Shown here: in pieces, positions 1 to 64,000 of the stretch
Position numbering within the stretch: the stretch's first letter is position 1
Layout of the letters: the number at the start of each line of letters is the position of its first letter
Source of the DNA: Candidatus Omnitrophota bacterium
GTDB taxonomy: Bacteria; Omnitrophota; Gorgyraeia; Aquiviventales; Aquiviventaceae
DNA length: 64,000 bases
Assembly: GCA_016192545.1 (NCBI GenBank)
Contig: JACPTX010000054.1
Span: forward strand, 4,421 to 68,420
Direction: 5' to 3'
Notes under the pieces: generated by a model
Told to the model about the DNA's origin: nothing
The model's database searches: none
The model's input: the letters and a program-made list of their open reading frames with translations, nothing else
Position numbers and translations under genes: made by a program

Positions 1-577
1 AGACGAGCGCGGTGCCGACCAGGCGGCCGGACATCCTCGGCGCCTGGCCGGGCTGGGCCGTGACGCGGACTTTCAGCCGCGCCTGCCCGCTCTTGAGCGC
101 CGGCAGCCGCTGCGCGAGCACGGGGCTGAGCCGGTCGACCGCGATATCCGTCGTCAGCACGTCCAGCGTCAGGCGATGCGTCTTCAGCCCGTATCGGCCC
201 GACAGGGTCAGCGTCGCGTCACAGGGGGATTGCAGGGTGGCTTTCAGGCGGAAGGATGCCTCGCGGCGGAAGAGGAACGACCACGCGCTGACCTGCACCT
301 GCGCCTCGGGCGCGTCAACCCAGCGCGTCGCGGTCTGCGGGTCCACGGCGGTGACGTCGCGGAGGAGAAACCCCTGCCACCAGGAGTAGCGCATCGCGCC
401 GATGGCGACGTCGAGTGGGAGGTGACGCTCGAATTGGGTTTCCAACCACTCCTTGCCTTGCGTGGAGACCCACTTCGTCAACCAGAGGTGGCCGGCCATC
501 ATGATGCCGCCTGCGCTGAGCAGCAGGATGGCACCGAGCATGATGACACGAGAAAACCGGCGGGTCATGGGGCTCAT
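1..577 (-). CDS. N-terminal part of a membrane-anchored AsmA/DUF748-like protein; the gene runs off the window start
   Basis: The minus-strand frame is open from ATG (complement of 575-577) to position 1. It is absent from the ORF track because no stop lies in the window. My translation, MSPMTRRFSRVIMLGAILLLSAGGIMMAGHLWLTKW..., gives a short tail, one TM helix and then an extended soluble region. The divergent 912-2144 product has the same architecture. Confidence 0.45.
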   Translation of the reverse strand, partial: MSPMTRRFSRVIMLGAILLLSAGGIMMAGHLWLTKWVSTQGKEWLETQFERHLPLDVAIGAMRYSWWQGFLLRDVTAVDPQTATRWVDAPEAQVQVSAWSFLFRREASFRLKATLQSPCDATLTLSGRYGLKTHRLTLDVLTTDIAVDRLSPVLAQRLPALKSGQARLKVRVTAQPGQAPRMSGRLVGTALV

Positions 578-597
578 TATAGCAAAGGCGGGGTAAA

Positions 598-627
598 TTG
601 ACGCTGGCTGTGCCGGGCTGTTACAAT
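598..627 (+). promoter_or_regulatory. sigma70-like promoter for the tRNA-Pro/tRNA-Arg transcript
   Basis: TTGACG (598-603), 18-nt spacer, TACAAT (622-627). A hairpin-rich leader of about 90 nt follows before the tRNA. Confidence 0.5.
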
Positions 628-726
628 GCCTCGACCCTGCTTCGCTCGTGGCCTTGCGGCCCGAGCTTCGCAGCGGCAGGGGTTGCTACGAAGCCGCAGG
701 GCGAAAGCGCCTGCGGCGAAGGAGAA

Positions 727-800
727 CGGGGCGTAGCTTAGTTTGGTAGAGCGCGTGGTTTGGGACCACGAGGTCGCAGGTTCAAATCCTGCCGCCCCGA
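727..800 (+). tRNA. tRNA-Pro (anticodon TGG)
   Basis: Hand-folded cloverleaf: acceptor CGGGGCG/CGCCCCG, anticodon stem CGTGG/CCACG with loop TTTGGGA, T-arm GCAGG-TTCAAAT-CCTGC. Confidence 0.9.
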
Positions 801-820
801 TTCTTTCAAGAACGTGACGA

Positions 821-892
821 GCGCCTGTAGCTCAATGGAAGAGCAGCAGCCTTCTAAGCTGTTGGTTGCAGGTTCGAGTCCTGCCAGGCGCG
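821..892 (+). tRNA. tRNA-Arg (anticodon TCT)
   Basis: Acceptor GCGCCTG/CAGGCGC, anticodon loop CTTCTAA, T-arm GCAGG-TTCGAGT-CCTGC. Confidence 0.9.
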
Positions 893-911
893 TTTCTTAG
901 AAAAGACAGCG

Positions 912-2144
912 ATGGGACTGCGACCAAGCGTGCGGGAACGGGTGCTGATTGCCGCCTTCCTGTTGACGGCGGCGTGGCACGGCCTCTACGGACACCTCCT
1001 GCCATCGTGGGTGCTTCGGCGCGCGCGGCACGCCGTGGGGAACGCGGTGTCCATCGGCGATGTGCGGGTGGGGTTTCCACTCCGGGTGGTGTTCGTGGAC
1101 GTGGCCGCGGCGCGGAGCTCGCCGGGCACGGAGCTGCGGATCCGGCGGATCACCGTCGTCCCGCAGTGGGTGTCATGGGCGCGCCGGACGCTATGGCTGA
1201 GGCGCGTGAGTCTTGATGAGCCGCGATTCCGGATTCAGCGTCTGCAGGAGGGCCGGATTGAGACCCCCCTGGCCGACTTCTCTCAGGCGCTCGCCTCCGC
1301 GCTCCCTGCGGTTCCAGCCTCTGCCGACGCCGGAGAGGCCGGTTCCCAGCCCGTTTGGCATGTCATCGCCGAGACGGTGCAGGTGGCCGGCGGCACGGTG
1401 GAGTTCGTGGATGAGCGGGTCGCCCAGTCGTTCCGCGGGTCGCTGGCGAATCTCTCGTTCGTCGGGGGGCCGTTTGCCGCGCCGCGCGGGACGGACCGGT
1501 TCTCGCTGGCGGTCCAGGGGCGTCTCATCGGCCACCGGGAGCACGCCGCCCCGCTGTACTGTTCCGGTTGGCTGCATCTCGGTGCCAAGGCGCTGGACAT
1601 CTCCTGCCAACTGGAGCCGCTGCCGCTGGCGGCCTTCGAGCCCTACTATGAAGGCCCCTTGAAGGTCCGGGTGTATGACGCGCGCCTGAAGGCGACCGGG
1701 CGGCTGACCGCGCAGGATAACGCCGTGGAGGGACGCATCCAGCTGGAGATCGATCAGCTCAGCGAGGCCGACCTCTCCTTCCTCGGCAAGACGGTGGCCG
1801 ACATCAAAAAGCTGGCCGGGGACTCCCCGCATCCCGTGCTGACCGGGGAGCTGCAGCTCAGCGGGCCGATGGATGTTCCGGCGGACTGGCGCCTGCAATT
1901 GGCGCCCGGCAATGAGATGGTCGAGAACATCCTGGAGCCGTTGTTCAAGCGGCGCGGCGAAGCCGTGAAAATCAAAGTCGGCCAGCAGACGATTGAGGTG
2001 GGCTTGACCCCCACCTCCGATGAGGCCAAGACCGGAATCCAGGAAACCAGCAAGACCGTGCAGGAGACATTGAAGCTCGTCGCCCCGCCTCCGCCGTCTG
2101 AGCCTGCGGCTCCAGCTCCCGTCGAAACCCCGGTTGCTCAATAG
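912..2144 (+). CDS. membrane-anchored hypothetical protein, DUF748/AsmA-like
   Basis: 410-aa ORF with an N-terminal TM segment (VLIAAFLLTAAWHGLY), then a long beta-rich region and a Pro/Ala-rich tail. The functional call rests on architecture only. Confidence 0.55.
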   Translation: MGLRPSVRERVLIAAFLLTAAWHGLYGHLLPSWVLRRARHAVGNAVSIGDVRVGFPLRVVFVDVAAARSSPGTELRIRRITVVPQWVSWARRTLWLRRVSLDEPRFRIQRLQEGRIETPLADFSQALASALPAVPASADAGEAGSQPVWHVIAETVQVAGGTVEFVDERVAQSFRGSLANLSFVGGPFAAPRGTDRFSLAVQGRLIGHREHAAPLYCSGWLHLGAKALDISCQLEPLPLAAFEPYYEGPLKVRVYDARLKATGRLTAQDNAVEGRIQLEIDQLSEADLSFLGKTVADIKKLAGDSPHPVLTGELQLSGPMDVPADWRLQLAPGNEMVENILEPLFKRRGEAVKIKVGQQTIEVGLTPTSDEAKTGIQETSKTVQETLKLVAPPPPSEPAAPAPVETPVAQ

Positions 2145-2172
2145 CGTCCAATCCGCTAAGATTACGATACAC

Positions 2173-2248
2173 GGTGGGCGTAGCTCAGACTGGTTAGAGC
2201 ACCTGGCTGTGGCCCAGGGGGTCGCGGGTTCAAATCCCGTCGCTCACC
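2173..2248 (+). tRNA. tRNA-His (anticodon GTG)
   Basis: Extra 5' G(-1), acceptor GTGGGCG/CGCTCAC, anticodon stem CCTGG/CCAGG with loop CTGTGGC, T-arm GCGGG-TTCAAAT-CCCGT. Confidence 0.9.
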
Positions 2249-2290
2249 CCTCTTCTTCGCCGCAGGCGCTTTCGCCCTGCGGCTTCGAAA

Positions 2291-2803
2291 ATGTCTGACC
2301 TCGACCGCATCCGCCTCAGAACCTTGGGGTGGTCCGTCCTACCCATCACGGTGATGGTCCTGGTGCCGTGGCTGTTGTCCCGGCTGGCGCACGAGACCGT
2401 GGCCTGGCATGGCTCCCCCGGCCAGTGGCTCGGCGCGTGGCTGCTCCTCAACGGACTGGGCGTGATGGGCTGGTGCGTGAACCTCTTCAACGTCGAAGGG
2501 CAGGGCACGCCGCTGCCGCTGGATCCCCCCAGGCGGTTCGTGGCCGGCGGGCCGTATCGCTATGTCCGCAATCCGATGATGTGGGGGCTTTTTCTCACCC
2601 TCGGCGGCGAAGCGTTGCTGTGCCGATCGGCGATCCTGTGGTGGTATCTCGTCCTGATCATCGTGCTGGCGTCTCTGTTCGTCCGGCTCTACGAGGAACC
2701 GGAGCTGACCCAGCGCTTCGGGCCGACGTATGGAGAGTACCGCCGGCAGGTGCCGCGGTGGATTCCGCGCCTGCCCAGACAATCCAGAAGGAGGGAGTCA
2801 TGA
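2291..2803 (+). CDS. isoprenylcysteine carboxyl / phospholipid methyltransferase-family membrane protein
   Basis: 170 aa, multi-TM, with the family-typical GPYRYVRNPMMWG motif. Confidence 0.7.
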   Translation: MSDLDRIRLRTLGWSVLPITVMVLVPWLLSRLAHETVAWHGSPGQWLGAWLLLNGLGVMGWCVNLFNVEGQGTPLPLDPPRRFVAGGPYRYVRNPMMWGLFLTLGGEALLCRSAILWWYLVLIIVLASLFVRLYEEPELTQRFGPTYGEYRRQVPRWIPRLPRQSRRRES

Positions 2804-3183
2804 CGCGTGGCTGGGGAAGAGCAGGTCTCGCCGTTGCCATCGTGCTGTGGAGCCAGGCCGCCTGGGCTGAGCGGCTCGGCATCCACGACATGGCCGAAGC
2901 GCCGCACTACGGAACGAAGGTGACCGGGATGCTGGCCCGCGGGACGCTGAATATCGCCACCGGCTACGTGGACCTCCTCACGCGGATGGTGGACGAGACG
3001 ATGGCGGGTCCACCGGTCATCGGGACGCTGCGCGGCCTCGGGCTGGGGGCCGGGTGCGGCATCCTGCGGATGGGCTCCGGCGTGGTGGACTGGCTGACGT
3101 TCTGGGTGCCGGGGTTCAACGGCGCGCCCGTCGCCGTGTCCTACCGCGACTGCCTGCGCGATGTCCCGCTCCCGACCCTGTAA
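2800..3183 (+). CDS. small secreted protein resembling the exosortase-associated TIGR04073 family
   Basis: In-frame ATG at 2800 overlaps the upstream stop (ATGA). Signal peptide AIVLWSQAAWA. The RGTLNIATGYVDLL segment matches the RG..N...G motif I recall for that family; this is from memory, not a search. Confidence 0.45.
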   Translation: MTRGWGRAGLAVAIVLWSQAAWAERLGIHDMAEAPHYGTKVTGMLARGTLNIATGYVDLLTRMVDETMAGPPVIGTLRGLGLGAGCGILRMGSGVVDWLTFWVPGFNGAPVAVSYRDCLRDVPLPTL

Positions 3184-3201
3184 GCGGGTCGGAAACGGCT
3201 T

Positions 3202-3229
3202 GCCCCGCCCTTTCTAGAAAGGGCGGGGC
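3202..3229 (+). terminator. perfect 28-nt palindromic hairpin after the 2800-3183 gene
   Basis: GCCCCGCCCTTTC/GAAAGGGCGGGGC forms a 12-14 bp GC-rich stem. Only a short T run follows, so terminator function is inferred. Confidence 0.5.
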
Positions 3230-3258
3230 TTGACAGCCCGGCGCCGGAGGCGTAGCAT
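3230..3258 (+). promoter_or_regulatory. sigma70-like promoter of the arsR-gltB unit
   Basis: TTGACA (3230-3235), 17-nt spacer, TAGCAT (3253-3258). Confidence 0.5.
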
Positions 3259-3278
3259 AGTTGCACTGTAGCGCAAAT

Positions 3279-3649
3279 ATGCAACAGCTAAGCCAAGTCT
3301 TCAAAGCCCTGAGCGAGCCGCTGCGGCTGCGGATCATCCGCCAGCTCCTGACCAACGGCCGGGAGGCCTACGGGGAGGAGCTGGCCGGCGCGCTCGGCAT
3401 CCCGCCGTATCAGCTCTCCCGTCATCTCAAGGTGTTGACGGCGACCGGCCTGGTGACGGAACGCCGCGAGGGGCGGTGGGTCTACTACTCGCTCGCGAAA
3501 AACCACGGCCACGGGCAAGTCCTGGTCTCTCTGCGGCCCCTGCTCACTCATGCCAAGCCGCCGAGGCGCCGGAAGATGCGGCGCGCTCGTCAGGCGCTCG
3601 CGCCGGAGCAGGTCAACTGGAATAACGGGCCTGCCATTCCGGGGATGCT

Positions 3650-3653
<4 letters not shown>
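3279..3653 (+). CDS. ArsR/SmtB-family HTH transcriptional regulator
   Basis: LSEPLRLRIIRQLL...ELAGALGIPPYQLSRHLKVL is a winged-helix ArsR signature. I prefer ATG 3279 over the TTG at 3261 because it lies downstream of the predicted promoter. The stop overlaps the gltB start (ATGA). Confidence 0.8.
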
Positions 3654-8128
<4,475 letters not shown>

Positions 8129-8130
8129 AT

Positions 8131-8185
8131 GGGGACGGTTCTATTTTTCTGACCGAACGGAAAAAGAAAAAATAGAACCGTCCCC
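8131..8185. repeat. AT-rich palindromic intergenic repeat (family C, GGGACGKTTCTATTTTT)
   Basis: Arms 8131-8148 and 8168-8185 are perfect 18-nt complements, directly after the gltB stop. Related copies lie at 21287-21338 and, as a half copy, at 11568-11583. Confidence 0.8.
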
Positions 8186-8207
8186 TATTGTCCGTCGGCC
8201 ATTCACC

Positions 8208-9287
8208 ATGACCATCACACACGCACACATCCTTCAGGCCCTCGCACAGGTGCACGATCCCGATCTCCATCAGGACATCGTGTCGCTCGGGTTCGTGAAG
8301 CGCCTGGCGATTGACGGCGGGCGGGTGTCCTTCGCCATCGAGCTCACCACGCCGGCCTGCCCGGTGCGCGACCAGATGAAGGCGCAGGCGATGCAGGCGG
8401 TCCGCGCGCTGCCCGGCGTCACCCAGGTGGACGTCACGATGACCTCGCAGGTGCGTCCGTCGCGTTCCGCTCAGTCGCGCGGGACCAGCCTCATCCCCAC
8501 GATCAAGAACGTCGTCGCCGTCGCCAGCGGCAAGGGCGGGGTCGGCAAATCCACCGTGAGCGCGAACCTCGCCCTGGCGCTGGCCGGGACCGGTGCGCGG
8601 GTCGGACTGATGGATGCCGACGTCTACGGTCCCAGCATTCCGATCATTGTGGGCGTCGGCACCGAGCCGCAGATCACGGCGGAGCGCCGGATCATCCCGG
8701 TTGAGCACGACGGCCTCAAGATCATCTCGATGGGATTCTTCATGAAGGCGGCGGACGCGGTGATCTGGCGCGGGCCCATGCTCCACAAAACGGTCGAACA
8801 ATTCCTGGGCGGGGTCGAGTGGGGCGAGCTGGATTACCTGCTGGTTGATCTGCCGCCGGGGACCGGGGACGTCCAGCTCTCGCTCTGCCAGCTCATCCCG
8901 CTGACCGGCGCGGTCATCGTCTCGACGCCGCAGGACGTGGCGCTCAACGTCGCGCAGAAGGCGATTGCGATGTTCAAGAAGCTCAACACGCCGGTGCTCG
9001 GCGTGATTGAAAACATGAGCGCCTACACGTGTCCGCACTGCGGCAAGCGCGAGGACATTTTCGGGACCGGCGGAGCGCGCAAGTCGGCCGAGCGCATGGG
9101 CCTGCCGTTCCTGGGCGAGATTCCGCTGGCGACGGTGATTCGCGAGACCTCGGATGCCGGGCGTCCCATCGTGCTCAGCGCGCCGGACTCGCCGGCGGCC
9201 AAGGCGTTTATCGCAGCGGCCGAACAGCTCGCCGCCCAAGTCAGCATCCGCGCCATGCAAGGCGAGCCGGTCAAGGTGACATTCTGA
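8208..9287 (+). CDS. apbC: Mrp/ApbC/NBP35-type Fe-S cluster carrier ATPase with N-terminal DUF59
   Basis: Deviant Walker A ASGKGGVGKST, CPHCG motif, and a DUF59-like N-terminus. Confidence 0.9.
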   Translation: MTITHAHILQALAQVHDPDLHQDIVSLGFVKRLAIDGGRVSFAIELTTPACPVRDQMKAQAMQAVRALPGVTQVDVTMTSQVRPSRSAQSRGTSLIPTIKNVVAVASGKGGVGKSTVSANLALALAGTGARVGLMDADVYGPSIPIIVGVGTEPQITAERRIIPVEHDGLKIISMGFFMKAADAVIWRGPMLHKTVEQFLGGVEWGELDYLLVDLPPGTGDVQLSLCQLIPLTGAVIVSTPQDVALNVAQKAIAMFKKLNTPVLGVIENMSAYTCPHCGKREDIFGTGGARKSAERMGLPFLGEIPLATVIRETSDAGRPIVLSAPDSPAAKAFIAAAEQLAAQVSIRAMQGEPVKVTF

Positions 9288-9592
9288 TGGGTGCCCTTCA
9301 CGCGAGGAACGCGCCTCGGCAGCAACTGACCAAGGCGCAGGTGAAGCGCCTTCGCGACTTTCAGAACCTGACCTCGGCGCAGCGGCTGGCCGGGATGGAT
9401 GCCGCTGCGAAGCGATTTTGGAAGGAGCACCCGGAGATTGCAACGCTCGGATCAACCCCAGCGGAAGCCGTCCGGACGTACTGCGCCAGGAAGCGGAAGA
9501 AATTGGAGCTCGAAGTCGTCCGTGATCGGCATGGCCGGCGAACGCTCCGAGTCGTTGAAATGCCCATCTCGAGCATGGGCTCCTGGCAGTGA
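9287..9592 (+). CDS. hypothetical 101-aa protein
   Basis: In-frame ATG 9287 shares one nucleotide with the apbC stop (TGATG). I recognise no family. Confidence 0.4.
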   Translation: MGALHARNAPRQQLTKAQVKRLRDFQNLTSAQRLAGMDAAAKRFWKEHPEIATLGSTPAEAVRTYCARKRKKLELEVVRDRHGRRTLRVVEMPISSMGSWQ

Positions 9593-10089
9593 GCGTGTTG
9601 ATGAGCGCCTGGGGCCGATTCGCAGTCATCGTCATGGGAATGGGGCTGGGGATCGGGATGCGGTCGCAGACGGCCACGGCGTGCAGTTGCGCGGAAGTCT
9701 CGTTTGACGAGGAGGTCGACTCGTCTGACGTCATCTTCGCCGGCCGCGCCGTAGAGGTCCGGCTTCCACCGATGCCATGGTCGGCGGAGGGCGTGATGTC
9801 CACCAGCGATCCGGTGGTGGTGACGTTCGAGGTCAGCCAGGCGTGGAAAGGGGCGGGGGAACTCCTGCTGACCTTGTGGACGAGGCGGGCGTCCTGCGGC
9901 TTTCCGTTCGAGCAGGGACAGGAGTATCTCGTGTTCGCCAATGCGTTTCCCGACTATGGAGGCGACCAGCCCGTGAATGAGCGGCTGCCGCTCATCAGCG
10001 CGGGGTTGTGTTCACGGACGAGCTTGCTCAGCAACGCCGGAGAGGGTGTGGCGCTCTTGAACGCCCGGTCCACTGCGGCCTCCCACTGA
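9589..10089 (+). CDS. secreted TIMP-like (NTR/OB-fold) protein with a predicted mature CSC N-terminus
   Basis: Signal peptide ending TATA, then CSC. Pattern: VIFAGRAVEV ... FEVSQAWKG ... SCGFPFEQGQEYLVFA ... LCSRT. This matches the bacterial TIMP-like family as I recall it. Confidence 0.5.
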   Translation: MSVLMSAWGRFAVIVMGMGLGIGMRSQTATACSCAEVSFDEEVDSSDVIFAGRAVEVRLPPMPWSAEGVMSTSDPVVVTFEVSQAWKGAGELLLTLWTRRASCGFPFEQGQEYLVFANAFPDYGGDQPVNERLPLISAGLCSRTSLLSNAGEGVALLNARSTAASH

Positions 10090-10412
10090 TGATGGAAACG
10101 CTCCCCGTTCCTCTGGAGATCGGGCGGGCGAATCTCTTCGACATCAAGGTGAAGTGGCAGGATGGGCATGAAAGCGTGTATCCCGGCAGGTCCCTGCGGT
10201 TGAATTGTCCGTGTGCGGGCTGCGTGGATGAAGTGACGGGGGAGCGGGTCGTGATTGCTTCGTCCGTGTCGGCCGATGTGAAGCCGCTCGGCATCCAGCT
10301 CGTCGGCAACTACGCGATCAGCATCCAGTGGTCCGACGGCCACCGCACCGGCATCTATGCGTTTGATTTGTTGAGAAAGTTGTGTCCGTGCGCGAACTGT
10401 CGAGTTCAATGA
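10089..10412 (+). CDS. DUF971 domain protein (Fe-S assembly associated)
   Basis: The product reads W.DGH...Y....LR..CPCA.C... and ends QWSDGHRTGIYAFDLLRKLCPC. Its start overlaps the previous stop. Confidence 0.75.
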   Translation: MMETLPVPLEIGRANLFDIKVKWQDGHESVYPGRSLRLNCPCAGCVDEVTGERVVIASSVSADVKPLGIQLVGNYAISIQWSDGHRTGIYAFDLLRKLCPCANCRVQ

Positions 10413-11569
10413 GCCGCATCTACTTGGATTACGCGTCGAGCACGCCGGTGCTGGCGGAAGTGAAACAAGCCATAGCGGCGGCGATGGAGGAGTTCGGCAA
10501 TCCGTCGTCCATCCACGGCGCAGGGCAGCGGGCGCGGGTCGCGCTTGAGCAGGCCAGGGAGCAGGTCGCGGCGCTGATCGGCGCCAGGCCGGAGGAAATC
10601 TATTTCACCTCCTGCGGAACTGAGTCGAACAACTGGGCGGTCCGCGGGCTGCTGACAGGGAACAAGCGCAAGGGGAATCACCTCATCGTGTCAGCCATCG
10701 AGCATCCGTCGGTCCTGTTGCTCGCGAAACGGCTGGAACGCGAAGGGGCTGACGTCACCATCCTGCCGGTGCTGGGCGAAGGGCTGGCGGAGCCGCAGAT
10801 GTTGAAGTCGGCGATCAAACCCACGACCGCGCTGGTGTCCATCATGCATGCCAACGGGGAAATCGGGACGGTCGAGCCGATTGCCGAGCTGGCGCGCGTC
10901 GCGCATGAGGCCGGCGCGCTCTTCCACACGGATGCGGTCGCATCAGTTGGGCACGCGCCGGTGGACGTGAAGGCGCTTGGCGTGGAGGCGTTGAGTCTCG
11001 CGGCGAATCAGTTCTATGGTCCGGCCGGCGCGGCGGCGCTGTTCGTGCGGGAGGGTGTGCGGATTCTGCCGCTCCTCGACGGCGGAGGGCAGGAGCTTGG
11101 CGCGCGCTCCGGCACGGAAAACCTCCTCGGCGTCATCGGGATGGGCGCTGCGGCAGAATTGGCGGGCGCGCAGCTGAGCGATCGGATGGCGCGGCTGAGC
11201 CGCTTGCGCGACCGATTAAAGGAAGGCGTCATGGAGCGCATCGAGCATCTGCGGCTGAACGGCTCATGGACGTCGCGGCTTCCGCATAACCTGCATGTGT
11301 GCGTCGAGGGCGTGTCCAGCGAATCGCTCGTGCTGGGGTTGGACCACGAGGGGATCGCGGCAGGCATCGGCTCGGCCTGCAACTCCAAGGCGATGCGTCC
11401 CTCGCATGTGCTGAAGGCGCTGGGGTTGTCGGATGAGCAGGCGCAGGGCGCGCTGCTGCTGGCGGTCGGGGTGCCGACGACTGACGAGGACATCAGCCGG
11501 TGTCTCGAGGTGCTTCCGCACGTCGTCTCGCGCTTACGGAACGTCACCGCGTTAACCGTAGCTCGATAA
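10409..11569 (+). CDS. cysteine desulfurase (class V aminotransferase, NifS/IscS-like)
   Basis: IYLDYASSTP start, PLP-fold motifs, SACNS active-site loop. ATG 10409 overlaps the DUF971 stop (ATGA). Confidence 0.9.
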   Translation: MSRIYLDYASSTPVLAEVKQAIAAAMEEFGNPSSIHGAGQRARVALEQAREQVAALIGARPEEIYFTSCGTESNNWAVRGLLTGNKRKGNHLIVSAIEHPSVLLLAKRLEREGADVTILPVLGEGLAEPQMLKSAIKPTTALVSIMHANGEIGTVEPIAELARVAHEAGALFHTDAVASVGHAPVDVKALGVEALSLAANQFYGPAGAAALFVREGVRILPLLDGGGQELGARSGTENLLGVIGMGAAAELAGAQLSDRMARLSRLRDRLKEGVMERIEHLRLNGSWTSRLPHNLHVCVEGVSSESLVLGLDHEGIAAGIGSACNSKAMRPSHVLKALGLSDEQAQGALLLAVGVPTTDEDISRCLEVLPHVVSRLRNVTALTVAR

Positions 11570-11583
11570 ATAGAAACGTCCCC
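11568..11583. repeat. half copy (right arm only) of the family C repeat
   Basis: AAATAGAAACGTCCCC lies between the desulfurase stop and the apgM ATG. Confidence 0.5.
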
Positions 11584-11589
11584 AATTTG

Positions 11590-12816
11590 ATGAAGTACGT
11601 GGTGGTGTTACCGGATGGCGTGTCGGACGTCCCCCTCAAGGAGCTGGGCGGCAAGACCCCGCTTGAGGCCGCGAAGCATCCGAACATGGACTGGATCGCC
11701 CGCGAAGGGATCACGGGCTGGGCGCGGACGATCCCGCCGGGATTCGCCCCGGGCTCGGACGTGGGGTGCATGAGCGTGTTCGGCTATGACCCGCGCCGGT
11801 ATCACACCGGCCGCGCGCCGCTGGAAGCCGCGGCCCAGGGCATCGTGCTCACGGATTCACAGGTCGCGTTCCGCTGCAACACCCTGACCGTCGAGCACGG
11901 CGTGATGATCGACCACTCGGCGGACCACATCAAGACCGAAGACTCGGCGCAGCTCATGAAGACGGTGAGCGAGCGGCTCGGCGGCAACGGGGTGCAATTC
12001 CATGCCGGCGTGAGCTACCGCCACCTTGCCATCGTGTCGAGTGATGAGTGTCGAGTGACGAGTGAAGAGCTGGCCAAAATAGAGTGCACGCCGCCGCACG
12101 ACATCCTGGGAAAGCCCATTGACGGCTATCTGCCGAAGGGGCCGGGCTCCGACGTGCTGCGGCGGGTGATGCAGGAGTCCGTCGCGATTCTGGAGGCGCA
12201 TCCCGTGAACCGGCGGCGCGCGGCGGGCGGCCAACATGCCGCGACGATGCTGTGGTTCTGGGGGCAGGGCACGGCGACGGCCTTGCCGGCCTTTCAACAG
12301 GTGTACGGGAAGCGCGGGGCGTGCATCAGCGCGGTGGACATCGTGCGCGGCATCGGGCGGCTGGCCGGCCTGGAGATTTTGCAGGTGCCGGGCATCACCG
12401 GCTATTTCGACACCAACTACACCGGCAAGGCCGCCTATGCGCTCAAGGCGCTCGACGACGGGTTCGACTTCGTCCTGGTGCACGTCGAGTCCACGGATGA
12501 AGCCGGGCACATGGGCGACGCGAAGAAAAAGGTCCAGGCCATCGAGGACGTGGACCGGCTGGTGGCGGGCGCGCTGCTCGAAGGGCTGACGCGGCGCGGC
12601 GAGCCGTTTGGTATCATGGTGGTGCCGGACCATCCCACGGACACCACGCGCAGGACCCACATCCCGGAGCCGGTGCCGTTTGCGGTCTATGCCACGAACG
12701 GCGCGAAGGATGCGGTAGCCGCGTATACAGAATCAGCGGTGAAAGGCTCGTCGCTGAGATTTGAAGAAGGGCATCAATTGATGTCGCGGTTCCTTGGTTG
12801 GGGTCAGACCCCATAA
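11590..12816 (+). CDS. apgM: cofactor-independent phosphoglycerate mutase, archaeal type
   Basis: MKYVVVLPDG..D.P start and the HVESTDEAGHMGD metalloenzyme motif. I prefer ATG 11590 to the extended ORF that starts at 11500. Confidence 0.85.
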   Translation: MKYVVVLPDGVSDVPLKELGGKTPLEAAKHPNMDWIAREGITGWARTIPPGFAPGSDVGCMSVFGYDPRRYHTGRAPLEAAAQGIVLTDSQVAFRCNTLTVEHGVMIDHSADHIKTEDSAQLMKTVSERLGGNGVQFHAGVSYRHLAIVSSDECRVTSEELAKIECTPPHDILGKPIDGYLPKGPGSDVLRRVMQESVAILEAHPVNRRRAAGGQHAATMLWFWGQGTATALPAFQQVYGKRGACISAVDIVRGIGRLAGLEILQVPGITGYFDTNYTGKAAYALKALDDGFDFVLVHVESTDEAGHMGDAKKKVQAIEDVDRLVAGALLEGLTRRGEPFGIMVVPDHPTDTTRRTHIPEPVPFAVYATNGAKDAVAAYTESAVKGSSLRFEEGHQLMSRFLGWGQTP

Positions 12817-12838
12817 TTCTTGAGGGGTCTGACCCCTC
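12800..12838 (+). repeat. family B palindromic repeat (GGGGTCAGACCCC ... GGGGTCTGACCCCTC), short variant
   Basis: Cores at 12800-12812 and 12824-12836. The apgM stop lies inside the element. AAGGAGG (12842-12848) and the pepA ATG follow. Confidence 0.85.
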
Positions 12839-12852
12839 TATAAGGAGGTTTC

Positions 12853-14322
12853 ATGCGTGTCTTTGTGAAGGCGGGTCGAGGTGACGGGTTGCAGGTCGTG
12901 GCGGCGCTCGAAGGCGACGCGAAACCGGAGCGGTTCCTGCCGGTGGCGGCGCTGCGCGACCGCGAGCTGGGGCGGCTCGCCGCCGGGGCGGGATTCCGGG
13001 GCGCGGCCAACGAGACCGTGCTCTTGCCGCGCGGCCCCCAATGGGTGTTGGTGGTGGGGCTCGGCAAGTCCAAGGACCTGTCGCTTGAGCGCCTCCGGCA
13101 GTTCGCCGGCACCGCGTCCCGCGCCGCCCGTTCGCGCGGGTTCCGCCGCGTGGTCCTGCCGGTCCTCTATGACCGGGCGCTGGGTCCGGCCTCCGGCGTG
13201 GCGCAGGTGCTGGTGGAAGGCGCGCTGCTCGGCCTGTACCGCTACGACCGGTTCCGGCGATTGCCGAAGCATGAGCGCGGCAAGCGGGTTGACGCCCTCA
13301 CCATTGTCGTCGGGCGCTCCAGCGAAGTCGGCGAGGCCAGGCGCGGGGCGGAGAAGGGACAGATCCTGGCGGAATCCGTGTCGTTTGCGCGCGACCTCAT
13401 CAACGGGCCGTCGAACGTCGTCACCCCGACCGTGCTGGCGAACGAGGCGCGGGCGCTCGCCAGGCGGCACCGGCTCTCCTGCACGGTCATGCCGTTCGCC
13501 CGGCTGAAGCGGCTCGGGTTCGGCGGGGTCGTCGGGGTCGCGCAGGGCAGCGCCCACCCGGCGCAGTTCATCGTCCTGGATTACCGGCCTTCGCGCGCGA
13601 AGAGGACGTTCGCGCTCTGCGGCAAGGGCATCACGTTCGACTCCGGGGGCATCAGCCTCAAGCCCGCGGAGAAGATGGAGCAGATGAAGTACGACATGTC
13701 CGGCGCGGCGGCGGTGCTGGGTGCGGTGCAGGCCGCGGCGCGGCTGCGCCTGCCCTCCCGGATCGTCGGGATCATCGCGGCGACCGAGAACCTGCCCTCC
13801 GGGACCGCGCAGAAGCCCGGCGACGTGCTGAAGACGCTCTCCGGCAAGACCGTCGAGGTCATCAACACCGACGCCGAGGGGCGGCTGGTGCTGGCGGACT
13901 GCCTCCAGTACGCCAAACGCTACAAGCCGGACTGCGTGGTGGACCTGGCGACGCTGACCGGCGCGTGCGTCGTCGCGCTGGGCGGCGAGGCGATTGGGCT
14001 GTTCACGAAGGACGAGAAGCTGGCGGCCCGGCTGAACGAAGCCGGCAAGCTCACGCACGAGCGGGTCTGGCGGCTGCCGCTGTGGGACGAGTATGCGCCG
14101 CTCATCAAATCCGACGTGGCGGACGTCAAAAACGCAGGCGGCCGTGAAGGCGGGGCGATCACCGCCGCCAAATTCCTCGAGGAGTTCGCCGGCGGGCTGC
14201 CGTGGGTGCACCTGGACATCGCCGGCACGGCCTGGGTCGACAAGGACAAGCCCTACGTGCCGAAGGGCGCGGTCGGGGTCGGGATCCGGCTGCTGATTCA
14301 ACTGATGGAACGCTGGAGGTAA
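12853..14322 (+). CDS. pepA: leucyl aminopeptidase (M17)
   Basis: NTDAEGRLVLAD signature; 489 aa. Confidence 0.9.
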   Translation: MRVFVKAGRGDGLQVVAALEGDAKPERFLPVAALRDRELGRLAAGAGFRGAANETVLLPRGPQWVLVVGLGKSKDLSLERLRQFAGTASRAARSRGFRRVVLPVLYDRALGPASGVAQVLVEGALLGLYRYDRFRRLPKHERGKRVDALTIVVGRSSEVGEARRGAEKGQILAESVSFARDLINGPSNVVTPTVLANEARALARRHRLSCTVMPFARLKRLGFGGVVGVAQGSAHPAQFIVLDYRPSRAKRTFALCGKGITFDSGGISLKPAEKMEQMKYDMSGAAAVLGAVQAAARLRLPSRIVGIIAATENLPSGTAQKPGDVLKTLSGKTVEVINTDAEGRLVLADCLQYAKRYKPDCVVDLATLTGACVVALGGEAIGLFTKDEKLAARLNEAGKLTHERVWRLPLWDEYAPLIKSDVADVKNAGGREGGAITAAKFLEEFAGGLPWVHLDIAGTAWVDKDKPYVPKGAVGVGIRLLIQLMERWR

Positions 14323-14331
14323 CGCGCGACC

Positions 14332-14949
14332 ATGCCGCAGAGCGACGACGAAGTGAGACGGCTCAAGCAGGTGCTGGAACTTCCTTCCGCGAAGGAGTGG
14401 GAGGCCGCGGTCCGGCTGCTGCTCAAGCTGATGGGCGAGAATCCGGACCGCCCGGGCCTGCGGCGCACGCCCCTGCGCGTCAAGCAGGCGCTGCAATTTT
14501 TCACCTCCGGCTACCGCCAGGACCCCTCGAAGTTCTTCAAGCGCGCGCTCGCGAAGGTCAAGCACGACGAGATGATCATCGTGAAAGACATCGACTTCTC
14601 GTCGCTGTGCGAGCACCACCTGCTCCCGTTTTACGGCAAGTGCCACGTCGCGTACATGCCGGACAAGAAGGTCATCGGCCTGAGCAAGATCCCGCGGCTG
14701 GTGGATCTGTATGCCCGACGCCTGCAGGTGCAGGAGCGCCTTACCCAGCAGATCGCCGGGGCCGTTCAGGAATACGTCCGGCCGCGCGGCGTGGCCTGCG
14801 TGATGGAGGCCCAGCACCTGTGCCTCATGATGCGCGGGGTGCAGAAGCAGAACACGCGGGCGGTGACCAGCGCGATGCTGGGCGTGTTCCGCACCGACGA
14901 GAAGACGCGCGCGGAGTTCCTCACACTGATCCGTTCGCCGCTCGCCTGA
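14332..14949 (+). CDS. folE: GTP cyclohydrolase I
   Basis: The product contains [18 protein letters not shown] and QERLT.QIA motifs. Confidence 0.95.
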
Positions 14950-15830
14950 TGCGGCGGGTCTTCCTCTTAGCCGTGGCGCTCCTCGCGGCGCCGTCCTCGA
15001 GCGTCCCCGCTGAGACCGAGCGCGTGGGCATTCTCATCCTCGCGCACGGCGGCTCCAACCGCTGGAACAGCATGGTCCACAAGGCGGTGCGCGAGGCGGA
15101 CCTTGAGCAGCCGACGGAGCTGGCGCTGGGGATGGGGATGCACGGGGAGGAAGTCCGCAGCTTCCAGCAGGCGGTGGACCGGCTGGAACGCAAACAGGTC
15201 TCCCGCATCGCCGTGGTGCCCTTGTTGGTCTCCTCGCACTCCGAGGTCTACCGGCAGTTCGAGTATCTCTTCGGCCTGCGCCGGACCGCGGAGTGGCCCG
15301 AGGTCGCGCCGCTGCGGCTGGAAGTTCCCATCGTCATGGGCCACGGACTTGATGATCACCCGCTGGTGGGCGAGGTGGCGCTGGAGCGGGCCAAGCGGCT
15401 CAGCCGCAGGCCGGACCGGGAAACCGTGGTGCTCGCGGCGCACGGGCCCAACGACGAGACGGACAACCAGCGATGGCTGGCCGATCTGCGGGCGGCCGCG
15501 CAGTTCGTGAAGGAGCGCGGCGCCTTTCGCGACGTGCTGACGGTGACCATGCGGGATGATGCGCCGAACGCGGTCAAGGACCAGGCCGACCGGCAGTTCC
15601 GGGAGCTGGTCCGGGCGGCCGGCGAGGAGGGGCGCGTCCTCATCGTGCCGGTGCTGATCGCGCGGGGCGGGATTGAGCGCAAAATCCCGAAGATCCTCGC
15701 GGGGCTGTCGTACGCGTTTTCCGGGGATACGCTGCTGCCGGACCGGCGGGTGGTCGGATGGATCGCCCAAGAGGCCGGCCGGTTGGCCGCCCACCCCAGT
15801 AGCGAAGCCGGCGAAGCTGTGGTAAAATGA
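14949..15830 (+). CDS. CbiX/SirB-like chelatase-fold protein with signal peptide
   Basis: Internal ATG 14949 overlaps the folE stop. Two repeated halves (ILILAHGG..., VVLAAHGP...). The upstream part of ORF 14202-15830 is out-of-frame overlap with pepA/folE. Confidence 0.6.
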   Translation: MRRVFLLAVALLAAPSSSVPAETERVGILILAHGGSNRWNSMVHKAVREADLEQPTELALGMGMHGEEVRSFQQAVDRLERKQVSRIAVVPLLVSSHSEVYRQFEYLFGLRRTAEWPEVAPLRLEVPIVMGHGLDDHPLVGEVALERAKRLSRRPDRETVVLAAHGPNDETDNQRWLADLRAAAQFVKERGAFRDVLTVTMRDDAPNAVKDQADRQFRELVRAAGEEGRVLIVPVLIARGGIERKIPKILAGLSYAFSGDTLLPDRRVVGWIAQEAGRLAAHPSSEAGEAVVK

Positions 15831-15835
15831 GGTGA

Positions 15836-17197
<1,362 letters not shown>

Positions 17198-17213
17198 GAG
17201 GCGCAGACCGAGG

Positions 17214-17459
17214 ATGGAGTTGCACAAACAATTGGGGCTGCATCTGAAAAAACTGAACAAAGCGATCCGGCGGATGGTGGCGACCTCCGCCGAGTGTGAC
17301 GAGCTCCGCAAGCTCCTGCGCGAGGAGCAGGTGGAGCTGGCGATCTACGTGGTGCCTCTGATCGGCGGCAAGCCCGCCGGCATCAGCGAAGCGCTGAGCT
17401 TCGAGCTGACCGACGACGACCGGACCTTCCTCAAGCACGCCGGCATCCGATTCGACTGA
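17214..17459 (+). CDS. hypothetical 81-aa protein
   Basis: ORF preceded by a GGAGG-type RBS; no recognisable family. Confidence 0.45.
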   Translation: MELHKQLGLHLKKLNKAIRRMVATSAECDELRKLLREEQVELAIYVVPLIGGKPAGISEALSFELTDDDRTFLKHAGIRFD

Positions 17460-17464
17460 GCTTA

Positions 17465-17517
17465 GAGGGGTCTGACCCCGTCTGATAAACCGTCGCGCTT
17501 GAGGGGTCTGACCCCTC
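17465..17517 (+). repeat. family B palindromic repeat
   Basis: Cores at 17467-17479 and 17503-17515. AAGGAGG and the aldolase ATG follow. Confidence 0.85.
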
Positions 17518-17543
17518 TTTATCAAAAGGAAAAGGAGGGACCC

Positions 17544-18479
17544 ATGAAACGTCCGCTGACGTTGGAAGACCTGGACCTGCCGGTCGGGAAGAAGACGCGG
17601 CTGTACCGGCTGTTCTACAAGTACGGGCCAGGGGGCGGCAAGCTGATGGTCCTGCCCATCGATCAGGGGCTGGAGCACGGGCCGCGCGATTTTTTTGTGA
17701 ACCCGGACAGCGCCAACCCGGAGTTTCAGCTTCGGCTGGCGCTGGAAGGCGGCTTCTCGGCCATCGCCTTCCAGGTCGGGCTGGCGGAGAAATACCTGCG
17801 GACGTTCGCCGGCAAGGTGCCCCTCATCCTCAAAATCAACGGCAAGACCGAAATCCCTCCGGACGACGAGGCCTTCTCCCCCTGCAACGCCTCCGTCGAG
17901 GATGCGGTGCGCCTCGGGGCGGACGCGGTGGGCTATACGTGTTATGTCGGCTCACCCAGGCAGGACGAGGACTTCATCCAGTTCGGCCGCGTGCGCCGGG
18001 AAGCCGAGCGGGCGGGGCTGCCGGTCATCATGTGGGCCTACCCGCGCGGCAAGCACATGGAGCAGAAGGGCGGGCGCGACAGCTTCTACGCGGTCGACTA
18101 CGCCGCGCGCATCGCGCAGGAGCTGGGGGCGGACGTGGTCAAGGTGAACATCCCGAAGTTCAATGAGGAGAAGCGCGCGCTGTATCCGAAGCCGTACAAC
18201 GAGCTGAAGCTGACGGCGACGGAGATGCTGGAGCACGTCGTCGCCTCCGCGGGCCGGACGCTCGTGATCATCTCCGGCGGGTCGAAGCGGGGCGATGAGG
18301 CGCTGTTCGACGACGTGCGCACGTGTCTGGAGGCCGGGGTCGCCGGCTTCATCTTCGGCCGCAACTTCTGGCAGCGCCGGTTCGGCGAGGCGCTGGAGGT
18401 CGCCGGCCGCATCACGAAGATGCTACAGGAGACGGCGGGGCGCGCCACGGTGGAAAAATCCGTCGCGGGAGTCCGGTGA
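17544..18479 (+). CDS. class I fructose-bisphosphate aldolase (DhnA/FbaB family)
   Basis: 311 aa from ATG 17544 (RBS AAGGAGG). DeoC/FbaB-like TIM barrel with the VKVNIPK lysine region. Confidence 0.75.
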   Translation: MKRPLTLEDLDLPVGKKTRLYRLFYKYGPGGGKLMVLPIDQGLEHGPRDFFVNPDSANPEFQLRLALEGGFSAIAFQVGLAEKYLRTFAGKVPLILKINGKTEIPPDDEAFSPCNASVEDAVRLGADAVGYTCYVGSPRQDEDFIQFGRVRREAERAGLPVIMWAYPRGKHMEQKGGRDSFYAVDYAARIAQELGADVVKVNIPKFNEEKRALYPKPYNELKLTATEMLEHVVASAGRTLVIISGGSKRGDEALFDDVRTCLEAGVAGFIFGRNFWQRRFGEALEVAGRITKMLQETAGRATVEKSVAGVR

Positions 18480-18486
18480 GGAGGTC

Positions 18487-20355
<1,869 letters not shown>

Positions 20356-20356
20356 C

Positions 20357-20408
20357 GGGGTCAGACCCCGTCAGTTGAGGCCGTCGTTCTTGAGGGGTCT
20401 GACCCCTC
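20357..20408 (+). repeat. family B palindromic repeat
   Basis: Cores at 20357-20369 and 20394-20406, starting directly after the alpha-subunit stop. GAGGAGGA and the beta-subunit ATG follow. Confidence 0.85.
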
Positions 20409-20421
20409 TTGAGGAGGAAGC

Positions 20422-21279
20422 ATGGCGCAGGTGAAGGAATATCAGGGGCTCGTGAAGCCGGACTGGTGCCCGGGCTGCGGGGACTTCGGGGTGTTGAACG
20501 CCCTGCAGCGGGCGCTGGCCGACCTGGACATCGCGCCGCACAACGTGCTGGTGGTGTCGGGGATCGGCTGTTCCTCGAACCTGCCGGGATTCATCCGCGC
20601 CTATGGGTTTCATGGGCTCCACGGGCGGTCGCTGCCGGTGGCCGCGGGCGCGAAGCTCGCCAACCACGAGCTGACCGTCATCGCGGCGGGGGGAGACGGG
20701 GACGGCTACGGCATCGGGGCCGGCCACTTCATCCACACCTGCCGGCGGAATTTCAACATGACCTACATCGTCATGGACAACCAGATCTACGGCTTGACGA
20801 CCGGCCAGGCCTCTCCGACGACGGAGAAGGACATCCGGACCAAGTCCACGCCGGAGGGCACCATCGAGATTCCGCTGAACCCGGTCGCGCTGGCCCTGAC
20901 CTGCGGGGCGACGTACGTCGCGCGGGGCTTTTCCGGGGAGAACCTGCAACTGGCCAATCTGATGAAGGGCGCCATCGAGCATAAAGGCTTCGCGCTCGTG
21001 GACGTGTTCTCGCCGTGCGTGACCTACAACAAGCACAACACCTACCCGTGGTTCAAGGAGCGGATCTACAAACTGGAAGACGAGAAGCACGATCCGGCCA
21101 ATTTCCAGGCGGCGATGGAGCGCGCGTTTGAATGGGGCAACCGCATCCCGATCGGGCTGTTCTTCAAGGTGGAGCGGCCGACCTACGAAGACGAGGAGCC
21201 GGCTCTGCGCAGCGGCCCGCTCGTCAGGCAGCCGTTGCGGCGCACGAATCTGGCCGCGGTGATGGAGGAGTTCCTCTAG
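20422..21279 (+). CDS. 2-oxoacid:ferredoxin oxidoreductase beta (TPP-binding) subunit (set 1)
   Basis: WCPGCGDFG and GGDGDGYGIG TPP motifs. Confidence 0.9.
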   Translation: MAQVKEYQGLVKPDWCPGCGDFGVLNALQRALADLDIAPHNVLVVSGIGCSSNLPGFIRAYGFHGLHGRSLPVAAGAKLANHELTVIAAGGDGDGYGIGAGHFIHTCRRNFNMTYIVMDNQIYGLTTGQASPTTEKDIRTKSTPEGTIEIPLNPVALALTCGATYVARGFSGENLQLANLMKGAIEHKGFALVDVFSPCVTYNKHNTYPWFKERIYKLEDEKHDPANFQAAMERAFEWGNRIPIGLFFKVERPTYEDEEPALRSGPLVRQPLRRTNLAAVMEEFL

Positions 21280-21286
21280 AAAATAA

Positions 21287-21338
21287 GGGACGTTTCTATT
21301 TTTCAATAGGGCAGGCAGCGGAAAAATAGAAACGTCCC
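21287..21338. repeat. family C AT-rich palindromic repeat
   Basis: Arms 21287-21303 and 21322-21338 are perfect 17-nt complements. Confidence 0.8.
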
Positions 21339-21346
21339 CCTTAAAT

Positions 21347-22330
21347 ATGGAAAGAAGGTGCGTGGCGCTCGTGTCAGGCGGACTCGACAGCACCCTCGCC
21401 GCCAAGCTCATGCTTGAGCAGGGGATTGACGTGCGGGGGCTGTTTTTGTCCATGAGCTGGGGGTGCTGCGAGAAGCCGAAGGCCCAGGCCGCCGCCCGGC
21501 AGCTCGGCATCCCCCTCATGATCCTCAGCGTCGGGGACGCGTACCTCGACGTCATCCGCGCGCCCAAGTACGGCTACGGCACCCAGATGAACCCCTGCGT
21601 GGACTGCCGCATCTACATGTTCCGGATCGCCAAGCGGTATATGGAGGAAGCCGGCGCCGGATTCCTCGTCACCGGGGAGGTGGTGGGGCAGCGGCCGATG
21701 TCGCAACGGAAACGGCCCCTGGCGATCATCGAGCAGGACAGCGGGCTGGATGACCTGCTGCTGCGCCCCCTGTCCGCGCAGCTTCTCGACCCGACCCTGC
21801 CTGAGCGCCTCGGGGTGGTGGACCGGTCCCGGCTGCTGGCGCTCTCCGGCCGGTCGCGCCACGAGCAGATCGCGCTCGCCGCCCGCTACGGCATCACCGG
21901 CTATTCGCAGCCCGCCGGCGGGTGCCTGCTGACCGACGAGGGCTTTGCGGCCAAGACCAAAGACCTGTTCGCGCACGATGAGCGCCCGACGACCAAAGAC
22001 ATGGAATTGTTAACCATCGGCCGCCATCTCCGCCTCACGCCCTCGACGAAGGTCATCCTGGGGCGCAACGAGCTGGAGAACCTGCTGTTGGAGGGGTACG
22101 CCGGCGAGGGGTACGCGGTCATCACGCCGAAGTTCCCGGGTCCGGCCGCGATGGTCATCGGCGTCCTGAATGATGAGACGAAGGCCGCGGCGCTCCGGTT
22201 GGTCCTTCAGCACACGAAAGCGGAAAAGCTGCCTGAAGGCGCGCTGGAATTTCGCTGCGGCGCGGATCGCTGGACGGTCGACAAAGACACGCTGCAACCG
22301 GTGATGAATGCTGCGGAGATCAACGCATAA
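21347..22330 (+). CDS. PP-loop ATP pyrophosphatase, ThiI/MnmA-like putative tRNA sulfurtransferase
   Basis: SGGLDS PP-loop at the N-terminus and a CVDCR cysteine pair. Confidence 0.6.
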   Translation: MERRCVALVSGGLDSTLAAKLMLEQGIDVRGLFLSMSWGCCEKPKAQAAARQLGIPLMILSVGDAYLDVIRAPKYGYGTQMNPCVDCRIYMFRIAKRYMEEAGAGFLVTGEVVGQRPMSQRKRPLAIIEQDSGLDDLLLRPLSAQLLDPTLPERLGVVDRSRLLALSGRSRHEQIALAARYGITGYSQPAGGCLLTDEGFAAKTKDLFAHDERPTTKDMELLTIGRHLRLTPSTKVILGRNELENLLLEGYAGEGYAVITPKFPGPAAMVIGVLNDETKAAALRLVLQHTKAEKLPEGALEFRCGADRWTVDKDTLQPVMNAAEINA

Positions 22331-24090
22331 TGGCTGACTGCGTGTTTCGGGTCGGGGGCGAGGGCGGGGAAGGCGTCATCTCCACCGGCGAGCTGCTGAC
22401 GCTGACGCTGGCGCGGGCCGGCTACGAGATCTACACCTTCCGGACGTATCCCGCGGAGATCAAGGGGGGACACGCGAACTACCAGGTCCGGGCGTCGGAC
22501 AAGCTCCTGCTGTCGCAGGGCGCGCAGGTGGACGTGCTGGTCGCGTTCAACGAGGAGGCCTACCAGAAGCACATCAAGGACCTGCGCAGCGGCGGCGTCC
22601 TCCTGTATGACGCGGACAGCTTCACCCCTCCGCCGGCCGATTCCGCGATCTTCTACGGCATCCCGCTGACGTCGCTCGCCACGGAGAAAGTCGGGGTCAA
22701 GCTGACCAAGAACATCGTGTCGCTCGGCGTCATGTCCTCGCTGTTCGACATCCCCATCGAGACATTCGAGGAGCTCCTCAAAGAGCGGTTCGGCCGCAAA
22801 GGCGAGACGGTGGTCCAGAAGAACCTCCAGGCGCTGCGGGTCGGCTACGACTACATCAAGACCCAGCAGAAGAAGGACGCGATCCGACTCGGCCCCGGCC
22901 CCCGCCAGGCGAAAGAGCTGGTGATGTCCGGCAACGAGTCGCTGGCCCTCGGGGCGATCGCCTCGGGGCTGAAGTTCTATTTCGGGTATCCGATCACGCC
23001 GGCGACCGACATCATGGAATTCCTCGCCAAGGAGCTGCCCAAGATCGGCGGGTTCGTCGTGCAGACCGAGGATGAGATTTCCGCCCTCGGGGCGGTGCTG
23101 GGGGCGTCCTTCAGCGGAGCCAAGGCGATGACCGCGACGTCGGGCCCCGGATTTTCGCTCATGATTGAGATGCTGGGGCTGGCGGAGATGAGCGAGACGC
23201 CGGCCGTCGTCGTGGACGTCCAGCGGGTCGGCCCCTCCACCGGCATGCCCACCAAGACCGAGCAGGGCGACCTGTACCTGGCGGTCTACGGCGGGCACGG
23301 GAGCTGCCCGAGGGTTGTCCTGGCGCTGTCCAGCGTCGAGGACTGCTTCTACGGCATCATGCAGGCGTTCAACATCGCCGAGCGGTTCCAGATGCCGGTG
23401 ATCGTGCTGTCCGACCAGTATCTGGGGCACCGCAAGGCGACCGTGCCGAAGCCTGATCCGTCCCGCGTGCAGATCATCAACCGGCTCGCGCCGACCGCCG
23501 AGGAGCTGAAGGCGGGGTACAAGCGCTACCGCTTCACCGACAGCGGCGTCTCGCCCATGGCGGTCCCGGGCACGGAAGGGGGGCACTACGTCGCCGAAGG
23601 GCTGGAGCATGACGAGATCGGCTATCCGGCGGCGTCGAATCACGAGAATCACCTGCGGATGACCGAGAAGCGCTACAAGAAATTCCAGGCCGTGGAGGCC
23701 ATCGCCAATGAGCTGGTCAATCTGTACGGCGTGGAGCACCCGGAGATCGGGATCATCGGCTGGGGCTCCTCCGAGGGCGTGATCCGCGAGGCGGTCCAGA
23801 TGGCGGTGGACCAGGGGTATTCCGTCGGGGCGCTGCACCCCAAGATCCTCTATCCGCAGCCGCTGGCCAAGCTGCGTCCCTTCATCGAGGGGGCGAAGGC
23901 GGTCATCATCCCGGAGCTCAACTACACGGGGCAATTTGCGACCCTGTTGCGCAAGCGTTTCGCCCTGGACTTCATCCAGTTGAACAAGGTGATCGGGCTG
24001 CCGTTCACGCCGAGGGAGATTTTCGACAAAATTGTGGAGGTCGCCGAGCATGTCCGCGCAGGCCGCCGAAATCTCGCCGCAAGAGTATAA
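22330..24090 (+). CDS. 2-oxoacid:ferredoxin oxidoreductase, fused gamma-alpha subunit (set 2)
   Basis: Paralogue of 18487-20355 (GGEGGEGVISTGE start, same domain order). Confidence 0.85.
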   Translation: MADCVFRVGGEGGEGVISTGELLTLTLARAGYEIYTFRTYPAEIKGGHANYQVRASDKLLLSQGAQVDVLVAFNEEAYQKHIKDLRSGGVLLYDADSFTPPPADSAIFYGIPLTSLATEKVGVKLTKNIVSLGVMSSLFDIPIETFEELLKERFGRKGETVVQKNLQALRVGYDYIKTQQKKDAIRLGPGPRQAKELVMSGNESLALGAIASGLKFYFGYPITPATDIMEFLAKELPKIGGFVVQTEDEISALGAVLGASFSGAKAMTATSGPGFSLMIEMLGLAEMSETPAVVVDVQRVGPSTGMPTKTEQGDLYLAVYGGHGSCPRVVLALSSVEDCFYGIMQAFNIAERFQMPVIVLSDQYLGHRKATVPKPDPSRVQIINRLAPTAEELKAGYKRYRFTDSGVSPMAVPGTEGGHYVAEGLEHDEIGYPAASNHENHLRMTEKRYKKFQAVEAIANELVNLYGVEHPEIGIIGWGSSEGVIREAVQMAVDQGYSVGALHPKILYPQPLAKLRPFIEGAKAVIIPELNYTGQFATLLRKRFALDFIQLNKVIGLPFTPREIFDKIVEVAEHVRAGRRNLAARV

Positions 24091-24904
24091 GACCGACGAA
24101 CATCCCATCTGGTGCCCCGGCTGCGGGGACTTCGGGGTGCTGGCCTCGCTCTACCAGTCGCTCGCCGCGCTGAAGATCCATTCGAAGGATCTCGTCGTGG
24201 TCTCCGGCATCGGCTGTTCCGGCCGCACGCCGGGGTTCGTGAAGTCCTACGGCTTCCACGTTGTGCACGGGCGCGTGCTGCCGGTGTCGCTCGGCGTGAA
24301 GCTGGCCAACCCGAAGCTGACCGTGATCGGCGTCGGCGGGGATGGGGACGGGTTTGCGATCGGCGGGGGCCATATCGCGCATGCGGTGCGCCGCAACTTT
24401 GACGTGGCCTACCTGGTGATGGACAACGCGACCTACGGGCTGACGAAGGGGCAGTATTCCCCAACCGCGCCGAAAGGCTTCATGGCCGGCTCCACCCCGT
24501 ACGGCAACATCGAGAAACCGATCAACCCGCTGGCGATGCTGATCGGCTACGGCGCCACCTTTGTGGCGCGCGGCTATTCCGGCAAGCCGAGGGAATTGGC
24601 GGACCTGATCACCCGCGCGATCGAGCACAAGGGCTTTGCGTTCATGGACATCATCAGCCCCTGCATCACGTTCTACAACACCTACAAGGTGATCCCGCCG
24701 CAGCTCGCGGAGGTGCCGAAGGACCACGACGCGACGAGTCGGACCCGCGCGTTCGAGCTGGCGCTGCGCGAGGACAAGGTCTACCTGGGCGTGTTCTATC
24801 AGACCCAGGAGCCCACGTTCGAAGAGGGGGTGGCGCAGGTCATCAAGGCCGCGCAGGCCTCGGCGCCGCCCCGCCTCGACGAGATCTTCGCGGAGTTCGC
24901 GTAA
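24050..24904 (+). CDS. 2-oxoacid:ferredoxin oxidoreductase beta subunit (set 2)
   Basis: WCPGCGDFG and GGDGDGFAIG motifs. ATG 24050 lies 9 nt after GGAGG and overlaps the alpha-subunit 3' end. Confidence 0.85.
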   Translation: MSAQAAEISPQEYKTDEHPIWCPGCGDFGVLASLYQSLAALKIHSKDLVVVSGIGCSGRTPGFVKSYGFHVVHGRVLPVSLGVKLANPKLTVIGVGGDGDGFAIGGGHIAHAVRRNFDVAYLVMDNATYGLTKGQYSPTAPKGFMAGSTPYGNIEKPINPLAMLIGYGATFVARGYSGKPRELADLITRAIEHKGFAFMDIISPCITFYNTYKVIPPQLAEVPKDHDATSRTRAFELALREDKVYLGVFYQTQEPTFEEGVAQVIKAAQASAPPRLDEIFAEFA

Positions 24905-24920
24905 GCCGTCCGGCCGACGC

Positions 24921-26312
24921 ATGGCGACCCGGCTTGAGCGCGATTTCCTCGGCACCAGGCGCATCCCCGCCTCCGCCTACTACGGCATCCAGACGTTCCG
25001 CGCCGTCGAGAACTTTCCCATCAGCGGCCTGCGGCTGCCCGTCGAGATGGTGCGGGCGTACGGCCTGATCAAGAAGGCGGCGGCCCTCACCAACGCGCAG
25101 CTCGGCCTGCTGGCCAGGCGACACGGCCGGGCCATCGTGCGCGCCTGCGATGAGCTGCTGCAGGGGAAGTTCGCCGACCAGTTCGTGGTGGACGTGTATC
25201 AGGCCGGCGCCGGCACGTCGGTCAACATGAACGTCAACGAAGTGCTCGCCAACCGCGCCAACGAATTCCTGGGGGCGCGGCGGGGCACCTACCGCCCTGT
25301 CCATCCGAACGACCACGTGAACATGGCCCAGTCCACCAACGACACGTTTCCGACGGCGCTCCGGCTGGCCGCGCTCATGAAGACCCCTCCGCTGCTGGAG
25401 TCGCTGGAGGAGCTTGAGCGAGTCCTGCGGCGCAAGGCGCGCCAGTTCGCCCCCGTGGTCAAGCCGGGCCGCACGCATCTGCAGGATGCGGTGCCGGTGC
25501 GGCTGGGCCGCGAGTTCGGGGCGTATGCCCTGGCGGTCGCAAAATGCCGCCGGCGGATTGACGACACCGCGCGGCTCCTCCATGAATTGAACCTCGGCGG
25601 CACGGCGGTCGGCACGGGCTTGAACGCCCATCCGCGCTACCGGACGGCGGCCATCCGCCTGCTGCGGCGCTGGACGGCCTTCCCGGTGCGCCCGGCTGAA
25701 GACCTGATGGAGTGCACGCAGAGCCTGGGGGATTTCGCGCGCCTGTCCTCGAGCCTGCGGGAGTACAGCTTGGAATTGATCCGGATTGCCAATGACCTGC
25801 GGCTGATGAGCTCCGGGCCGCATACGGGGCTGGGGGAGATTGACCTGCCGGCCGTGCAGCCCGGCAGCTCCATCATGCCGGGGAAGGTGAATCCCGTCGT
25901 CGCCGAGATGACCGCCATGGTGGCGTTTCAGGTGATCGGCCACGACGCGACGGTCGCGATGGCGTGTCAGGCCGGGCAGCTGGAGCTCAACGTCATGATG
26001 CCCGTGGTGGCGTACAATCTCCTGCAGCCGATGCAGATTCTCACGACGACCAGCCGCGTCCTGGCCCGCCGGTGCGTGGCGGGGATCACCGTCCATGCCG
26101 CCCGGTGCCGGGCCGATGCGCAGCGGAGCCTGGCCTTGGTGACCGCCCTGGCCCCCACGATCGGGTATCTGCACGCCGCCAACGTGGCCAAGCGCTCGCT
26201 GGCCAGCGGCAGGCCGATCATCGAGCTGGTGGTTGAGCACGGACTCCTGTCGCGGCGAGACGCCGCGCGCCTCCTCGATCCGGCGAAATTGGCCGGCCCG
26301 CCCCGCGTTTGA
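24921..26312 (+). CDS. aspA: aspartate ammonia-lyase (fumarase/aspartase class II family)
   Basis: GSSIMPGKVNP signature. The N-terminus (ERDFLGTRRIPASAYYGIQTFRAVENF) resembles AspA more than FumC. Confidence 0.8.
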   Translation: MATRLERDFLGTRRIPASAYYGIQTFRAVENFPISGLRLPVEMVRAYGLIKKAAALTNAQLGLLARRHGRAIVRACDELLQGKFADQFVVDVYQAGAGTSVNMNVNEVLANRANEFLGARRGTYRPVHPNDHVNMAQSTNDTFPTALRLAALMKTPPLLESLEELERVLRRKARQFAPVVKPGRTHLQDAVPVRLGREFGAYALAVAKCRRRIDDTARLLHELNLGGTAVGTGLNAHPRYRTAAIRLLRRWTAFPVRPAEDLMECTQSLGDFARLSSSLREYSLELIRIANDLRLMSSGPHTGLGEIDLPAVQPGSSIMPGKVNPVVAEMTAMVAFQVIGHDATVAMACQAGQLELNVMMPVVAYNLLQPMQILTTTSRVLARRCVAGITVHAARCRADAQRSLALVTALAPTIGYLHAANVAKRSLASGRPIIELVVEHGLLSRRDAARLLDPAKLAGPPRV

Positions 26313-26324
26313 CACGGCGTGTGC

Positions 26325-26353
26325 TTGCCTCAACATCTTGTGCGTGTTAGAAT
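26325..26353 (+). promoter_or_regulatory. sigma70-like promoter of the tRNA cluster
   Basis: TTGCCT (26325-26330), 17-nt spacer, TAGAAT (26348-26353). Confidence 0.5.
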
Positions 26354-26377
26354 TAACGTTTTGGCAGGAGTTTGTAG

Positions 26378-26451
26378 GCGCCCGTAGCTCACTTGGATAG
26401 AGCGCTTGGCTTCGAACCAAGAGGCAGCAGGTTCGATTCCTGCCGGGCGCA
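26378..26451 (+). tRNA. tRNA-Arg (anticodon TCG)
   Basis: Acceptor GCGCCCG/CGGGCGC, anticodon stem CTTGG/CCAAG with loop CTTCGAA, T-arm GCAGG-TTCGATT-CCTGC. Confidence 0.9.
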
Positions 26452-26589
26452 CTTTTCTGAGTAGGCAGGAATCGAGGGGAGGCCCGACTTCGGTTGATCA
26501 GCGTCGGCGCGACGAATAGGAGCGCCGACATACCTTAGGAGGGCCGGGTGGCCGACCCGGAGCCCCGCCGATAGCGGGGCGGAGGGCGC

Positions 26590-26606
26590 CGATTCCTGCC
26601 GGGCGC
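26590..26606 (+). repeat. 17-nt direct repeat of the tRNA-Arg(TCG) 3' end
   Basis: CGATTCCTGCCGGGCGC occurs at 26434-26450 (inside the tRNA) and again at 26590-26606. An inverted copy, GGCAGGAATCG, lies at 26464-26474. Confidence 0.8.
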
Positions 26607-26627
26607 GTTCTTCTGCGGATGTGTCGC

Positions 26628-26700
26628 GGGCCGTTAGCTCAACTGGTAGAGCAGGGGACTCTTAATCCCAAGGTCGAAGGTTCGATCCCTTCACGGCCCA
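26628..26700 (+). tRNA. tRNA-Lys (anticodon CTT)
   Basis: Acceptor GGGCCGT/ACGGCCC, anticodon loop CTCTTAA, T-arm GAAGG-TTCGATC-CCTTC. Confidence 0.9.
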
Positions 26701-26717
26701 TCGTTTGATCCCAGCAA

Positions 26718-26798
26718 GGGCGGGTGGCGGAATGGCAGACGCGACGGCCTTAGGAGCCGTTGGGGAAACCCGTAGAGGTTCAAATCCTCTCTCGCCCA
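26718..26798 (+). tRNA. tRNA-Leu (anticodon TAG), class II with long variable arm
   Basis: Acceptor GGGCGGG/CTCGCCC, anticodon stem ACGGC/GCCGT with loop CTTAGGA, variable arm GGGGAAACCC, T-arm AGAGG-TTCAAAT-CCTCT. Confidence 0.85.
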
Positions 26799-26816
26799 CG
26801 ACGGTGTGTGATCGAC

Positions 26817-26888
26817 GCGGGAGTAGCTCAGGGGTAGAGCGTCACGTTGCCAACGTGAATGTCGCGGGTTCAAATCCCGTCTCCCGCT
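26817..26888 (+). tRNA. tRNA-Gly (anticodon GCC)
   Basis: Acceptor GCGGGAG/CTCCCGC, anticodon loop TTGCCAA, T-arm GCGGG-TTCAAAT-CCCGT. Confidence 0.9.
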
Positions 26889-26916
26889 CGTCTTGGCACT
26901 GAACAGAGGAGTGTGC

Positions 26917-27387
26917 ATGAAGATCATGGAGTTCGTCGAGGAAGCCGCGGTCAGTTGTGAGCTGAAAGCCGACACCAAAGACGGCGTCATCCGCGAGCTG
27001 GTCGGCCTGCTCGTGAACGCCGGCTCGATCAAGGAGAAAGACGTCTCTCGGCTGCTCCGCATTCTCATGGACCGGGAGGCGCTGGGCTCCACCGGCATCG
27101 GGCAGGGCGTGGCCATCCCGCACGGCAAATCGGACTGCGTGACGCAGCTCGTGGGCGCGGTCGGGATTGCGCGCACCGGGCTGAATTTCGATTCGCTGGA
27201 CGGCGAGTCCACGCACATCTTTTTCCTGCTGGTGGCTCCTGAGGATTCCGCCGGCCCGCACCTCAAGGCGCTGGCCAGGATTTCCCGCCTGCTCAAAGAG
27301 CGGCACTTCCGTGACAGCCTGCTGGCCGCGCGCGAGACGAAAACGCTCGTGAAAATCCTCCGGGACGAGGACCAGCGCGCCCGCTAA
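26917..27387 (+). CDS. ptsN: PTS EIIA-Ntr-type regulatory protein
   Basis: EIIA(Fru/Ntr) fold with the GVAIPHGK phosphorylation-site histidine. ATG 26917 follows AGAGGA. Confidence 0.8.
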   Translation: MKIMEFVEEAAVSCELKADTKDGVIRELVGLLVNAGSIKEKDVSRLLRILMDREALGSTGIGQGVAIPHGKSDCVTQLVGAVGIARTGLNFDSLDGESTHIFFLLVAPEDSAGPHLKALARISRLLKERHFRDSLLAARETKTLVKILRDEDQRAR

Positions 27388-27405
27388 GCGAGACCCCCGA
27401 TTCCC

Positions 27406-28731
27406 ATGCGGTTACTCAAGTGGCTCTATCCCGGCATGCAGGTCAAGCGCTGGCTCCTCCTAGCCGTCGCCGGCATCCTCCTCTTCGGGATGGGGGCGTC
27501 GCTCCTGGCGATCGACGAAGCCAGCTTTGCGGTCAGGGCGCTGAGTCTGGTGTTCCTCGGATCCGGCCTCTATGCGTTGGTGACGGGGTGGCGCGGATCG
27601 GTGCACTCGCTGCTGGACGTCATCCTGCCGGGTCATGGGCGCGATCTCGTCGAGCTGATCTACCAGCGGCGGCACCTGCAGAAGGGGCCGCGGATTGTCG
27701 CCATCGGCGGAGGCACCGGGCTCTCCACGCTCCTGCATGGTCTGAAACCGTACACGACGAACCTCACCGCGATCGTGACCATGGCCGATGACGGCGGCAG
27801 TTCCGGGCGGCTGCGCGAAGAATTCGGGATGGTGCCGCCCGGCGACATCCGCAACTGCCTCGTCGCGCTGGCGGATGCCGAGCCGCTCATGCAGCGGTTG
27901 TTCCAGTACCGCTTCACCGGCTCCTCGGCGCTGCAGGGCCATAACTTCGGCAACCTCTTCATCACCGCGATGACCCAGATCACGGGCGATTTCCAGCAGG
28001 CGATCCGCGCCTCCAGCAAGGTCCTCGCGATCCGCGGGCACGTCGTGCCCTCCACATGCGAGAAGGTGCGGCTGGCGGCCGAGCATGAGGACGGCAGCAT
28101 CACGGTCGGCGAGTCGCGCATCTCGCAGGCGCCGCAGCCGATCCGGCGGGTGTATCTGGAGCCGGCCAACCCTGCGCCGACCCAGGAAGCGCTCGAGGCC
28201 GTCCGCCACGCGGACGTCATTGTCCTGGGTCCCGGCTCGCTGTACACCAGCATCATCCCCAACCTCCTGGCGGACGGGATGGTGGAGGCGCTGCTGCAGT
28301 CGAAGGCGCTGAAGATTTATGTCTGCAACGTGATGACGCAGTTCCGCGAGACGGCGGGCTTCAAGGCGAGCGACCATGTCCGGGCGCTGGTGGCGCACGC
28401 GAGCCCCGGGATCATCCACGTCTGCATTGTGAATACCAAGCCCGTGCCGCCTGAGCTGCTGGAACGCTATCGGACCGAGCAGGCGTTCCCCGTCGAGCCC
28501 GATGCCGACACCATCCGCCGCTTGGGCTGTCAGGTGGTGACCGGAGAGGTCATCAGCACCGCGGACTATGTGCGCCACGATGCGGATCGGCTCGCCCGCC
28601 TGATCGTCCAGCTGGCGGTGGGGCGGCGGCCCTTGAGCGGGTCCTGGCCCAGCGGAGCGCCGGCGGGGTCGTCCCAGCCCGCGGCTGAGCCGCCCTCGCC
28701 TGCCGGCGTGTCCGCCGCAGCCGGCGTCTGA
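27406..28731 (+). CDS. YvcK/CofD-like (UPF0052, gluconeogenesis factor family) protein with N-terminal TM segments
   Basis: IVAIGGGTGLSTLL, TMADDGGSSGRLR and PGDIRNCLVAL motifs. Confidence 0.8.
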   Translation: MRLLKWLYPGMQVKRWLLLAVAGILLFGMGASLLAIDEASFAVRALSLVFLGSGLYALVTGWRGSVHSLLDVILPGHGRDLVELIYQRRHLQKGPRIVAIGGGTGLSTLLHGLKPYTTNLTAIVTMADDGGSSGRLREEFGMVPPGDIRNCLVALADAEPLMQRLFQYRFTGSSALQGHNFGNLFITAMTQITGDFQQAIRASSKVLAIRGHVVPSTCEKVRLAAEHEDGSITVGESRISQAPQPIRRVYLEPANPAPTQEALEAVRHADVIVLGPGSLYTSIIPNLLADGMVEALLQSKALKIYVCNVMTQFRETAGFKASDHVRALVAHASPGIIHVCIVNTKPVPPELLERYRTEQAFPVEPDADTIRRLGCQVVTGEVISTADYVRHDADRLARLIVQLAVGRRPLSGSWPSGAPAGSSQPAAEPPSPAGVSAAAGV

Positions 28732-30743
28732 TGGACCGGCCGGCCGTCTGGTTCCTGATGGCGATTCATTGCCACCAGCCGGTCGGCAACTTTGGGTTTG
28801 TGTTCGACGAGGCGTTCCGCCTCGCCTATGAGCCGTTTCTGACGACGCTGGAACGGCACCCGTCCGTCCGGTTGAGCTGGCATCTGAGCGGCGGCCTGCT
28901 GGAGTGGATGCGCGAGCGCCGCCCGGAATTTCTCGCGAGGCTCCGGCGCCTGGTGGAGCGCGGGCAGGTCGAGATGCTGGCCGCGGGGCACTACGAACCG
29001 ATCCTGCCGCTGATCCCGGAAGCGGATCGCCAGGGTCAGGTGGCCCTGATGCGCCAGGCCCTCCAGCAGATGTTCGGCGTGGAGCCCGTGGGCCTGTGGT
29101 GCACCGAACGCGTGTGGGAGCCGGAGCTGCCCCAGACGCTGGCGCGGGCCGGCATCCGGTACACGATTGTGGATGCCAACCAGTTCCAGGTCGCCGAGCG
29201 GTATCTGCCGGCCCACCTGCGCGTTCAGGAGGGCCCGCACTGGGACCTCATGGGCTGCTATACGATCGACTACGCCGGCTCGTCCGTCGCGCTGTTTCCG
29301 GCCTCCAAGCGCCTGCGGTACACCATGCCGTTCCAGGACGTGCCGAAGACGATGGAGATCTTGAAACGGCTGGAACCGCTGGCGCCGATCTCGCTCACGT
29401 ACGCGGACGACGGTGAAAAATTCGGGCTCTGGCCGAAGACGCATCAATGGGTGTACGAGGAAGGATGGTTGGAGCGGTTCTTCAGCGCGCTGGAGCGGGA
29501 AGCGGAGTGGTTGAGGACCGCCACCTGCCAGGAGTACCTGGCGCAGGTCGGCCCCCAGGGACGCGTGCAGCTGCCCTGCGGCAGCTATGAGGAAATGCTG
29601 GAGTGGTCCGGCGGCTCGTTCAGGAATTTCTTCGTGAAATACCCGGAAGCCAACGCCATGTACCACCGCATGCTGGACGTCAGCCGCCAGATTCAAGAGA
29701 TTCCGAACAAGGCAAAAGGCAAAAGGCAAAAGGCAAAACTGGTGGAAGAGGCCCGGCGGGAGCTCTACATGGGGCAGTGCAACGACGCCTACTGGCACGG
29801 CGTGTTCGGGGGGCTGTACCTGGCGCATCTGCGGCGGTCGGTCTACCAGCATCTGATCCGCGCCGAGGGGCTCACCCGGCAGGCCTCCGGTTCGCGGGCC
29901 GCGCGGGAACAGCGCGACCTCGATGGGGACGGTCGGCCGGAGGTGGCGCTGCGCAGCCGTTCACTGCGGGTGGTGGTCGATCCGGATGAGGGCGGCGCCG
30001 TGACCGAAGTGGATGGCTACGAGCGGGCGGTCAACCTGCTGGATACGCTCAGCCGCCGCCCCGAACCGTACCACGACAAGCTTCGGACCGCGCACCCCGC
30101 CGGGGTCCCGGGCGGGAGCCAGACGCCGGCCAGCATCCATGATCTCGTCGGGGTGAAAGAGGAAGGGCTCCGGGATCTGTTGGTCTACGACGATCATCGG
30201 CGCAGCAGTTTTCTCGATTACGCGTTCTCGGCGATGCCGGGCCTTCAGGAGATCATGCGCGGCACCTGGAGCGAGCATCGTCTGTGGTCAAGCGGGGCGT
30301 GGACCCTGGACGCTTCGCGGGCCGCCGCACGGCATCCGCTCACCGTTTCTTTGGTCCGGCGGCTTGAGGGCGGCGTGATGCGCAAAACGGTGAGCCTCTC
30401 GCCGAGCCGGCCGCAGGTGGTCTTCCGCTATGAGGCGGAGGGCCTGGCGATTCCCGTCGTGGGGTTGGAGTTCAATCTGGGCCTGCAGGGCGAGCCGTGG
30501 CGCCGGCCCGGCTGGCAAGAAGGGGCTCGCGGGCTTGAGGTGCGCGACGCCTCGTTGGGCGTCGGCGTGCGGATGAGCAGTGCGATGCCGGCGACGGTGG
30601 CGCATTTCCCGATCGAGACCGTGTCCGAGTCTGAAGAAGGGCTGGAGCGGACGCCGCAGGGGTTGGCGGTCGTGTGGTTATGGGCCACGGGCGGCGGACG
30701 GCGCGCCTCCTGCGAGCTGGTCTGGAACATCGAGACGTGGTGA
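28731..30743 (+). CDS. glycoside hydrolase family 57 protein (alpha-glucan processing)
   Basis: The N-terminus (HCHQPVGNF...YEPFL...) and the W.TERVWEP catalytic region are typical of GH57 with a DUF1925/1926-like C-terminus. The start overlaps the yvcK-like stop. Confidence 0.8.
   Translation: MDRPAVWFLMAIHCHQPVGNFGFVFDEAFRLAYEPFLTTLERHPSVRLSWHLSGGLLEWMRERRPEFLARLRRLVERGQVEMLAAGHYEPILPLIPEADRQGQVALMRQALQQMFGVEPVGLWCTERVWEPELPQTLARAGIRYTIVDANQFQVAERYLPAHLRVQEGPHWDLMGCYTIDYAGSSVALFPASKRLRYTMPFQDVPKTMEILKRLEPLAPISLTYADDGEKFGLWPKTHQWVYEEGWLERFFSALEREAEWLRTATCQEYLAQVGPQGRVQLPCGSYEEMLEWSGGSFRNFFVKYPEANAMYHRMLDVSRQIQEIPNKAKGKRQKAKLVEEARRELYMGQCNDAYWHGVFGGLYLAHLRRSVYQHLIRAEGLTRQASGSRAAREQRDLDGDGRPEVALRSRSLRVVVDPDEGGAVTEVDGYERAVNLLDTLSRRPEPYHDKLRTAHPAGVPGGSQTPASIHDLVGVKEEGLRDLLVYDDHRRSSFLDYAFSAMPGLQEIMRGTWSEHRLWSSGAWTLDASRAAARHPLTVSLVRRLEGGVMRKTVSLSPSRPQVVFRYEAEGLAIPVVGLEFNLGLQGEPWRRPGWQEGARGLEVRDASLGVGVRMSSAMPATVAHFPIETVSESEEGLERTPQGLAVVWLWATGGGRRASCELVWNIETW
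29711..29738 (+). repeat. (GGCAAAA)x4 heptanucleotide tandem repeat inside the GH57 coding sequence
   Basis: Four perfect 7-nt units, read directly. The unit length is not a multiple of 3. Confidence 0.9.
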
Positions 30744-31045
30744 TGCCGACCTTGCGGAGAACCGTGACGGTGGTGCACCGGCAAGGGCTCCATGCCCGTC
30801 CGGCCGCCCTCTTTGTGGATGTTGCGAAGCGGTTCAGCAGCCGCATCACCGTCAAGAAAGGCCGGAAGAGCGTGGATGGCAAGTCAATTATGGGCCTGCT
30901 CACGCTCGCTGCAAACCAGGGGGCCCGCATCGCCCTCGTCGCGGACGGCCCTGATGCCCACGAGGCGATCGAGCGGTTGAGCCGCGTGGTCACCGAATCG
31001 CTGGCGGACGCCGCCCGGCCTGCCGCGAGCCGGCACGTGCCATGA
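30743..31045 (+). CDS. ptsH: phosphocarrier protein HPr
   Basis: GLHARPA (His15 site) and GKSIMGLLTL (Ser46 region). ATG 30743 overlaps the GH57 stop. Confidence 0.9.
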   Translation: MPTLRRTVTVVHRQGLHARPAALFVDVAKRFSSRITVKKGRKSVDGKSIMGLLTLAANQGARIALVADGPDAHEAIERLSRVVTESLADAARPAASRHVP

Positions 31046-31169
31046 CCCTTCGACGCGCTTCGCTTGCTCAGGGTCATGGTGAGCGAGCAAAGCGAATCGA
31101 ACCATGACCCTTCGACGCGTTTCACTTGCTCAGGGTCATGGTGAGCGAGCAAAGCGAGTCGAACCATGA
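31042..31169 (+). repeat. family A palindromic intercistronic element, two tandem 62-bp units each bounded by ATGA
   Basis: Units 31042-31103 and 31104-31165 differ at 4 positions. ATGA occurs at 31042, 31104 and 31166. The first contains the ptsH stop and the last contains the ptsI start. Each unit plus the next ATGA is a 22-codon stop-free frame (MTLRRASLAQGHGERAKRIEP*). Confidence 0.9.
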
Positions 31170-32908
31170 TCACCCTGAAAGGCATTCCCGCCTCCCCGGG
31201 GGTGGCCATCGGCAAGGCGGTGCTCTTCGACAGCGAGGATCTGCTGATCCCGCGCCGGAGCATCACCGAGGACCAAATCCCGACCGAAATCCTTCGGTTC
31301 GAAGAAGCCCTGATCCAGACCCGGCATCAGATCCTGGCGGTTCAGCGCCGGCTGGCCGAGGATCTGAACCAGGAGCACGCGGAGATCTTCAACGCGCATC
31401 TCCTCGTGCTGGAAGACCAGAGCCTGCGGGAGGAGGTCCTCAACGGGCTGAAGGCCCAGCGGCTCAACGTCGAGGCGATCTTCAACGACGTGGTCCGCCG
31501 GCACCTCAAGGCGTTTGCCCGGACCGAAGACGAGTATCTGCGGGACCGCACCGCGGATATCGATGACGTCCGCAAGCGCATCCTGCGCAATCTGACCGGC
31601 CGGCATCCGGACTTCCTGACGCAGCTGAGCGAGCCGGGGGTCGTGGTCGCCCACTCCCTCTCGCCCTCCGAGACGGCCATGATGCACAAGCAGCACGTCC
31701 TGGCGTTTATCACGGACATCGGCGGCCGGACCGGCCACACGGCCATCATGGCCAAGTCGCTGGCGATTCCAGCGGTGGTCGGCCTCGAGGTGGCGACCAA
31801 ACGGGTCCGGAAAGATGCGCTGATCATCGTGGACGGGACGCACGGCGAGGTGGTCGTGGACCCGGACCCGGACACGCGGCACCGCTACGAGGTCGACCAG
31901 CGGCGCATGCAGGAGCTCAATCGCCAGCTCCTGCAGCTCAAGGACCTCCCCTCCCAAACATTGGACGGCCACCGCGTGATGCTCTCGGCGAATATCGAGC
32001 TGCCTGAGGAGATCCCCTCCGTCATCGCGCATGGCGCCGAGGGCATCGGCCTGTACCGGACCGAGTTCTTCTACCTGAACCGCGCGGATTTTCCCTCGGA
32101 GGAAGAGCAGTTCCAGGCGTACAAAGCCGCCGCCGAGCAGTTGAAGCCGCATCCGGTGATCATCCGGACCGTGGACCTCGGCGGGGATAAGTTTCTCTCG
32201 CCGCTGGACCTGCCCTCGGAGATGAACCCGTTCATGGGCTGGCGGGCCATCCGGTTCAGCCTGGCGCGCCCCGACATCTTCCGGATCCAGCTGCGGGCCA
32301 TCCTGCGCGCCAGCCCCGCCGGGAACCTCAAGCTCATGTACCCGATGATTTCGGGCATTGAGGAGCTTCGGCGGGCCAACGAGATTCTGCGCGAGGTGCA
32401 GGACGAGCTGCGGCGGGAGGGGATCCCGTTCGCCGAGGCCATGGACGTGGGGGCGATGATCGAGGTGCCCTCCGCCGCCCTCACGTGCGATCTCCTGGCG
32501 CAGGAGGTCAAGTTCTTTTCGATCGGGACCAACGACCTCATCCAGTATGCGCTGGCGGTCGACCGGGTGAACGAGCAAATCGCCTATCTCTACGAGCCGA
32601 CCCACCCCGGGGTGATCCGGCTGATCAAACAGGTCATCGACGGGGGGCATGCGGCCGGCTTGTGGGTGGGGATGTGCGGGGAGATGGCCGGGGAGCCGGC
32701 CTCGGCGCTCCTGTTGCTGGGCCTGGGGCTGGATGAGTTCTCCGCCTCGCCCGTGCAGGTCCCCCTCATCAAGAAACTGATCCGCTCCGTGGAGCATCGG
32801 GCGGCGCAGGCCGTCGCGCAAGAAGCGCTCACGCTGCGCAGTGGAAAGGAAATTGAAGAGTTTTTGACGGCGCATGTGCGCCGCCTGGTGCCTGAGGCGG
32901 CGGAATGA
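31166..32908 (+). CDS. ptsI: phosphoenolpyruvate-protein phosphotransferase (Enzyme I)
   Basis: 580 aa with GGRTGHTAIMAKSLAIPAV (active-site His) and a PEP-utilising C-terminal domain. Confidence 0.95.
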   Translation: MITLKGIPASPGVAIGKAVLFDSEDLLIPRRSITEDQIPTEILRFEEALIQTRHQILAVQRRLAEDLNQEHAEIFNAHLLVLEDQSLREEVLNGLKAQRLNVEAIFNDVVRRHLKAFARTEDEYLRDRTADIDDVRKRILRNLTGRHPDFLTQLSEPGVVVAHSLSPSETAMMHKQHVLAFITDIGGRTGHTAIMAKSLAIPAVVGLEVATKRVRKDALIIVDGTHGEVVVDPDPDTRHRYEVDQRRMQELNRQLLQLKDLPSQTLDGHRVMLSANIELPEEIPSVIAHGAEGIGLYRTEFFYLNRADFPSEEEQFQAYKAAAEQLKPHPVIIRTVDLGGDKFLSPLDLPSEMNPFMGWRAIRFSLARPDIFRIQLRAILRASPAGNLKLMYPMISGIEELRRANEILREVQDELRREGIPFAEAMDVGAMIEVPSAALTCDLLAQEVKFFSIGTNDLIQYALAVDRVNEQIAYLYEPTHPGVIRLIKQVIDGGHAAGLWVGMCGEMAGEPASALLLLGLGLDEFSASPVQVPLIKKLIRSVEHRAAQAVAQEALTLRSGKEIEEFLTAHVRRLVPEAAE

Positions 32909-32973
32909 CCCTTCGACGCGCTGATCGCTTGCTCAGGGTCATGGTGAGCGAGCGAGAGCGAGTCGAACCATGA
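32905..32973 (+). repeat. family A palindromic intercistronic element (65-bp unit) bounded by ATGA
   Basis: ATGA at 32905 (ptsI stop) and at 32970 (next gene's start). 32905-32973 is a 23-codon stop-free frame. Confidence 0.9.
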
Positions 32974-33779
32974 GCGACGCCCTCAGCGCGGTGCTGCTGG
33001 CGGCCGGCTATGGGACGCGGCTGTACCCGCTGACGAAGGACCGCCCCAAAGCGCTGCTGCCGCTGGGAGACACGGTGCTGCTGGATCCGGTCATGGACGC
33101 CCTCCGCGCGGTCCCCGGGCTGGCGTCGATGGTGCTCGTGAGCAACCACCGGTTTGCGGAGGGGTTCCGTCAGTGGCGGGCTCAACGGGGCCTGGCGCTC
33201 GAGGTGGTGGACGACGGGACCGACGCCCCGGAAACCCGCCTGGGAGCGATCCGGGATCTCCTGCTGGGGCTGGCCCGCGTGCCGGCGTCGCATGACGCGC
33301 TCGTGCTGGGAACCGACAATCTCTTTACGTGGTCGCTGGCGGAGTTTGTGCGCGTCGCCAGAACCAAACGCCCTGCCGCGACGGTGACGCTCCGGCAGTC
33401 CCCGTCACGCGACGAGGCCCGTCGGTGCGCGGTCGTGGACGTGGAGCCGGACGGCCGGGTGCGCCGCTATGTCGAGAAACCCGCGGAGCCGTTCTCCTCG
33501 ATCGTGGGGCTGTGTGTGTACTATCTGCCGTCGTCCGTGCGGCGTCGGGTGCAGGAATTCCTCGACCAGGGCGGCCAGGGGGATGCGCCGGGGTATTTCA
33601 TCGAATGGCTGGTGAGCCGGGAACCGGTGTATGGGTTCCTGACGGCAGGCGAGTGGTTTGACGTGGGGACGCAAGCCTCGTACCAGGCGGCGGTTCAGCG
33701 GTGGCCAGGCGCGGAGAGGGGTCAGACCCCGTCGGGTAACCCGTCGTTCTTGAGGGGTCTGACCCCTCGCGACTCATAA
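32970..33779 (+). CDS. sugar-phosphate nucleotidyltransferase (NTP_transferase family)
   Basis: The product begins with the motif [21 protein letters not shown]. The last ~20 codons ([21 protein letters not shown]) are encoded by a family B repeat. Confidence 0.75.
33718..33768 (+). repeat. family B palindromic repeat
   Basis: Cores at 33718-33730 and 33754-33766. AAGGAGG (33778-33784) overlaps the upstream TAA, and the metK ATG follows. Confidence 0.85.
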
Positions 33780-33793
33780 GGAGGTTGCAGGGC

Positions 33794-34945
<1,152 letters not shown>

Positions 34946-35001
34946 GTCCGGCGGTCGCCGAACCGTCTGCGATGCCGCGACGAAGGAGTGGGACCTCACC
35001 G

Positions 35002-36258
35002 ATGAAGTCAGACGTCAAGGATCGCTCGCTGGCCCGCCAGGGCGGGTTGAAGATCGCCTGGGCCGCGGCCCAGATGCCGGTGCTGCTGCAGGTGCGCGCG
35101 CGGTTCGCGCGGACCACGCCGCTCAAGGGCCTGCGGGTGGCCTGCTGCCTTCACGTCACGGCCGAGACCGCCAATCTGGTGATCACCCTGAAGGCGGGCG
35201 GGGCGCAGGTCGCCCTGTGTGCGTCCAACCCGCTCTCGACGCAGGACGACATCGCCGCCAGCCTGGTGAAGGACTCGGGCATCCCGGTCTTCGCCATCCG
35301 CGGCGAGGGCCGGGCGACCTATTACCGCCACATCACGTCCGTGCTGGCCATCCAGCCGCATGTGACGATGGATGACGGCGCGGACCTGGTGTCCACGATT
35401 CACAAACACCCGGAGCAATTCGGGACCCGGGTGGTCGGGGGAACCGAGGAAACGACCACCGGGGTGATCCGTCTGCGCAGCCTGGAGGCCCACGGCCGGC
35501 TGCGCTACCCCATCATCGCGGTGAACGACGCGAAGACCAAGCAGCTGTTCGACAATCGCTACGGCACCGGCCAGTCCACCATCGATGGGATCCTGCGGGC
35601 CACCAACCGGCTGCTGGCGGGCTCGCACTTCGTGGTCTGCGGCTATGGGTGGTGCGGCAAGGGCCTGGCGCAGCGGGCCAAAGGGATGGGGGCCCAGGTG
35701 ATCGTGACGGAGGTGGACTCGATCCGCGCGCTGGAGGCGGTGATGGACGGCTTCCGGGTGATGCCGCTTGAGCAGGCGGCCGCCATCGGGGACGTCTTCA
35801 TCACCGTGACGGGCTGTTCTGGCGTGATCGCCGAGCGCCACTTCAGGCGGATGAAAGACGGCGCGACGATCGCCAACGCCGGCCACTTCGACGTGGAAAT
35901 CGATCTCAAGGCGCTCAAGCGGCTCAGCCGCGGCGTGCAGCGCGTCCGGCCGGGCGTGGAACAATACACGCTGAAGACCGGCCGGCGCCTCAACGTCTTG
36001 GGGCAAGGCCGTCTGGTCAACCTCGCCTGCGCCGAGGGCCACCCGGCGAATGTGATGGACCTGTCGTTCTGCAATCAGGCGTTGGCCTGCGAATACCTGA
36101 GCCGCTCGGCCCGCCGTCTCGCGCCGAAAGTCTATCCGGTTCCCGACGCGATGGATCGGAACATCGCGTCGCTCAAGCTGAAGGCGCTCGGCGTGTCCCT
36201 CGACCGCCTGATGCCTGAGCAGCAGCGCTATCTGGCGAGCTGGGAACTGGGGACCTGA
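35002..36258 (+). CDS. ahcY: adenosylhomocysteinase
   Basis: NAD-binding GYGWCGKG motif, typical N-terminus from ATG 35002. In-frame alternatives are GTG 34942 (overlapping the metK stop) and ATG 34972. Confidence 0.9.
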
Positions 36259-36274
36259 GGGCGCGCCGACGGCC

Positions 36275-37345
36275 TTAGCGTAACATCCGGAAGCAGACCC
36301 ACACCGCGACCGCGTGCGGGAGCCACACCGCCAGCAGCGGCGGGAGGAACCCTTCCTTCCCGATCCCCAAGCCCGTGGCCACGCCGATATAGTAGAGCAT
36401 CCCCCAGCCCAGGCTGTTGCCCAGCCCCTGGAGATGCCCCCGGACGGCCCGCCGGGTGGAGCCCACGAAGGCGATCAGGCACATCACCAGATTCATCAGG
36501 GGAAAGGCCACCTTCGCGTCCAGCTCCACGACATACCGCCGCACGTTCGTAATCCCGATCCCCTTGAGCCGCCGGATCAGCTGGCGCAGCTGGCCGAGCC
36601 GCATCGTGTCCGGCTGCGCCTCCGGCTGCCGGAATGAGTCCGGCGTCACGGGCAGCGCAAGGAACCGCTCCACGAACGGCTCCGGTTCCCCCGCCAGGGC
36701 GCCGCTGGGCTTGAGGCGCGTGACCGTTCCGTAGAGCAGCAGCCAGCCGTGCGGGGTGAAGAGCGCCCGCTGGGCGTAGAGGCTGCGCTTCGGGCGGTTC
36801 TGCGCATCGTGCTCCAGGATCGTCAGGTCCGCCAGCTCCTGCTTCTTCAGATAGAGCGCCCGGGCGTGATAGAGCCGGTTGGCGCGGTCCAAGGCCGTCA
36901 CGCTGTCCAGGACATCGGCCTGTTCTTCTCCCCGGAACGCTTCCTGCCGAAGCCGCTGATAGACCGCGTTCGTGCCCGGCACGACCCACTCGTTGACCCC
37001 GAAGGCGGCCAGGCTCACCAGCCAGCCGACGAAGAGAAACGGGATGACGGCCCGCCGCAGGCTCACCCCCCCGGCGTTCATTGCGAGGAGCTCCTGATGG
37101 CGCACGAGCCGCGTGGCGATGAACGCCGCGCCGAGCAGGATCGCCAGGGGGGAGGCGCGGACGAAGACGAGGGGGACGAAGCTGAGATAGTACTGCACGA
37201 CCGTTCGGACCGGGATGCGGTAGCGCAGGATTTCATCGAGGTGCTCGAAGAGGTCGATGAGGCAGCTGACAAAGATGAAGACGACGATGCACCAGAGCCA
37301 GACCGGGATGAGCTGGCGGGTGAGGTAGCGGTCGAGGGTCTTCAT
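36275..37345 (-). CDS. lptG: LPS export ABC permease, YjgP/YjgQ family (second gene of the pair)
   Basis: 356 aa, six-TM YjgP/YjgQ architecture with a periplasmic beta-jellyroll insert. Naming follows the E. coli order lptF then lptG. Confidence 0.75.
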   Translation of the reverse strand: MKTLDRYLTRQLIPVWLWCIVVFIFVSCLIDLFEHLDEILRYRIPVRTVVQYYLSFVPLVFVRASPLAILLGAAFIATRLVRHQELLAMNAGGVSLRRAVIPFLFVGWLVSLAAFGVNEWVVPGTNAVYQRLRQEAFRGEEQADVLDSVTALDRANRLYHARALYLKKQELADLTILEHDAQNRPKRSLYAQRALFTPHGWLLLYGTVTRLKPSGALAGEPEPFVERFLALPVTPDSFRQPEAQPDTMRLGQLRQLIRRLKGIGITNVRRYVVELDAKVAFPLMNLVMCLIAFVGSTRRAVRGHLQGLGNSLGWGMLYYIGVATGLGIGKEGFLPPLLAVWLPHAVAVWVCFRMLR

Positions 37346-37473
37346 CCCACGCCCTGCTGGCTGGCCGAAGGCCGGTCGCTGTCACCATCGGACACCCGTG
37401 GTGACAGCGACCGTTTCGCCGTCAGCCGTTGTTGGCGTATCGGATGGCGAAACCCAGCAGGGCGTGGGATCAT
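37342..37473 (-). CDS. putative 43-codon coupling mini-ORF spanning the lptF-lptG palindromic element
   Basis: On the minus strand, ATG at 37473 runs to TGA at 37344-37342, which overlaps the lptG ATG (ATGA). My manual translation, MIPRPAGFRHPIRQQRLTAKRSLSPRVSDGDSDRPSASQQGVG*, has no internal stop. There is no SD, and the ATG lies 16 nt after the lptF stop. Confidence 0.3.
   Translation of the reverse strand: MIPRPAGFRHPIRQQRLTAKRSLSPRVSDGDSDRPSASQQGVG
37346..37468. repeat. 123-bp nested-palindrome element with 15-bp perfect terminal inverted repeats
   Basis: Outer arms: CCCACGCCCTGCTGG (37346-37360) and CCAGCAGGGCGTGGG (37454-37468). Inner helices: GGCC-GAA-GGCC, a 13-14 bp hairpin (37374-37386 with 37400-37412) and an 8-bp helix (37413-37420 with 37446-37453). 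It abuts the lptG start codon. Confidence 0.85.
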
Positions 37474-37489
37474 GCGGGCACGACGCGGG

Positions 37490-38578
37490 TCAGCGGCGCA
37501 CGATCCGGGACAGCCAGACGCCTCCGGCGGCCATCCCGATCAGGTTGGGCATCCACATCGCCAGCCACGCCGACGTCCAGCCCTTCAACGCGAGGGCGTT
37601 CATGGCGACGCTGCACAGGTAGTAGGCGATAAAGAGCCCCAGCACCCACAGGAAAATGATCAGCCGTTCATGGTGATGCGCCCCCAGCCCCAGCACGAGG
37701 CCGAACAACACGAACACGACCGTGGCGAAGGAGGAGGCGATCTTGCGATGGATCTCCAGCGCGATCGGCAGCGTGTCCACGTGCTCCGCCGACAGCCGGA
37801 CGCGTTCCTGGCCCAATTCCCGGAACGTCATCTCCTTGATCTTCTTCTGCAGCCGGTGCTTGGCGGAGTCCGACGAGAGCTTCATCGTGTAGGTGGTGAA
37901 CGACACTTTATACAGGGAGCCGGGGCGCTGGGGGTCCCACTCATCCACCGTGCCGTCGTACAGTTTCAATTGCACCTCGCGGCCGTCAGCCGAGGGCTGG
38001 AATTCCCCGTGGCTCGCCACGATGGTCCGCGTGGGACCCTGCGGTTTGGGCTCGTAGATCCGGACGTGCGAGAGCCGTTTGCCCTCCACCTGATAGACGA
38101 AGATGATGTAGGGGGGGAAGTCCTTGATGAACGTGCCGGCCTCCAGGTAGGCGGTCGGCTGTTTGATGCCGATCGCCTTGAGCTGGCGGCGGAACGCCAG
38201 ATGGGCGGCCGGGATGATGCGGTCATGCAGGACGAGCATCCCGCCGCTGATCAGGAGCCCGACGGTGAGTAGCGGCCAGATCAACCTGGCCGGCGCCACG
38301 CCGGAGGCCCGCATCGCGATGAGCTCGTAGTCTCCGCTGAGCCGCCCGAACGCCAGCACCATCGCGATGAGGCAGGCCATGGGAATCGTGAAGCTCAACA
38401 GCGAGGGGATGAGGTAGATCAGCAGCCGGAGGATGTCGAATAGGCTGACGCCTTTGGCGACCACCAGCTCCGCGAATTTGATCATGTTGCCGACCAGGAG
38501 CGCCGCCGTGAGCCCTCCCACGGTGACCAGGAACGGCCCGATGTGCTCCCTCAGGACGTAGGTGCGCAGCAGTTTCAT
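37490..38578 (-). CDS. lptF: LPS export ABC permease, YjgP/YjgQ family (first gene of the pair)
   Basis: 362 aa YjgP/YjgQ family protein. Its start overlaps the comF stop. Confidence 0.75.
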   Translation of the reverse strand: MKLLRTYVLREHIGPFLVTVGGLTAALLVGNMIKFAELVVAKGVSLFDILRLLIYLIPSLLSFTIPMACLIAMVLAFGRLSGDYELIAMRASGVAPARLIWPLLTVGLLISGGMLVLHDRIIPAAHLAFRRQLKAIGIKQPTAYLEAGTFIKDFPPYIIFVYQVEGKRLSHVRIYEPKPQGPTRTIVASHGEFQPSADGREVQLKLYDGTVDEWDPQRPGSLYKVSFTTYTMKLSSDSAKHRLQKKIKEMTFRELGQERVRLSAEHVDTLPIALEIHRKIASSFATVVFVLFGLVLGLGAHHHERLIIFLWVLGLFIAYYLCSVAMNALALKGWTSAWLAMWMPNLIGMAAGGVWLSRIVRR

Positions 38579-39219
38579 GCGGATCGTTCAGCCCGGGCCG
38601 CCGCCAAGACGAACACGCGCTCGGCGCCGGCGGTTCGCAGCGCCGCCGCGCAGGCCTGGGCGGTGGCGCCGGTGGTGAAGACGTCGTCAATGAGCAGGAC
38701 GGCGCTGCTCCGCCGTCCCGGGCGGGCGCGGAAGGCGCCCTGCACGTTGCGCGCGCGCTGGCGCGGCGTCAGGCGGGTCTGCGTCGGGGTCCAGCGGGTC
38801 CTGGCTAACGCGGTGGGATCGTAGGGAAGACCGAGCGCGCCAGCGACGGCCTGTGCCAGGACTGCCGCCGGATTGCCGCCTTTCCATCGCTGTTTCAGCC
38901 AGTGGAGTGGAACCGGCACCACGGCATCCACCGCGTGCAGGGGAAACGCCGCGGCGGCGGTCTGCGTCATGCGATGGGCCAGCCAGGCGCCGATCCGTCG
39001 GCGGCCTTCATATTTAAAGGCGTGGATCGCGTCACGGACCCGGTTCCGGTACAGAAACGGCGCCGCGAGACTGAGGCCGCAGCGCTGGCACACCGGCGGC
39101 AGGCACGGCGTCATCGCCTGCCGGCAGGGCTCGCACACCGCGGCGTCATCGGGGAGGCGTCCATGGCATAGCAGGCAGGCCGGAGGGTATAGGAGCGCGA
39201 CCACGGCGCGGGCATCCAT
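38575..39219 (-). CDS. comF: ComF-family phosphoribosyltransferase-domain protein
   Basis: N-terminal CxxC...CxxC zinc-finger region and a C-terminal PRT motif (VLLIDDVFTTGAT). Confidence 0.8.
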   Translation of the reverse strand: MDARAVVALLYPPACLLCHGRLPDDAAVCEPCRQAMTPCLPPVCQRCGLSLAAPFLYRNRVRDAIHAFKYEGRRRIGAWLAHRMTQTAAAAFPLHAVDAVVPVPLHWLKQRWKGGNPAAVLAQAVAGALGLPYDPTALARTRWTPTQTRLTPRQRARNVQGAFRARPGRRSSAVLLIDDVFTTGATAQACAAALRTAGAERVFVLAAARAERSA

Positions 39220-39403
39220 GCGAGGGCTGAGGATAGCATGCGAGCCAACCCAGTGTCAATTCGCCTTCGGCGGGTGACGCGGAGCGGGGGCCCCCGCCGC
39301 CCGCCCGCAGATCCGCCATGATCGTTGGCGGACGAGGACGGACGGCGGGGTCGCGCAGCGGCAGGCCCCGCCGAAGTGACCCATCACCAATCTGGGACAG
39401 GTC

Positions 39404-39433
39404 TTGACCGATGTGGGGGGCGCATGTTAGAGT
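39404..39433 (+). promoter_or_regulatory. possible sigma70-like promoter of the SGNH/carbamoyltransferase module
   Basis: TTGACC (39404-39409), 18-nt spacer, TAGAGT (39428-39433). This would give a very short leader before ATG 39444. Confidence 0.35.
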
Positions 39434-39443
39434 CCCTCCCAAC

Positions 39444-40640
39444 ATGCTGAAGTGGCTGCAACGGATTGCCGTGGTCATCTTCTCGGTGGTCGTGGCGCTG
39501 GGAGCGCTGGAGGTTGGGCTTCGCCTCTTCTGGTGGAAACGGCTGACGACGCCGCGGCTCGAAGATCACCCGATTTATCACCATCGCCTGGATCCCCACG
39601 CGACGTTTCCGCAGCAGTCACCGGATTTCCACACCGTGGCCACCACCAACAACCTCGGCCTGCGCGGCCCGGCCGACTACGGCCCCAAGCCGGCCGGCGC
39701 GACACGCCTGCTCATGCTCGGCGATTCCTTCACATTCGGGGTGGGCGTCAATGACGAGGAGACGTTCTGCGCCCTCCTGCAGGGCGCGTTGGACCGGCGC
39801 GGGCGGCGGGTCGAAGTCATCAACGCCGGGCTGGGCAGCTACTCGCCGATCCTGGATTACCTGGCGCTCCGGGACCTCTACCTGCCGCTCGAACCGGACG
39901 CGGTGATCCTCTGGTTTGATTTCGGCGACCTGCAGGACGATTTCTTCTATGCCCGCAATCTGCGCTACGACGCGCAGGGGGAGCCGGCCGCCTGCCATCC
40001 GAATTTCGTCGACGGGCGTTTCAACTGGCGCAGTTATCTGGGGGACCGCAGCGCCCTCGTCAAGTACTTCAACAACAAGTTGATCCGGACGTATCAGAAA
40101 ATCCGGATCCTCGGCTTGCGGGGCTACGCGCGGGCGAAGCTGCGCGGCGAGCGGGCCAAGGCGGCGATCGCGAAGCTGCCAGGCACCCAGCGCGGCCGCG
40201 TGGACCCGCTCCACTATGACCGCTTGCTGATGATTCGGGACCGCAGCCATCTCGCGGAGATCCAGCCGCACTGGGAGCGGACCGCCTCGTATCTCGTGCG
40301 CATCCGCAACCTGCTGGCCGCCCGCGGCATTCCCTTCGCCCTCGCCGCGTACCCCTACGGAACTCAAGTCGGGCCGGACCAGTGGGGCAAGGGCCGCGAG
40401 GCGTTCGGGTTTGCGTCCGGGGTGACGTATGACGACCCCTTCGCGTTCGAGTTGTTGGAGGCGTTTGCCCGCGCACACGGCATTCCCTTCCTCAACACCT
40501 ATGCCGCCTTTGTCGGCGCCCGAGAGCAACAGCTGTTTTACGACTGGGACGGGCATTTCACCCCGGCCGGCCACCGCGTCGTGGCGGACTACCTCCAGCA
40601 CGATCCTGCGACCCAAGCCTTCCTCCGACGGCTCCAGTGA
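39444..40640 (+). CDS. SGNH/GDSL-type hydrolase-fold protein with N-terminal membrane anchor
   Basis: TM start (IAVVIFSVVVALGALEV) and an LMLGDSFTFGVGV block I motif. The preferred ATG 39444 lies downstream of the predicted promoter. Confidence 0.65.
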   Translation: MLKWLQRIAVVIFSVVVALGALEVGLRLFWWKRLTTPRLEDHPIYHHRLDPHATFPQQSPDFHTVATTNNLGLRGPADYGPKPAGATRLLMLGDSFTFGVGVNDEETFCALLQGALDRRGRRVEVINAGLGSYSPILDYLALRDLYLPLEPDAVILWFDFGDLQDDFFYARNLRYDAQGEPAACHPNFVDGRFNWRSYLGDRSALVKYFNNKLIRTYQKIRILGLRGYARAKLRGERAKAAIAKLPGTQRGRVDPLHYDRLLMIRDRSHLAEIQPHWERTASYLVRIRNLLAARGIPFALAAYPYGTQVGPDQWGKGREAFGFASGVTYDDPFAFELLEAFARAHGIPFLNTYAAFVGAREQQLFYDWDGHFTPAGHRVVADYLQHDPATQAFLRRLQ

Positions 40641-40930
40641 TCCGGTTGTCGACGATGGGGGTTTCAGCTATACTAAGCCCTGAATCTCCGACGGACATTC
40701 CTGCCATGTGGCATACCCTCACACAGGGACTTCTGGCGTTTGCCAAGCGGGTCGGCGAGGTCCAAGCCTGGCTGATCTTGACGGTCTTTTATTTCCTCAT
40801 CCTGGCCCCTGTCGCGCTCCTCTTCAAATGCGCGGCGGATCCGCTGCGCCTGCGCCGTGCCCCAGGTTCCATCTGGCACCCCAAGCCTCCTCCGCGCGAC
40901 CTCCGGCAGTGGGCCAAGGCCCAGTTCTAA
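40637..40930 (+). CDS. small membrane protein, SxtJ-like
   Basis: A two-TM hydrophobic core (WLILTVFYFLILAPVALLF), positioned directly 5' of a carbamoyltransferase as described for sxtJ homologues. The start is uncertain: GTG 40637 overlaps the upstream stop, and ATG 40706 is an alternative. Confidence 0.45.
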   Translation: MIRLSTMGVSAILSPESPTDIPAMWHTLTQGLLAFAKRVGEVQAWLILTVFYFLILAPVALLFKCAADPLRLRRAPGSIWHPKPPPRDLRQWAKAQF

Positions 40931-40938
40931 GAGCGTTC

Positions 40939-42849
40939 ATGCGGATTCTCGGAATTTCCTGTTTCTACCACGATGCGGCCGCGGCCTTGATTGAGGACGG
41001 CCGGCTCATCGCCGCAGCCGAGGAGGAGCGGTTTTCCCGCAAAAAGCACGATGCGGATTTTCCGAAGTTGGCGATCCGGTTTTGCCTGGAGACCGGCGCC
41101 CTCAGCGCCCCCGACCTGGATTATGTGGTCTTCTACGAAAAACCGTTCCTGAAGTTCGAACGCATCCTCCTGTCGTCGCTCCAAACCTTCCCCTGGTCCT
41201 GCGGGACGTTCCGCCAGGCGATGACGACCTGGCTGCTGGACAAGCTCTGGGTGAAGACGCTGATTCATGAGCAGCTCGGCATCCCGGAGGACCGGATCCT
41301 GTTTTCCGAGCACCACCTGTCGCACGCCGCCAGCGCCTTCCTCTGTTCGCCCTTCGAGGAGGCGGCGATCCTGACGGCGGATGCGGTCGGAGAGTGGGCG
41401 ACGACCACCATGGCCGTCGGGCGCGCCAGCTGGACCGGGCAGCCGCCCAATGCCATCCGCATGCTGCGGGAGATGCGGTTCCCGCACTCCCTCGGCTTGT
41501 TGTATTCCGCGTTTACGGCGTTCCTGGGGTTTGAGGTGAATGAGGGCGAGTACAAGGTCATGGGCATGGCGCCCTACGGGACCCCGCGCTACGTGGACGA
41601 GGTCTGGCATCTCCTGCGGTTGGCGGACAGGGGCGGCTTTCAGCTCGACATGAGCTACTTCAGCTTTCATCATTCCGCCCGTCAGTCCTTCACCCGAAAA
41701 TTCGAGCAGCTCTTCGGTCCTCCGCGGGATCCCAAGGCGCCGTTCGTGACCGGGGAATTCGGGGACGAGCTGGACCGCGATCAGGAGCTGTTGAGGCAGA
41801 GCCGGCACTACGCGGATATCGGGGCCAGCATCCAGCGGGTGACCGAGGAGATCATGCTCTCGCTGGCCCGCGAGCTGTACAAAGAGACCGGCATCCCGCG
41901 CTTGTGCCTGGCCGGCGGGGTCGCCTACAACAGCGCGGCCAACGGCCGGATCATGCGGGAAACGCCGTTTCAGGAGGTCTACATTCAGCCGGCGGCAGGC
42001 GATTCCGGCGGGGCGCTGGGCGCCGCGCTCTATGCCTATCACGTGATCCTGCAGCAGCCGCGCCGGTTCATCATGGAGCACGCCTACTGGGGCAAGGCGT
42101 TCGATGAGCGGGCGATCGCCGAGGCGGTCCAGCGCCATGGGCTCTCCGCCAGGCGGCTGGGGAGCGAGCAGGAGGCGGTGCGTGAGACCGTGCGGCACCT
42201 CGTGGACGGCCGCGTGGTGGGGTGGTATCAGGGCCGCTGTGAATGGGGCCCACGGGCCCTCGGCAACCGCAGCATCCTGGCCGACCCGCGCCGCAAAGAC
42301 ATGAAGGCGATCGTCAACCGCAAGATCAAGTTCCGCGAGCCGTTCCGGCCGTTCGCCCCCTCCATACTGGACCGCAGCCTGGGTCAGTTTGTAGACTATC
42401 CGATCGCGAAAGGCCTGGCGGCGGCGCGGTTCATGTTGTGCGTCAGCCCGATCCGCCCCGAGCGCCGCGAGACCATCCCGGCGGTGACCCACGTGGATGG
42501 GACCGGCCGGCTGCAGGCGGTTGAACAAGCCGCCAATCCGTTGTACTATCGCCTCATCGAAGCGTTCGAAGCCGAGACCGGGGTGCCGGTGGTGTTGAAC
42601 ACGTCCTTCAACCTGAAAGGCGAGCCGATTGTGAACCGGCCGGACGAGGCGATCTCCACGTTCCTGCGCAGCGACATGGATGCCCTGGTGATGGGCACCC
42701 ACCTGGTCACGAAGAATCATCCTGAGGAGCAGACCGAGTCGATGAATCCCGCCCCTTTGCCTTCCGTCCAATCTAAACCGGAGATGACGAAACGACGTCG
42801 GCCTTCGTCCATGCGTGTCGAAGAACGACACAGCAAAGGGGCGGGATGA
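40939..42849 (+). CDS. NodU/CmcH-family carbamoyltransferase
   Basis: MRILGISCFYHDAAAALIEDGRLIAAAEEERFSRKKHD start, ASKHA-like N-domain and YrdC-like C-domain. The true start is ATG 40939 inside ORF 40708-42849. Confidence 0.9.
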   Translation: MRILGISCFYHDAAAALIEDGRLIAAAEEERFSRKKHDADFPKLAIRFCLETGALSAPDLDYVVFYEKPFLKFERILLSSLQTFPWSCGTFRQAMTTWLLDKLWVKTLIHEQLGIPEDRILFSEHHLSHAASAFLCSPFEEAAILTADAVGEWATTTMAVGRASWTGQPPNAIRMLREMRFPHSLGLLYSAFTAFLGFEVNEGEYKVMGMAPYGTPRYVDEVWHLLRLADRGGFQLDMSYFSFHHSARQSFTRKFEQLFGPPRDPKAPFVTGEFGDELDRDQELLRQSRHYADIGASIQRVTEEIMLSLARELYKETGIPRLCLAGGVAYNSAANGRIMRETPFQEVYIQPAAGDSGGALGAALYAYHVILQQPRRFIMEHAYWGKAFDERAIAEAVQRHGLSARRLGSEQEAVRETVRHLVDGRVVGWYQGRCEWGPRALGNRSILADPRRKDMKAIVNRKIKFREPFRPFAPSILDRSLGQFVDYPIAKGLAAARFMLCVSPIRPERRETIPAVTHVDGTGRLQAVEQAANPLYYRLIEAFEAETGVPVVLNTSFNLKGEPIVNRPDEAISTFLRSDMDALVMGTHLVTKNHPEEQTESMNPAPLPSVQSKPEMTKRRRPSSMRVEERHSKGAG

Positions 42850-43025
42850 AGTGGGCCAAGCGGTTGTCCAGTCGGTTCTCCGTGATGGGGGAGCTGATGG
42901 GATTCTTGTGGCAGCAGCGCCTGTGGTGGCTGATCCCCATGGTCGGCGTCCTGCTGCTGTTCGGGCTGCTGCTGTTGTTTGCCCAGAGCTCGCCTCTCGC
43001 GCCGTTCGTCTACACGCTGTTTTAA
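42846..43025 (+). CDS. 59-aa membrane peptide, DUF5989-like (SxtK-like)
   Basis: Absent from the ORF track because it is under 60 aa. ATG 42846 overlaps the carbamoyltransferase stop (ATGA). My translation is MKWAKRLSSRFSVMGELMGFLWQQRLWWLIPMVGVLLLFGLLLLFAQSSPLAPFVYTLF. The LAPF.YTLF C-terminus matches my recollection of that family. Confidence 0.6.
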   Translation: MKWAKRLSSRFSVMGELMGFLWQQRLWWLIPMVGVLLLFGLLLLFAQSSPLAPFVYTLF

Positions 43026-43257
43026 TCCTCGCCGCCCTCCTACGTCTGCGAGTCCTACATTTGCCGATTGCCCACCACCGATCCGGCCACCCTCTCCCGC
43101 CTCCTTGAGCCGGCTCCGCACCCTTAACACACGCCGTCGTCCTTCCTCACACACGGGGACCGCGATATTGTGCGTTTTGTCACCACGACCCTGGACAAGA
43201 AGTGACATTTGACCCTCTCGACAATTTGAACAAGTGGAACAAGATGTCAAAGCACCC

Positions 43258-43287
43258 TTGATGCTTTGCGTCAAGATGTGCTATGCT
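43258..43287 (+). promoter_or_regulatory. possible sigma70-like promoter of the pilus ATPase operon leader
   Basis: TTGATG (43258-43263), 18-nt spacer, TATGCT (43282-43287), embedded in short inverted and direct repeats. Confidence 0.3.
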
Positions 43288-43349
43288 TTCAATCAGCCGT
43301 GTGACAAACCCGCCACCCAGCGTGGCGGGTCAGCCCCCAGGCTCTTGTC

Positions 43350-43440
43350 GGGGTGGCTGAGGCTAACCATCTGTAAGGGTGGGGCGCAAAGCTACGGGCC
43401 CTTGACATCTAAGATGTCAAGGACAGCCGAGCTGCCAAAA
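43350..43440 (+). promoter_or_regulatory. c-di-GMP-I (GEMM-I) riboswitch-like element
   Basis: Segment-by-segment match to the Vc2 aptamer as I recall it:
- GGCTAACC versus GGCAAACC.
- CCATCT-GTAA-GGGTGG, a GNRA-capped helix, versus CCAUUC-GAAA-GAGUGG.
- GGCGCAAAGC versus GACGCAAAGC.
- A long helix, CCTTGACATCT-A-AGATGTCAAGG.
- ACAGCCGAGCTGCC closing strand.
The element ends 10 nt before ATG 43446. Confidence 0.65.
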
Positions 43441-43445
43441 CGGAC

Positions 43446-43733
43446 ATGGCCAATACCGTAGACCATAATTCATCCTCTCCGCAGAATCACGCCCGGGCGC
43501 ACCGGGTCATCGCCTCCCTCAACCGCGAACAGGTCGATGTCCTTGATAAGATCGGCAAGGACGCGCTGTTCTCCTCAGGCACCAAGCTCTCCCGCACCGA
43601 AATCCTCTCCGCCCTGGTGAACGTCCTGCGGCGGTTGAACCTCACCGGGGAAGGGATTCAGAGCCCGGCGCAGTTTGAGCAGCGGGTGGTGGATCTGGTC
43701 ATCAAGGCACGAGGAGGCAAACATCATGCCTAG
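43446..43733 (+). CDS. hypothetical 95-aa protein, first gene after the riboswitch (possible ribbon-helix-helix-like fold)
   Basis: ORF with no recognisable family. Its 3' end overlaps the pilT start by 8 nt. The RHH suggestion rests only on the LSRTEILSALVNVLRRL helix pattern. Confidence 0.45.
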   Translation: MANTVDHNSSSPQNHARAHRVIASLNREQVDVLDKIGKDALFSSGTKLSRTEILSALVNVLRRLNLTGEGIQSPAQFEQRVVDLVIKARGGKHHA

Positions 43734-44808
43734 CGCCACAGGGAAACAGACCGTCGAACAGCTCTTGCGGCTCGTGGTGGAGCAGGGGGCGAACGACCTC
43801 CACCTGACCGCCAACCAGCCGCCGCACATGCGCGTCAGCGACAAGCTCATCCCCATGGACCATCACGCAACCTTGAGCGGAGACGACGTGCGGGAACTCG
43901 CCTACAGCCTGTTGTCCCAGGAGAAGATCGAGCGGTTTGAGCGGTGGAAGGAGCTCGACTTCGCCTTCTCGGTCGAGGGCGTGGCGCGGTTCCGGGCGAA
44001 CTACTTCATCCAGCAGGGCCACGTGGGCGCCGCCATCCGGATGCTGCCGTTTAGGATCTACGGCTTTGAGGAGCTGGGGCTGCCGGTTCAGGTGGTGACC
44101 GATATGTGCAACAAGACCAAGGGGCTGGTGCTCGTGACCGGGGCGACCGGCTCCGGCAAAACGACCACCCTGGCCGCGATGGTCGACTTCATCAACGCCG
44201 CGCGCAACTTCCACATCATTACGGTGGAGGACCCCATCGAGTACGTCCACGACTGCAAGAAGTCGATCGTCGATCAGCGGGAGGTCGGGGCGGACACGCA
44301 ATCCTTCGCGCAGGCTCTCAAGCATGTGCTGCGGCAGGACCCCGACGTCATCCTGATCGGCGAGATGCGCGACCTGGAAACGATTGAGACCGCCCTGACA
44401 GTGGCCGAAACCGGCCACCTGGTCTTCGCCACCCTGCACACGTCGGATGCGGCCTCCACGATCAACCGGATCGTGGACGTGTTCCCGGCGCATCAGCAGA
44501 ACCAGGTCCGCATCCAGCTGTCCATGGAACTGCTGGGCGTGATCGCCCAGCAGCTGATCCCGAAGGCCAGCGGCAAGGGCCGCGTGCTGGCGGCGGAAGT
44601 CCTCCTGGCCAATCACGCGGTGCGCTCCCTCATCCGGGAGCAGAAGACCCATCAGCTGTATTCCGTGATCCAGACCGGCCAGAAAGACGGCATGAAGACG
44701 ATGAACCAGTCGCTCTACGAGCTCTACCTCAAGCAGGCGATTGCGCTGGATGACGCGCTGGCGCGGTCCGGCGATCCCGACGATTTGATGCGGCTCGTGA
44801 AGCGGTAG
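43726..44808 (+). CDS. pilT: type IV pilus retraction ATPase
   Basis: ATG 43726 lies 8 nt after GAGGAGG. Walker A GATGSGKTT, and the Asp box and His box are typical of PilT; about 360 aa. Confidence 0.9.
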   Translation: MPSATGKQTVEQLLRLVVEQGANDLHLTANQPPHMRVSDKLIPMDHHATLSGDDVRELAYSLLSQEKIERFERWKELDFAFSVEGVARFRANYFIQQGHVGAAIRMLPFRIYGFEELGLPVQVVTDMCNKTKGLVLVTGATGSGKTTTLAAMVDFINAARNFHIITVEDPIEYVHDCKKSIVDQREVGADTQSFAQALKHVLRQDPDVILIGEMRDLETIETALTVAETGHLVFATLHTSDAASTINRIVDVFPAHQQNQVRIQLSMELLGVIAQQLIPKASGKGRVLAAEVLLANHAVRSLIREQKTHQLYSVIQTGQKDGMKTMNQSLYELYLKQAIALDDALARSGDPDDLMRLVKR

Positions 44809-44839
44809 GACGAGGAGAGGGGGCCGGGAACCACAGCCC

Positions 44840-45331
44840 GTGGTGCAGATGGCGCGGCGCATCATCACGAAGCGGATCGGGGACATCCTCCTGGAGCGCG
44901 GGGTCATCACCCCCAAGCAGCTCGAGGGCGCCCTGCAGCGCCAACAAGAGCGCGGCGGGCTCTTGGGCCAGGCGCTCATCGACCTCGGGCATGTCACCGA
45001 GGAGGAAGTGGCCCTCGCCCTGACCGCCCAGTACGGCTTTCCGTATCTGCCGCTTGACAACTATGAGATTGACCGCGACGTGACCCAACTGGTCCCCGAA
45101 CATGTCGCGCGGCAGTACTGCCTGATCCCCATCGACCGGATCGGCAACGCCTTGACGGTCGCCATGGCCGACCCATCCAACTCCCAGGCGATCGAAGACA
45201 TCGAGATTCTCACCAACTGCGTGATTCAGACGTTCGTCAGCACGCCCTCCCATATCCAAAAAGCCATCAACCGCTGCTACAAGCACGAGACGGACGCCGC
45301 ACCCACCCCGCCAACCTCCAACACGTCGTAG
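44840..45331 (+). CDS. stand-alone MshEN / T2SSE_N domain protein, predicted c-di-GMP receptor
   Basis: RIGDILLERGVITPKQLEGALQRQ, a 5-residue spacer (QERGG), then LLGQALIDLGHVTEEEVALALTAQ. Together these fit the published tandem 24-residue MshEN motif, RLGxx(L/V/I)(L/V/I)xxG(L/V/I)(L/V/I)xxxxLxxxLxxQ. There is no ATPase domain. The start could be GTG 44840 or ATG 44849. Confidence 0.7.
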   Translation: MVQMARRIITKRIGDILLERGVITPKQLEGALQRQQERGGLLGQALIDLGHVTEEEVALALTAQYGFPYLPLDNYEIDRDVTQLVPEHVARQYCLIPIDRIGNALTVAMADPSNSQAIEDIEILTNCVIQTFVSTPSHIQKAINRCYKHETDAAPTPPTSNTS

Positions 45332-45341
45332 GACCGCCGCC

Positions 45342-47066
45342 ATGTCGAGCCTCAAGGAGCGTCTCATTGAGGTCCTCGTGTCCAACCGCCTGCTCACGCC
45401 GGAGCAGCTCGAAGACGCGCTGAGGATTCAGCAGCGTCAAGGCGGCAGCCTCCAGAAGATCCTCATCGACCATCGGTTCGTGGACGAGCAGCATCTCCTG
45501 GCCGCCGTCAGCCAGGGCCTGGGGGTTCCGCCGATCAGCCTGGGGCGCCTCAAGATCGACCCCGCGTTGAAGACCAAGGTCCCCCGCGAGGTCGCCAAGC
45601 AGCACCAGATTGTGCCGATTGCCTGCATGGGCAACACCCTCACCATCGCCATGGCGGATCCCTTGAACATCTTCGCGCTCGACACGCTCACGACGATGAC
45701 CGGCCTGACCATCAATCCGCTGCTGGCCTCGGCGCAGGACATCCAGGAGACGATCGATCTCTACTACGGAACCGGGATCGAAGAAACGCTGCAGGAAATC
45801 GCCAAGGGCAGCGGCGGGGCGGTGGAGGTGCTGCGGGCGGAAGCGCCGCAGGAGGAGACCGACGTCAACCGCCTCATGCAGCTCACCCAGGAGGCCCCGG
45901 TCGTCCGGATGACCGACGCGCTCCTGGCGAAGTCCGTGTCGCTCCACGCCTCCGACCTCCTCATCGAGCCGATGGAGAGGGCCGTCCGCATCCGCTATCG
46001 GGTGGACGGCGTGCTCCAGGAGGGCGAGGCGCCCCCCCGGCAGATGCAGCAGGCGGTCGTGTCCCGCATCAAGATCATGGCCGAGCTGAACATTGCGGAG
46101 CACCGGCTGCCGCAGGACGGCCACTTCGCCTTCCGGGCGGAGGGGCGGATGATCGACGTCCGCGTCTCGGTCCTGCCGACGAACTTCGGCGAGAAAATCG
46201 TCCTGCGGGTGCTGGATAAAGGGCAGATCCATCTCAATATCGATGACCTGGGGTTCTCCCCGGAAGATTTGAAAACCATCAAGCGATGCGCGGAACGTCC
46301 GCACGGCATGATCCTGTCGACCGGCCCGACCGGGTCGGGGAAGACGACGACGATGTACGCGCTCTTAAAGGCCATCGACAGCCCGGAGAAAAACATCGTG
46401 ACGGTGGAGGATCCTGTGGAATTCCAGCTTGAGGGCATCAACCAGGTCAATGCCCGGGCGGAGATCGGGCTGACCTTCGCCAAGGCCCTCCGGGCGATCC
46501 TCCGCCAGGACCCCGACGTCATCATGGTGGGGGAAATCCGCGATGCGGAAACCGCGGACATGGCCGTGAAATCCGCGTTGACCGGGCACCTGGTCTTGAG
46601 CACGCTCCATACGAACAGCGCCGCCGGCAGCATCGTGCGGCTCGTGAACATGGGGATCGAGCCGTTTCTCCTCAACTCCTGCCTCATGGCGGCGATCGGC
46701 CAGCGGCTGGTCCGGAAAATCTGCCCCCAGTGCAAAGAAACCTACCGGCCGCCGAAAGGGCTGGCGCAGAAAGCCGGTCTCCTGGGGCCGGATGGGCAGA
46801 GTCCGTCGCTGGCCAGGGGCACGGGGTGTTCCTCCTGTCTGCAGTCCGGGTATCGGGGGCGGGACGTGATTGCGGAAGTCATCGCCCTGACGCCGGACAT
46901 TCGCAGCCTGATTCTCCGGCGCGCCCAGGAACGCGAGGTGGAGGAGGCGGCCCGCAAAGCCGGGATGCGGACCCTGCGCGAGCACGGCCTGCTCAAGGCC
47001 ACGGCGCACGTCACGACGCTCGATGAGGTGTTCCGGACGACGATCGGGGAGGTGGTGGAGGGATGA
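45342..47066 (+). CDS. pilB: type IV pilus / T2SS assembly ATPase (GspE/PilB family), copy 1
   Basis: 574 aa with an N-terminal MshEN-like domain (degenerate motif), Walker A GPTGSGKTT and a C-terminal tetracysteine motif (CPQC...CSSC). Confidence 0.9.
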   Translation: MSSLKERLIEVLVSNRLLTPEQLEDALRIQQRQGGSLQKILIDHRFVDEQHLLAAVSQGLGVPPISLGRLKIDPALKTKVPREVAKQHQIVPIACMGNTLTIAMADPLNIFALDTLTTMTGLTINPLLASAQDIQETIDLYYGTGIEETLQEIAKGSGGAVEVLRAEAPQEETDVNRLMQLTQEAPVVRMTDALLAKSVSLHASDLLIEPMERAVRIRYRVDGVLQEGEAPPRQMQQAVVSRIKIMAELNIAEHRLPQDGHFAFRAEGRMIDVRVSVLPTNFGEKIVLRVLDKGQIHLNIDDLGFSPEDLKTIKRCAERPHGMILSTGPTGSGKTTTMYALLKAIDSPEKNIVTVEDPVEFQLEGINQVNARAEIGLTFAKALRAILRQDPDVIMVGEIRDAETADMAVKSALTGHLVLSTLHTNSAAGSIVRLVNMGIEPFLLNSCLMAAIGQRLVRKICPQCKETYRPPKGLAQKAGLLGPDGQSPSLARGTGCSSCLQSGYRGRDVIAEVIALTPDIRSLILRRAQEREVEEAARKAGMRTLREHGLLKATAHVTTLDEVFRTTIGEVVEG

Positions 47067-47175
47067 CCCTTCGACGCGGCCTTCGGCCTTGTGGTTCGAC
47101 GGGCTCACCATCCCTCGAACCATCCCGAGCGAGGTCGAGGGACTCAGGGTCATGGTGAGCGGAGTCGAACCATGA
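47063..47175 (+). repeat. family A palindromic intercistronic element, 109-bp long variant bounded by ATGA
   Basis: ATGA at 47063 (pilB copy 1 stop) and at 47172 (pilB copy 2 start). The ends match the short units. The interior carries an inverted copy of the right arm: GGTTCGAC...CTCACCAT against ATGGTGAG...GTCGAACC. Confidence 0.85.
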
Positions 47176-48872
47176 GCTTCAAGGATCGCCTGTCGAAGGC
47201 GCTGGTCGCCAAGGGGCTGCTGAAGGAAGAGCAGCTCGGCCAGCTGGCCCGTGAAGCGGGTGCGGCGAAGAAGAGCCTGGCGCAGGTGGTGATCGAGCGG
47301 GGTCTGGTCACGGAGACCGCGCTCGTCGGGCTCCTCGCGGAAGAGCTGGGCATCCCCACGCTGTCCCTGTCGAAATACCGGATCGATCCGGCGGTGGCCC
47401 GCATCATCCCGGAACGGATCGCCCGGCAATACACCCTGATCCCGATCACCAAATTCGGAGAACGCCTGGTCGTGGCGATGGCGGATCCGATGAACATCTT
47501 CGCGCTCGATGATCTCAAGGTGCTGACCCGCTATGCGGTGGATCCGGTGCTGGCGAAGGACGCGGACATCCGGCGCGCGATTGAGCAGGCCTACGGCCAG
47601 CCCTCCAACCTCGCGATCGCGCTCTCCGGCGACAACGGCGAGTCCGCCTCCGTGACGGAGACCGACACCCTGGACAGCACGGTCCAGCTCATGTTGTCCG
47701 AGGAAGCCGGCGATGCCCCGGTCGTCAAAGCCATCAACCTGATGATTGTGGAAGCGCTCCGCAACCGCGCCTCGGACATCCATCTGGAGCCGGTGGAGCA
47801 GGGGCTGCGCATCCGCTACCGGATCGACGGGCGCCTGCGGGAAGCGCATCGCCTGCCGAAGGCGATCCAGAGCACCGTGTTGACGCGGCTGAAGATTCTC
47901 TCAGGGCTCGACATCACGGAGTGGCGGCTGCCGCAGGATGGGCGGTTCAAAGTCCGGCTGGACGCGCGCGAGGTGGACTTCCGGGTGTCGGTGCTGCCGA
48001 TCACCCATGGCGGCAAGGTCGTGCTGCGGGTGCTGGATCAGAGCAACCTGTCCATCGGGTTGGACCACCTGGGATTCCTGCCGGAGTCGATCGAGCGGTT
48101 CAAGGAGGCCGTCAGCCGGCCCCACGGCATGATCCTGGTGACCGGCCCGACCGGCTCCGGGAAGTCCACGACGCTCTACTCGATCCTCAACCAGCTCAAC
48201 AACCCGACCCGCAACATCACGACCATCGAGGATCCGGTGGAATACCAGCTGGCGGGCATCACCCAGGTGCAGGTGAATCCCGACATCGGCCTGACGTTCG
48301 CGGCCGGGCTGCGGGCCCTGCTGCGCCAGAGCCCTGATGTGGTGATGGTCGGCGAGATCCGGGACTTTGAAACGGCTGACATCGCCATGAAAGCCAGTCT
48401 GACCGGCCAACTCGTGCTGTCCACCCTGCATACGAACGACGCGCCCTCGGCGGTCTCGCGGCTGGTGGACATGGGGGTGGAGCCGTTCCTGGTGGCCTCG
48501 AGCGCCACGCTCATCGAGGCCCAGCGGCTGGTCCGCAAGCTGTGTCCGAACTGCCGCAAGCCCGCCGAGCCGCCCAAGGATCTGCTGAAACGCTTGAACT
48601 GCTCCCCGGGGAAGGAGGCGACGTTCTTCCGGGCGGAGGGGTGTCACCTGTGCAACCGCAGCGGCTATCGGGGCCGGATGGGCATCATCGAGGTCTTGAT
48701 GGTTGATGAGCATGTGAGGGAGCTGATCGTGGGGAAGGCCCAGTCCTGGGAAATCAAGGACTATGCGGTCACGCGCCTGGGGATGACCCCGTTGCGCGAA
48801 GACGGCCTGAGGAAGGCGGCGATGGGATTGACGACGCTGGAAGAGGTCCTGCAGGTGACGTCGGAGGAGTAA
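47172..48872 (+). CDS. pilB: type IV pilus / T2SS assembly ATPase (GspE/PilB family), copy 2
   Basis: 566 aa from ATG 47172, with Walker A GPTGSGKST and CPNC...CHLC. The ORF-track start at 47091 lies inside the repeat. Confidence 0.9.
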   Translation: MSFKDRLSKALVAKGLLKEEQLGQLAREAGAAKKSLAQVVIERGLVTETALVGLLAEELGIPTLSLSKYRIDPAVARIIPERIARQYTLIPITKFGERLVVAMADPMNIFALDDLKVLTRYAVDPVLAKDADIRRAIEQAYGQPSNLAIALSGDNGESASVTETDTLDSTVQLMLSEEAGDAPVVKAINLMIVEALRNRASDIHLEPVEQGLRIRYRIDGRLREAHRLPKAIQSTVLTRLKILSGLDITEWRLPQDGRFKVRLDAREVDFRVSVLPITHGGKVVLRVLDQSNLSIGLDHLGFLPESIERFKEAVSRPHGMILVTGPTGSGKSTTLYSILNQLNNPTRNITTIEDPVEYQLAGITQVQVNPDIGLTFAAGLRALLRQSPDVVMVGEIRDFETADIAMKASLTGQLVLSTLHTNDAPSAVSRLVDMGVEPFLVASSATLIEAQRLVRKLCPNCRKPAEPPKDLLKRLNCSPGKEATFFRAEGCHLCNRSGYRGRMGIIEVLMVDEHVRELIVGKAQSWEIKDYAVTRLGMTPLREDGLRKAAMGLTTLEEVLQVTSEE

Positions 48873-48876
48873 GCGG

Positions 48877-50082
48877 ATGCCGAGTTTCGCCTACGTCGTC
48901 AAGGACAAGGCCGGGCAGACGCACCACGGCGTGCTCGACACGCCCTCGCGGCAGGCCCTCATCGAGCAGCTCTGGAAACAGGAATTCGTCGTCCTGTCGA
49001 TCGAGGAACGGCAGGCCAAGCGGGCGAGGGCCTTCTCGCCCGGCGGCGTGAAGGCGCACCAGCTGGTCGTGTTTTCGCGCCAGCTGGCGACGATGATCGG
49101 CAGCGGGATCCCCATCATCGGTTCCCTGGATGCGCTCGCCGAGCAGATGGAGGACCGGAACTTCCGGCGGATCCTGCGGCGCATGCGGGATGATGTCGAG
49201 GCCGGCTCCAGCCTGTCGGAAGCGCTGGCCAAGCACCCCCGCGCGTTCTCCGACTTCTTCCTGAACATGGTCAGAGCCGGCGAGTCGTCAGGGCGCCTGG
49301 ATGAAATCCTGGACCGGCTGGCCAACTATCTGGAAAAGATCGACGTGATGCGCCGGAAGGTCCAGGCCAGCCTGTACTATCCGGCCGTCGTGACCGTCCT
49401 GGCGATGGGGATTACCGCGTTCCTGGTCATCTTCGTCGTGCCGAAATTCAAAGACATCTTCGCCTCGCTCGGGGGGCAGCTGCCGCTCGCCACGCGCCTG
49501 CTGCTGCAGGTGAGCGATTTCATGCGCCACTTCCTCTTGCTGGAGATCGGGCTCCTGATTGCGGCCATCATCGGCTTTCGGATGTACATCGGGACCAAGG
49601 GCGGACGGGCCTGGTTCGACCGCGTCAAACTGGACCTCCCCGTCATCGGCATCCTCCTGCGGAAAGTGGCGATCGCCCGGTTTGCCAGGACGCTGGCCAC
49701 GCTCGCGCGGGCCGGCGTGCCCATCCTGACGGCGATGGAAATCGTGGCGAGGACATCCGGCAACAAAGTGATTGAGACGGCGGTGATGACCGCGCGCACG
49801 AGCGTGCGGGAAGGGGAGAACATCGCCGATCCGCTCGCCCAGAGCAAGGCGTTCCCTCCGATGGTGACGCGGATGATTTCCGTCGGGGAAAAGACCGGCG
49901 AGCTCGAGAAGATGCTGTCCAAGGTCGCCGATTTCTACGAAAGCGAGGTCGACGCCGCCGTCTCCGGGCTGACCAGCCTGATCGAACCGCTCATCATCGC
50001 GTTCCTCGGGCTGGTGATCGGCTCCATCGTCATCGCGCTCTTCATGCCGATCTTCACCATCACCCAGCTCATCCAGCGATAA
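48877..50082 (+). CDS. pilC: type IV pilus inner-membrane platform protein (GspF/PilC family)
   Basis: 401 aa with two T2SSF repeats. Confidence 0.9.
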   Translation: MPSFAYVVKDKAGQTHHGVLDTPSRQALIEQLWKQEFVVLSIEERQAKRARAFSPGGVKAHQLVVFSRQLATMIGSGIPIIGSLDALAEQMEDRNFRRILRRMRDDVEAGSSLSEALAKHPRAFSDFFLNMVRAGESSGRLDEILDRLANYLEKIDVMRRKVQASLYYPAVVTVLAMGITAFLVIFVVPKFKDIFASLGGQLPLATRLLLQVSDFMRHFLLLEIGLLIAAIIGFRMYIGTKGGRAWFDRVKLDLPVIGILLRKVAIARFARTLATLARAGVPILTAMEIVARTSGNKVIETAVMTARTSVREGENIADPLAQSKAFPPMVTRMISVGEKTGELEKMLSKVADFYESEVDAAVSGLTSLIEPLIIAFLGLVIGSIVIALFMPIFTITQLIQR

Positions 50083-50087
50083 GGGGC

Positions 50088-50117
50088 TTGACGAAGCCCC
50101 GGTCCCCACGGTATAGT
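50088..50117 (+). promoter_or_regulatory. strong sigma70-like promoter upstream of the pilin leader
   Basis: TTGACG (50088-50093), 18-nt spacer, TATAGT (50112-50117). The -35 box sits inside the hairpin GGGGCTT-GACG-AAGCCCC (50083-50100) that follows the pilC stop. Confidence 0.6.
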
Positions 50118-50123
50118 AGAAAT

Positions 50124-50346
50124 AACTCACGAGAAAGCCACACCTCCGCCACCATGCGTGGCGGATCCGCCGATGCATGTTGGCGGACGTCGAAAGGCGG
50201 GGCCGGAAAGCCACAGGCCCAAGAATGTGCAGGCAGTTGACCGTGTTCCCGGCACGGGGCGACTGACCAGCAGGGCAGCTGGGTTGCCGCATGAGGACAA
50301 CGAGCGATGGAGTGGGAGCCATTGTCCGCGCGGCAGTGGCTTTTTT
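50124..50346 (+). ncRNA. candidate structured leader / riboswitch-like attenuator, or an independent ~220-nt sRNA, upstream of the major pilin; class unknown
   Basis: Six consecutive hairpins:
- Twin TCCGCC/GGCGGA stems at 50145-50165 and 50166-50187.
- A GAAA-capped stem at 50188-50199.
- 50200-50220.
- 50234-50265.
- 50267-50282.
An antiterminator follows (50286-50290 and 50295-50300 pairing with 50322-50327 and 50330-50334). It is mutually exclusive with the terminator stem at 50318-50340. Confidence 0.5.
50318..50346 (+). terminator. intrinsic terminator inside the pilin leader
   Basis: GCCATTGTC (50318-50326) pairs with GGCAGTGGC (50332-40), with a 5-nt loop. TTTTTT follows at 50341-50346. 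Confidence 0.7.
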
Positions 50347-50407
50347 CTTGGAAGGAGGTGAGACCGCAGAGCACGCACGTAACGGCAAGGGGCAGACCCC
50401 ATGTGTC

Positions 50408-50459
50408 GGGGTCAGACCCCGTCAGTTGAGACCATTGTTCTTGAGGGGTCTGACCCCTC
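50408..50459 (+). repeat. family B palindromic repeat, preceded by degenerate partial copies at 50347-50400
   Basis: Cores at 50408-50420 and 50445-50457. AAAGGAGG (50461-50468) and the pilin ATG follow. Confidence 0.85.
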
Positions 50460-50477
50460 TAAAGGAGGCTTCATTCG

Positions 50478-51035
50478 ATGAGTCCATTCAAACGACAGGC
50501 TCGAGCAGGGTTCACCCTGATCGAGATCATGATCGTCGTGGCGATCATCGCGCTCCTGGCGGCGGTGGCGATCCCGAACGTGCTCCGCGGCCGGACCAGC
50601 GCGAATGAATCCGCGGCGATCAGCAACATGCGGGCCCTGATGAGCTCGCTGGAGATGTACCGGTCGGTCAACAACGTGTATCCGGATGACTTCGACGATG
50701 ACATGTATGGAGCCGGCGGGGACTGTGATGCTGGCGTCGCGCCGGATCCGGACTACGGTCCGCCATCGTTCTGTCTGGACCTGATCGCCGGGGACGACGT
50801 GCAGGGGTTCGACTACATCTACACCAACCTGCCGGCCGCCTGTGACAATACCGCGGGATCGGAGTGTGTGCAGTTTACGTTGACGGCCGATCCGGTCGAT
50901 GCGGGGAGAACCGGCACCCGATCCTTCTATGTGGACGAGTCCGGGACCATCCGACACTGCACGGCGGATGCGGATGACGACTTGGCGACGGTCGCCGACG
51001 AGACATTGGACGATCCGCCTGCGGACTGTGCGTAA
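50478..51035 (+). CDS. pilA: type IV (pseudo)pilin, probable major pilin
   Basis: Prepilin leader MSPFKRQARAG followed by FTLIEIMIVVAIIALLAAVAIPN. The C-terminal domain is very acidic and has six Cys. Confidence 0.85.
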   Translation: MSPFKRQARAGFTLIEIMIVVAIIALLAAVAIPNVLRGRTSANESAAISNMRALMSSLEMYRSVNNVYPDDFDDDMYGAGGDCDAGVAPDPDYGPPSFCLDLIAGDDVQGFDYIYTNLPAACDNTAGSECVQFTLTADPVDAGRTGTRSFYVDESGTIRHCTADADDDLATVADETLDDPPADCA

Positions 51036-51065
51036 TCGGATCGTGTGAATCGGTTAACTGACGTG

Positions 51066-51109
51066 CATGAAAGCGGCCCCATGTCCGGGAACGCGGGGCC
51101 GCTTTCATG
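51066..51109 (+). terminator. 15-bp perfect hairpin between the two pilin paralogues (attenuator/terminator candidate)
   Basis: CATGAAAGCGGCCCC (51066-51080) and GGGGCCGCTTTCATG (51095-51109). The loop contains ATG 51081. Confidence 0.5.
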
Positions 51110-51560
51110 TTTCCGACACGGGTTCACGTTTCTTGAGATTCTGGTCGTGGTGACGATCCTGAGTCTCCTGGCGCTGCTCGGGCTGGTCAACGTGGTGCGA
51201 GCGCGGCTGGTGGGCAACGAGACCGTCACGATTGCGAACCTCCGGGAATTATCGGTGGCCCTGCGGGCCTATCACAGTGTCAACAACACGTACCCGGATC
51301 CGCTGGGACTGCTGAGTGATGTGACGCCGCCCTATGTGTATCCGGAGCTGACCGGCGGCAGCGGCGCCAACGGGAATGCGGATCTGGCCGGCTATGCGTA
51401 TGACTACGTCTGGGAAGGCCTCGACGATTACGCGCTGATCACCAGGCCGGTGACCGAGAGGGTGACCGGCGTCAGGCGGTTTTGGGTGGACGAGACGAGT
51501 GCGATTCGGTATACCGTGGATGGGACTGACCCAACCGTCAACAGCCCGCTGATTCAATGA
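51081..51560 (+). CDS. type IV pilin paralogue
   Basis: The prepilin motif is GFTFLEILVVVTILSLLALL. It shares YHSVNNTYPD and RRFWVDETSAIRY with pilA (YRSVNNVYPD, RSFYVDESGTIRH). The start is ATG 51081, or GTG 51045 from the ORF track. Confidence 0.8.
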   Translation: MSGNAGPLSCFRHGFTFLEILVVVTILSLLALLGLVNVVRARLVGNETVTIANLRELSVALRAYHSVNNTYPDPLGLLSDVTPPYVYPELTGGSGANGNADLAGYAYDYVWEGLDDYALITRPVTERVTGVRRFWVDETSAIRYTVDGTDPTVNSPLIQ

Positions 51561-52072
51561 ACCGACACGGGTTGACGCTGATCGAGCTGATGGTTTGCGT
51601 GACGCTGTTGGTGGTCGGCATCACGGCGCTCCTGGGGGCCTTCCTCAGCCAGATGGCGCTCAACGAGCATGCCCGGAACATGGCCTGGGCGATGAACGAC
51701 GCCAACCGCGTGATGGAGCGGATGCGCCAGCTGAACGTCAATTGCGACACGCCCTCCGCGGCGGCGCCGTCGGAATGCGGCGACGGGAATGATGCGTGCG
51801 CTGACTGGAACGATTGGCTGGCGGACACCGCAGAAGGGAAAAGCATCGAGCCCGACCCGGACACCTACGAGTTGATTACCATGACGAGCACCGGCACCGA
51901 TCCCCTCCAGGTCACCGTGGCCGTCTGCTGGCGCCACAAGAGCCGCGTGATCGGCGAATGCACGTGGGACGCCGGGACCGAAACCTTTGATACCGATGAC
52001 GTCGATGGAGACGGCATCATCGAATCGCCGGCGATGCTGTCCACCCTGATGACGTGCCGTTCGGAGTCTTGA
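51557..52072 (+). CDS. prepilin-type N-terminal cleavage/methylation domain protein (minor pilin)
   Basis: MNRHGLTLIELMVCVTLLVVG. The start overlaps the previous stop (ATGA). Confidence 0.8.
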   Translation: MNRHGLTLIELMVCVTLLVVGITALLGAFLSQMALNEHARNMAWAMNDANRVMERMRQLNVNCDTPSAAAPSECGDGNDACADWNDWLADTAEGKSIEPDPDTYELITMTSTGTDPLQVTVAVCWRHKSRVIGECTWDAGTETFDTDDVDGDGIIESPAMLSTLMTCRSES

Positions 52073-52073
52073 G

Positions 52074-52697
52074 ATGACCACAGTCCCGGTGTCAGGCACC
52101 TCGCGTGCGCTCGGAGCCAGACACCGGTCAGCGGGGTTTACGCTCATCGAGGTGATGATCGTCCTGACGATCCTGCTCGGCGTGTTCGGGGCGGTCTTAA
52201 TCAGCTTCTTGGTGGGGCGCCGCTCCCATGTGGCCGGCGACGCGTATGTGCAGGTCCAGCAGGAGGCCCGCCGGGCGGTGGATGAGATGATCAAAGAGCT
52301 TCGGGGATCCACCACCGATCGGCTGTTCCTGGTGGGCACTGACACGGTCGTCTTCCAGGTTCCGAACGACAACGATGACGACGGCAGCGTCACGACCGGA
52401 GGGGCCCTGGAATGGGGCGCGCCGGGGGTGGCGGACGGCTGCATCCAGTACGCCTTCACCGGAGGCCAAATCCAGCGGACGCTGCTGGCCGGGCCGTTTG
52501 ATTCCGAGGCGCAGACCTGCGGCGACGCGGCCGCCGGGGAGCCGGTCTGGACCGTCGGCAACCACGTTGAGGACGTGACGTTCACCGCCACCACCGGCGG
52601 CATGCGCATCTCCGTGACGACGCAGATGACCGAACAGCTAGCCGGGGACGGGCAGAGCGCGACGATCACCGGCCGCGCCCAATACCGAAACCTCTGA
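52074..52697 (+). CDS. prepilin-type N-terminal cleavage/methylation domain protein (minor pilin)
   Basis: The prepilin motif is SAGFTLIEVMIVLTILLGVFG. Confidence 0.8.
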   Translation: MTTVPVSGTSRALGARHRSAGFTLIEVMIVLTILLGVFGAVLISFLVGRRSHVAGDAYVQVQQEARRAVDEMIKELRGSTTDRLFLVGTDTVVFQVPNDNDDDGSVTTGGALEWGAPGVADGCIQYAFTGGQIQRTLLAGPFDSEAQTCGDAAAGEPVWTVGNHVEDVTFTATTGGMRISVTTQMTEQLAGDGQSATITGRAQYRNL

Positions 52698-53750
52698 ATG
52701 AACCTAACGTCTGTGACGCTGCCTCCCGCCCTGCAATCCGTCGTGGCGACTCTCAAGCGTTTCGCGGTCATCCAGCGGAGAGAGCCGAAGTGCACCATCG
52801 GGCTGGACCTGGGCACCTCGTCGCTCAAAGTGGTGGCCCTCGGCCCGCGCAAGGCGTCCGGGATGCGTCCGCTGCTGGCGCAGCGAGCGGTGCTGGTGCC
52901 TGACGCGGCGGATGACGAGCGCCTCATCGGCCTGCTCAGAGACACCATGAGCAGCCTGCAGCTGCCCGTCAACGCCGTCACCTTGTCCATCAGCGGCCAA
53001 TGGGTCATCATGCGGGTCGTGGAGATGCCGACGTTGGACCCGGAGGAGCTGGCGCGCGCGCTGCCCTTTGAGGCCCAGCGGCATGTGCCGTTCAATATCC
53101 AAGACGTGGTGCTCGATGGCGCGACGCTGGGTCCGGCGGAAGGCGGAAAGATCTGGGTCCTGATTGTCGCCGGCAAGCGCGAGATGCTCGACCGGCGGAT
53201 TGCGGTGGCGAAGCGCGCCGGGCTGGAGCCGGAGGCGGTCGACGTCGACGCGGTGGCCTTGGCGAACGCGTTCCTGGCCCAGTTCAACGGACAGCCGGCC
53301 GTCGGCACCCAGGCCCTGCTCAACCTCGGCGCGCAATGGACCAACCTGGTCATCCTCAAGGATCGCATCCCGTATCTGGTCCGGGACGTGCCCTGGGGGG
53401 CGGGCCGGCTGCTGCATCAGGCCGCAGAGCAGCTCGGGGTCGATGAGGCGTCGGTGACGGCGCAAGTGTCGCAGGGCAAGCCGGCGACGCCTGAGCTGCT
53501 CGCGGCCTTGAAGGCCGGCTGCGAATCGGTGACGGCGGATCTCCAGTTGTCGTTCGATTTTTTTGAGAGCCGGTTCGGGACCCCGCCGGACCGGATTCTG
53601 GTCAGCGGCGGGCTCAGCCAGTCGTCGAGCGTCTTGGACGCCCTCAAAAGCCATCTCGCGCAGCCCCTCCACATGTGGGCGCCTCGCGAGGGGTTGACGG
53701 GCCAGTTCGCCGTGGCCTATGGGTTGGCGCTTCGGACCATCGGCGCGTAA
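52698..53750 (+). CDS. pilM: type IV pilus assembly protein PilM (actin-like ATPase fold)
   Basis: GLDLGTSSLKVVAL phosphate-1 motif, 350 aa, positioned before pilN. Confidence 0.85.
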   Translation: MNLTSVTLPPALQSVVATLKRFAVIQRREPKCTIGLDLGTSSLKVVALGPRKASGMRPLLAQRAVLVPDAADDERLIGLLRDTMSSLQLPVNAVTLSISGQWVIMRVVEMPTLDPEELARALPFEAQRHVPFNIQDVVLDGATLGPAEGGKIWVLIVAGKREMLDRRIAVAKRAGLEPEAVDVDAVALANAFLAQFNGQPAVGTQALLNLGAQWTNLVILKDRIPYLVRDVPWGAGRLLHQAAEQLGVDEASVTAQVSQGKPATPELLAALKAGCESVTADLQLSFDFFESRFGTPPDRILVSGGLSQSSSVLDALKSHLAQPLHMWAPREGLTGQFAVAYGLALRTIGA

Positions 53751-53756
53751 CGTGCC

Positions 53757-54362
53757 ATGATCACGATTAACCTGCTCCCGGAGTCGGCTCGCAAGGTGCG
53801 CACGGTCTCGCTCCATGACCTGCCGCGCTCACCCCTGGCGCTGGTCATCGGCGGCGCCCTGATCGGACTCTGGCTCGTCCTGGCGGCCGCCAAGGGCCTG
53901 TATCAGACGCGCCTGGGCCAATTGAAGACCCGCATGCAGCAGCTCCAACCCACGCAGGGGGAGGCAGAGGCCTTGCGCGCCTCGGTCGACACGCTGCGGA
54001 CGCAGCAGCAACTCTACCAGCGGATCAGTCAGGCGCGCAGCCAGTGGGCGCGGTCGTTGAACGCGCTGTCCGACGTCGTGCCGGACGGCCTGTGGCTGCG
54101 CGAGCTGGTCATCGAGCCCAAAGAGAAGGTGGAGTTCAAGGGATCCATCGTGGCGCAGGGCGGGGAAGAGATGGTCCGGCTGAGGCGGTTGGTCCAGGAC
54201 CTGAAGTCCGATCCCCGCTTTCTGATGCCGGGATGGGATCTGCAGATTGACTCGATCAAAAGCGTGCCGGACGGCCAAATCGAAGTCCTGGAATTCGCCA
54301 TGACCTACAACCCGGCCCAGCGCCAGCCGGCACGCAAGCCGTCCACCAAGAAGAAACGATGA
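53757..54362 (+). CDS. pilN: type IV pilus assembly protein PilN
   Basis: MITINLLPE start, single TM, coiled coil. Confidence 0.8.
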   Translation: MITINLLPESARKVRTVSLHDLPRSPLALVIGGALIGLWLVLAAAKGLYQTRLGQLKTRMQQLQPTQGEAEALRASVDTLRTQQQLYQRISQARSQWARSLNALSDVVPDGLWLRELVIEPKEKVEFKGSIVAQGGEEMVRLRRLVQDLKSDPRFLMPGWDLQIDSIKSVPDGQIEVLEFAMTYNPAQRQPARKPSTKKKR

Positions 54363-55048
54363 GCCCGCGGCCGGCCATCTCGCTGAAGACGAAGCGCCAG
54401 CAGGTCCTCGCGGGCGTTTTTCTGGTTGTGGCGGTCGGCGCGTGGGTGTATTATGCGTACGCGTTGACGCCGCTGATGCGGACGGTGGGGCGCTTAGCGA
54501 AGGATGTCTCAGCTGCGAGCAAGCAACTGAAAGCCATCGAGACCTCGGTCGCCCAGGAGCCTCAGTTGCGTCAGGAGCACGCCCGTCTCACCCAGGCCAT
54601 CGACGCGCTCCAGACCGCCGTTCCGCGTGAAGAGGATCTGCCCGCCGTCATCCAGCGTCTCTCGGAAGTCGCCCACCAGACCGGCGTGAAGATTCAGACC
54701 ATCCACCCGCAGCGCTCCCTGGAGAGCGTCAGCGATGACGATCTCGCGTTCCTTCCGCCCGCACCCAAGCCTCCGGCAGGCAAGGCCAAGACGAAACCGG
54801 CGGCGGCTCCCGGGCTCCTGCCGTACCGGGGGATTCCCATCCAAATCGACGCCCAGGCCGGATTCCATCAGGCGGGGGCTTTCGTCAGCCAGATGGAAGG
54901 CGGGGATCAGGCGATGCGGCTCACACAGGTTCGGATCAGCGCGAACAGCAAGGACCTGCGGCGGCACCAAGTCCGCATCACCATGCTGGGGTATTTCATG
55001 ACCCCCCCGGAGGCCGATGCGCCGCGGACCGGGGCCCCGGGTTCCTGA
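54359..55048 (+). CDS. pilO: type IV pilus assembly protein PilO
   Basis: Single TM plus coiled coil plus a ferredoxin-like C-terminus, in the conserved gene order. Confidence 0.7.
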   Translation: MSPRPAISLKTKRQQVLAGVFLVVAVGAWVYYAYALTPLMRTVGRLAKDVSAASKQLKAIETSVAQEPQLRQEHARLTQAIDALQTAVPREEDLPAVIQRLSEVAHQTGVKIQTIHPQRSLESVSDDDLAFLPPAPKPPAGKAKTKPAAAPGLLPYRGIPIQIDAQAGFHQAGAFVSQMEGGDQAMRLTQVRISANSKDLRRHQVRITMLGYFMTPPEADAPRTGAPGS

Positions 55049-55485
55049 TGGGCGTCTTTTTTTCCGGCGGCATGAGCAAGCGCTTCCTCGTCGCCACCCT
55101 GCTCCTGTGGGCCGGGTCGGAGTCGGTGAGCGGCGTGGACACCGAGCCGCAGGAGCCGGGGCGCTCGCCGCAGGGGTATGACGCGAAGGGCAAGCGCGAT
55201 CCGTTCGTGCCGTTGGTGCGCGAGGGCCGGTTCGTCAGCGCCGTCGCCGGCGGGGTCGGGGATTTTTCCAACCCGGCGCTGGCCGGGATCCTCTGGGATC
55301 CCAGCGGGCACTCCATCGCCCTCATCAATGAGATGGAAGTCAAGGTCGGCGACGTCTTGGGGGAGTATGAGGTGTCCGAGATCCGGCAGGATGCCGTGGT
55401 CTTGATGCGGCAGGGCAAGCCGCTCGTCCTGCAGATGTCCTTTGACAGCGCGCCGGTGAAGGACAAGAAGGACAAAGGGAGGTGA
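55048..55485 (+). CDS. pilP: PilP-like periplasmic protein
   Basis: Signal peptide, KRDPFVPL motif, position between pilO and pilQ. Confidence 0.6.
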   Translation: MGVFFSGGMSKRFLVATLLLWAGSESVSGVDTEPQEPGRSPQGYDAKGKRDPFVPLVREGRFVSAVAGGVGDFSNPALAGILWDPSGHSIALINEMEVKVGDVLGEYEVSEIRQDAVVLMRQGKPLVLQMSFDSAPVKDKKDKGR

Positions 55486-57005
55486 GTGCGGTGGACAGAC
55501 GGATGCTGCTCGCGGGCCTCGCGTGTGGATGCCTTGGAATCTGGCAGATCGGCTGGGCGGCGGAAGCGCCTGTGGCGGACGGGGCGGCCGCGCAGACCGA
55601 GGAGGCTCCGACCACTGAGGCCGAGGAGGAGCCTTCGACGGAACCCGCGGCCCAAGCGGACGCCGCGCCTGCCCCGTTGGACGGGCGTCCTACGGGGCCC
55701 GCGTCCGGGCCTGTTGCGGCATCGTCCGGGCTGATCACCGTGGACTTCAAAGACGCGGACATCCGCCAGGTCCTGCGGGTGATCGCCTTGAAGAGCGGCG
55801 TGGACATCGTGGCCGGGCCGGATGTCGAGGCCGTCGTGACGATCAAGCTGACGAACGTGCCGTGGGAGCAGGCGCTCGACATCATCCTGCGCACCTACGG
55901 CTTCTCCTATGACCGGCAGGGCGACGTGATCCGCGTCCTGACCCGCGAGGCGGTGGAGCAGGAGGCGCTCGCGACCGAGGTCTTTCCGTTGAGCTACGCC
56001 AACGCCGAAGAGGTCATGCCGATCGTGAAGGAGATGCTCTCGGACCGCGGCAAGGTCAAGTTCGATGCGCGGACTAACACCGTCGTGATCACCGACCTGC
56101 CGGCGACCCTGTTCCAGATGCGCCGGGTGGTCGGCCGATTGGACCAGCAGACCCCCCAGGTGCACATTGACTCGAAGATCATCGAGACCAAGTTGACCAA
56201 GGACGAGAATTTCGGCATCGAGTGGTTTGACAGCATCGGAACCACCATCGATCCGGCGATCATGCCGACGACCTTTCCCTGGCCCGGCGGGAACGATTTC
56301 GGCAACGTGGGGTCCACCTTCCTCCCGCGGCCAGGCAGCTTGTCGCCGACGACCGGGGCCTCGCTGACCAAAGGCCGGGTACCCGAGACCGGCGGGCAGT
56401 TTACGTTCGGCACGATTGATACCGGGTCGCTCGCCGTCACGCTGAACATGCTGAAGCAGAGGGTCAACACGAACATCATCTCGCATCCGACGATCGTGAC
56501 GCTGAACAACCAAACCGCGCTGGTGCAGGTGGGGGAGGACATCAACATCCCCAACTTCCAGATCGATTCCTCCAGCGGCTTGGCGACCGTCACCGGGTTC
56601 AAGACGCGCAAAACCGGGGTGATTATGGAGGTCACCCCCCATGTGAATCCGGAACGGGAAATCGTGCTGGACCTCAAGCCGGAAATCACCGAGGTCGGCG
56701 CGACCTTTGACAGCTACGCCTCGGGCGTGTCGTTTCCCCGGTTCACGGTTCAGAAAGCTGAGACGCATGTCCGTCTCAAAGACGGCGAAACGCTGGTGAT
56801 CGGCGGGCTGGTCAAGCGGAAGGTGGTCGTGACCGACAACCGCGTGCCGATCCTCGGCGACATCCCGCTCCTCGGCGCGCTCTTCACCAACCGCCGCGAG
56901 GCCTCCGATCCGCATCAGGACCTGCTGATTTTCCTTTCCGTACGACTCATCGAAGACGCCGCCCCGCAGCCGGCCCTGGCGCAGCAACCGGAGGAGAAAC
57001 CGTGA
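55482..57005 (+). CDS. pilQ: type IV pilus secretin
   Basis: Secretin_N repeats and a C-terminal secretin domain (VPILGDIPLLGALF). Confidence 0.9.
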   Translation: MSAVDRRMLLAGLACGCLGIWQIGWAAEAPVADGAAAQTEEAPTTEAEEEPSTEPAAQADAAPAPLDGRPTGPASGPVAASSGLITVDFKDADIRQVLRVIALKSGVDIVAGPDVEAVVTIKLTNVPWEQALDIILRTYGFSYDRQGDVIRVLTREAVEQEALATEVFPLSYANAEEVMPIVKEMLSDRGKVKFDARTNTVVITDLPATLFQMRRVVGRLDQQTPQVHIDSKIIETKLTKDENFGIEWFDSIGTTIDPAIMPTTFPWPGGNDFGNVGSTFLPRPGSLSPTTGASLTKGRVPETGGQFTFGTIDTGSLAVTLNMLKQRVNTNIISHPTIVTLNNQTALVQVGEDINIPNFQIDSSSGLATVTGFKTRKTGVIMEVTPHVNPEREIVLDLKPEITEVGATFDSYASGVSFPRFTVQKAETHVRLKDGETLVIGGLVKRKVVVTDNRVPILGDIPLLGALFTNRREASDPHQDLLIFLSVRLIEDAAPQPALAQQPEEKP

Positions 57006-57244
57006 TGCGCGTGCCGCGTCCCCTCCTGATCGCGCTCCTTGGCCTGTTGGGGTTCGCGGGAGTGCTGGCAGGCACGCAGCCGCGGAGCAGCGCCCAGCAA
57101 GCGGAGAAGACGAAAGCGGAGCTGGCGGCGCTCGACAAAAAACTCAAAGAAGTCCTGGCGACGCAGCAGGCCATCCTCGACAAATTGAACACCGTGCTGG
57201 AGGAGCTCAAGATCGTCAAGGTCCGCTGCACGGTGCTCCGCTAG
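57002..57244 (+). CDS. small secreted coiled-coil protein at the end of the pilus locus
   Basis: Signal peptide (LLIALLGLLGFAGVLA) followed by a heptad-like helix. No family recognised. Confidence 0.45.
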   Translation: MMRVPRPLLIALLGLLGFAGVLAGTQPRSSAQQAEKTKAELAALDKKLKEVLATQQAILDKLNTVLEELKIVKVRCTVLR

Positions 57245-57283
57245 GTTGACCCCGGAGCCGGCGGCGACGCCTATCTCACGGGG

Positions 57284-57313
57284 TTGACGCTCCAAAAACC
57301 CTCGTGGTATACT
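57284..57313 (+). promoter_or_regulatory. sigma70-like promoter motif overlapping the only canonical cvpA start
   Basis: TTGACG (57284-57289), 18-nt spacer, TATACT (57308-57313). GTG 57304 lies inside the spacer, so the promoter and the start call conflict. Confidence 0.4.
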
Positions 57314-57882
57314 GCTCCACTCGGCAACCATGGGGGCACGCCACGGTATTACCGAACTGGGTTGACCTCTTCGTCATTCTAATTCCAATCCTGCGAGCTT
57401 GTTACAGCGGCTGGGAGCGGGGATTCCTCGCAGAGCTGTTCAGTCTGCTCGCGTGGGTCGGGGCCACGGTCCTGGCGTGCCGGTATTATCTCCCGCTCGC
57501 CGAGTGGGTCTCGCAATGGATCCGGCTGGAGCAGCCCGTCCGCGAGTTCGCCGCGTTCCTCGCGCTCTTCAGCGTCGGGTCCCTGATCCTGGTCCGGGTG
57601 GTCGCCCATCGCCTGGCCGTGCTGCTCAGGTGGCAATCCATGAACTGGGTGACCGGCGGGTTCGGGCTCGCGCTGGGCGGGCTTCGAGGCGTGTGGTGGG
57701 TCGGGATCGCCCTGCTCGTGCTGCAGGCGACAGGATGGGCCTACCTCGGCCGCAGCATCAGCGAGCGGTCGGTGTTTGGGCCGCGGGTCATGCGCGTCGT
57801 GTTCCAGAGCCTGGGGCAGGTGACCCGGTGGATGCCCGGTTCGCCAAGCCCTGAGCTGCTGATCCCCTCGCTGCAGCCCTGA
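57304..57882 (+). CDS. cvpA: CvpA-family membrane protein
   Basis: NWVDLFVILIPILRACYSGWERGF aligns with the CvpA N-terminus. The start codon is uncertain. Confidence 0.7.
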   Translation: MVYCSTRQPWGHATVLPNWVDLFVILIPILRACYSGWERGFLAELFSLLAWVGATVLACRYYLPLAEWVSQWIRLEQPVREFAAFLALFSVGSLILVRVVAHRLAVLLRWQSMNWVTGGFGLALGGLRGVWWVGIALLVLQATGWAYLGRSISERSVFGPRVMRVVFQSLGQVTRWMPGSPSPELLIPSLQP

Positions 57883-57893
57883 GCGCACACGTC

Positions 57894-59702
57894 ATGGCGT
57901 TGATTCCAGAACAGATTCTCGACGAGATTCAGGCCCGCGTGGACATCGCGGAGCTGATCGGCCGCTCCGTCCCGCTCAGGCGGGCCGGGCGCCATTTCAA
58001 GGCGCTGTGCCCATTCCATCAGGAGCGCACGCCGTCGTTCCACGTGAACACGGAGAAACAGATTTTCCACTGTTTCGGCTGCGGCGTCGGAGGCAACATC
58101 TTCAGCTTCCTCATGCAGCAGGAGCGCCTGACGTTCCCCGAGGCGGCCCGGCAGCTCGCCGAGCAGGCCGGGGTGACCATTCCGGCGCAGGCGGCTGCCG
58201 CCTCGCGCAACGGCAAGACCGAGCAGCTCTACGGGATTCTCGACAAGAGCTGCCGCTATTACGAGCGGATGCTGGCCCATCCGAGCCTGGGACGGGCCGC
58301 GCGCGACTATCTGAAACGGCGGGGGGTGACGGACCGTACCCGCGCCGCATTCCGGCTGGGCTACGCCCCGGCCGGCTGGGACCGGCTGATGCAGGCCGCG
58401 AAGCGCTCGAACATTTCTCCGGACCTGTTGCAGCAGGCCGGGCTGACGGCGCAGGGCTCGCGGGGCGCCATTGACCGGTTCCGCCAGCGGCTGCTCTTTC
58501 CCATCCAGGACGTGCGCGGGCGGGTCGTCGGATTCGGCGGGCGGAGCCTGGCAGGGCAAGAGCCGAAATACCTCAACAGCCCGGAAAGCGCCGTGTACAC
58601 GAAAGGACGCCAGCTGTTCGGGTTGGCGCAGGCCCGAGACGCCGTGGTGAAGATCAAGCGCGCCATCGTGGTGGAAGGGTATTTCGACTGCGCGCTGCTC
58701 TGGCAGGAGGGTCTCACGCACGTGGTGTCTCCGCTAGGGACGGCGTTCACGCCGGAGCAGGCGCGCCTCTTGGGACGCTACACGGAGGAGGCGGTGCTGG
58801 CGTTCGATGCGGATGCCGCGGGCGAGACCGCGACGCTGCGCGGCATCGACATCCTGACGGAAGCCGGTCTGCGCGTGCAGGTCGCGCAGCTGCCGACCGG
58901 GGTCGACCCGGATGAGTTCGTGCGGGCCTACGGACGCCAGGCGTTTGCGCAGCTCGTGGAGCAGGCGGCCGGCGTGCTGGAGTTCCTGATCGCCTGCGCG
59001 AAGAGGCGCTACGACGTGCATAAGCCCGAGGGCAGGGTGCAGGCCGCGCAGTTCATCCTGCCGACGATTGCGAAGGTCCCGAATGCGATGCTCCGGGCCG
59101 AGTACGTGAAACGCCTGGCGGAGAGCCTCCGGCTGGACGAAAGCGCGGTCGCAGCGGAATTGGGCAAGGTCCAGCCGCGGACCGCGCCGCCGAGCGGAGC
59201 GAGTCCCGAGCGAAATCGAGGGACGGCCGCCACGATCACGGTCCGCGCCCACGCGGCGCGCGCGTCAGGCCGGTCCGCCGAGCGCCTGTTCACCGCCCTG
59301 CTGCTGGACCAGCCCGGACGATGGGAAGCGGCCAAGAGCGCGGTGTCGCTGGATCACCTGACCGATGCCCGGCTTCGCCGCATCCTCGCGGTGCTGTGCG
59401 AGCTGCAGGCCGCTCAGCGCGACGCCGTGATGCCGGCTCAGGTGATCTCCCGTCTGCAGGAGGACGAGCTGATCCGCCTTGTCTCGGAGTTGGTGCAGGT
59501 GGCGCAGGCAGAGCCCGAGCAAGACGAGGCGTTCCGGAAATGCGTCCAGCGTCTGCAGCAGAACGCCCGCAAGCGCGAGCTCGACCAGTTGCCCGAGCTC
59601 ATCCGCCTGGCACACGAGCTCGGCAACACGGACGAAGAAACGCGGCTCTTGACGAATCATCACCAGTTGTCGAAGGCGCTGTCGATGAAGGAGGCCGGTT
59701 GA
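57894..59702 (+). CDS. dnaG: DNA primase
   Basis: Zinc-finger [13 protein letters not shown]...CFGCG, Toprim domain (VVEGYFD, FDADAAG). Confidence 0.95.
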
Positions 59703-61315
59703 TGGGTCCCGCAAAACGCAAGCCGTTGAGTGAGCGTCTGGCCCGCGTGGTCGCGCTGGGACGGGACAAGGGCCGCCTGACCTACGAGGAGCTCAACAAC
59801 CTGCTGCCCGAAGATGTCGCCTCGCCCGAGGAGATTGACGAGCTCCTGACCCTCTTGGGCAAAGAGCACATTGAAATCGTCGACAAGCCGCCCGCCGCGG
59901 CTCACCCGGCGTCCCCGTCAACCCGCCAGGCGCCGGCTGCCGCCGCCGCCGAGGAACGGGAAGAAGGCGAGCAGGAAGAGCCTGAGCTGCAGGAGATCAA
60001 GCAGCTCGATGATCCGGTGAAGATGTACCTGCGCCAGATGGGCCAGATTCCGCTCTTGACCCGGGAACAGGAGCTCACCCTGGCCAAGAAGATCGAGGCC
60101 GCGGAGCTGGCGTTCCGCGACAAGGTGCTGCGCCTGCCGTTCGTCCGGCGGGAGCTGCTGGCGCTCATCGACACGCTCATCGAGGGCGGCCTGTCGCCGG
60201 AAGACTTCGTCAAGGACGACCCGAATCTCCGGCGGGAAGAGCTGGTCGCCAAGCTGGTCAAGCAGCGCCGGCGGTTCAAGGGCGTGCGGGCGAAGACGCA
60301 GGTCCGGCGGCTCCTCGAGGAGTTCCATCTGACCATCCATGCGATCGAGTGGGTCGTCGGACGCCTGGAGCAGTACCTGCGGGCCGTGGACAGCGTCGAC
60401 CGCCAGCTCGTGCAGGCGGACCGCCTGCGGGGGCGCGCCAAGACCGCCAGGCGGCGCAAGCTGCTGGCGGAGCGCCGGGAACGGCTGCGGCGCCTGGGAG
60501 CGCAGCCTGAGGAGATGCGCGCGGCCTTGAAGGAGATCCGCCGGCGGGATACGGAGTACACCAAGGCGAAGAAAGAGCTGGTCGAGGCCAACCTCCGGCT
60601 GGTGGTCAGCATCGCCAAGAAGTACACGAACCGCGGCCTGTCGTTCCTCGACCTGATCCAGGAGGGCAACATCGGCCTCATGAAGGCCGTGGAGAAGTTC
60701 GAGTACCGCCGGGGCTACAAGTTCTCGACGTACGCGACGTGGTGGATCCGCCAGGCGATCACCCGCGCGATCGCCGACCAGGCGCGCACGATCCGCATCC
60801 CGGTCCACATGACGGAAACGATCAACAAGCTGGTCCGCGTGTCGCTGGCGATCGTGCAGGAGACCGGCCGCGAGCCGACGCCGGAGGAAATCGCCAAGGC
60901 CACCGGGATCCCGGTCGACAAGGTCCGCGGCATCCTGAAGATTGCGCAGGAGCCGATCTCCCTCCAGACGCCGATCGGGGAGGACGGGGATACGCATTTC
61001 GGCGATTTCATCGAGGACAAGCGCGCCGTGTCGCCGGCGAACGCCACCGCCTACAGCATGCTGAAGGAGCAGATCGAGGACGTGCTCACCAGCCTGTCCC
61101 AGCGCGAGCAGCAGGTGCTGCTGCTGCGGTTCGGGCTGCATGACGGCAGCCCCCGGACGCTCGAGGAGGTCGGGCAGATGTTCAACGTCACGAGGGAGCG
61201 CGTGCGCCAGATCGAGGCGAAGGCGCTGCGCAAGCTCCGCCATCCGACGCGCAGCCGGCGCCTCCGGAACTTCCTTGAGCTGACCTTCTCTCAGGAAAAA
61301 AACTACGTCGCCTGA
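59702..61315 (+). CDS. rpoD: RNA polymerase sigma factor RpoD
   Basis: ATG 59702 shares one nucleotide with the dnaG stop. Regions 1.2 to 4.2 are present, including [14 protein letters not shown] and the [23 protein letters not shown]. Confidence 0.95.
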
Positions 61316-61323
61316 CGGAGAAC

Positions 61324-61395
61324 GGGCCGGTAGCTCAGTGGCAGAGCAGGTGGCTCATAACCACTTGGTCGGACGTTCGATCCGTCCCCGGCCCA
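61324..61395 (+). tRNA. tRNA-Met (anticodon CAT), elongator-like
   Basis: Acceptor GGGCCGG/CCGGCCC, anticodon loop CTCATAA. It lacks the initiator GGG/CCC anticodon stem, and Ile2 (lysidine) identity cannot be excluded. Confidence 0.85.
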
Positions 61396-61413
61396 CTCTT
61401 GCGGACGGATCAG

Positions 61414-61487
61414 GGGCGGTTAGCTCAGCCGGTTAGAGCGCTACCCTCACATGGTAGAGGTCACAGGTTCGAGCCCTGTACCGCCCA
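61414..61487 (+). tRNA. tRNA-Val (anticodon CAC)
   Basis: Acceptor GGGCGGT/ACCGCCC, anticodon stem CTACC/GGTAG with loop CTCACAT. Confidence 0.9.
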
Positions 61488-61494
61488 GGTTCTT

Positions 61495-61544
61495 GGGGTC
61501 AGACCCCTCAAGAACGCCGGTCCATCAGACGGGGTCTGACCCCG
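61495..61544 (-). repeat. family B palindromic repeat, inverted orientation
   Basis: Cores at 61495-61507 and 61531-61543. The sequence is the reverse complement of the other five copies. No SD follows on the + strand. Confidence 0.85.
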
Positions 61545-61560
61545 TTTTGCGGAATCGCAC

Positions 61561-62280
61561 ATGAGTGATCTCATCGAAACCTTGCGGCGTCTGCAGACGG
61601 TTGACGCGGAGCTGTTCCGCCTGCGCCGCGAGCAGCAGCAAAAACCGCTGGCGCTGGAGCATGCCAGGCAGTTGGTGGCCGAACAGCAGGCCAACGCCCA
61701 GGCGGCGGAGGCGCGGCTCAAGGCGCTCCAGGTCGAGCGCAAGCAAAAGGAGCTGGAGCTGGCCACGCAAGAAGCCGAGGTCAAGAAGCTTCAGGCGCAG
61801 CTCTTCCAGGTGAAGACGAACAAAGAATACACGGCCATGCAGCATGAAATCGACCAGCACAAGGCGGACATTTCCTTGATCGAAGAGTCGATCATCGCCC
61901 TGCTGGACGCCATCGACCAGGCCGCGCGGGAGCACCGCGCCCAGATGGAGCGGGTCGCCCAGGAGCAGGCGACGCTGCGCGAGGAAGAGGCGAAGGTCGC
62001 CAAAGAACTGGAGGGGATCGGCCGGCAGCTGGCGACGCTCGAGCAGCAGCGGCAGGCCGTGACCCCGATGGTGCAGCGGGACACCCTCTCGGCCTACGAA
62101 CGGATCCTCAACATCCGGGAAGGGCTCGCGATGGTGCCGCTGGTGAAGGAGTCCTGCGGGGGATGCCACATGGTCCAGCCGCCGCAGGTGGTCAGCGAGG
62201 TCTGGCTGAAGGCGAAGCTGGTGACCTGCGAAAGCTGCAACCGCATCCTCTACGTGGATGACGCCACGAACGACCGCTGA
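61561..62280 (+). CDS. coiled-coil protein with C-terminal C4 zinc ribbon (DUF164-like)
   Basis: Long coiled coil followed by CGGCH...CESC. Confidence 0.7.
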   Translation: MSDLIETLRRLQTVDAELFRLRREQQQKPLALEHARQLVAEQQANAQAAEARLKALQVERKQKELELATQEAEVKKLQAQLFQVKTNKEYTAMQHEIDQHKADISLIEESIIALLDAIDQAAREHRAQMERVAQEQATLREEEAKVAKELEGIGRQLATLEQQRQAVTPMVQRDTLSAYERILNIREGLAMVPLVKESCGGCHMVQPPQVVSEVWLKAKLVTCESCNRILYVDDATNDR

Positions 62281-62707
62281 CGGGCCGGCCGTCGAGATCT
62301 TCATCGACGGGGCCAGCCTCGGCAACCCCGGTCCGGCCGGCGTCGGCGCGGTCTTCCTCGATGAGCAGGGCGCGCGCCTGGCGCGGCTGTCCAAGTATGT
62401 GGGCGAGACGACGAACAACGTTGCCGAGTATCTCGCGCTCCTCTACGCGCTGCAGGAGGCCCAGGCACGGGGCTGGCGGCACGTCAGCGTCAAGACGGAC
62501 AGTGAATTGCTGGCCAAGCAGCTCAGCGGCGAGTACAAAGTCCGTGACCAGACCTTGCGGCTCTTTCATGAGTTGGCGCGTCACCTGATGCGCGCGTTTG
62601 AGCGGTGCGCCGTCGAGCACGTCAGCCGCAGCCGGAACGCCGAAGCTGACCGGTTGGCCGGTGAGGCGGTTGAAGACCGCTTTGATACCTCTGTCAAGCG
62701 TACGTAA
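62258..62707 (+). CDS. rnhA: ribonuclease HI
   Basis: The product has an IFIDGASLGNPGPAGVG start, an NNVAEY..L segment and a SRSRNAEADRLA C-terminal motif. Confidence 0.85.
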   Translation: MTPRTTADGPAVEIFIDGASLGNPGPAGVGAVFLDEQGARLARLSKYVGETTNNVAEYLALLYALQEAQARGWRHVSVKTDSELLAKQLSGEYKVRDQTLRLFHELARHLMRAFERCAVEHVSRSRNAEADRLAGEAVEDRFDTSVKRT

Positions 62708-62718
62708 GATCGTTCTTT

Positions 62719-63152
62719 GGAACCGAAGAGCAGCCTGATGGCCGCCTCGCCCTGTTCGGCAGGGGGCGGGGAGGAAAGTCCGAGCTCCGAAGGGCAGCGT
62801 ACCCTGTGAAACACAGGGCCCCCCAGGCCTTCCTGCCCCCAGACTGGGGGAAGGCAGGAATGGGGGAGGATCAGAGCCACAGAGACGAGTATCCCCGAGT
62901 CTTCCTGTCCCCCGTTCGCGGGGAAGACAGGATCGGGGGGACGTGAAACGCGGCAATCTCTACGTGGAGCAAGGCCAAACACCCTACGTTTCAGGTTGCC
63001 CGCCTGACCCCCATCGTTTTGCTTCGGTTTGCGAAGCAAAACGAAGCAATGGGGGCGTAGGAAGGTGGGCCGCAAGAGTCCCGTCGCAAGACGCGACCCA
63101 GATGGATGGCCATCCTCGACAGAACTCGGCTTACCGGCTGCTTTTCGGTTCC
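62719..63152 (+). ncRNA. rnpB: RNase P RNA, bacterial type A
   Basis: P1 pairing is GGAACCGAAGAGCAGCC with GGCTGCTTTTCGGTTCC. Conserved GGAGGAAAGTCCGAGCTCC, GGAGCAAGGCCAAA and ACAGAACTCGGCTTACCGG are present. It is longer than the E. coli RNA because of extra hairpins. Confidence 0.9.
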
Positions 63153-63157
63153 ATTTC

Positions 63158-63186
63158 TTGACCGTCGAGGAAAAAGCGAGTATACT
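63158..63186 (+). promoter_or_regulatory. sigma70-like promoter of rpsO
   Basis: TTGACC (63158-63163), 17-nt spacer, TATACT (63181-63186). Confidence 0.6.
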
Positions 63187-63199
63187 GGATGAACTTCAG

Positions 63200-63661
63200 A
63201 TGACGACCGCAGCAGCACCGAAGATGACCGTGATCAAGCAGTTTCAGCAGCACCAGCAGGACACCGGCTCGGCGCAGGTCCAGGTGGCCATTCTGACACA
63301 GCGGATCAACGGCCTGACCGGCCACTTCAAGGCCCATTCCCACGATGTCCACTCCCGCCAGGGGCTCCTCAAGATGGTCAGCCGCCGTCGCCGCTTGCTG
63401 GAGTACCTCAAGCGCCACGACGAGCCCAGCTACCGGAAACTCCTTGAGGCCTTGGCGCTGTTGTATGCAACGGCCTGTCGTGGACAGGCCCCGGCAGGTA
63501 GTGGGATGACCCCCCAGCGTGTATCGGCGCAAGTCGGCGCCTCTTCCATTACCCTTGAAACCGGCAAAGTCGCCAAGCAGGCGGACGGGTCCGTCGTCGT
63601 GCAGCAGGGCGGCACCGTCGTCCTGGTGACCGCCGTCTACGCCATCACGGCGTCCCTCTGA
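63200..63661 (+). CDS. rpsO: ribosomal protein S15 ORF lacking a stop at the expected position, so it reads in frame into the pnp start
   Basis: Residues 1-89 align with S15 (20 aa before DTGS, as in T. thermophilus S15). Codon 90 is GCA, not a stop. The frame continues through a hairpin (63472-63490) and the pnp ATG (63506) to TGA at 63659-63661. Confidence 0.75.
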
Positions 63662-64000
63662 CCGTCGACTACCGCGAGAAGACCTACGCCGCCGGAAAGA
63701 TTCCCGGCGGCTTTTTCAAGCGGGAAGGACGCCCCTCTGAGAAAGAGATCCTGACCGCCCGCTTGATCGACCGGCCGATTCGCCCCCTCTTTCCGCACGG
63801 GTTGCGGCATGACGTTCAGATCATGGCGATCGTGCTCTCCTCTGATGGCGAGTACGACCCGGATGTACTGGCTGTGCTCGGCGCCTCGACCGCCCTGCAG
63901 CTCTCGCCGCTGCCGCATCCCAGCCGGCCGGTCGGCGTCGTCCGTGTCGGGCTCGTGGGCGGCCAATGGGTGGCCAACCCGACCTATCAACAGCTGAACC
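63506..64000 (+). pseudogene. pnp: polynucleotide phosphorylase, 5' part, with an apparent frame break near 63640-63661
   Basis: [44 protein letters not shown] is in the rpsO frame. [46 protein letters not shown] continues in a different frame, and the linker between them is about 4-5 aa shorter than in E. coli or B. subtilis PNPase. The gene continues beyond the window end. Confidence 0.7.

Follow-up and report, generated by a model that had tools for sequence, protein, structure and literature searches.

A probable mobile palindromic repeat at stop/start overlaps that ribosomes may traverse between genes

Between ptsH and ptsI of an Omnitrophota genome lie two tandem 62-nt palindromic units, and these are likely copies of a small, non-autonomous mobile element of the REP/MITE type that, judging from the arrangement of stop and start codons, probably still lets ribosomes move on from one gene to the next. 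Within this explanation, which we consider likely as a whole, we infer ribosomal reinitiation, melting of the hairpin and the chemistry of transposition. All coordinates refer to the 64,000-nucleotide stretch of DNA that was analyzed, called the window in what follows.

Repeat units in the window

The genes and repeat units concerned are the following.

30743-31045, + strand: ptsH (HPr), PF00381 with E 2.8e-30, in the ORF list; TGA stop within the ATGA at 31042-31045
31042-31045, + strand: ATGA, the original target site, where the HPr stop overlaps the start of mini-cistron 1; bare in relatives
31042-31107, + strand: mini-cistron 1, 21 codons plus TGA, MTLRRASLAQGHGERAKRIEP, in the ORF list
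31046-31107, + strand: element unit 1 (CCC...CCATGA, 62 nt), arms at about 31049-31070 and 31080-31101, loop GGGTCATGG at 31071-31079
31104-31169, + strand: mini-cistron 2, 21 codons plus TGA, MTLRRVSLAQGHGERAKRVEP, in the ORF list
31108-31169, + strand: element unit 2 (62 nt), arms at 31111-31132 and 31142-31163, loop at 31133-31141
31166-32908, + strand: ptsI (enzyme I), Pfam PF05524/PF00391/PF02896; stop within the ATGA at 32905-32908
32909-32973, + strand: third copy, 65 nt, separating ptsI (stop) from the nucleotidyltransferase gene (start, ATG at 32970)
32970-33779, + strand: nucleotidyltransferase gene, PF00483 from residue 7; its start is the element's ATG
45342-47066, + strand: PilB-like T2SSE ATPase, PF00437/PF05157; stop within the ATGA at 47063-47066
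47067-47175, + strand: fourth copy, composite (109 nt), between two PilB-like genes, with a foreign module nested in the 5' arm
47172-48872, + strand: second PilB-like ATPase, PF00437/PF05157; its start is the element's ATG

An earlier note on this DNA had placed two 62-nt units between ptsH and ptsI, with ATGA at 31042, 31104 and 31166, and these coordinates are reproduced in the sequence; its assignment of the outer ATGAs to the ptsH TGA stop and the ptsI ATG start agrees with both the ORFs and the Pfam alignments, and the 22 stop-free codons that it had counted per unit correspond to the 21 sense codons plus stop of the ORF list. The two units are 95% identical (repeat family D13). The imperfect hairpin of about 22 bp described for each of them is recovered as a pair of 22-nt arms, 77% complementary, separated by a 9-nt loop, with a stable predicted RNA fold (MFE of -27 to -30 kcal/mol per unit, z ~ -3). 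A terminator/promoter scan returned nothing at the element, the hairpin being followed by CCATGA and not by a U tract. A chance palindrome was rejected as a reading of the units; the 18-mer core CTCAGGGTCATGGTGAGC occurs four times in the window compared with 0.11 expected, a count that none of 100 shuffles reaches.

The terminal ATGA of unit 2 (31166-31169) is the source of the ptsI start, and the resulting N-terminus, MITLKGIPA, is that of relatives without the element. Because the PEP-utilisers_N alignment begins at residue 5, the ATG at 31166 is taken as the true start. As had been noticed before, no canonical SD motif precedes it, and only GCGAG is found, at positions -14 to -10.

Two additional copies, at 32905-32973 and 47063-47175, bring the occupied sites in the window to three, all of them between co-directional genes. 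The mini-cistron at 32905-32973 comprises 22 codons, in frame and stop-free. The 47063 copy is itself out of frame, and continuity is provided by an internal relay: ORF1 (47063-47158) terminates within GGTGAGC, at its TGA, and a 6-codon ORF that begins at the GTG overlapping this stop (47155) runs to the TGA at 47173-47175, which overlaps the ATG at 47172. The chain is unbroken throughout the four units. One in-frame mini-cistron per unit, as had been envisaged, is not universal; the family has three modes of continuity, namely a single mini-cistron, a two-step relay via the GTGA of GGTGAGC, and an in-frame N-terminal extension. Homologue alignments of ptsI, the NTP transferase and the second pilB begin at the element's ATG. 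The 566-aa homologues of the second PilB-like ATPase have the identical start residue, and longer PilB homologues carry N-terminal extensions without relation to the element.

About 12 further NTGA junctions in the window are bare. Of the overlaps listed earlier, those at 2800, 3650, 10409, 51557 and 54359 join, by ATGA, ORFs whose GC3 is of the coding type; the ATGA at 42846 is a candidate gene junction.

Dispersal, empty sites and target

An exact-core scan of the contig collection returned at least 103 stretches, with several MAGs contributing many matches. Among the listed matches 67 copies carry both end motifs, making 71 together with the four of the window. The copies beyond the window, at least about 70 of them, come from Omnitrophota, Elusimicrobiota, Planctomycetota, Patescibacteria, Binatia and delta-proteobacterial MAGs. 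A complete genome with the element is the Elusimicrobia chromosome OY969767.1. In the listed loci 5' motif, core and 3' motif co-occur in a ratio of about 1:1 (72 five-prime and 69 three-prime motifs, with 3 and 2 orphans, respectively). Element lengths range from 45 to 150 nt, tandem, truncated and nested copies are all present in the family, and short-read contigs of the source samples end inside copies (Logan contigs, 1.7-1.8 kb). Samples of the source community include SRR12113428-33. The host of the window is an uncultivated groundwater bacterium.

Several searches were negative. Across ~550 kb surrounding ptsI in 80 relatives, no copy is present. The analysis covered 8-kb loci and the 64-kb window; among the loci, which total 1.38 Mb, neither a transposase or autonomous parent was found nor a separated 5'/3' end pair enclosing a gene. 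The exact core is unmatched in viral contigs, which thus give no sign of a phage vector. Rfam produced no match at the element, either with the whole window at the gathering threshold or with 30950-31260 at E <= 10. Literature searches by sequence strings found unrelated primers only, and those on translational coupling and repeats turned up the RTS paper and the reviews by Delihas, but not this element. An integron attC site was rejected, the neighbors being core syntenic genes and an integrase context being absent; CRISPR was also considered as a reading of the repeat and rejected.

The insertion of a MITE/REP-type repeat, as proposed from the window alone, is borne out by the dispersed family and by empty sites in relatives, where each of the three occupied junctions is a bare ATGA or GTGA overlap. 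At ptsH-ptsI the empty site reads ...GCATGATCGTC in loci L109 and L110, with ptsI following directly on the ATGA, and the junction is likewise a bare ATGA in L111, L113, L115 and L117. The ptsI-nucleotidyltransferase junction is GAGTGAGCGC in L149, as compared with GAATGA-element-GCGACG in the window. Empty pilB-pilB sites were found in L190, L191 and L192, that of L192 reading GTCGAGGGATGAGCAGC as opposed to GTGGAGGGATGA-element-GCTTC in the window; in a relative at 93% amino-acid identity the pilB junction lacks the element. This, the absence around ptsI of the 80 relatives, and the tandem, truncated and nested copies are evidence of mobility. A fourth site, the GH57 junction, is occupied in L036 and a bare ATGA in L114. 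The empty site that had been predicted for ptsH-ptsI, a single ATGA, is present there, and the other junctions likewise have a single ATGA or GTGA. A remnant, ATGACTCTCCATGA, is present in L188.

The family consensus is (N)TGA/CCC(N)TTCGA-variable arm-CTCA-GGGTCATGG-TGAG-variable arm-TCGAACC A/TGA, in which some 35 of the 45 positions show no variation between Patescibacteria and Omnitrophota, the core being in part fixed by the exact 18-mer search. At their 5' junction about 75 of 80 listed copies have TGA and none has TCA, the orientation relative to TGA is the same in all of them, and the 3' end is ATGA in 68 of 71. The base preceding TGA is strongly skewed in gene-associated listed copies (A35 G13 T2 C0) and about evenly distributed in those without flanking ORFs (A5 G6 T6 C4). 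The intrinsic target is TGA, and the ATGA target suggested earlier has to be shortened accordingly. By context the 71 listed copies fall into 18 stop-start, 21 start only, 8 stop only, 17 neither and 7 unclassified, classes that are approximate, as the ORF-length heuristic under-calls genes in G+C-rich loci and misassigned the known copies of the window.

The inverted TTCGAC...GTCGAA is subterminal, and the terminal 3 nt differ (CCC vs CCA). TGA flanks nearly all listed copies on both sides, a pattern that target duplication and an element-borne TGA or ATGA would produce alike; the flanks are TGG...TGG in L008 and CGA...CGA in a nested variant. The L008 flanks favor duplication, and the strict orientation favors a strand-specific, non-duplicating mechanism.

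The sequence of the loop, GGGTCATGG, complements that of the joined element ends, CCATGA/CCC. In the nested variant, located at CGA and with ends CCA...TGC, the loop is GCATCGTGG and is complementary to CCACGA/TGC, so that all four positions changed relative to the canonical loop are compensated. The loop is able to pair with either flank, the structure is paired in 97.6% of cells, and one-sided changes in the loop/3'-flank helix are all wobble-compatible; a formal covariation analysis is uninformative here, the structure being almost invariant and the core fixed by the search. The nested (ACGA) variant is the only one informative for loop-target covariation; for two other hairpin families, whose loops are GGCAAGTG and GGGCTGTCC, the fit to this rule is not clear. 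The loop most likely serves recognition of ends or target in transposition and not translation. More speculatively, and here we would give rather long odds, the 9-nt loop may be a nucleic-acid guide that pairs with both ends and target (CCA-TGA-CCC), making the target programmable; on this view the TGA version would have turned into an "operon-junction parasite" spread over several phyla, kept harmless by the rebuilt start and the relays.

Frame continuity and competing explanations

We propose that insertion adjoins a TGA trinucleotide in one fixed orientation and that the ...CCATGA end would arise either by duplication of the TGA after a terminal A or from an ATGA carried by the element. In a compact genome an NTGA overlap, or the ATGA of a start codon, would be among the few harmless places for such an event. 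The upstream gene would retain its stop and the downstream gene would regain an ATG together with the first base of its second codon, so that copies would come to lie, bounded by ATGA, between co-translated genes. Scanning reinitiation is inhibited by stable structures close behind a stop codon, while ribosomes in elongation can draw on a source of energy (PMC7518266). The hairpin, placed right after the stop, would accordingly halt scanning, non-elongating ribosomes, and in surviving lineages the old start codon would open a frame in which a ribosome, elongating, traverses the hairpin and reaches the regenerated ATG.

Reading frames in the family are consistent with such a passage. Continuity is kept in 58 of the 71 listed copies, compared with 5/9 expected, and the breakdown into chain, fusion and other is 39, 19 and 13 (null 1/3, 2/9 and 4/9). 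When the frame passes the core, only 4 of 51 listed copies belong to the non-continuing length class. In AT-rich genomes an ORF begins exactly at the element's ATG in 13 of 21 listed copies (p = 0.007 vs 1/3). Since copies share descent, these frame statistics partly count lineages rather than events; clustered at 88% identity the numbers become 13/4/3 of 20, with continuity in 17 of 20 clusters (p = 0.004 for chain and 0.006 for continuity). The translational transparency claimed in the earlier note thus holds as an enrichment, at the level of both copies and clusters, and not for the 13 of 71 copies that break continuity. Independent inserts at these junctions in relatives behave similarly: the repeat-filled ptsH-ptsI spacer of L036 contains a 113-codon stop-free ORF, joined TGATG-TGATG, and in L116 and L118 an unrelated ATGA-flanked MITE is bridged by stop-free ORFs of 98 and 35 codons. 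Two or more relays may reduce ptsI expression rather than be neutral.

A possible though unlikely alternative is a merely tolerated selfish repeat with cost or regulatory side effects only, its hairpin lowering or uncoupling downstream translation, like an RTS-type insulator, or acting on the processing or stability of mRNA in the manner of REP and Correia elements; at ptsH-ptsI an example would be HPr kept at a level above that of EI. High G+C content and derivation from a single master copy would then have produced the open frames incidentally, and it is the case that 20-codon stop-free frames are frequent at 66% G+C and that the 62/65-nt subfamily alone provides 10 of the listed chain copies. 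Hairpins just after stops do lower reinitiation in E. coli (PMC7518266). In addition, continuity is comparable in non-genic listed copies (12 of 17), making it a property of the family and not proof of selection at each site. What speaks against a mere by-product is that the chain excess remains significant in the cluster-level test, that the association between core frame and total length is strong, and that three unrelated inserts found at these junctions in relatives are likewise spanned by ORFs that lack internal stops and are joined through overlapping stop and start codons.

The 3' end of the element, GGAG/GGGAG-TCGAACC-ATGA, can also be read as an SD, a 7-nt spacer and a start codon, that is, as a portable ribosome binding site masked by the hairpin until an upstream ribosome opens it, with the frames incidental. 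GGAG does lie 7 nt upstream of the ATG (-11 to -8) in 18 of 71 listed copies, including the 47063 copy of the window (GCGGAGTCGAACCATGA), so that de novo initiation on an element-borne SD could replace reinitiation; CGAG is present in a further 15. The SD-like stretch is the 3' arm of the stem, the host genome uses SD motifs, with GGAGG following other repeats at 20417 and 50468, and repeats that bring RBS and ATG are known from Neisseria (REP2) and Borrelia (IR) (PMC3184786). Against this, the ptsI and 32905 copies have GCGAG only, and many short copies have AAAG, TAAG or CCAG; nor does this reading account for the depletion of frame-breaking lengths (13 of 71 listed copies vs 4/9 expected) or for the way in which long stop-free ORFs cross the unrelated inserts at these junctions. 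We regard this reading as rather improbable.

Still less probable is a conserved cis-regulatory RNA, a structured leader or pseudoknot (translational operator, thermometer, ribozyme) whose loop sequesters CCAUGA or AUGACCC. The invariance of some 35 of 45 positions across phyla, which for the core is partly by construction, and the pairing of the loop with either flank would fit such a molecule. It sits poorly with the absence of an Rfam match even at E <= 10, the unrelated flanking genes, the patchy presence with precise empty sites in close relatives, the tandem and nested copies, the copies without a following ORF, and the ACGA variant, which retains loop-end complementarity without a start or stop codon. 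Genuine small-protein genes encoding functional 21-residue peptides can practically be dismissed: the mini-ORFs have ATG starts, are stop-free and lie inside an operon, but relative to the conserved core each of the three frames is used (offsets 0, 1 and 2 in 15, 36 and 20 listed copies), so that no peptide is conserved, and in AT-rich copies the ORF ends after 4-10 codons.

If the mechanism of insertion and passage by elongating ribosomes holds, overlapping stop/start codons can serve as safe harbors for mobile DNA, and selfish repeats can come under selection for translational coupling that affects their length and frame. The junctions, with one, two or relayed mini-cistrons and their hairpins, are natural constructs for gauging how far termination-reinitiation reaches through structured RNA. 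The complementarity of loop and ends yields a testable hypothesis of guided target choice; were it true, it would amount to a new route of target choice for miniature elements and to a natural, modular device for translational coupling. On the practical side, the repeats fragment short-read assemblies and can mislead gene callers into N-terminal extensions and spurious small ORFs in Omnitrophota, Elusimicrobiota and Patescibacteria MAGs.

Relation to known elements

REP, BIME and REPIN sequences are short, G+C-rich imperfect palindromes of high copy number, extragenic and mobilized in trans by RAYT transposases; they often lie between genes of one operon just after stops, in mosaic or tandem arrays, are species-specific and have a conserved 5' GTAG. 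The element shares the short imperfect palindrome and the many extragenic copies (4 in 64 kb), and its 5' motif is TGACCC(N)TTCGA in place of GTAG. We know of no reports of REPs that carry flanking stop and start codons or are read through as mini-cistrons. IS200/IS605 elements and their miniature derivatives (PATEs) have subterminal hairpins and no terminal inverted repeats, insert 3' of a short specific sequence in fixed orientation, and recognize cleavage and target sites by base pairing with an internal guide, which is located at the foot of the hairpin and not in the loop, with two different hairpins, one per end. A fixed short target and orientation and hairpin ends are found in our element as well, which also seems to lack inverted termini, and its loop-to-end complementarity, with covariation in the ACGA variant, is suggestive of an internal guide. 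Classical (DDE) MITEs insert in both orientations relative to a non-palindromic target, whereas all listed copies have the TGA orientation and none is flanked by TCA; an autonomous parent with the same ends is likewise lacking in the 1.38 Mb of loci.

Rickettsia palindromic elements (RPE) and other in-frame MITEs are palindromic repeats whose frames are open and translated with the host gene (PMC10969869). They resemble the fusion class (19 of 71 listed copies), but RPEs lie inside the coding sequence as part of the protein, while the element is found at gene boundaries, where it mostly forms a mini-cistron of its own. Neisseria REP2 and Borrelia IR lie immediately upstream of genes and provide RBS and ATG (PMC3184786); they also carry a promoter, neither supply nor overlap an upstream stop, and have no ATGA-to-ATGA architecture. 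The RTS of Chemla et al. (2020) is a stable hairpin directly 3' of the stop codon that governs reinitiation (PMC7518266). It is non-mobile, sequence-unspecific and depleted within operons; the element, by comparison, places its hairpin at operon junctions and adds an overlapping start codon, by which elongating ribosomes would get past it.

A precedent is provided by the MIRUs of mycobacteria, described in the summary that Delihas (2011, PMC3184786) gives of Supply et al. (1997) as intercistronic operon repeats of 40-100 bp, often in tandem and transcribed in the polycistron. According to the same summary, the ends of the MIRU ORF overlap the adjacent genes, tetranucleotide direct repeats flank the MIRUs, and empty and filled sites suggest transposition (PMC3184786). 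The earlier impression that no described family has the property in question has to be corrected in light of that account. All three occupied sites of the window are intercistronic and co-oriented, with a tandem pair at ptsH-ptsI, and ORFs overlapping the flanking stop and start are present at 31042-31107, 31104-31169 and 32905-32973 and, as a relay, at 47063-47175. There is no apparent sequence kinship, as judged by description, and the element occurs in several phyla as opposed to one genus. It is dominated by a single long hairpin, whose 9-nt loop complements the ends of the element, and it differs further in its TGA- and orientation-specific target, its regenerated ATGA and its three modes of continuity, including the internal GTGA relay. 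If the mechanism holds, the neglected MIRU observation would extend to uncultivated phyla and to palindromic elements. We do not claim membership among the MIRUs; the element resembles them, yet is distinct and is found across several phyla.

Copies of the element in the window and in other genomes

The small palindromic repeat between ptsH and ptsI is present as two tandem units and recurs at two further gene junctions:

30743-31045, HPr gene (ptsH; PF00381), with its stop TGA inside the ATGA at 31042
31046-31107, element unit 1, 62 nt, ending in ATGA
31108-31169, element unit 2, 62 nt, ending in ATGA
32905-32973, third copy, at the ptsI/nucleotidyltransferase junction, ATGA at both ends, same orientation as the genes
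47063-47175, fourth copy, composite, between two PilB-like ATPase genes, ATGA at both ends, same orientation as the genes

The two ptsH-ptsI units are 95% identical and each is a hairpin with 22-nt arms and a 9-nt loop (-27 to -30 kcal/mol, z about -3), while from each ATG a 21-codon frame without a stop runs to the TGA of the next ATGA. The 62-nt units, ATGA boundaries, stop-free frames and hairpins described in the earlier note are thus borne out by the sequence. The last ATG, at 31166, is the ptsI start; the Pfam N-terminal domain alignment begins at residue 5 and the N-terminus, MITLKGIPA, is the same in relatives. The 18-nt core, CTCAGGGTCATGGTGAGC, occurs 4 times within the window against 0.11 expected, and window searches returned no Rfam family, terminator or promoter matching the element.

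Scanned for the exact core, a set with one genome per species gave at least 103 stretches. Among the matches listed about 70 are complete and share the ends, (N)TGACCC(N)TTCGA ... CTCAGGGTCATGGTGAGC ... TCGAACCATGA, and the other core matches are 18-mers that occur by chance in unrelated genomes. As the search fixed the core, its conservation is built in; that of the end motifs, and their one-to-one pairing with the core, is not. Host MAGs among the matches listed belong to Omnitrophota, Elusimicrobiota, Planctomycetota, Patescibacteria (G+C 36-45%), Binatia, delta-proteobacteria and Nitrospirae, and copy length ranges from 45 to about 150 nt, the two inner arms being the variable parts. Composite copies contain other nested hairpin modules. 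The one in the 47063 copy (47080-47142, GGTTCGACGGGCTCACCATCCCTCGAACCATCCCGAGC..GTCGAGGG) contains an apparent inverted right half of the canonical element and is found in other MAGs as well (L048, about 5250-5320; L127, minus strand, reverse-complement position about 4685; L numbers denote loci compared with the window). Mosaic arrays of the element occur in the Omnitrophota MAG JACQRC01 (L010, L042, L062, L076, L079, L040), L042 also holding a truncated 22-nt unit. Orthologous positions are occupied in pairs of different MAGs, L015 and L090 (Binatia) and L035 and L072 (one labelled Planctomycetia, one Omnitrophota); either some insertions are therefore older than the species splits or these bins are close relatives.

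Other features of the window are:

12811-12840, 17462-17526, 20353-20417, 33713-33777 and 50404-50468, a second family of dispersed hairpin repeats (...CTTGAGGGGTCTGACCCCTC..., often together with GGGGTCAGACCCC), its GGAGG end just 5' of a gene in two copies and one copy lying within the 3' end of the nucleotidyltransferase ORF
43351-43439, c-di-GMP-I riboswitch (58 bits), upstream of a T2SSE/PilB-PilT-type ATPase cluster of three paralogous genes (about 44-49 kb)
62726-63149, RNase P RNA (class A)
727-892, 2174-2248, 26378-26888 and 61324-61487, tRNA genes, five of them clustered at 26.4-26.9 kb

Target specificity and empty sites

About 75 of 80 copies have TGA as the trinucleotide adjoining the CCC end, and among the matches listed none has TCA; insertion is thus strictly oriented with respect to an asymmetric target. 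Neither a transposase nor an autonomous parent turned up in the compared loci. Among the matches listed, the base 5' of the TGA is A35 G13 T2 C0 for ORF-associated copies and A5 G6 T6 C4 for those without flanking ORFs. Because the bias appears only beside ORFs, TGA is what the element recognizes or duplicates, and the left-hand ATGA or GTGA is therefore a mark of surviving sites, namely stop/start overlaps and start codons. At the 3' end ATGA is found in 68 of 71 copies (67 from the scan, among the matches listed, and the window's 4). The TGA may be either duplicated on insertion or part of an element-borne ATGA; duplication is favored by the flanks of the L008 copy (TGG...TGG) and of a variant element (CGA...CGA). 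The constant orientation fits strand-specific insertion of the HUH type (IS200/IS605) better.

The window comes from an Omnitrophota-like organism: it shows synteny with JACPAY010000014, the DNA being about 78% identical, and its best protein hits carry the name Candidatus Omnitrophica. Around relatives of ptsI (56-81% identity), 80 metagenomic loci of about 550 kb in all have no copy of the element; these loci supply empty sites.

Junctions without and with the element
ptsH-ptsI: empty, ...TCCGCATGATCGTC... in L109/L110, bare ATGA in L111, L113, L115 and L117, TGATG in L114; filled, ...GCCATGA[unit][unit]TCACC... in the window
ptsI-nucleotidyltransferase: empty, GAGTGAGCGCTCC in L149; filled, GAATGA[element]GCGACGCC in the window
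pilB-pilB: empty, GTCGAGGGATGAGCAGC in L192, bare ATGA in L190/L191; filled, GTGGAGGGATGA[element]GCTTCAAGG in the window
upstream gene-GH57: empty, bare ATGA in L114; filled, L036

This empty-site evidence is clean. The bare ATGA overlap that the earlier note had expected at ptsH-ptsI in relatives is indeed found, each insertion therefore lies directly 3' of the TGA in a pre-existing NTGA overlap, and behind the regenerated ATGA the downstream gene continues with the same codons as in empty relatives. At the pilB junction L188, the closest relative (about 462-479; PilB2 93% identical in amino acids), has ATGACTCTCCATGA, two ATGA 6 nt apart; the element appears to have been deleted here, leaving a remnant or footprint. 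Logan short-read contigs L104-L107 (identical ptsI; compared with window 31140-32949) terminate within flanking element copies; assemblies are therefore broken by the repeat, which must be present in multiple copies in samples SRR12113428-33.

Reading frames and a putative translational relay

The frame logic of the element is unusually explicit. The conserved core has a single stop whose effect depends on frame; it is the TGA in GGTGAGC and shares bases with a GTG. With d the distance from 5' NTG to 3' ATG, three modes lead from the old start codon to the gene without a break:

(i) d = 2 mod 3, core read open: a single mini-cistron ends in the terminal ATGA
(ii) d = 1 mod 3, core TGA in frame: ORF1 stops at GGTGA, the overlapping GTG starts ORF2, and ORF2 stops in the terminal ATGA
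(iii) d = 0 mod 3, frame open: the downstream protein is extended at its N-terminus

Three of the four window units are type (i) and the composite copy is type (ii) (ORF1 47063-47158; GTG 47155 to TGA 47173-47175). Random arm lengths would give chains (i + ii) in 1/3, fusions (iii) in 2/9 and other outcomes in 4/9 of cases; among the matches listed plus the window we observe 39, 19 and 13 of 71. These copies are related by descent; clustering at 88% identity leaves 20 groups, which divide into 13, 4 and 3 (p = 0.004 for chains, p = 0.006 for chains and fusions combined). In AT-rich genomes, where ORF calls are reliable, the ORF that follows begins exactly at the element's ATG in 13 of 21 copies among the matches listed (p = 0.007 versus 1/3). 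The gene-context classes are heuristic. Non-genic copies are similarly continuous, so that continuity is a property of successful lineages and not proven site-by-site selection.

Other inserts at the same junctions in relatives offer what is, at the level of sequence, independent support for translational continuity. In L036, the syntenic relative, the ptsH-ptsI spacer (4616-4957, minus strand; 340 nt, filled with repeats) is one 113-codon ORF without a stop, with TGATG overlaps at both the HPr stop and the ptsI start. An unrelated MITE with perfect inverted ends (TCCCACCACCTG...CAGGTGGTGGGA), flanked ATGA...ATGA, lies at the GH57 and ptsI starts of a relative (L116, about 2136-2243; L118, 581-878 and about 3338-3445), where 98- and 35-codon stop-free ORFs cross it and end in the gene's ATGA. 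It suggests that inserts in this clade more widely target TGA/ATGA and keep the frame continuous. The L036 spacer also includes ...ATCGAACCATGG..., a degenerate right end of the element. At the ptsI-nucleotidyltransferase junction GGTATCTGATACC palindromes occur in L036 (about 2806-2878) and L117 (about 3076-3120); the three L036 copies form a 17-codon stop-free ORF from the ptsI-stop ATGA to the GTGA of the next start, the last coding within the N-terminus MVSDTG.

A stable hairpin right after a stop codon inhibits reinitiation because the scanning ribosome, unlike the elongating one, has no energy source (PMC7518266). A ribosome ending at the upstream TGA could instead reinitiate on the overlapping ATG or GTG; translation of the mini-cistron would then carry it through the hairpin, thereby melting it, and after stopping at the TGA of the regenerated ATGA it could reinitiate on the downstream gene. 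Since some yield is probably lost at every relay, the element may reduce expression of the gene behind it instead of being fully transparent. Alternatively, the 3' arm could serve as a portable SD exposed by upstream translation, for which GGAG-N7-ATG in 18 of 71 copies (among the matches listed plus the window) speaks and which is compatible with reinitiation. Several copies without an upstream gene (e.g. L013, L028, L102) have an SD-like motif 5' of the 5' ATG, as expected if the element had parted a gene from its own ribosome-binding site.

Loop complementarity and relation to known systems

The loop, GGGTCATGG, exactly complements CCATGA|CCC, the sequence that the two ends of the element form when joined, and is therefore able to pair with either flank. 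In one MAG the variant element, nested within canonical copies after ...TTCGA, has ends TGC...CCACGA, flanks CGA...CGA and loop GCATCGTGG, and all 4 loop differences are matched by complementary changes in ends and target, a covariation resting on this one variant. Since ACGA is neither start nor stop, loop-end pairing is more likely to act in recognition of the ends or the target than in translation; such a guide role for the loop, if true, would be notable. Two other hairpin families gave no clear fit to the loop-end rule. Nested in turn inside the ACGA variant in the JACQRC01 arrays are hairpins of a third family, with loop GGCAAGTG and with GAG..GAG or CAG..CAG as flanks.

The element's sequence strings do not occur in the literature searched. 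The earlier note knew of no described family with its property, but MIRUs, the closest analogue, have it: they lie between cistrons, their ORFs overlap the neighboring genes, and they show tetranucleotide direct repeats and both empty and filled sites (PMC3184786). The concept has precedent, and the translation mechanism is putative. In form and location the element is like REP/BIME, although the GTAG that defines REP is absent; it is like IS200/IS605 miniatures in oriented, sequence-specific insertion, like RPEs in its open frames, and like Neisseria REP2 and Borrelia IR in providing an ATG, whereas the second orientation expected of a classical MITE is absent among the matches listed, and the inverted repeats (TTCGAC...GTCGAA) are subterminal, the terminal 3 nt (CCC and CCA) not matching. 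We claim membership of none of these systems: the element resembles them and is a TGA-targeting, ATGA-regenerating hairpin, unusually conserved across phyla, whose loop is complementary to its own junction.

Follow-up and report, generated by a model that had tools for sequence, protein, structure and literature searches.

How did a long nested palindrome come to lie between two adjacent genes, and how is the downstream gene translated when its start codon forms part of the palindrome's outer helix? These questions are raised by a junction in the 64,000-nucleotide stretch of a Candidatus Omnitrophota genome analysed here (the window), where an lptF-like gene (37490..38578, minus strand, 362 aa) is followed by an lptG-like gene (36275..37345, minus strand, 356 aa). 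Both products match PF03739 LptF_LptG (E = 1.4e-80 and E = 5.9e-67, respectively), and LptF and LptG function as a 1:1 pair. Between the genes lies a 125-nt nested palindrome (37342-37473, minus strand), in which perfect outer arms surround three inner hairpins. We conclude that this element, E1, is probably a copy of a new MITE-like family of non-autonomous transposons with terminal inverted repeats (TIRs) from high-GC Omnitrophota, the surviving copies of which would keep neighboring genes translationally coupled by means of a relay ORF.

Anatomy of the lptF-lptG palindrome

Read on the minus strand, the junction has the form ATGA/TCCCACG...CGTGGG/ATGA; the ATGA plus T upstream of the element and the ATGA of lptG directly after it are as described in the initial annotation of this DNA. 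Several of the dimensions given there require revision. The core proper, bounded by two copies of TGA, is 125 nt long (37345-37469) and not 123 bp. The outer arms are indeed perfect inverted repeats, and they extend over 17 nt (37344-37360 and 37454-37470) where 15 bp had been recognized (37346-37360 and 37454-37468); similarly, the perfect hairpin reported among the three inner helices is present, with arms of 15 nt (37373-37387 and 37399-37413) in place of 13-14 bp.

In the direction of transcription of the two genes, the 5' terminal inverted repeat TCCCACGCCCTGCTGG (37454..37469, minus strand, as for all parts of E1) forms the 5' arm of the outer stem, and its first 11 nt are invariant in the family alignment. 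Hairpin 1 (37413..37453) consists of a conserved 8-bp stem, GTTTCGCC/GGCGAAAC, with the helix 93% paired, and a 25-nt loop that is hypervariable among copies. Hairpin 2 (37374..37412) is present in E1 as a long variant with 15-nt perfect arms, its helix being 99% paired with compensatory changes; short and medium variants are found in other family copies. Hairpin 3 (37363..37373), defined by the fold and the family alignment, is a GGCC-UUCG-GGCC structure with an invariant stem and mostly UNCG-type loops among copies. The 3' terminal inverted repeat CCAGCAGGGCGTGGGA (37345..37360) provides the 3' arm of the outer stem, and its final A doubles as the first base of the lptG ATG. The predicted RNA fold of the region (37335-37495, minus strand) comprises the outer stem and the three hairpins, with a minimum free energy of -98.7 kcal/mol compared to -62.9 +/- 3.9 kcal/mol for shuffled sequences (z = -9.18; 0/200 shuffles match).

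An ORF of 43 aa (37342..37473, minus strand) traverses the whole of this structure. The sequence and the ORF list place its ATG at 37471..37473 and its stop, the right-hand TGA, at 37342..37344, where it overlaps the lptG ATG (37345-37343); the run of 43 stop-free codons noted previously is therefore as stated. Relay ORFs of this type would encode peptides beginning MIPRP. The Shine-Dalgarno-like AGGG at -10 to -7 of lptG had been placed inside the outer helix, and it does lie within the 3' arm of E1, along with the first two bases (A and U) of the lptG AUG. No start for lptG is seen other than the AUG within the 17-bp helix; the N-terminus MKTLDRYL is kept in relatives, and the ATG regenerated at the right edge of the element is therefore the true start.

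Searches for known features at this site were negative. No Rfam family matched E1 when the whole window was searched at gathering thresholds, and a search at E <= 10 over 37250-37560 returned noise, the best matches having E > 1 and scores far below gathering. Promoter and terminator scans gave nothing around E1, and 36900-37900 holds no intrinsic terminator of the type formed by a GC-rich hairpin and a U tract.

Filled and empty sites

The distribution of the palindrome among relatives bears directly on its origin. In L007/L008, where LptG is 92% identical, and in L009, at 74% identity, the lptF-lptG site is empty and contains a single ATGA. Other elements occupy the junction elsewhere: a relative at 69% identity (L086) carries a 101-nt variant of the E1 subfamily at the same ATGA, and one at 73% (L010) carries a 143-nt element of a different subfamily at the lptF-stop ATGA. 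E1 itself is present in six Logan contigs that belong to the same strain as the window, and in two further relatives (contigs of ERZ27297570) the lptF-lptG spacers, compared by length alone, measure 294 nt and 61 nt. A check of the spacer across relatives, suggested in the initial annotation, does not reveal conservation.

The same annotation had considered a regulatory role for the spacer RNA. A conserved cis-regulatory RNA, whether a leader, a thermometer or a coupling device, that arose here to set the LptF:LptG ratio would be in keeping with a highly stable fold in which the lptG start is hidden, with the open mini-ORF ending at ATGA and with the 1:1 pairing of the two proteins. We regard it as most improbable: the relatives at 92% and 74% identity, with their empty sites, already contradict it, in the one at 73% another kind of element occupies another ATGA, the same type of element precedes dozens of unrelated genes, and Rfam holds no match.

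A second element in the window, E2 (42742..42849, plus strand; 101-nt core at 42746-42846), has the form A-TGA/ATCCCGCCCC...GGGGCGGGA/TGA and is related to E1, with which it shares the TCCC...GGGA termini and the TGA duplication. It is the sole other ATGA-to-ATGA element that we found in the window, and the earlier view that such an element was unrelated to E1 was wrong in its case. E2 has an open relay frame; a carbamoyltransferase-like ORF upstream continues through the element and ends at its terminal TGA, in overlap with the start ATG of a DUF5989-like gene. In the relative L085 the E2 site is empty and the ATGA overlap intact, and the site is also empty in L084. A relaxed structure scan of the window returned E1 and E2 and no others, and a search of the window for the E1 termini found the element's own arms and one further site with 3 mismatches (63491-63507).

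Comparison of these filled and empty sites shows E1 to have been inserted into the TGA of the lptG-start ATGA, with duplication of those 3 bp. The proposal of a mobile palindrome is upheld by the filled and empty sites and by the dozens of unrelated loci at which copies occur with a 3-bp TGA duplication, usually preceded by A; its presumed target, ATGA, is not. The exact target is TGA, and the second ATGA is made up of the last A of the element and the duplicated TGA. With ...GGGA as the end of the element, the right junction always reads GGGATGA, rebuilding the ATG of the downstream gene. As the empty sites of relatives have a single ATGA at this position, we infer that the left-junction ATG (37471..37473) is the lptG start codon used before insertion. 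The old start codon, kept at the left junction, is shown to open the 43-codon frame that crosses E1 to the new lptG ATG.

Target, frame and orientation across the family

Pattern scans of high-GC Omnitrophota MAGs and metagenomes, in which the flanks were left free (no TGA was required on either side), bore out the suggestion that further copies of the termini might exist: 56 non-redundant copies were found elsewhere with the same termini, TGA flanks and frame property, although insertions in related MAGs need not all be independent events. These family statistics, even more than the fold z-score, set E1 apart from chance. The genes beside the copies are unrelated to one another, and the copies come from at least 8 MAGs and from several metagenomes, with many copies in JACPSR01, MHGA01, JACQHS01, JAUYPJ01 and CAYNXT01; they are 87-194 nt in size, and contain an internal frame only, which is hypervariable and 30-65 codons long. 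In 24 copies the four main helices show 93-100% pairing and compensatory changes, the loops being hypervariable, and the 16 pairs of the terminal inverted repeats are 98% paired in the same number of copies.

With flanks, the element ends read TGA/TCCCACGCCCTG...CAGGGCGTGGGA/TGA. TGA is present on both sides in 56/56 copies, the left one in E1 lying at 37470..37472 (minus strand). Two extra copies beyond the 56 have a TGG duplication (L046) and a CAA duplication (L067), and the repeat is therefore a true target duplication. A duplication of 4 or 5 bp (ATGA or ATGAT) was rejected, the base at -1 not always being A and the base at +1 being T in only 39% of copies. An A precedes the left TGA in 44/55 copies (80%) against a background of 27.8% (p = 2.7e-10 for the first 39), and the base at this position yields ATG, GTG or TTG starts far more often than chance. 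Scan matches from Pseudomonas, Xanthomonas, Caulobacteraceae and other proteobacterial and further sources lack TGA flanks and have the 11-mer inside longer palindromes; they were set aside as a different repeat.

The core length is 3n+2 in 46/56 copies, with many distinct lengths from 101 to 143. In 43 of these 46 (93%) the relay frame is stop-free, compared to 25/46 (54%) if the element is flipped; in the first set it was open in 27/30, the corresponding share for each of the remaining five frames being 47-63% (p = 1e-4). A full relay ORF, opening with an NTG at the left TGA and closing with the TGA that overlaps the right ATG, is present in 43/56 copies. Stops in the hairpin-1 loop number 8, 5 and 1 in the three frames, the single stop falling in the relay frame, and all eight copies with diverged termini obey the frame rule. 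Where a gene begins at the right ATG, 27/30 copies were frame-competent, and where none does, 4/9 (Fisher p = 0.009), most of the flanking 'gene' calls being based on ORF length in GC-rich DNA. These counts show that, as a pattern in the sequences, the 3n+2 length, stop-free sense frame and NTG start are far above chance, and commoner where the right ATG begins a gene. The 3n copies L050 and L066 are instead fused in frame to the downstream gene. The relay is not obligatory, because some copies break the rule, three of them before real genes (L025, L065 and L052) and also L073.

Such rule-breakers are what one would expect if the frame properties of a mobile palindrome were a by-product of descent from a 3n+2 master copy and of the scarcity of stops in GC-rich DNA, with no translation through the element and an independent start for lptG. 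GC-rich sequence is stop-poor, around half of the non-relay frames are open too, and lengths of 104 and 107 are common to many copies. This account is nevertheless very unlikely. It leaves unexplained why the many unrelated subfamilies, with more than 10 distinct lengths (101-143, and 194), follow 3n+2, families with diverged termini included; it does not predict the excess of open relay frames over flipped ones, the skew of stops in the hypervariable loop or the dependence of compliance on a downstream gene, and it would require lptG to start from an AUG that lies in a 17-bp helix and has no alternative.

The orientation of the element relative to TGA is identical in 22/22 E1-subfamily copies and in 24/25 clustered copies, and 15/20 E1-subfamily copies would stay stop-free if flipped. 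The one opposite-orientation pair (L029/L032) has no gene following. A DDE transposase acting on symmetric TIRs should insert the element both ways, and the bias therefore implies either directional integration or extra selection of an unnamed kind. IS200/IS605-derived palindromes have no TIRs and no target duplication, and insert in one orientation 3' of a fixed short motif. It is because of the orientation bias, which fits such palindromes, that IS200/IS605-like or site-specific integration was considered; the perfect TIRs and the site-dependent TGG and CAA duplications do not fit, and rule it out as the main reading. A directionally integrating element, moved by an HUH/IS200-IS605-like single-strand mechanism or by a site-specific recombinase with TGA as its crossover or cleavage core, would leave the relay logic unchanged. 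Its attraction lies in the single orientation, for which stop codons do not account, in extensive hairpins like those of single-strand transposons, and in the search for an autonomous element or transposase with these termini, which found none in the window and approximately 0.4 Mb of other loci. Solo termini and TIR pairs 300-3500 nt apart, sought in all these loci, were pairs of small copies or noise. We judge directional integration to be unlikely in view of the perfect 16-17-nt inverted repeats, of repeats that vary with the site, which are the signature of a staggered cut and unexpected for IS200/IS605, and of the opposite-orientation pair where no gene follows.

The sense-strand bias may also be read as a sign of domestication, in which the element is kept for its use in operon mRNAs (RNase protection, enforced coupling or processing sites); compensatory changes preserve the stems as the loops drift, the tetraloops are of UNCG type, and ERIC and Correia MITEs affect mRNA stability and processing (PMC2229807). 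Yet close relatives vary in the presence or absence of the element at the same junction, and the stems are perhaps kept just for transposition, which makes domestication a distinctly improbable explanation.

Known mobile elements and a model for lptG translation

The reading of E1 as a MITE-like insertion accords with the presence of TIRs, a target duplication, small size without a transposase gene, many unrelated loci, and filled and empty sites. Like classical MITEs (PMC2229807, PMC3184786), the family has TIRs, a target duplication and a size of 100-200 bp, and lacks a transposase; classical MITEs also form stable stem-loop transcripts co-transcribed with their neighbors, and some of their ORFs fuse to host ORFs. 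The Correia/NEMIS, ERIC/IRU and RUP elements, however, carry TA in their termini or in their duplications (Table 1 of PMC2229807), and no classical MITE has been reported to target TGA, rebuild a start codon or follow a 3n+2 length. Our literature search found no described TGA-targeting MITE or Omnitrophota MITE.

For the mobilizing enzyme, the IS1031 subgroup of the IS5 family offers a parallel, as it prefers 5'-TNA-3' and generates direct repeats exclusively of 3 bp, with TGA as the site observed for ISLrh (PMC12016507); the TGA duplication agrees with both properties. The inverted repeat of ISLrh, GAACCTGTCTAGTATCT, the only member compared, is unlike the element terminus TCCCACGCCCTG, and the family has no TAA or TTA duplications, though TAA and TTA make up approximately 12% of TNA-type sites. 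By analogy, an IS5/IS1031-type enzyme is a plausible candidate class, and the putative mobilizer would be a DDE transposase acting in trans on a TNA-type 3-bp target. REP/BIME elements associated with RAYT, as outlined in PMC3733652, are 20-40-nt palindromes tagged GTAG or CGTC without target duplication; membership was rejected for elements of 87-194 nt that begin with TCCC and have a 3-bp duplication.

Two further systems resemble the family in how it may be tolerated. RPEs, as summarized in PMC2229807 (Ogata et al., 2000), are palindromic mobile elements inside coding sequences that give in-frame peptide inserts, and the likeness lies in mobile palindromes tolerated through staying in frame and being translated, as we propose here. 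Most Omnitrophota copies are, by contrast, intergenic with a separate 3n+2 relay ORF, and few extend a host protein (L050, L066 and the gene upstream of E2). MIRUs, as described in PMC12548453 and PMC3184786 (Supply et al., 1997), insert at start codons and have an internal ORF coupled at -4 nt. In these descriptions they are small mobile intergenic operon repeats with filled and empty sites, short direct repeats on both sides and GC-rich internal inverted repeats; they form tandem arrays, as do our copies at L035 and L022, and their internal ORF overlaps the flanking stop and start codons so that host gene coupling is kept at -4 nt. Unlike these Mycobacterium elements, those of Omnitrophota form a nested palindrome of four helices with long perfect TIRs, duplicate a defined 3-bp TGA and rebuild the start from the terminal A. 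The likeness, drawn from descriptions rather than sequences, suggests a resemblance in working and not membership, and the family is not filed as MIRU because its host is Omnitrophota and that of MIRUs mycobacterial.

These comparisons suggest a model for the preferred reading, a MITE-like element with a relay ORF. The lptG start codon and the 17 nt upstream would be locked within a very stable helix, and lptG would therefore be translated mainly by ribosomes from the relay ORF. These may start at the old ATG or come from lptF, whose stop TGA (37492-37490) lies 16 nt upstream of the left ATGA, delivery from lptF being an assumption of the model. De novo initiation at the left ATG should be poor, as E1 has no Shine-Dalgarno sequence for it and the helix begins 3 nt further on. 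Ribosomes would melt the helix while reading the relay ORF, terminate at the UGA and restart at the overlapping AUG. The dependence of lptG on a ribosome translating the mini-ORF, as the initial annotation had envisaged, fits the 3n+2 rule and open frame of the family, from which we infer it. Copies that keep the relay would be nearly neutral, and would thus survive.

A bolder version of this model, to which we give somewhat less than an even chance, takes the family to be an adapted translation-relay transposon. The T...A termini that rebuild ATGA, the 3n+2 length and the stop-free sense frame would then be adaptations of the element itself, allowing it to colonize operon stop/start junctions in compact genomes at almost no cost; the fixed orientation would reflect a directional integration not known for TIR elements, or selection on the transcribed and translated RNA.

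If the relay reading is true, this family would be the clearest sequence-level case of transposon survival depending on preserved translational coupling, a case built on length modulo 3, a frame kept open through hypervariable loops and a self-rebuilt start codon, and supported by dozens of copies compared to a few loci for MIRUs. It would offer a natural test bed for termination-reinitiation across extremely stable RNA structure, and would account for odd long structured spacers, spurious small ORFs and protein extensions in the annotations of Omnitrophota MAGs. It also carries a warning, as palindromes of this kind will probably interrupt assemblies and be taken for regulatory RNAs. Finally, the orientation bias may signal something new in the way these elements integrate or are selected.

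Empty and filled lptF-lptG junctions

The nested palindrome E1 (37342-37473 of the window, minus strand) lies between an upstream lptF-like ORF (37490..38578, 362 aa) and an lptG-like ORF (36275..37345, minus strand, 356 aa), both with the PF03739 LptF_LptG domain. Along the minus strand the junction reads gcccgc-ATGA-TCCCACGCCCTGCTGG...CCAGCAGGGCGTGGG-ATGA-agaccctc. Its outer arms are perfect over 17 nt (37344-37360 and 37454-37470) and there is an inner hairpin with perfect 15-nt arms; the initial annotation described the element accurately, apart from arm ends that were off by one or two bases. It also placed the Shine-Dalgarno-like AGGG of lptG inside the outer helix, and the 3' arm indeed contains this motif (-10 to -7 of lptG) together with the A and U of the lptG AUG. 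A frame of 43 codons (37342..37473, minus strand), which we call the relay ORF, runs from the ATG at the left TGA through the element to a terminal TGA that overlaps the ATG of the 356-aa ORF. As RNA, 37335-37495 of the minus strand is predicted to form three hairpins inside one outer stem, with a minimum free energy of -98.7 kcal/mol against -62.9 +/- 3.9 for 200 shuffles (z = -9.2).

LptG homologues place the source lineage in the high-GC Omnitrophota ('Candidatus Omnitrophica'), and the arrangement recurs in six Logan contigs from the window's strain. The junction is empty in the related loci L007/L008 (92% LptG identity; lptF TGA, 22 nt, lptG ATGA) and L009 (74%; lptF stop in cgATGA, 25 nt, ATGA). 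Locus L010 (73%) carries a 143-nt element with E1-like termini and another interior at the ATGA with the lptF stop, and L086 (69%) has, at the lptG ATGA that E1 occupies, a variant of 101 nt from the E1 subfamily; the spacers of two more relatives measure 294 nt and 61 nt. As the window, L010 and L086 are filled differently and others are empty, the junction has been struck at least three times. The initial annotation left a choice between a cis-regulatory RNA and a mobile palindrome. The former, as a conserved device of the lptF-lptG spacer, is ruled out by relatives with empty (92% and 74% identity) or differently filled junctions; the latter is upheld by these same junctions and by copies elsewhere with a 3-bp duplication. 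We are highly confident that E1 is a mobile insertion belonging to a family of TGA-flanked elements.

The 'empty' spacer of the 92% relative (L007 1-43) finishes in ...GCCGCAACGAGGTGGGGGGA before the TGA, much like the right-hand terminus of TCCCCCCACCT-type elements (in L063 6257-6384, ...GCCGCAGGTGGGGGGA precedes the TGA). It could be an old insertion in decay or simply a Shine-Dalgarno-like stretch.

The TGA-flanked family and its reading frame

A scan of species-representative genomes for TCCCACGCCCT...AGGGCGTGGGA, with flanks left unspecified, underlies a first set of 39 copies flanked immediately by TGA at each end (TCA when read on the opposite strand). Two members of this set have another origin: one copy was taken from the window itself, and L010 is a contig of a JGI metagenome. 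The rest come from Omnitrophota MAGs and one MAG labelled Planctomycetales. Two extra copies have TGG and CAA duplications, and thus the flanks represent a genuine 3-bp target duplication with a strong TGA preference. A second scan, of metagenomes with an E1-subfamily pattern and again free flanks, gave 18 copies, all TGA-flanked and all in one common orientation; the pooled total is 56 non-redundant copies. The base before the duplication is A in 44/55 copies against a background of 27.8%, and G or T, giving GTG or TTG, in 9 further copies; the base after it is T in 39% of pooled copies. Matches in Pseudomonas, Xanthomonas and other genera were set apart as a different repeat: they have no TGA flanks, and the 11-mer lies within longer palindromes, for example ggcaagccgagc-TCCCACGCCC...GGGCGTGGGA-gcctggcttgcc. 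The 11-mer pair occurs in this form in Pseudomonas, Xanthomonas, Pseudoxanthomonas, Caulobacteraceae and Hyphomonadaceae (L014-L018, L023, L030, L033, L038, L044, L049, L056).

The core between the two TGA copies has a length of 3n+2 in 46/56 copies (101, 104, 107, 110, 125, 128, 131, 137, 140 or 143 nt), and the frame from the NTG overlapping the left TGA is stop-free in 43 of these 46, so that its end coincides with the right TGA. Within the first set, the relay frame is open in 27/30 copies, versus 47-63% in the other five frames (p = 1e-4), and eight further copies with diverged termini (TCCCACAATCT, TTCCACCACCT, TCCCCCCACCT and the ATCCCGCCCC of E2), found by structure alone, all obey the rule. 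In most copies a long ORF abuts the element on one side or on both, stopping at the left TGA or beginning at the right ATG, so insertion usually took place at an ATGA stop/start overlap or at a start codon with A as the next base. The element's last base being A, the right junction is always GGGATGA, which restores an ATG to the downstream gene. Copies with a gene starting at this ATG are frame-competent in 27/30 cases, versus 4/9 without one (Fisher p = 0.009). Two 3n copies (L050 and L066) have the frame fused to the downstream gene as a MIPRP... extension; the genuine exceptions are L025, L065, L052 and L073. These comparisons establish insertion, duplication, start-codon rebuilding and a family-wide frame constraint.

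In tandem arrays (L035 234-554; L022 2445-2596; L067 4227-4491) neighbouring units have one TGA in common, so each added unit went into an ATGA that its predecessor had rebuilt; in L035, units 103 and 106 nt long combine into a 212-nt (3n+2) open relay.

The window holds a second element, E2 (42742-42849, plus strand; core 42746-42846), which reads A-TGA, ATCCCGCCCC...GGGGCGGGA, TGA; its core is 101 nt long, its relay frame is open and its fold z is -4.6. E1 and E2 share the TGA duplication and TCCC...GGGA ends and are so related members of one superfamily; their earlier description as unrelated does not hold for E2. A carbamoyltransferase-like ORF runs through E2 to the terminal TGA, where it meets the overlapping ATG of a gene similar to DUF5989, and in a 75% relative (L085) the same two genes are joined by a plain ATGA overlap. 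The ATG of E2's left ATGA lies in the frame of this ORF (40708-42849, plus strand), and E2 adds a tail of 35 aa to its product; the L085 homologue ends at the TGA within that ATGA, which implies a frame change in the last ~10 codons of the window gene, or an assembly indel.

In a 24-copy alignment of the E1 subfamily the termini are invariant, hairpin 1 has an 8-bp stem and a hypervariable loop of ~25 nt, hairpin 2 occurs in short, medium and long forms, and hairpin 3 reads GGCC-UNCG-GGCC. Pairing in the four main helices is 93-100%, with a few compensatory changes, and the apical extensions show no conservation; either transposition of the DNA or folding of the RNA may account for retention of the stems. 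Stops in the hypervariable loop number 8, 5 and 1 per frame, the single stop falling in the relay frame. Internal orientation relative to TGA is identical in 22/22 E1-subfamily copies and in 24/25 clustered copies overall, the sole reversed pair (L029/L032) having no gene at the right ATG. Since 15/20 copies would be stop-free even if flipped and the stop filter alone predicts ~43% reversed copies, this near-uniformity points either to directional integration or to further selection on the transcribed strand.

Other repeats and RNAs of the window

Directly 5' of the PNPase-like start (ATGACCCCCCAG...), 63462-63509 (plus strand) resembles a half-element, with a hairpin GGCCTGTC-GTG-GACAGGCC followed by CCGGCAGGTAGTGGGA and TGA; a matching 5' inverted repeat is absent at that site, and an S15-like ORF (63029-63661) crosses it in frame into the pnp N-terminus. 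The stretch may be what is left of a related element. A hairpin repeat, GGGGTCAGACCCC...GGGGTCTGACCCC, has five copies (12800-12836, 20357-20406, 33716-33768, 50408-50457 and, after a tRNA cluster, 61495-61543), four with a canonical AAGGAGG and ATG within ~10-20 nt downstream, as if the repeat delivered or accompanied a ribosome-binding site. Two AT-rich hairpins, GGGACG(G/T)TTCTATTTTT...AAAAATAGAA(C/A)CGTCCC, just past gene ends (8120-8196 and 21287-21338) look like terminators or another small repeat family. The window also has several tRNA clusters, a c-di-GMP-I riboswitch (43351-43439, plus strand, 58 bits) ~500 nt downstream of E2, and a bacterial RNase P RNA class A (62726-63149, plus strand, 161.7 bits).

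Likely mobiliser and proposed translation through the element

Known bacterial MITEs have TA termini or duplications, and some carry ORFs fused to genes of the host (PMC2229807). The literature searched described no element with terminal inverted repeats that targets TGA, rebuilds a start codon and obeys a 3n+2 constraint, nor any Omnitrophota MITE. By analogy with the IS1031 group of IS5 (PMC12016507), the mobiliser is likely a DDE transposase with a TNA-type 3-bp target; the window and ~0.4 Mb of other loci yielded neither a DDE transposase gene nor a long element with these termini.

MIRUs are a precedent for the relay ORF, the same logic having been proposed for them (PMC12548453; PMC3184786), and termination-reinitiation at ATGA overlaps is established (PMC6728339; PMC10666635). 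We propose that the lptG start would be locked away in the helix, and that a ribosome, beginning at the old ATG or coming from the lptF stop 16 nt upstream, would melt this helix as it reads the relay ORF, terminate at the UGA and restart at the overlapping AUG. It is reasonably probable that the relay ORF is what keeps lptG translated.

Follow-up and report, generated by a model that had tools for sequence, protein, structure and literature searches.

How a type IV pilus machine could respond to c-di-GMP when a receptor domain typical of its extension motor is encoded as a protein of its own is the question raised by a pil operon of an uncultured Candidatus Omnitrophota, known from a metagenome-assembled genome. 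In the 64,000-nucleotide stretch of DNA analysed (the window), the gene for this protein had been predicted to lie between pilT and two pilB genes, and profile searches recover the same order. The features of the locus, all on the plus strand, are:

43351..43439, +, GEMM-I (c-di-GMP-I class) riboswitch aptamer at the operon head; RF01051, 58.0 bits (gathering score 35), E 9.7e-9, model positions 1-87 complete
43446..43733, +, conserved small ORF of 95 aa directly after the aptamer; without Pfam or NCBIfam match
43726..44808, +, pilT, retraction ATPase; TIGR01420 477.7 bits (cut-off 319), PF00437
44849..45331 (alternative GTG start at 44840), +, stand-alone MshEN protein; MshEN_N four-helix subdomain with the predicted 53-residue c-di-GMP site, MshEN_C (T2SSE_N1) and a short low-complexity tail, without ATPase
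44873..45031, +, predicted c-di-GMP-binding signature of 53 residues (motif 1, 5-residue spacer, motif 2); NF053729
45342..47066, +, pilB1, assembly ATPase with a half-degenerate MshEN domain; TIGR02538 615.5, PF00437 447.5, PF05157 78.3, NF053729 44.7 bits
47172..48872, +, pilB2, second assembly ATPase with a more degenerate MshEN domain; TIGR02538 649.8, PF00437 453.8, PF05157 76.9, NF053729 19.6 bits
48877..50082, +, pilC, platform protein; PF00482 T2SSF 226 bits, two repeats
50128..50292, +, candidate second GEMM-I-like aptamer with large insertions in the pilC/pilin gap; RF03167 35.6 bits (gathering score 59), E 1.3e-6 in a 701-nt search
50478..51035, 51045..51560, 51557..52072 and 52074..52697, +, four pilin/pseudopilin genes; PF07963 N_methyl in each
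52698..53750, +, pilM; PF11104 PilM_2 91.6 bits
53757..54362, +, unassigned ORF in the pilN position
54359..55048, +, pilO; PF04350 PilO 42.9 bits
55482..57005, +, pilQ secretin; PF00263 Secretin 137.6 bits

The pilT start at ATG 43726 is preceded 8 nt upstream by GAGGAGG, and the longest ORF of this gene begins at TTG 43675. The preferred answer to the question, held at a probability of roughly 0.55, is that the free 160-aa MshEN protein would serve as a c-di-GMP-binding, detachable sensing module of the pilus-extension motor and act in trans on one or both PilBs.

The free MshEN protein and its predicted binding site

The ORF at 44840..45331 yields 163 aa from GTG 44840 and 160 aa from ATG 44849. 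The 163-aa product of the original prediction thus stands as an ORF, but translation probably starts at ATG 44849, 9 nt downstream of the GTG, because the homologues and the NCBI record MBI3088401.1 (160 aa, Candidatus Omnitrophica, named 'hypothetical protein') begin there with 'MA[RK]R'. As had been claimed, the protein consists of MshEN without an ATPase: the Pfam search returned MshEN (PF05157, 79.2 bits, cut-off 23.1, aa 65-151) as the sole domain of the 163-aa form, and the T2SSE ATPase (PF00437) was absent. The PilB profile TIGR02538 reaches 83 bits against a cut-off of 676 and covers profile positions 2-142 only. Since the protein fails this cut-off and is without PF00437, the label 'PilB' that some orthologues carry at JGI is a misnomer.

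Both 24-residue motifs are present with exactly the 5-residue separation first described, in the order RIGDILLERGVITPKQLEGALQRQ, spacer QERGG and LLGQALIDLGHVTEEEVALALTAQ, and occupy aa 12-64 of the 163-aa form (aa 9-61 of the 160-aa form). Together they match the NCBIfam model NF053729 (c-di-GMP_motif) over profile positions 1-53 of 53 with 63.8 bits (E 9e-18, cut-off 38), which is far above chance level. The motifs were scored against the consensus RLGxx(L/V/I)(L/V/I)xxG(L/V/I)(L/V/I)xxxxLxxxLxxQ, for which an extended form admits R, K or L at position 1 (PMC11731258). Motif 1 deviates by I for L at position 2, its remaining key positions matching, and motif 2 by L for R at position 1, H at position 11 and V at position 17. 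The leucine at position 1 is allowed by the extended consensus, which was derived from GSPII-B of Thermus thermophilus PilF, a 6 nM binder (PMC11731258).

Residues 6-114 of the 160-aa form align without gaps with Vibrio cholerae MshE, and the numbering used below is common to both. The best match among PDB sequences is PilF (2.4e-48), followed by Geobacter PilB (5.8e-27) and MshE (5HTL, 3.5e-18). An AlphaFold2 model generated from a diverse alignment (pLDDT 91.2) comprises four helices and then a three-stranded sheet flanked by helices, and its top Foldseek match is 5HTL, V. cholerae MshE with c-di-GMP (TM 0.76/0.87, rmsd 2.0 Å). A first model from a shallow, 70%-identical alignment was discarded (pLDDT 60, C-subdomain wrongly helical). 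The free protein shares with MshE the two-subdomain fold, the 24+5+24 motif and a basic N-terminal patch (R/K3, R/K4 and K8 in the free domain), and both carry G11, G18, L25, L29, Q32, L39, G40, G47, L58, Q61 and D108 (5HTL; PMC5013675). The MshE domain is fused to a T2SSE ATPase, whereas the free domain stands alone, differs at L38, H48 and V54 (the motif 2 deviations in MshE numbering) and is a predicted binder. In V. cholerae MshEN, the substitution G11L abolishes c-di-GMP binding and G40I lowers it 72-fold (PMC5013675). As modelled, the Omnitrophota protein has the MshE fold and comprises an entire MshEN domain in which the predicted binding signature is intact.

PilB N-terminal domains and the pattern across Omnitrophota

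The N-termini of the two adjacent PilBs had been described as having lost several of the Gly and Gln positions. This holds for both proteins at G11, G40 and Q61, but the degeneration is unequal: PilB1 is half degenerate, keeps Q32 and passes the NF053729 cut-off of 38, whereas PilB2 falls below it. At G11/G18/Q32/G40/G47/Q61, PilB1 presents I/R/Q/Q/R/G (G11I, G18R, G40Q, G47R and Q61G, with E at position 8) and PilB2 S/G/A/A/G/E (G11S, Q32A, G40A and Q61E). The ATPase motifs are intact in PilB2, as are the Walker A motif, Asp box, His box and Cys4 motif in PilB1. In addition, PilB1 retains R9, L10, L25, L29, Q32, L39, L54 and L58, including both Leu triads; residual or altered binding by PilB1 may remain, because many site residues are kept and the NF053729 cut-off is passed.

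Relatives of the free protein occur in at least 549 species-representative genomes, and the best 80 of these are nearly all from Omnitrophota. The gene order (pilT)–stand-alone MshEN–pilB–pilB–pilC was found in the 83 loci examined. Three distant stand-alone representatives (P0167, P0152 and P0233) lie on contigs of just 1-2 kb, P0233 at a contig end, and the context pattern is drawn from the Omnitrophota loci. In the free domain, G11 and G40 are present in 83/83 loci and Q32 and Q61 in 82/83, while G11 is found in none of the 151 PilBs (0/81 first and 0/70 second copies). Four or all five residues of the signature G11/Q32/G40/Q61/D108 occur in every free domain and at most three in any of the 151 PilBs; D108 is replaced by N in 29 of the 83 free domains. 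All 83 free domains have K at position 8, against E or D in 73 of 81 first PilBs. Judged from these alignments, an intact free domain combined with degenerate fused domains is a pattern shared by Omnitrophota in all 83 loci and not the peculiarity of one genome. As the free domain keeps site residues that both neighbouring PilBs have lost, a separate subunit has probably taken over signal sensing.

Compared pairwise, the N-subdomains of the free proteins average 61% identity, those of the first PilBs 45% and those of the second PilBs 33%, and mean distances are 0.35 for the free domain, 0.37-0.41 for the ATPase cores and 0.50 and 0.55 for the two PilB N-domains. By these measures the free domain is much more strongly constrained than the fused PilB N-domains and about as conserved as the ATPase cores. 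A recent duplication as its origin was rejected: within one genome, the free domain shares 35-37% identity with PilB1-N and PilB2-N, and all three are about equally distant from the Geobacter and Myxococcus PilB N-domains, as expected of old paralogues. That the gene might be left over from a third, truncated pilB, or might be the 5' part of pilB1 detached by a frameshift, is hardly credible. Such an origin would suit the JGI name 'PilB' of some orthologues and a single contig on which the two parts are fused, but an ORF of 145-170 aa with a stop codon is found in 83/83 loci from varied species and samples, with relatives in the several hundred genomes mentioned above. Furthermore, the free domain is better conserved than the PilB N-domains, PilB1 has a complete MshEN domain of its own, and in the window pilB1 is read in another frame than the free MshEN gene. 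The pseudogene or frameshift reading is effectively refuted by these comparative data.

A structural paralogue that does not bind nucleotide, i.e. an accessory motor scaffold in which the motif is kept for folding or protein contacts, is quite unlikely, even though it has a precedent. [quoted passage not shown] The variability of position 9, the first stacking residue, among the 83 free domains (Q 31, R 26, T 15, K 9, V 2) would also agree with a scaffold. However, judged by sequence, the blocking feature appears to be absent from the free domain, in which the equivalents of N'-Ncap-N1-N2-N3-N4 are R-R-I-I-T-K (helix dynamics lie beyond such a reading) and the N-cap position is R in 74 and K in 9 of the 83 domains, and not T, S or D. 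Moreover, ligand contacts that are dispensable for the helix bundle (G11, Q32, G40, Q61 and K8) are invariant in the free domain and decayed in both PilB paralogues of the same genomes, and the locus is set among c-di-GMP elements.

Candidate partners and known systems

The original prediction named PilB and/or PilT as the target of the free domain. This narrows toward PilB, because the free MshEN gene lies directly upstream of the first pilB in 81/83 loci (contig ends truncate the remaining two), pilT is its upstream neighbour in 53/76, and the sole fusion found is to PilB. This natural fusion, on contig L083, has the order [MshEN-like + PilB1]-PilB2-PilC in the same context; it is known from one sequence on one metagenomic contig and may stem from misassembly. 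PilBs with several MshEN domains are common. The median gap between the free MshEN stop and the pilB1 start is 6 nt in 81 loci and is measured to the longest-ORF start, which means that the two genes abut or overlap. In a mirror-tree comparison, the raw correlations are all 0.85-0.93 and reflect shared phylogeny; the partial correlations are small (0.00-0.37, without significance test), highest with PilB parts and 0.00 with PilT, and hint at a partner other than PilT. A regulator of retraction, in which the free domain would act on PilT rather than on extension, is very unlikely on these grounds. Its attraction is the pilT gene immediately upstream in the window and in the 53 loci, but in 23/76 loci a HAMP-GAF-GGDEF gene and not pilT takes this place, while the pilB1 neighbour is constant, and the partial correlation with PilT is nil. 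No MshEN domain is known to form part of a PilT-type ATPase.

In the preferred reading, a sensing module of the extension motor, both PilB ATPases would keep an MshEN-shaped N-domain as a scaffold that has lost the residues for nucleotide binding. The free domain, whose gene lies just a few bases ahead of pilB1 in a riboswitch-led operon, would associate with one or both PilB hexamers, resembling the extra GSPII domains of Thermus PilF, which are there in cis. Pilus extension would then depend on the c-di-GMP level, for instance because the free domain would stabilise PilB or permit its docking on the PilM/PilC platform, and the effect on extension could be positive or negative. The support established here consists of the domain identity, the fold, the intact signature, the phylum-wide pairing with degenerate PilBs, the constraint and the operon position. 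From it we infer c-di-GMP binding, the physical partner and the sign of the effect; for binding, the argument draws on the conserved ligand-contact residues and on mutational data for MshE and PilF (PMC5013675, PMC11731258).

The C-terminal subdomain suggests a further target. The free domain might bind c-di-GMP and address the docking site on PilM, PilN or PilC that the PilB N-domains use, so that occupying or vacating this site with the c-di-GMP level would block or permit motor engagement and could pick PilB1, PilB2 or PilT. Such a gatekeeper or decoy is unlikely, and it is compatible with the motor-subunit reading. In its favour, MshEN_C/T2SSE_N1 is complete and highly conserved in the free domain (65% mean identity vs 52-54% in the PilBs), and in type II secretion this subdomain binds the PilM-like GspL; 2BH1, 4PHT and the Xanthomonas citri PilB N-domain are among the fold matches of the free protein. 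PilM, encoded in the cluster, is a candidate docking partner of MshEN_C-type domains, and the X. citri PilB N-domain is a docking surface in a model that includes PilM-PilN (PMC8389850). However, a motor subunit accounts better than a competitor for the natural fusion with PilB1 and for how closely the gene is coupled to pilB1.

The closest precedents of the arrangement are Thermus PilF with several MshEN domains and the Xanthomonas PilB–PilZ–FimX system, and a free MshEN sensor would therefore extend a known logic rather than represent a new principle. PilF (6F8L, 8PDK, 9G1W) combines binding and non-binding copies among its three GSPII/MshEN domains in one motor, and its GSPII-B domain shares the 'LLG' start of motif 2 with the free domain (PMC11731258, PMC12002112). 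The free domain followed by PilB1 reproduces the domain order of a PilB with two MshEN domains. In PilF, however, the copies are on one polypeptide with the non-binder outermost, whereas in Omnitrophota the predicted binder is separate and the degenerate copy is next to the ATPase. [quoted passage not shown] There, the sensor is an EAL-domain protein that acts via the PilZ adaptor, both unrelated to MshEN; the sensor proposed here is a paralogue of the degenerate domain. Pseudomonas aeruginosa PA3740 ('MshEN - xT2SSE_N1') is an experimentally tested c-di-GMP binder linked to swarming (PMC5013675, Supplementary Table 4). Compared by description rather than by sequence, it likewise is a small MshEN-type-only protein without ATPase, but its C-subdomain is highly diverged, it belongs to beta-/gamma-proteobacteria, and PMC5013675 makes no mention of a pil operon beside degenerate PilBs. 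A literature search on stand-alone MshEN, Omnitrophota pili and PA3740, in which subscription journals were thinly covered, found no description of a stand-alone MshEN paired with degenerate PilBs. Single-domain PilZ receptors such as YcgR and MapZ act on motors in trans, while the domain is fused to effectors elsewhere. The logic of a small free c-di-GMP-binding protein docking on a machine, predicted for the free MshEN, is the same, but fold, binding mode and target machines differ.

MshEN is one of only three widespread c-di-GMP protein receptor families, with PilZ and ComFB, and has so far been studied almost entirely fused to its effector. This locus and hundreds alike point to a phylum-wide separate sensing protein, with motors that have only a degenerate copy. 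If confirmed, they would offer a natural split system for the question of how nucleotide binding by the N-domain reaches the PilB hexamer, a transmission that reviews still describe as poorly understood (PMC11656802). An annotation rule would also follow: 'hypothetical' 150-aa MshEN proteins beside pilB would be probable c-di-GMP receptors, and PilBs without G11/G40 would not be counted as receptors. For Omnitrophota, which are mostly uncultured, confirmation would provide a first handle on the regulation of pili that are presumably important for a cell-contact lifestyle.

c-di-GMP elements around the gene

An upstream riboswitch had also been predicted, and it is confirmed by the RF01051 score of 58.0 bits in a 5' leader position. 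The aptamer ends 6 nt before the first start codon (fold z = -3.1), and an intrinsic terminator was looked for after it and none was seen. It scores nearly as well on the variant model RF03167 (56.5 bits, gathering score 59), for whose ligand nothing was found in the literature, with subscription journals thinly covered; c-di-GMP is the ligand expected from the family. An aptamer occupies the same operon-head position in 9 of 11 related loci. The candidate second aptamer in the pilC/pilin gap scores below the curated threshold in the window, and the same position in the related loci L001, L002, L003, L012 and L014 reaches 42-50 bits on RF01051, above the gathering score. The HAMP-GAF-GGDEF gene found upstream of the free MshEN gene in other loci is also present in L001; within the window, a search for a diguanylate cyclase found neither the GG[DE]EF signature nor a homologue of this GGDEF protein.

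The sensor might further be shared and exchangeable, choosing which of the two PilBs, possibly against PilT, engages the platform, which is a rather unlikely extension of the model. If it were true, a single diffusible sensor would toggle the pilus between two modes of extension, or between two sets of pilins, in response to c-di-GMP, the sensor:motor:pilin stoichiometry would be fixed by the two GEMM-I aptamers, and the mechanism would be one undescribed for any type IV pilus.

The 95-aa ORF that follows the operon-head aptamer has orthologues in 25 loci, with the near-invariant core HRVIASLNREQVDxLDKxGKDAxFSxGxKLSRTxIL, and looks ribbon-helix-helix-like in pattern when judged by eye.

The free MshEN protein and its pilus cluster

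The gene for the stand-alone, ATPase-less MshEN protein (free domain) lies within a complete type IVa pilus cluster, whose features are as follows:

Features of the pilus cluster (window coordinates, strand, identity)
43351..43439, +, GEMM-I aptamer
43446..43733, +, conserved 95-aa ORF
43726..44808, +, pilT
44849..45331, +, free MshEN gene
45342..47066, +, pilB1
47172..48872, +, pilB2
48877..50082, +, pilC
50128..50292, +, weaker aptamer-like element
50478..52697, +, four pilin genes
52698..57005, +, pilM, an unassigned ORF, pilO and pilQ

Intergenic distances from pilT through pilC are 40, 10, 105 and 4 nt, and a scan of the + strand from the aptamer to the start of pilB1 found no terminator-like site; given these short gaps and the terminator-free stretch, the free domain is very probably co-transcribed with the motors. 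The original prediction placed an ORF at 44840..45331 (+), and this ORF is real: a GTG at 44840 yields the 163-aa form, and an ATG at 44849 yields a 160-aa form, which is used by the deposited MBI3088401.1 ('hypothetical protein', Candidatus Omnitrophica bacterium) and matches the N-terminus MA[RK]R found in all aligned homologues. The product is indeed an MshEN domain only, with PF05157 as the sole Pfam domain (79.2 bits, aa 65-151) and the T2SSE ATPase absent. It is not a PilB; on the PilB equivalog TIGR02538, whose cut-off is 676, it scores only 83 bits. The current PF05157 model represents only the C-terminal subdomain, and the nucleotide site is picked up by NCBIfam NF053729 ('c-di-GMP_motif', 53 positions), which detects the free domain with 63.8 bits (E 9e-18, cut-off 38). 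The proposed motif pair with its five-residue spacer was recovered exactly at 44873..45031. Alignment with Vibrio cholerae MshE is gapless and the numbering of the 160-aa form is identical over residues 6-114, so that MshE residue names can be used; the key residues are R9, I10, G11, G18, L25, L29, Q32, L38, L39, G40, G47, V54, L58, Q61 and D108.

AlphaFold modelling on a shallow alignment was poor (pLDDT 60), and a 50-sequence alignment including distant stand-alone relatives gave a model of four helices followed by an alpha/beta unit (pLDDT 91.2, pTM 0.79). The top Foldseek match of this model in the PDB is MshE with c-di-GMP (5HTL; TM 0.76/0.87, rmsd 2.0 A), followed by the GSPII (MshEN) domains of the Thermus thermophilus pilus motor PilF and the Xanthomonas citri PilB N-domain complexed with PilZ. 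A PDB sequence search agrees (PilF 2.4e-48, Geobacter PilB 5.8e-27, MshE 3.5e-18). Sequence, motif and fold all place the free domain in the MshEN family.

Binding-site residues in free and fused MshEN domains

The positions under comparison are ones that matter for binding: in MshE, G11L abolishes c-di-GMP binding and G40I reduces it 72-fold, and XpsE lost binding via G11V, G40L, Q61V and further changes (PMC5013675). The three MshEN copies of the window differ at these positions:

MshEN copies of the window (residues at position 8, G11, Q32, G40 and Q61; NF053729 score, cut-off 38)
Free domain: K, G, Q, G, Q; 63.8 bits
PilB1: E, I, Q, Q, G; 44.7 bits
PilB2: D, S, A, A, E; 19.6 bits

The original description of the PilB N-termini is correct, with the qualification that PilB1, which keeps Q32 and scores above the cut-off, is only half degenerate; PilB2 (S/A/A/E) falls below it. 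The Walker A, Asp-box, His-box and Cys4 motifs are intact in both ATPases. The tandem pilB paralogues (45342..47066 and 47172..48872) are conserved phylum-wide, and their N-domains share 35-44% mutual identity.

A protein search returned more than 2,200 relatives, the best 120 of which are all 150-180 aa long, 68-94% identical and almost all unnamed. When one genome was scanned for each GTDB species, at least 549 relatives were confirmed; nearly all of the best 80 are labelled Omnitrophota or 'uncultured Planctomycetales/Planctomycetia' metagenome bins, the latter being taken as mislabelled. These 80, two long metagenomic contigs and the window make up 83 loci, in which the gene order free MshEN-pilB-pilB-pilC is constant as far as the contigs extend. 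In one locus (L062) both pilB genes read as a single 1173-aa ORF after the free MshEN gene, and in another (L031) an additional 968-aa PilB-like ORF precedes it; assembly or ORF calling may account for both. A single profile served to align the three MshEN copies from every locus:

Conservation across loci (free domain, n=83; first PilB, n=81; second PilB, n=70)
G11: 83/83; 0/81; 0/70
G40: 83/83; 15/81; 14/70
Q61: 83/83; 1/81; 8/70
Position 8: K in 83/83; E/D in 73/81; mixed (E 18, D 18, Q 16, K 9)
Signature G11/Q32/G40/Q61/D108: 5/5 in 53 and 4/5 in 30; at most 3/5; at most 3/5

Q32 and Q61 occur together in 82 of the 83 free domains. Mean pairwise identity of the N-subdomain is 61% for the free copy, 45% for the first and 33% for the second PilB, and the overall divergence of the free domain (0.35) is like that of the ATPase cores. 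The intact free copy, under strong constraint, and the degenerate PilBs are complementary across the lineage. Judged from the alignment, the residues expected to touch the ligand do not change in the free copy, whereas within the same genomes they drift in both fused ones, the pattern expected if the free copy alone still binds. The observation is thereby confirmed, and the idea that sensing has been outsourced is strengthened and partly supported; a caveat is that PilB1 retains much of the binding site. The free/fused split is old, since the three paralogous domains are about equidistant from one another and from the PilB N-domains of other phyla.

Candidate partner and proposed mechanism

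The domain had been proposed to act in trans on PilB and/or PilT, which the gene neighbourhood narrows to PilB. pilB1 is the next gene downstream in 81 of 83 loci (the remaining two end at a contig edge), with a median of 6 nt between the stop of the free gene and the start of the longest pilB1 ORF, whereas pilT is the upstream neighbour in only 53 of the 76 loci that extend far enough. A membrane HAMP-GAF-GGDEF protein takes the place of pilT in the remaining 23; such a gene ends just upstream of free MshEN in L022, L041, L045, L059-L063, L066, L069-L075, L077-L080 and L082, and a like gene lies upstream of pilT in L001 (5462..6904). No homologue was found within the window. These proteins have degenerate active-site motifs (GDNEF, GDNDF, GDDEF, GENIF), and the examples read lack an I-site RxxD; they are probably not active cyclases and may serve as receptor or scaffold.

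An exhaustive profile search showed that many PilBs carry two to seven MshEN copies. One homologue, P0124 (765 aa; locus L083, 8001..10298, order [fusion]-PilB2-PilC), joins a free-MshEN-like first domain through a Gly/Asn/Lys-rich linker to a PilB1-like ATPase. It occurs once, on one JGI contig, and may reflect either genuine fusion or loss of a stop codon, so that as evidence for the partner it is suggestive but not firm. A 723-aa protein of another locus (L087, 4444..6615), encoded near a secretin gene, combines a domain very like free MshEN with PilZ, a membrane segment and DUF7305; a single polypeptide would then carry c-di-GMP receptor domains of two different kinds.

We propose that the free protein would bind c-di-GMP at the canonical site and join the PilB motor, rather than PilM, PilC or PilT, as a detachable sensing module, functionally equivalent to an additional PilF GSPII domain on a separate polypeptide, through which c-di-GMP would gate extension. 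Domain identity, fold, signature, complementarity, constraint and operon linkage are shown by the data, as is a c-di-GMP-related setting of the locus; binding by the free domain and its contact with PilB are predicted. One caveat is that restoring the consensus does not make PilF GSPII-A a binder (PMC12002112); by sequence, the free domain lacks the N-cap motif that blocks GSPII-A. Another is that position 9, the stacking residue, differs among members of the family; in MshE, R9 changes lower binding less than five-fold (PMC5013675), and PilF GSPII-B is a 6 nM binder without arginines (PMC11731258).

The arrangement follows known logic, and three systems come closest in function. [quoted passage not shown] Pseudomonas aeruginosa PA3740 is a small MshEN-only binder (Supplementary Table 4, PMC5013675); the same table contains no plain free MshEN in pil operons, and our literature search found no description of the Omnitrophota arrangement. 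As an example of a sensing domain separated from its motor, it is clear-cut, spans the phylum and can be tested.

Aptamers and adjacent genes

The riboswitch claimed upstream (43351..43439) was recovered by RF01051 (GEMM-I) with 58.0 bits, above the gathering score of 35. Under clan competition with laxer filters, the c-di-GMP-I-GGC variant model RF03167 reaches 56.5 bits, below its gathering score of 59 but almost equal to the RF01051 score, so the subclass and the ligand are inferred. At the consensus position separating the models (CGCAAAGC vs CGCGAAGC), the window has the canonical A, and in L007, L010 and L012 the variant model wins above its own threshold. The aptamer directly precedes the first ORF without a terminator, which suggests translational control. 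In 9 of 11 related loci an aptamer likewise stands at the head of the operon.

Five of these 11 loci have a second aptamer, ahead of the pilin genes. In the window, the interval from pilC to the first pilin gene contains a GEMM-I-like element (50128..50292, +) that carries large insertions and scores below threshold (RF03167 35.6 bits, E 1.3e-6, 701 nt searched); in L001, L002, L003, L012 and L014 the equivalent site exceeds the RF01051 gathering score, so the pilin genes may be under a c-di-GMP switch of their own. Control by c-di-GMP at both RNA and protein levels, as originally suggested, is plausible given the aptamer that passes RF01051, with the ligand and the protein binding both presumed from sequence, and 'two levels' is possibly an understatement.

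The 95-aa ORF that directly follows the first aptamer (43446..43733, +) overlaps the pilT start by 8 nt; of the genes that the riboswitch would control, it is the first. It has no match in Pfam or NCBIfam and is strongly conserved in 25 loci (core HRVIASLNREQVDxLDKxGKDAxFSxGxKLSRTxIL); by our reading, its succession of a strand and two helices resembles that of ribbon-helix-helix DNA binders. Ordinary housekeeping RNAs of the window are a bacterial class A RNase P RNA (62726..63149, 161.7 bits) and ten tRNA genes (727-892, 2174-2248, 26378-26888 and 61324-61487), five of which cluster at 26378..26888.

Follow-up and report, generated by a model that had tools for sequence, protein, structure and literature searches.

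What kind of RNA lies between pilC and the major type IV pilin gene in this Candidatus Omnitrophota genome, and what would it do there? Within the window, i.e., the whole stretch of 64,000 nucleotides that was analysed, a sequence-only reading had described a strong promoter and a structured leader with an antiterminator/terminator switch, which it took for a novel riboswitch or attenuator gating pilin transcription. A riboswitch with terminator, antiterminator and its own promoter has withstood the analysis, and its novelty has not. The leader (50124-50346) is probably an expanded class I c-di-GMP riboswitch (GEMM-I, clan CL00126), predicted to act as an OFF switch; it is an expanded addition to a known family and no new riboswitch class.

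Family-level homology of the pilin leader

In a search with Rfam models, no gathering-level match was found at 50088-50346 (the gathering scores being 35 for RF01051 and 59 for RF03167), and other Rfam families gave nothing but noise over 50000-50560 on both strands at E up to 10. The RF03167 model, a member of the c-di-GMP-I clan, aligns over its full length (1-80) to 50128-50292 with 35.6 bits (E=1e-6 locally and E=1.2e-4 over the whole 64-kb window), a score that misses the gathering value of 59 because of insertion penalties, with 53 and about 45 nt inserted in the alignment. The same element occurs in 14 pilC-pilA spacers of Candidatus Omnitrophota, and the RF01051 gathering score is exceeded by two of these homologous elements (L008, 43.6 bits; L010, 42.5 bits), further scores for the relatives' elements being 55.8 (L006), 49.8 (L025), and 48.8 bits (L008). 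Moreover, an independent core model made from 12 relatives, with the window left out, matches the leader at 50121-50300 with 42 bits (E=2.9e-11) and also recognises a canonical riboswitch elsewhere in the window (43345-43444, 29.6 bits).

The leader, whose class had been called unknown, is thus tied to a known Rfam family in three ways: by the significant sub-threshold match of the window, by the two relatives above the RF01051 gathering score, and by the leave-out model. Inspection by eye had also found no c-di-GMP-I signature where a whole model of that clan aligns. The riboswitch was missed both by eye and by curated thresholds since large peripheral insertions split its consensus, and similar expanded aptamers in candidate phyla may be under-counted. 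A metagenome scan with the conserved 3' core GCTGGGTTGCCGCNNG gave at least 120 stretches, which are regarded as chance matches because none among the matches listed carries the 5' core.

Core helices and ligand pocket

The plain MFE fold of the aptamer forms neither P2a nor the base of P3, as is usual for the GEMM-I junction, and the fold was therefore assigned by family alignment, with the following elements:

50126-50131, plus strand: P1 5' strand (CUCACG), pairing with 50288-50295, with C50290 and A50291 bulged
50132-50137, plus strand: J1/2 (AGAAAG), from the RF03167 alignment
50138-50206, plus strand: P2 arm, from family alignment and conservation
50207-50208, plus strand: J2/3 (AA), invariant in 14/14 sequences
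50209-50285, plus strand: P3 arm, from family alignment and conservation
50286-50300, plus strand: J3/1, P1 3' strand and GGACAA, the predicted antiterminator 5' strand

The leader shares the three-helix junction (P1/P2/P3) of RF01051, as in Vibrio cholerae Vc2, and two of the six consecutive hairpins described earlier, GGCC..GGCC at 50202-50219 and CAGC..GCUG at 50269-50281, turn out to be strands of this junction. Across the 14 sequences, the 24 pairs of the GEMM-I helices are 96.7% paired, compared with 25-54% in a control with slid partners, and show 4 compensatory pairs; the folding energy of the leader beats that of shuffles in two computations (z=-4.15 and z=-3.2).

P2 consists of P2a (C50138-C50139 with G50205-G50206) and P2b (C50143-C50144 with G50200-G50201), an internal loop ACA/GCC, and, as its tip, the GAAA-capped stem that had already been recognised, here a GNRA hairpin at 50188-50199 (CGUC-GAAA-GGCG). 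Its helices are 100% paired in the 14 sequences, with 2 compensatory pairs, and the tetraloop at 50192-50195 is of the GNRA type in all of them (GUGA, GAAA, GAGA, GCAA, GUAA). The same figures, 100% and 2 compensatory pairs, hold for P3, whose core helix joins 50209-50220 with 50273-50285 and leaves A50213 and A50277-G50278 bulged. At the place of the Vc2 tetraloop receptor lies AAGAAUG (50221-50227), an asymmetric A-rich loop, which is a resemblance only; an 11-nt receptor was not identified. The P2 GNRA tetraloop is common to GEMM-I and the window, as are the core strings AAAG-CC-ACA-C and GG-AA-AGCC-A-C.

The junction strands also agree with Vc2, J1/2 ending in G (G20), J2/3 being AA (A47), and J3/1 being GC (C92). 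A50207, invariant in 14/14 sequences, is the equivalent of A47, a ligand-contacting nucleotide that corresponds to the first A of J2/3 in the Vc2 structure. J3/1 is formed by G50286 and C50287, followed by the P1 3' strand at 50288-50295, and C50287, likewise invariant (14/14), corresponds to C92, a ligand-contacting residue (PMC6140456). By family alignment, G50137 is equivalent to G20, the nucleotide in contact with one of the c-di-GMP guanines (PMC6140456), and is G in 14/14 sequences. From these canonical pocket residues (G50137, A50207, C50287) we therefore infer c-di-GMP as the predicted ligand.

Transcription signals and the predicted switch

50088-50117, plus strand: sigma-70-type promoter TTGACG-N18-TATAGT, 10/12 consensus matches
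50318-50346, plus strand: intrinsic terminator (GCCAUUGUC, loop CGCGC, GGCAGUGGC, U6), from folding and covariation
50478-51035, plus strand: gene predicted to be regulated, encoding a 185-aa type IV pilin with a PF07963 N_methyl match

The promoter had been located correctly; it starts 5 nt past the stop codon of pilC, is kept as TTGACN-17/18-(TGG)CATAGT in 17/17 relatives, and would place the transcription start at about 50123-50125. The canonical terminator proposed before is also borne out, with a 9-bp stem (50318-50326/50332-50340), T6 at 50341-50346, and a predicted energy of -12.3 kcal/mol, although a simple terminator scan of 49500-51500 flagged nothing. Among relatives its stem is 99.2% paired, and the search of homologous pilC-pilA spacers for covariation that had been recommended gave 4 compensatory pairs in this stem beside the 4 in the aptamer core, the observed value for the terminator being reached by 0/500 shuffles. 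The U-tracts of several relatives (L006, L008) are poor, which counts against the predicted switch.

The two-segment antiterminator that had been drawn from 50286-50300 was recovered by energy prediction, with 50286-50290 pairing with 50330-50334 and 50295-50300 with 50322-50327, so that terminator positions 50322-50334 provide its 3' strand. In 14/14 sequences, the loop and the 3' arm of the terminator are complementary to J3/1 and the P1 3' strand, and the antiterminator is the predicted fold of the partial transcript in all 14, with -20.2 kcal/mol in the window against -12.3 kcal/mol for the terminator. In a fixed register, it is 87.8% paired, no better than shuffles, and shows 0 compensatory double changes, since its 5' half coincides with the invariant core of the aptamer; this putative structure is supported by predicted energies and by the complementarity kept across the sequences. 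When the full leader is folded, the MFE (-108.4) includes the antiterminator, whereas the enforced aptamer-plus-terminator state reaches -91.0, and the energy of ligand binding and tertiary structure would need to make up the difference.

In the proposed mechanism, transcription would start at the conserved promoter directly after pilC. Without ligand, 50286-50300 would pair with 50322-50334, i.e., with the distal 5' arm, the loop, and the first 3'-arm bases of the terminator, and RNA polymerase would continue past the terminator site into the pilin gene. Once c-di-GMP is bound, the aptamer would retain P1 and J3/1, the antiterminator would be blocked, the hairpin at 50318-50340 with its U6 would form, and transcription would end at about 50346. 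Since termination would occur with ligand bound, the element is predicted to be an OFF switch, in which high c-di-GMP in vivo would mean low pilin mRNA.

A further pairing noted earlier, 50132-50141 with 50336-50345, is part of the MFE in the window (-15.1 kcal/mol) and was rejected as a conserved feature, reaching only -1.8 to -8.3 kcal/mol in 10/13 relatives. Its origin lies in the likeness between AAAGCCAC, the GEMM-I core string, and the 5' arm of the terminator.

Peripheral expansions of the aptamer

50145-50187, plus strand: 43-nt insertion in the P2 5' strand, lineage-specific by comparison with relatives
50241-50257, plus strand: apical hairpin of the P3 extension, with the loop motif UUCCCGG at 50246-50252
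50354-50361, plus strand: SD-like GGAGGUGA just past the terminator, conserved in 11/13 relatives

The aptamer of the window measures about 170 nt, and those of relatives up to about 285 nt, compared with about 85-90 nt in GEMM-I. Unlike in GEMM-I, its P2 is enlarged by a double hairpin inserted into the 5' strand, and its P3 by a 52-nt extension (50221-50272) capped by UUCCCGG. The insertion consists of the two adjacent, near-identical TCCGCC..GGCGGA stems that had been seen before (50145-50165 and 50166-50187); it makes P2 a multi-way junction, which GNRA docking would have to accommodate, and its two hairpins are predicted to be able to refold into one long hairpin. The window holds 3 TCCGCC..GGCGGA matches versus 0.34 expected. 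In six relatives it is the 3' strand of P2 that is interrupted, by insertions of 41-87 nt, and P3 extensions range from 15 to 129 nt among relatives. Such natural variants map the tolerance of GEMM-I to expansion (P2, 0-87 nt in either strand; P3, 15-129 nt) and leave knowledge of how the family works unchanged.

YUCCCGG is found at or next to the predicted arm apex in 10/11 relatives with a long P3 extension (72-129 nt), and the stems flanking it vary in sequence among them. It is conceivable, if rather unlikely, that the P2 and P3 expansions form a functional second docking site for a protein or another RNA segment, e.g., GGAGGUGA; the leader would in that case combine c-di-GMP with a second input, or the terminated RNA, being abundant, would act in trans.

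Two candidate features of this region were set aside. Pairing between the UUCCCGG loop and downstream GGGAGG/GGAGG, drawn by eye, is speculative; it amounts to only 4-5 bp, and its partners are nearly invariant, which leaves no covariation to be tested. Against a short ORF, whether within the leader or following GGAGGUGA, the start codon is not conserved and insertion lengths vary by non-multiples of three; no start codon lies at SD distance after GGAGGUGA. This motif is the pilin SD in Omnitrophota without the riboswitch. In the window, the pilin has its own SD, GGAGG at 50464-50468, and begins with the leader MSPFKRQARAG followed by FTLIE. An exact match to the pilin occurs in SRR12113428.

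Alternative explanations

The same RNA family could be present as a decayed copy, whose weak P1 and 43-nt P2 insertion abolish ligand control and leave a constitutive 5' UTR or a partial attenuator. P1 of the window is indeed interrupted (2 bp, a 2-nt bulge, and 4 bp), with non-canonical pairs marked in both the RF03167 and the leave-out alignments, and the score lies below gathering; among relatives, in-register pairing of P1 amounts to 84%. Decay and loss do occur in relatives: P3 is deleted in L012, the aptamer is lost in L013, and the close relative L066 has the promoter without the riboswitch, the element being therefore dispensable. Nevertheless, all pocket residues and P2/P3 core pairs are intact in the window, and a shifted-register P1 of 6 bp is present, P1 of the window and L063 being, in our reading, shifted in register by the bulge. 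Moreover, no terminator in the sequence set has a better U-tract than that of the window, and the same type of P2 insertion is combined with an intact core in L063 and L011. A decayed copy is, on this evidence, unlikely.

The terminated product of about 220 nt could also be a functional small RNA, either trans-acting or a c-di-GMP sponge, besides or instead of its role in cis. A strong promoter and terminator would yield a discrete, stable, highly structured RNA, whose P3 arm would present the UUCCCGG loop at its tip. This explanation is nonetheless improbable, as target complementarity was not found, the element lies directly upstream of the pilin gene in every relative that has it, and an explanation in cis suffices.

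A GEMM-I fold with another ligand, e.g., 3'3'-cGAMP as in GEMM-Ib, or another nucleotide, might be suspected from the top-scoring Rfam model, which is the variant RF03167 (c-di-GMP-I-GGC) and not RF01051, and GEMM-I variants with changed specificity are known (PMC6140456). However, the RF03167 consensus (..GACGCGAAgCc..) has G as the first J2/3 nucleotide, whereas the window (..GCCGGAAAGCC..) has A50207, like the sequences that pass RF01051; with this A and 35.6 bits, the leader falls outside the GGC variant, defined by G in J2/3 and at least 59 bits. The model is not discriminating here because it gives 56.5 bits to the canonical RF01051 riboswitch at 43351 as well, and the RF03167 match is a clan-level similarity only. 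G at position 20 is the signature of c-di-GMP and A that of cGAMP (PMC6140456), and the invariant G50137 places the leader apart from GEMM-Ib, which has A instead of G20. Another ligand is thus very unlikely.

The idea of a new class of riboswitch or protein-binding attenuator that senses through the duplicated TCCGCC/GGCGGA stems can practically be dismissed, since the two hairpins, although real and over-represented in a window lacking a gathering-level Rfam match, occur only in the window, L063, and L011 and are missing in 11/14 homologous leaders that retain the remaining element, whose conserved part is the GEMM-I core.

Comparison with known c-di-GMP switches

The class I c-di-GMP riboswitch predicted here resembles in its wiring Cd1 (Cdi-1-3) of Clostridioides difficile, an OFF switch of the same class that lies upstream of flgB and in which the antiterminator is made of the aptamer-closing 3' strand and terminator strands and ligand leads to termination (PMC9262584, PMC6366702). 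In both, the switch is transcriptional (predicted in the window), aptamer and terminator are compatible, and the antiterminator follows the same strand logic: in the window, the terminator does not overlap the aptamer, and the predicted antiterminator uses the aptamer 3' closing strand, with complementarity in 14/14 sequences. Cd1 differs in controlling a flagellar operon in a Firmicute, whereas the window element precedes a pilin gene, and in having no P2/P3 expansions; moreover, Cd1 has been tested by experiment, whereas the switch in the window is a prediction.

Two further switches adjoin type IV pilus genes. The pilM riboswitch of Geobacter metallireducens (GEMM-Ib) places an intrinsic terminator before a type IV pilus gene (PMC9262584) and thus shares with the window a GEMM-I-type fold, terminator, and target, although it responds to cGAMP, has A at the position-20 equivalent, and is ON, as opposed to G and predicted OFF in the window. 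Cdi-2-4, of class II, lies directly upstream of pilA1 in C. difficile and acts by transcription termination (PMC6366702); it too is a c-di-GMP riboswitch (predicted in the window) adjoining the major type IV pilin gene. However, its fold is unrelated and its polarity is ON, c-di-GMP promoting pilin read-through, which is the opposite of that predicted for the window. In Candidatus Omnitrophota, direct control by c-di-GMP is predicted for the major type IV pilin.

The surrounding pilus cluster

43351-43439, plus strand: second, canonical c-di-GMP-I riboswitch (RF01051, 58 bits versus a gathering score of 35)
50408-50457, plus strand: inverted repeat of REP-like type (GGGGTCAGACCCC..GGGGTCTGACCCC), an insertion within the 5' UTR of the pilin

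The second riboswitch heads the same pilus cluster, where it precedes a 95-aa ORF and a PilT-like ATPase, and the cluster also encodes three MshEN c-di-GMP-receptor domains. A six-frame translation of the 64-kb window holds no GGDEF motif, which says little for the whole genome. MshEN-PilB ATPases are activated by c-di-GMP in other bacteria, and an OFF response of the pilin fits oddly with them. If the P2 and P3 expansions were functional, the c-di-GMP circuit of ultra-small Omnitrophota, which would also count three MshEN receptors and a second riboswitch in this one pilus cluster, would be layered to an unusual degree, and the signal that is sensed by the assembly ATPases would at the same time shut off pilin synthesis. 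The REP-like repeat, present in the window in 12 copies forming 6 pairs versus 0.18 expected, is located outside the riboswitch.

An Expanded c-di-GMP-I Aptamer Upstream of the Pilin Gene

Between a PilC-like gene (48877-50082, + strand, PF00482) and the gene for a type IV pilin (50478-51035, + strand, PF07963), the spacer carries a leader that belongs to the c-di-GMP-I (GEMM-I) family. Insertions interrupt its aptamer, making it an expanded, sub-threshold member rather than the novel class proposed by the sequence-only reading. At gathering thresholds, Rfam reports no family within the leader, but under E-value thresholds all 80 model positions of RF03167 (c-di-GMP-I-GGC variant, clan CL00126) align significantly to 50128-50292, with 35.6 bits (E=1e-6 for the region; E=1.2e-4 for the whole window against all 4227 families). 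To align, the first hairpin must accommodate 53 inserted nt and the second about 45 nt, which explains both the score below the gathering value and the difficulty of spotting the consensus by eye (core CACG-AGAAAG-CC-ACA-CC...GG-GCC-GG-AA-AGCC-A-CAGGCC...GGC-AG-CUGGGUU-GC-CG). Among homologous loci from other Candidatus Omnitrophota (designated by L numbers), L008 and L010 exceed the RF01051 (c-di-GMP-I) gathering score of 35, with 43.6 and 42.5 bits. Scored with RF03167, L006, L025, and L008 obtain 49-56 bits. The higher score of the window leader with RF03167 reflects clan-level similarity, since this model also gives 56.5 bits for the canonical riboswitch at 43351.

Searched against one-genome-per-species contigs, PilC has relatives at 58-69% identity in Candidatus Omnitrophota MAGs, most of them of groundwater origin, and an exact copy of the pilin is present in a Logan assembly. 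The full element is found in 14 pilC-pilA spacers including that of the window; the L014 spacer is truncated by a contig end. Once the variable insertions were cut out and the 89-nt cores aligned (14 sequences, alignment A1), the GEMM-I helices P1, P2, and P3 were 96.7% paired overall (P2 and P3 100%) with 4 compensatory pairs, compared with 25-54% in a slid-partner control; identity of 87% within the core limits the covariation signal. A covariance model trained on 12 relatives, with the window and L063 excluded, recovers L063, the window leader (42 bits, E=2.9e-11), and the canonical riboswitch at 43345-43444 (29.6 bits), and with an all-inclusive model, the canonical riboswitches upstream in L001, L003, L004, L010, and L068 are detected (45-57 bits). 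Therefore, models of the pilin leader and of canonical c-di-GMP-I riboswitches each recognize the other element. A weak match of the leave-out model at 14235-14323 (+; 14.7 bits, E=0.027) is probably noise.

Elements of the aptamer (+ strand; all coordinates verified)
50126-50131 with 50288-50295: P1, bulge C50290-A50291
50138-39 with 50205-06: P2a
ACA/GCC: P2 internal loop
50143-44 with 50200-01: P2b
50145-50187: inserted P2 hairpins
50188-50199: GNRA hairpin
50209-20 with 50273-85: P3
50221-50272: P3 extension, apical hairpin 50241-50257

Most of what had been described from the sequence alone was recovered, namely the promoter TTGACG-N18-TATAGT (50088-50117), two adjacent TCCGCC..GGCGGA hairpins (50145-50165 and 50166-50187), a GAAA-capped stem (50188-50199), and a terminator formed by a 9-bp hairpin and T6 (50318-50346). 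That observation is largely right; its interpretation is correct as to mechanism type and wrong as to novelty. Two of the six consecutive hairpins it listed are local pairings between junction strands, and its pairing of 50132-41 with 50336-45, strong in the window, lacks conservation among relatives. The leader folds more stably than dinucleotide shuffles (z=-4.15; aptamer part alone z=-3.2).

The pocket bases correspond to G50137 (last base of joining strand J1/2), A50207-A50208 (J2/3), and G50286-C50287 (J3/1), whose equivalents are invariant in 14/14 sequences. In the Vibrio cholerae prototype Vc2, G20 and C92 recognize the two guanines of c-di-GMP, and an A instead of G20 marks GEMM-Ib, which senses cGAMP (PMC6140456). 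The invariance of G50137, the J2/3 A, and C50287 points to a canonical c-di-GMP pocket, which would be expected to bind this ligand. J2/3 opens with G in the RF03167 consensus and with A in the window, as in the sequences passing RF01051.

Expression Platform and Predicted Polarity

A simple terminator scan did not flag the 50318-50346 hairpin, and thus the terminator was verified by folding and covariation: its stem is 99.2% paired with 4 compensatory pairs across 14 distinct sequences, a value matched by 0/500 shuffles. J3/1 and the 3' strand of P1 (GCCGC and the next bases) are complementary to the distal 5' arm, the loop, and the first 3'-arm bases of the terminator. Transcripts stopping 4 nt into the terminator 3' arm are predicted to fold as an antiterminator in 14/14 sequences, in line with the alternative originally suggested (in the window, -20.2 vs -12.3 kcal/mol for the terminator hairpin). 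This conserved complementarity, together with terminator covariation, supports the proposed riboswitch or attenuator. With the register fixed, antiterminator pairing reaches 87.8% with zero compensatory changes, since the invariant aptamer core supplies its 5' strand. Visual inspection shows the terminator loop following the bases after GCCGC (L063, GCCGCAUG/CAUGCGGC; L009, GCCGCUG/CAGCGGC; L003, GCUGGGAG/CUCC-AGC). The whole-leader MFE, antiterminator included, is -108.4 vs -91.0 for the enforced aptamer-plus-terminator state, a gap that would have to be covered by ligand and tertiary energy, both ignored by the folding model.

Aptamer and terminator do not overlap, while the antiterminator uses up the closing strand of the aptamer, an arrangement in which the ligand should favor termination. 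In the proposed OFF switch, c-di-GMP binding would make the closing strand unavailable for the antiterminator, leading to termination. The leader shares this strand logic with Cd1, the class I OFF switch of C. difficile (PMC9262584; PMC6366702), whereas the sign predicted here is the opposite of that of the class II pilA1 switch and of the cGAMP switch at Geobacter pilM.

Insertions in P2 and P3

Insertions in the P2 5' strand are limited to the window (43 nt), L063 (43 nt), and L011 (84 nt, four module copies), six relatives carry 41-87 nt in the P2 3' strand, and P3 extensions span 15-129 nt and are predicted to fold as long irregular arms. These insertions are lineage-specific and variable; therefore, the duplicated TCCGCC stems, restricted to the window, L063, and L011, are ruled out as the sensing or binding module they had been taken for. 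The TCCGCC..GGCGGA hairpin occurs 3 times across the window vs 0.34 expected, the third (TCCGCC-N9-GGCGGA) at 39312-39332 (+). Since their loops are complementary (CAUGC/GCAUG), the two hairpins at 50145-50187 can merge into a single 43-nt hairpin, the form favored by MFE folding.

Among the 11 relatives with long P3 arms of 72-129 nt, 10 have the motif YUCCCGG at or beside the predicted apex, as does the window in its shorter 52-nt arm, on stems that vary in sequence between relatives.

50246-50252, +: UUCCCGG, shared by the P3 arms of L001, L003, L007-L011, L025, L063, and L068 (CUCCCGG in L025 and L063)

No partner for the motif was found.

The Pilus Cluster and the Pilin 5' UTR

A canonical riboswitch heads the same pilus cluster, 6.7 kb upstream of the leader.

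43351-43439, +: riboswitch 1, canonical c-di-GMP-I (RF01051, 58 bits, above gathering threshold)
43446-43733, +: 95-aa ORF, followed by the PilT-like ATPase gene
44840-45331, 45342-47066, 47091-48872, +: three MshEN domains

The ATG of the 95-aa ORF, which has no Pfam match, lies 7 nt after riboswitch 1. The cluster continues with the PilT-like ATPase, a stand-alone MshEN protein (163 aa), two PilB-like ATPases with MshEN domains, PilC, riboswitch 2 (the leader), the pilin, three minor pilins, PilM, PilO, and a secretin. Since MshEN domains are receptors for c-di-GMP, the whole pilus system, with its two riboswitches, appears linked to this signal through RNA as well as protein. Relatives share the upstream riboswitch; in L006, an 80-nt insertion enlarges its P3 and it carries a terminator of its own.

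50354-50361, +: SD-like GGAGGUGA, just 3' of the terminator of riboswitch 2 and some 100 nt before the pilin start
12800-12836, 17467-17515, 20357-20406, 33718-33766, 50408-50457, 61495-61543: six REP-like pairs

GGAGGUGA is conserved at the same position in L001, L006-L011, L025, L063, and L068, with no start codon at SD distance, and the UTR downstream is rich in purines. In riboswitch-less Omnitrophota, the same motif, AAGGAGGTGA, serves as the pilin SD; GGAGGUGA may be a relic, or else act as a standby site or stabilize the mRNA. The dispersed REP-like inverted repeat (GGGGTCAGACCCC, 11-24 nt, then GGGGTCTGACCCC; 12 copies vs 0.18 expected) contributes one pair and a third degenerate copy (50389-50400) to the pilin 5' UTR, between terminator and SD; copies also occur in L008 and L028. 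Housekeeping RNAs in the window comprise RNase P RNA (class A) and nine tRNA genes (62726-63149, 26378-26888, 61324-61487, 727-892, 2174-2248).

Evolutionary Lability

The promoter TTGACN-17/18-(TGG)CATAGT is present in 17/17 sequences, and the element itself is evolutionarily labile: L012 (7476-7800) has P3 deleted, L013 (8206-8500) has lost the aptamer core and retained promoter and terminator, and L066 (8200-8400), among the closest relatives (PilC identity 69%), keeps the promoter without a riboswitch. In more distant Omnitrophota, the promoter is followed directly by AAGGAGGTGA-N6-ATG, with no element between.

In L005 and L015, where additional genes separate pilC from the pilin gene, the core model matches 9115-9199 and 2670-2745, respectively, about 0.9-1.3 kb downstream of pilC; the riboswitch thus appears to travel with the pilin gene rather than with pilC. 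Finally, a motif GACAAYUGA (variants GCACAAUUC and GGACAACUGA) is conserved between the transcription start and P1 in the 5' leads of L001, L006, L007, L008, L010, L025, and L068, and is missing in the window and L063, where P1 begins almost at the 5' end.
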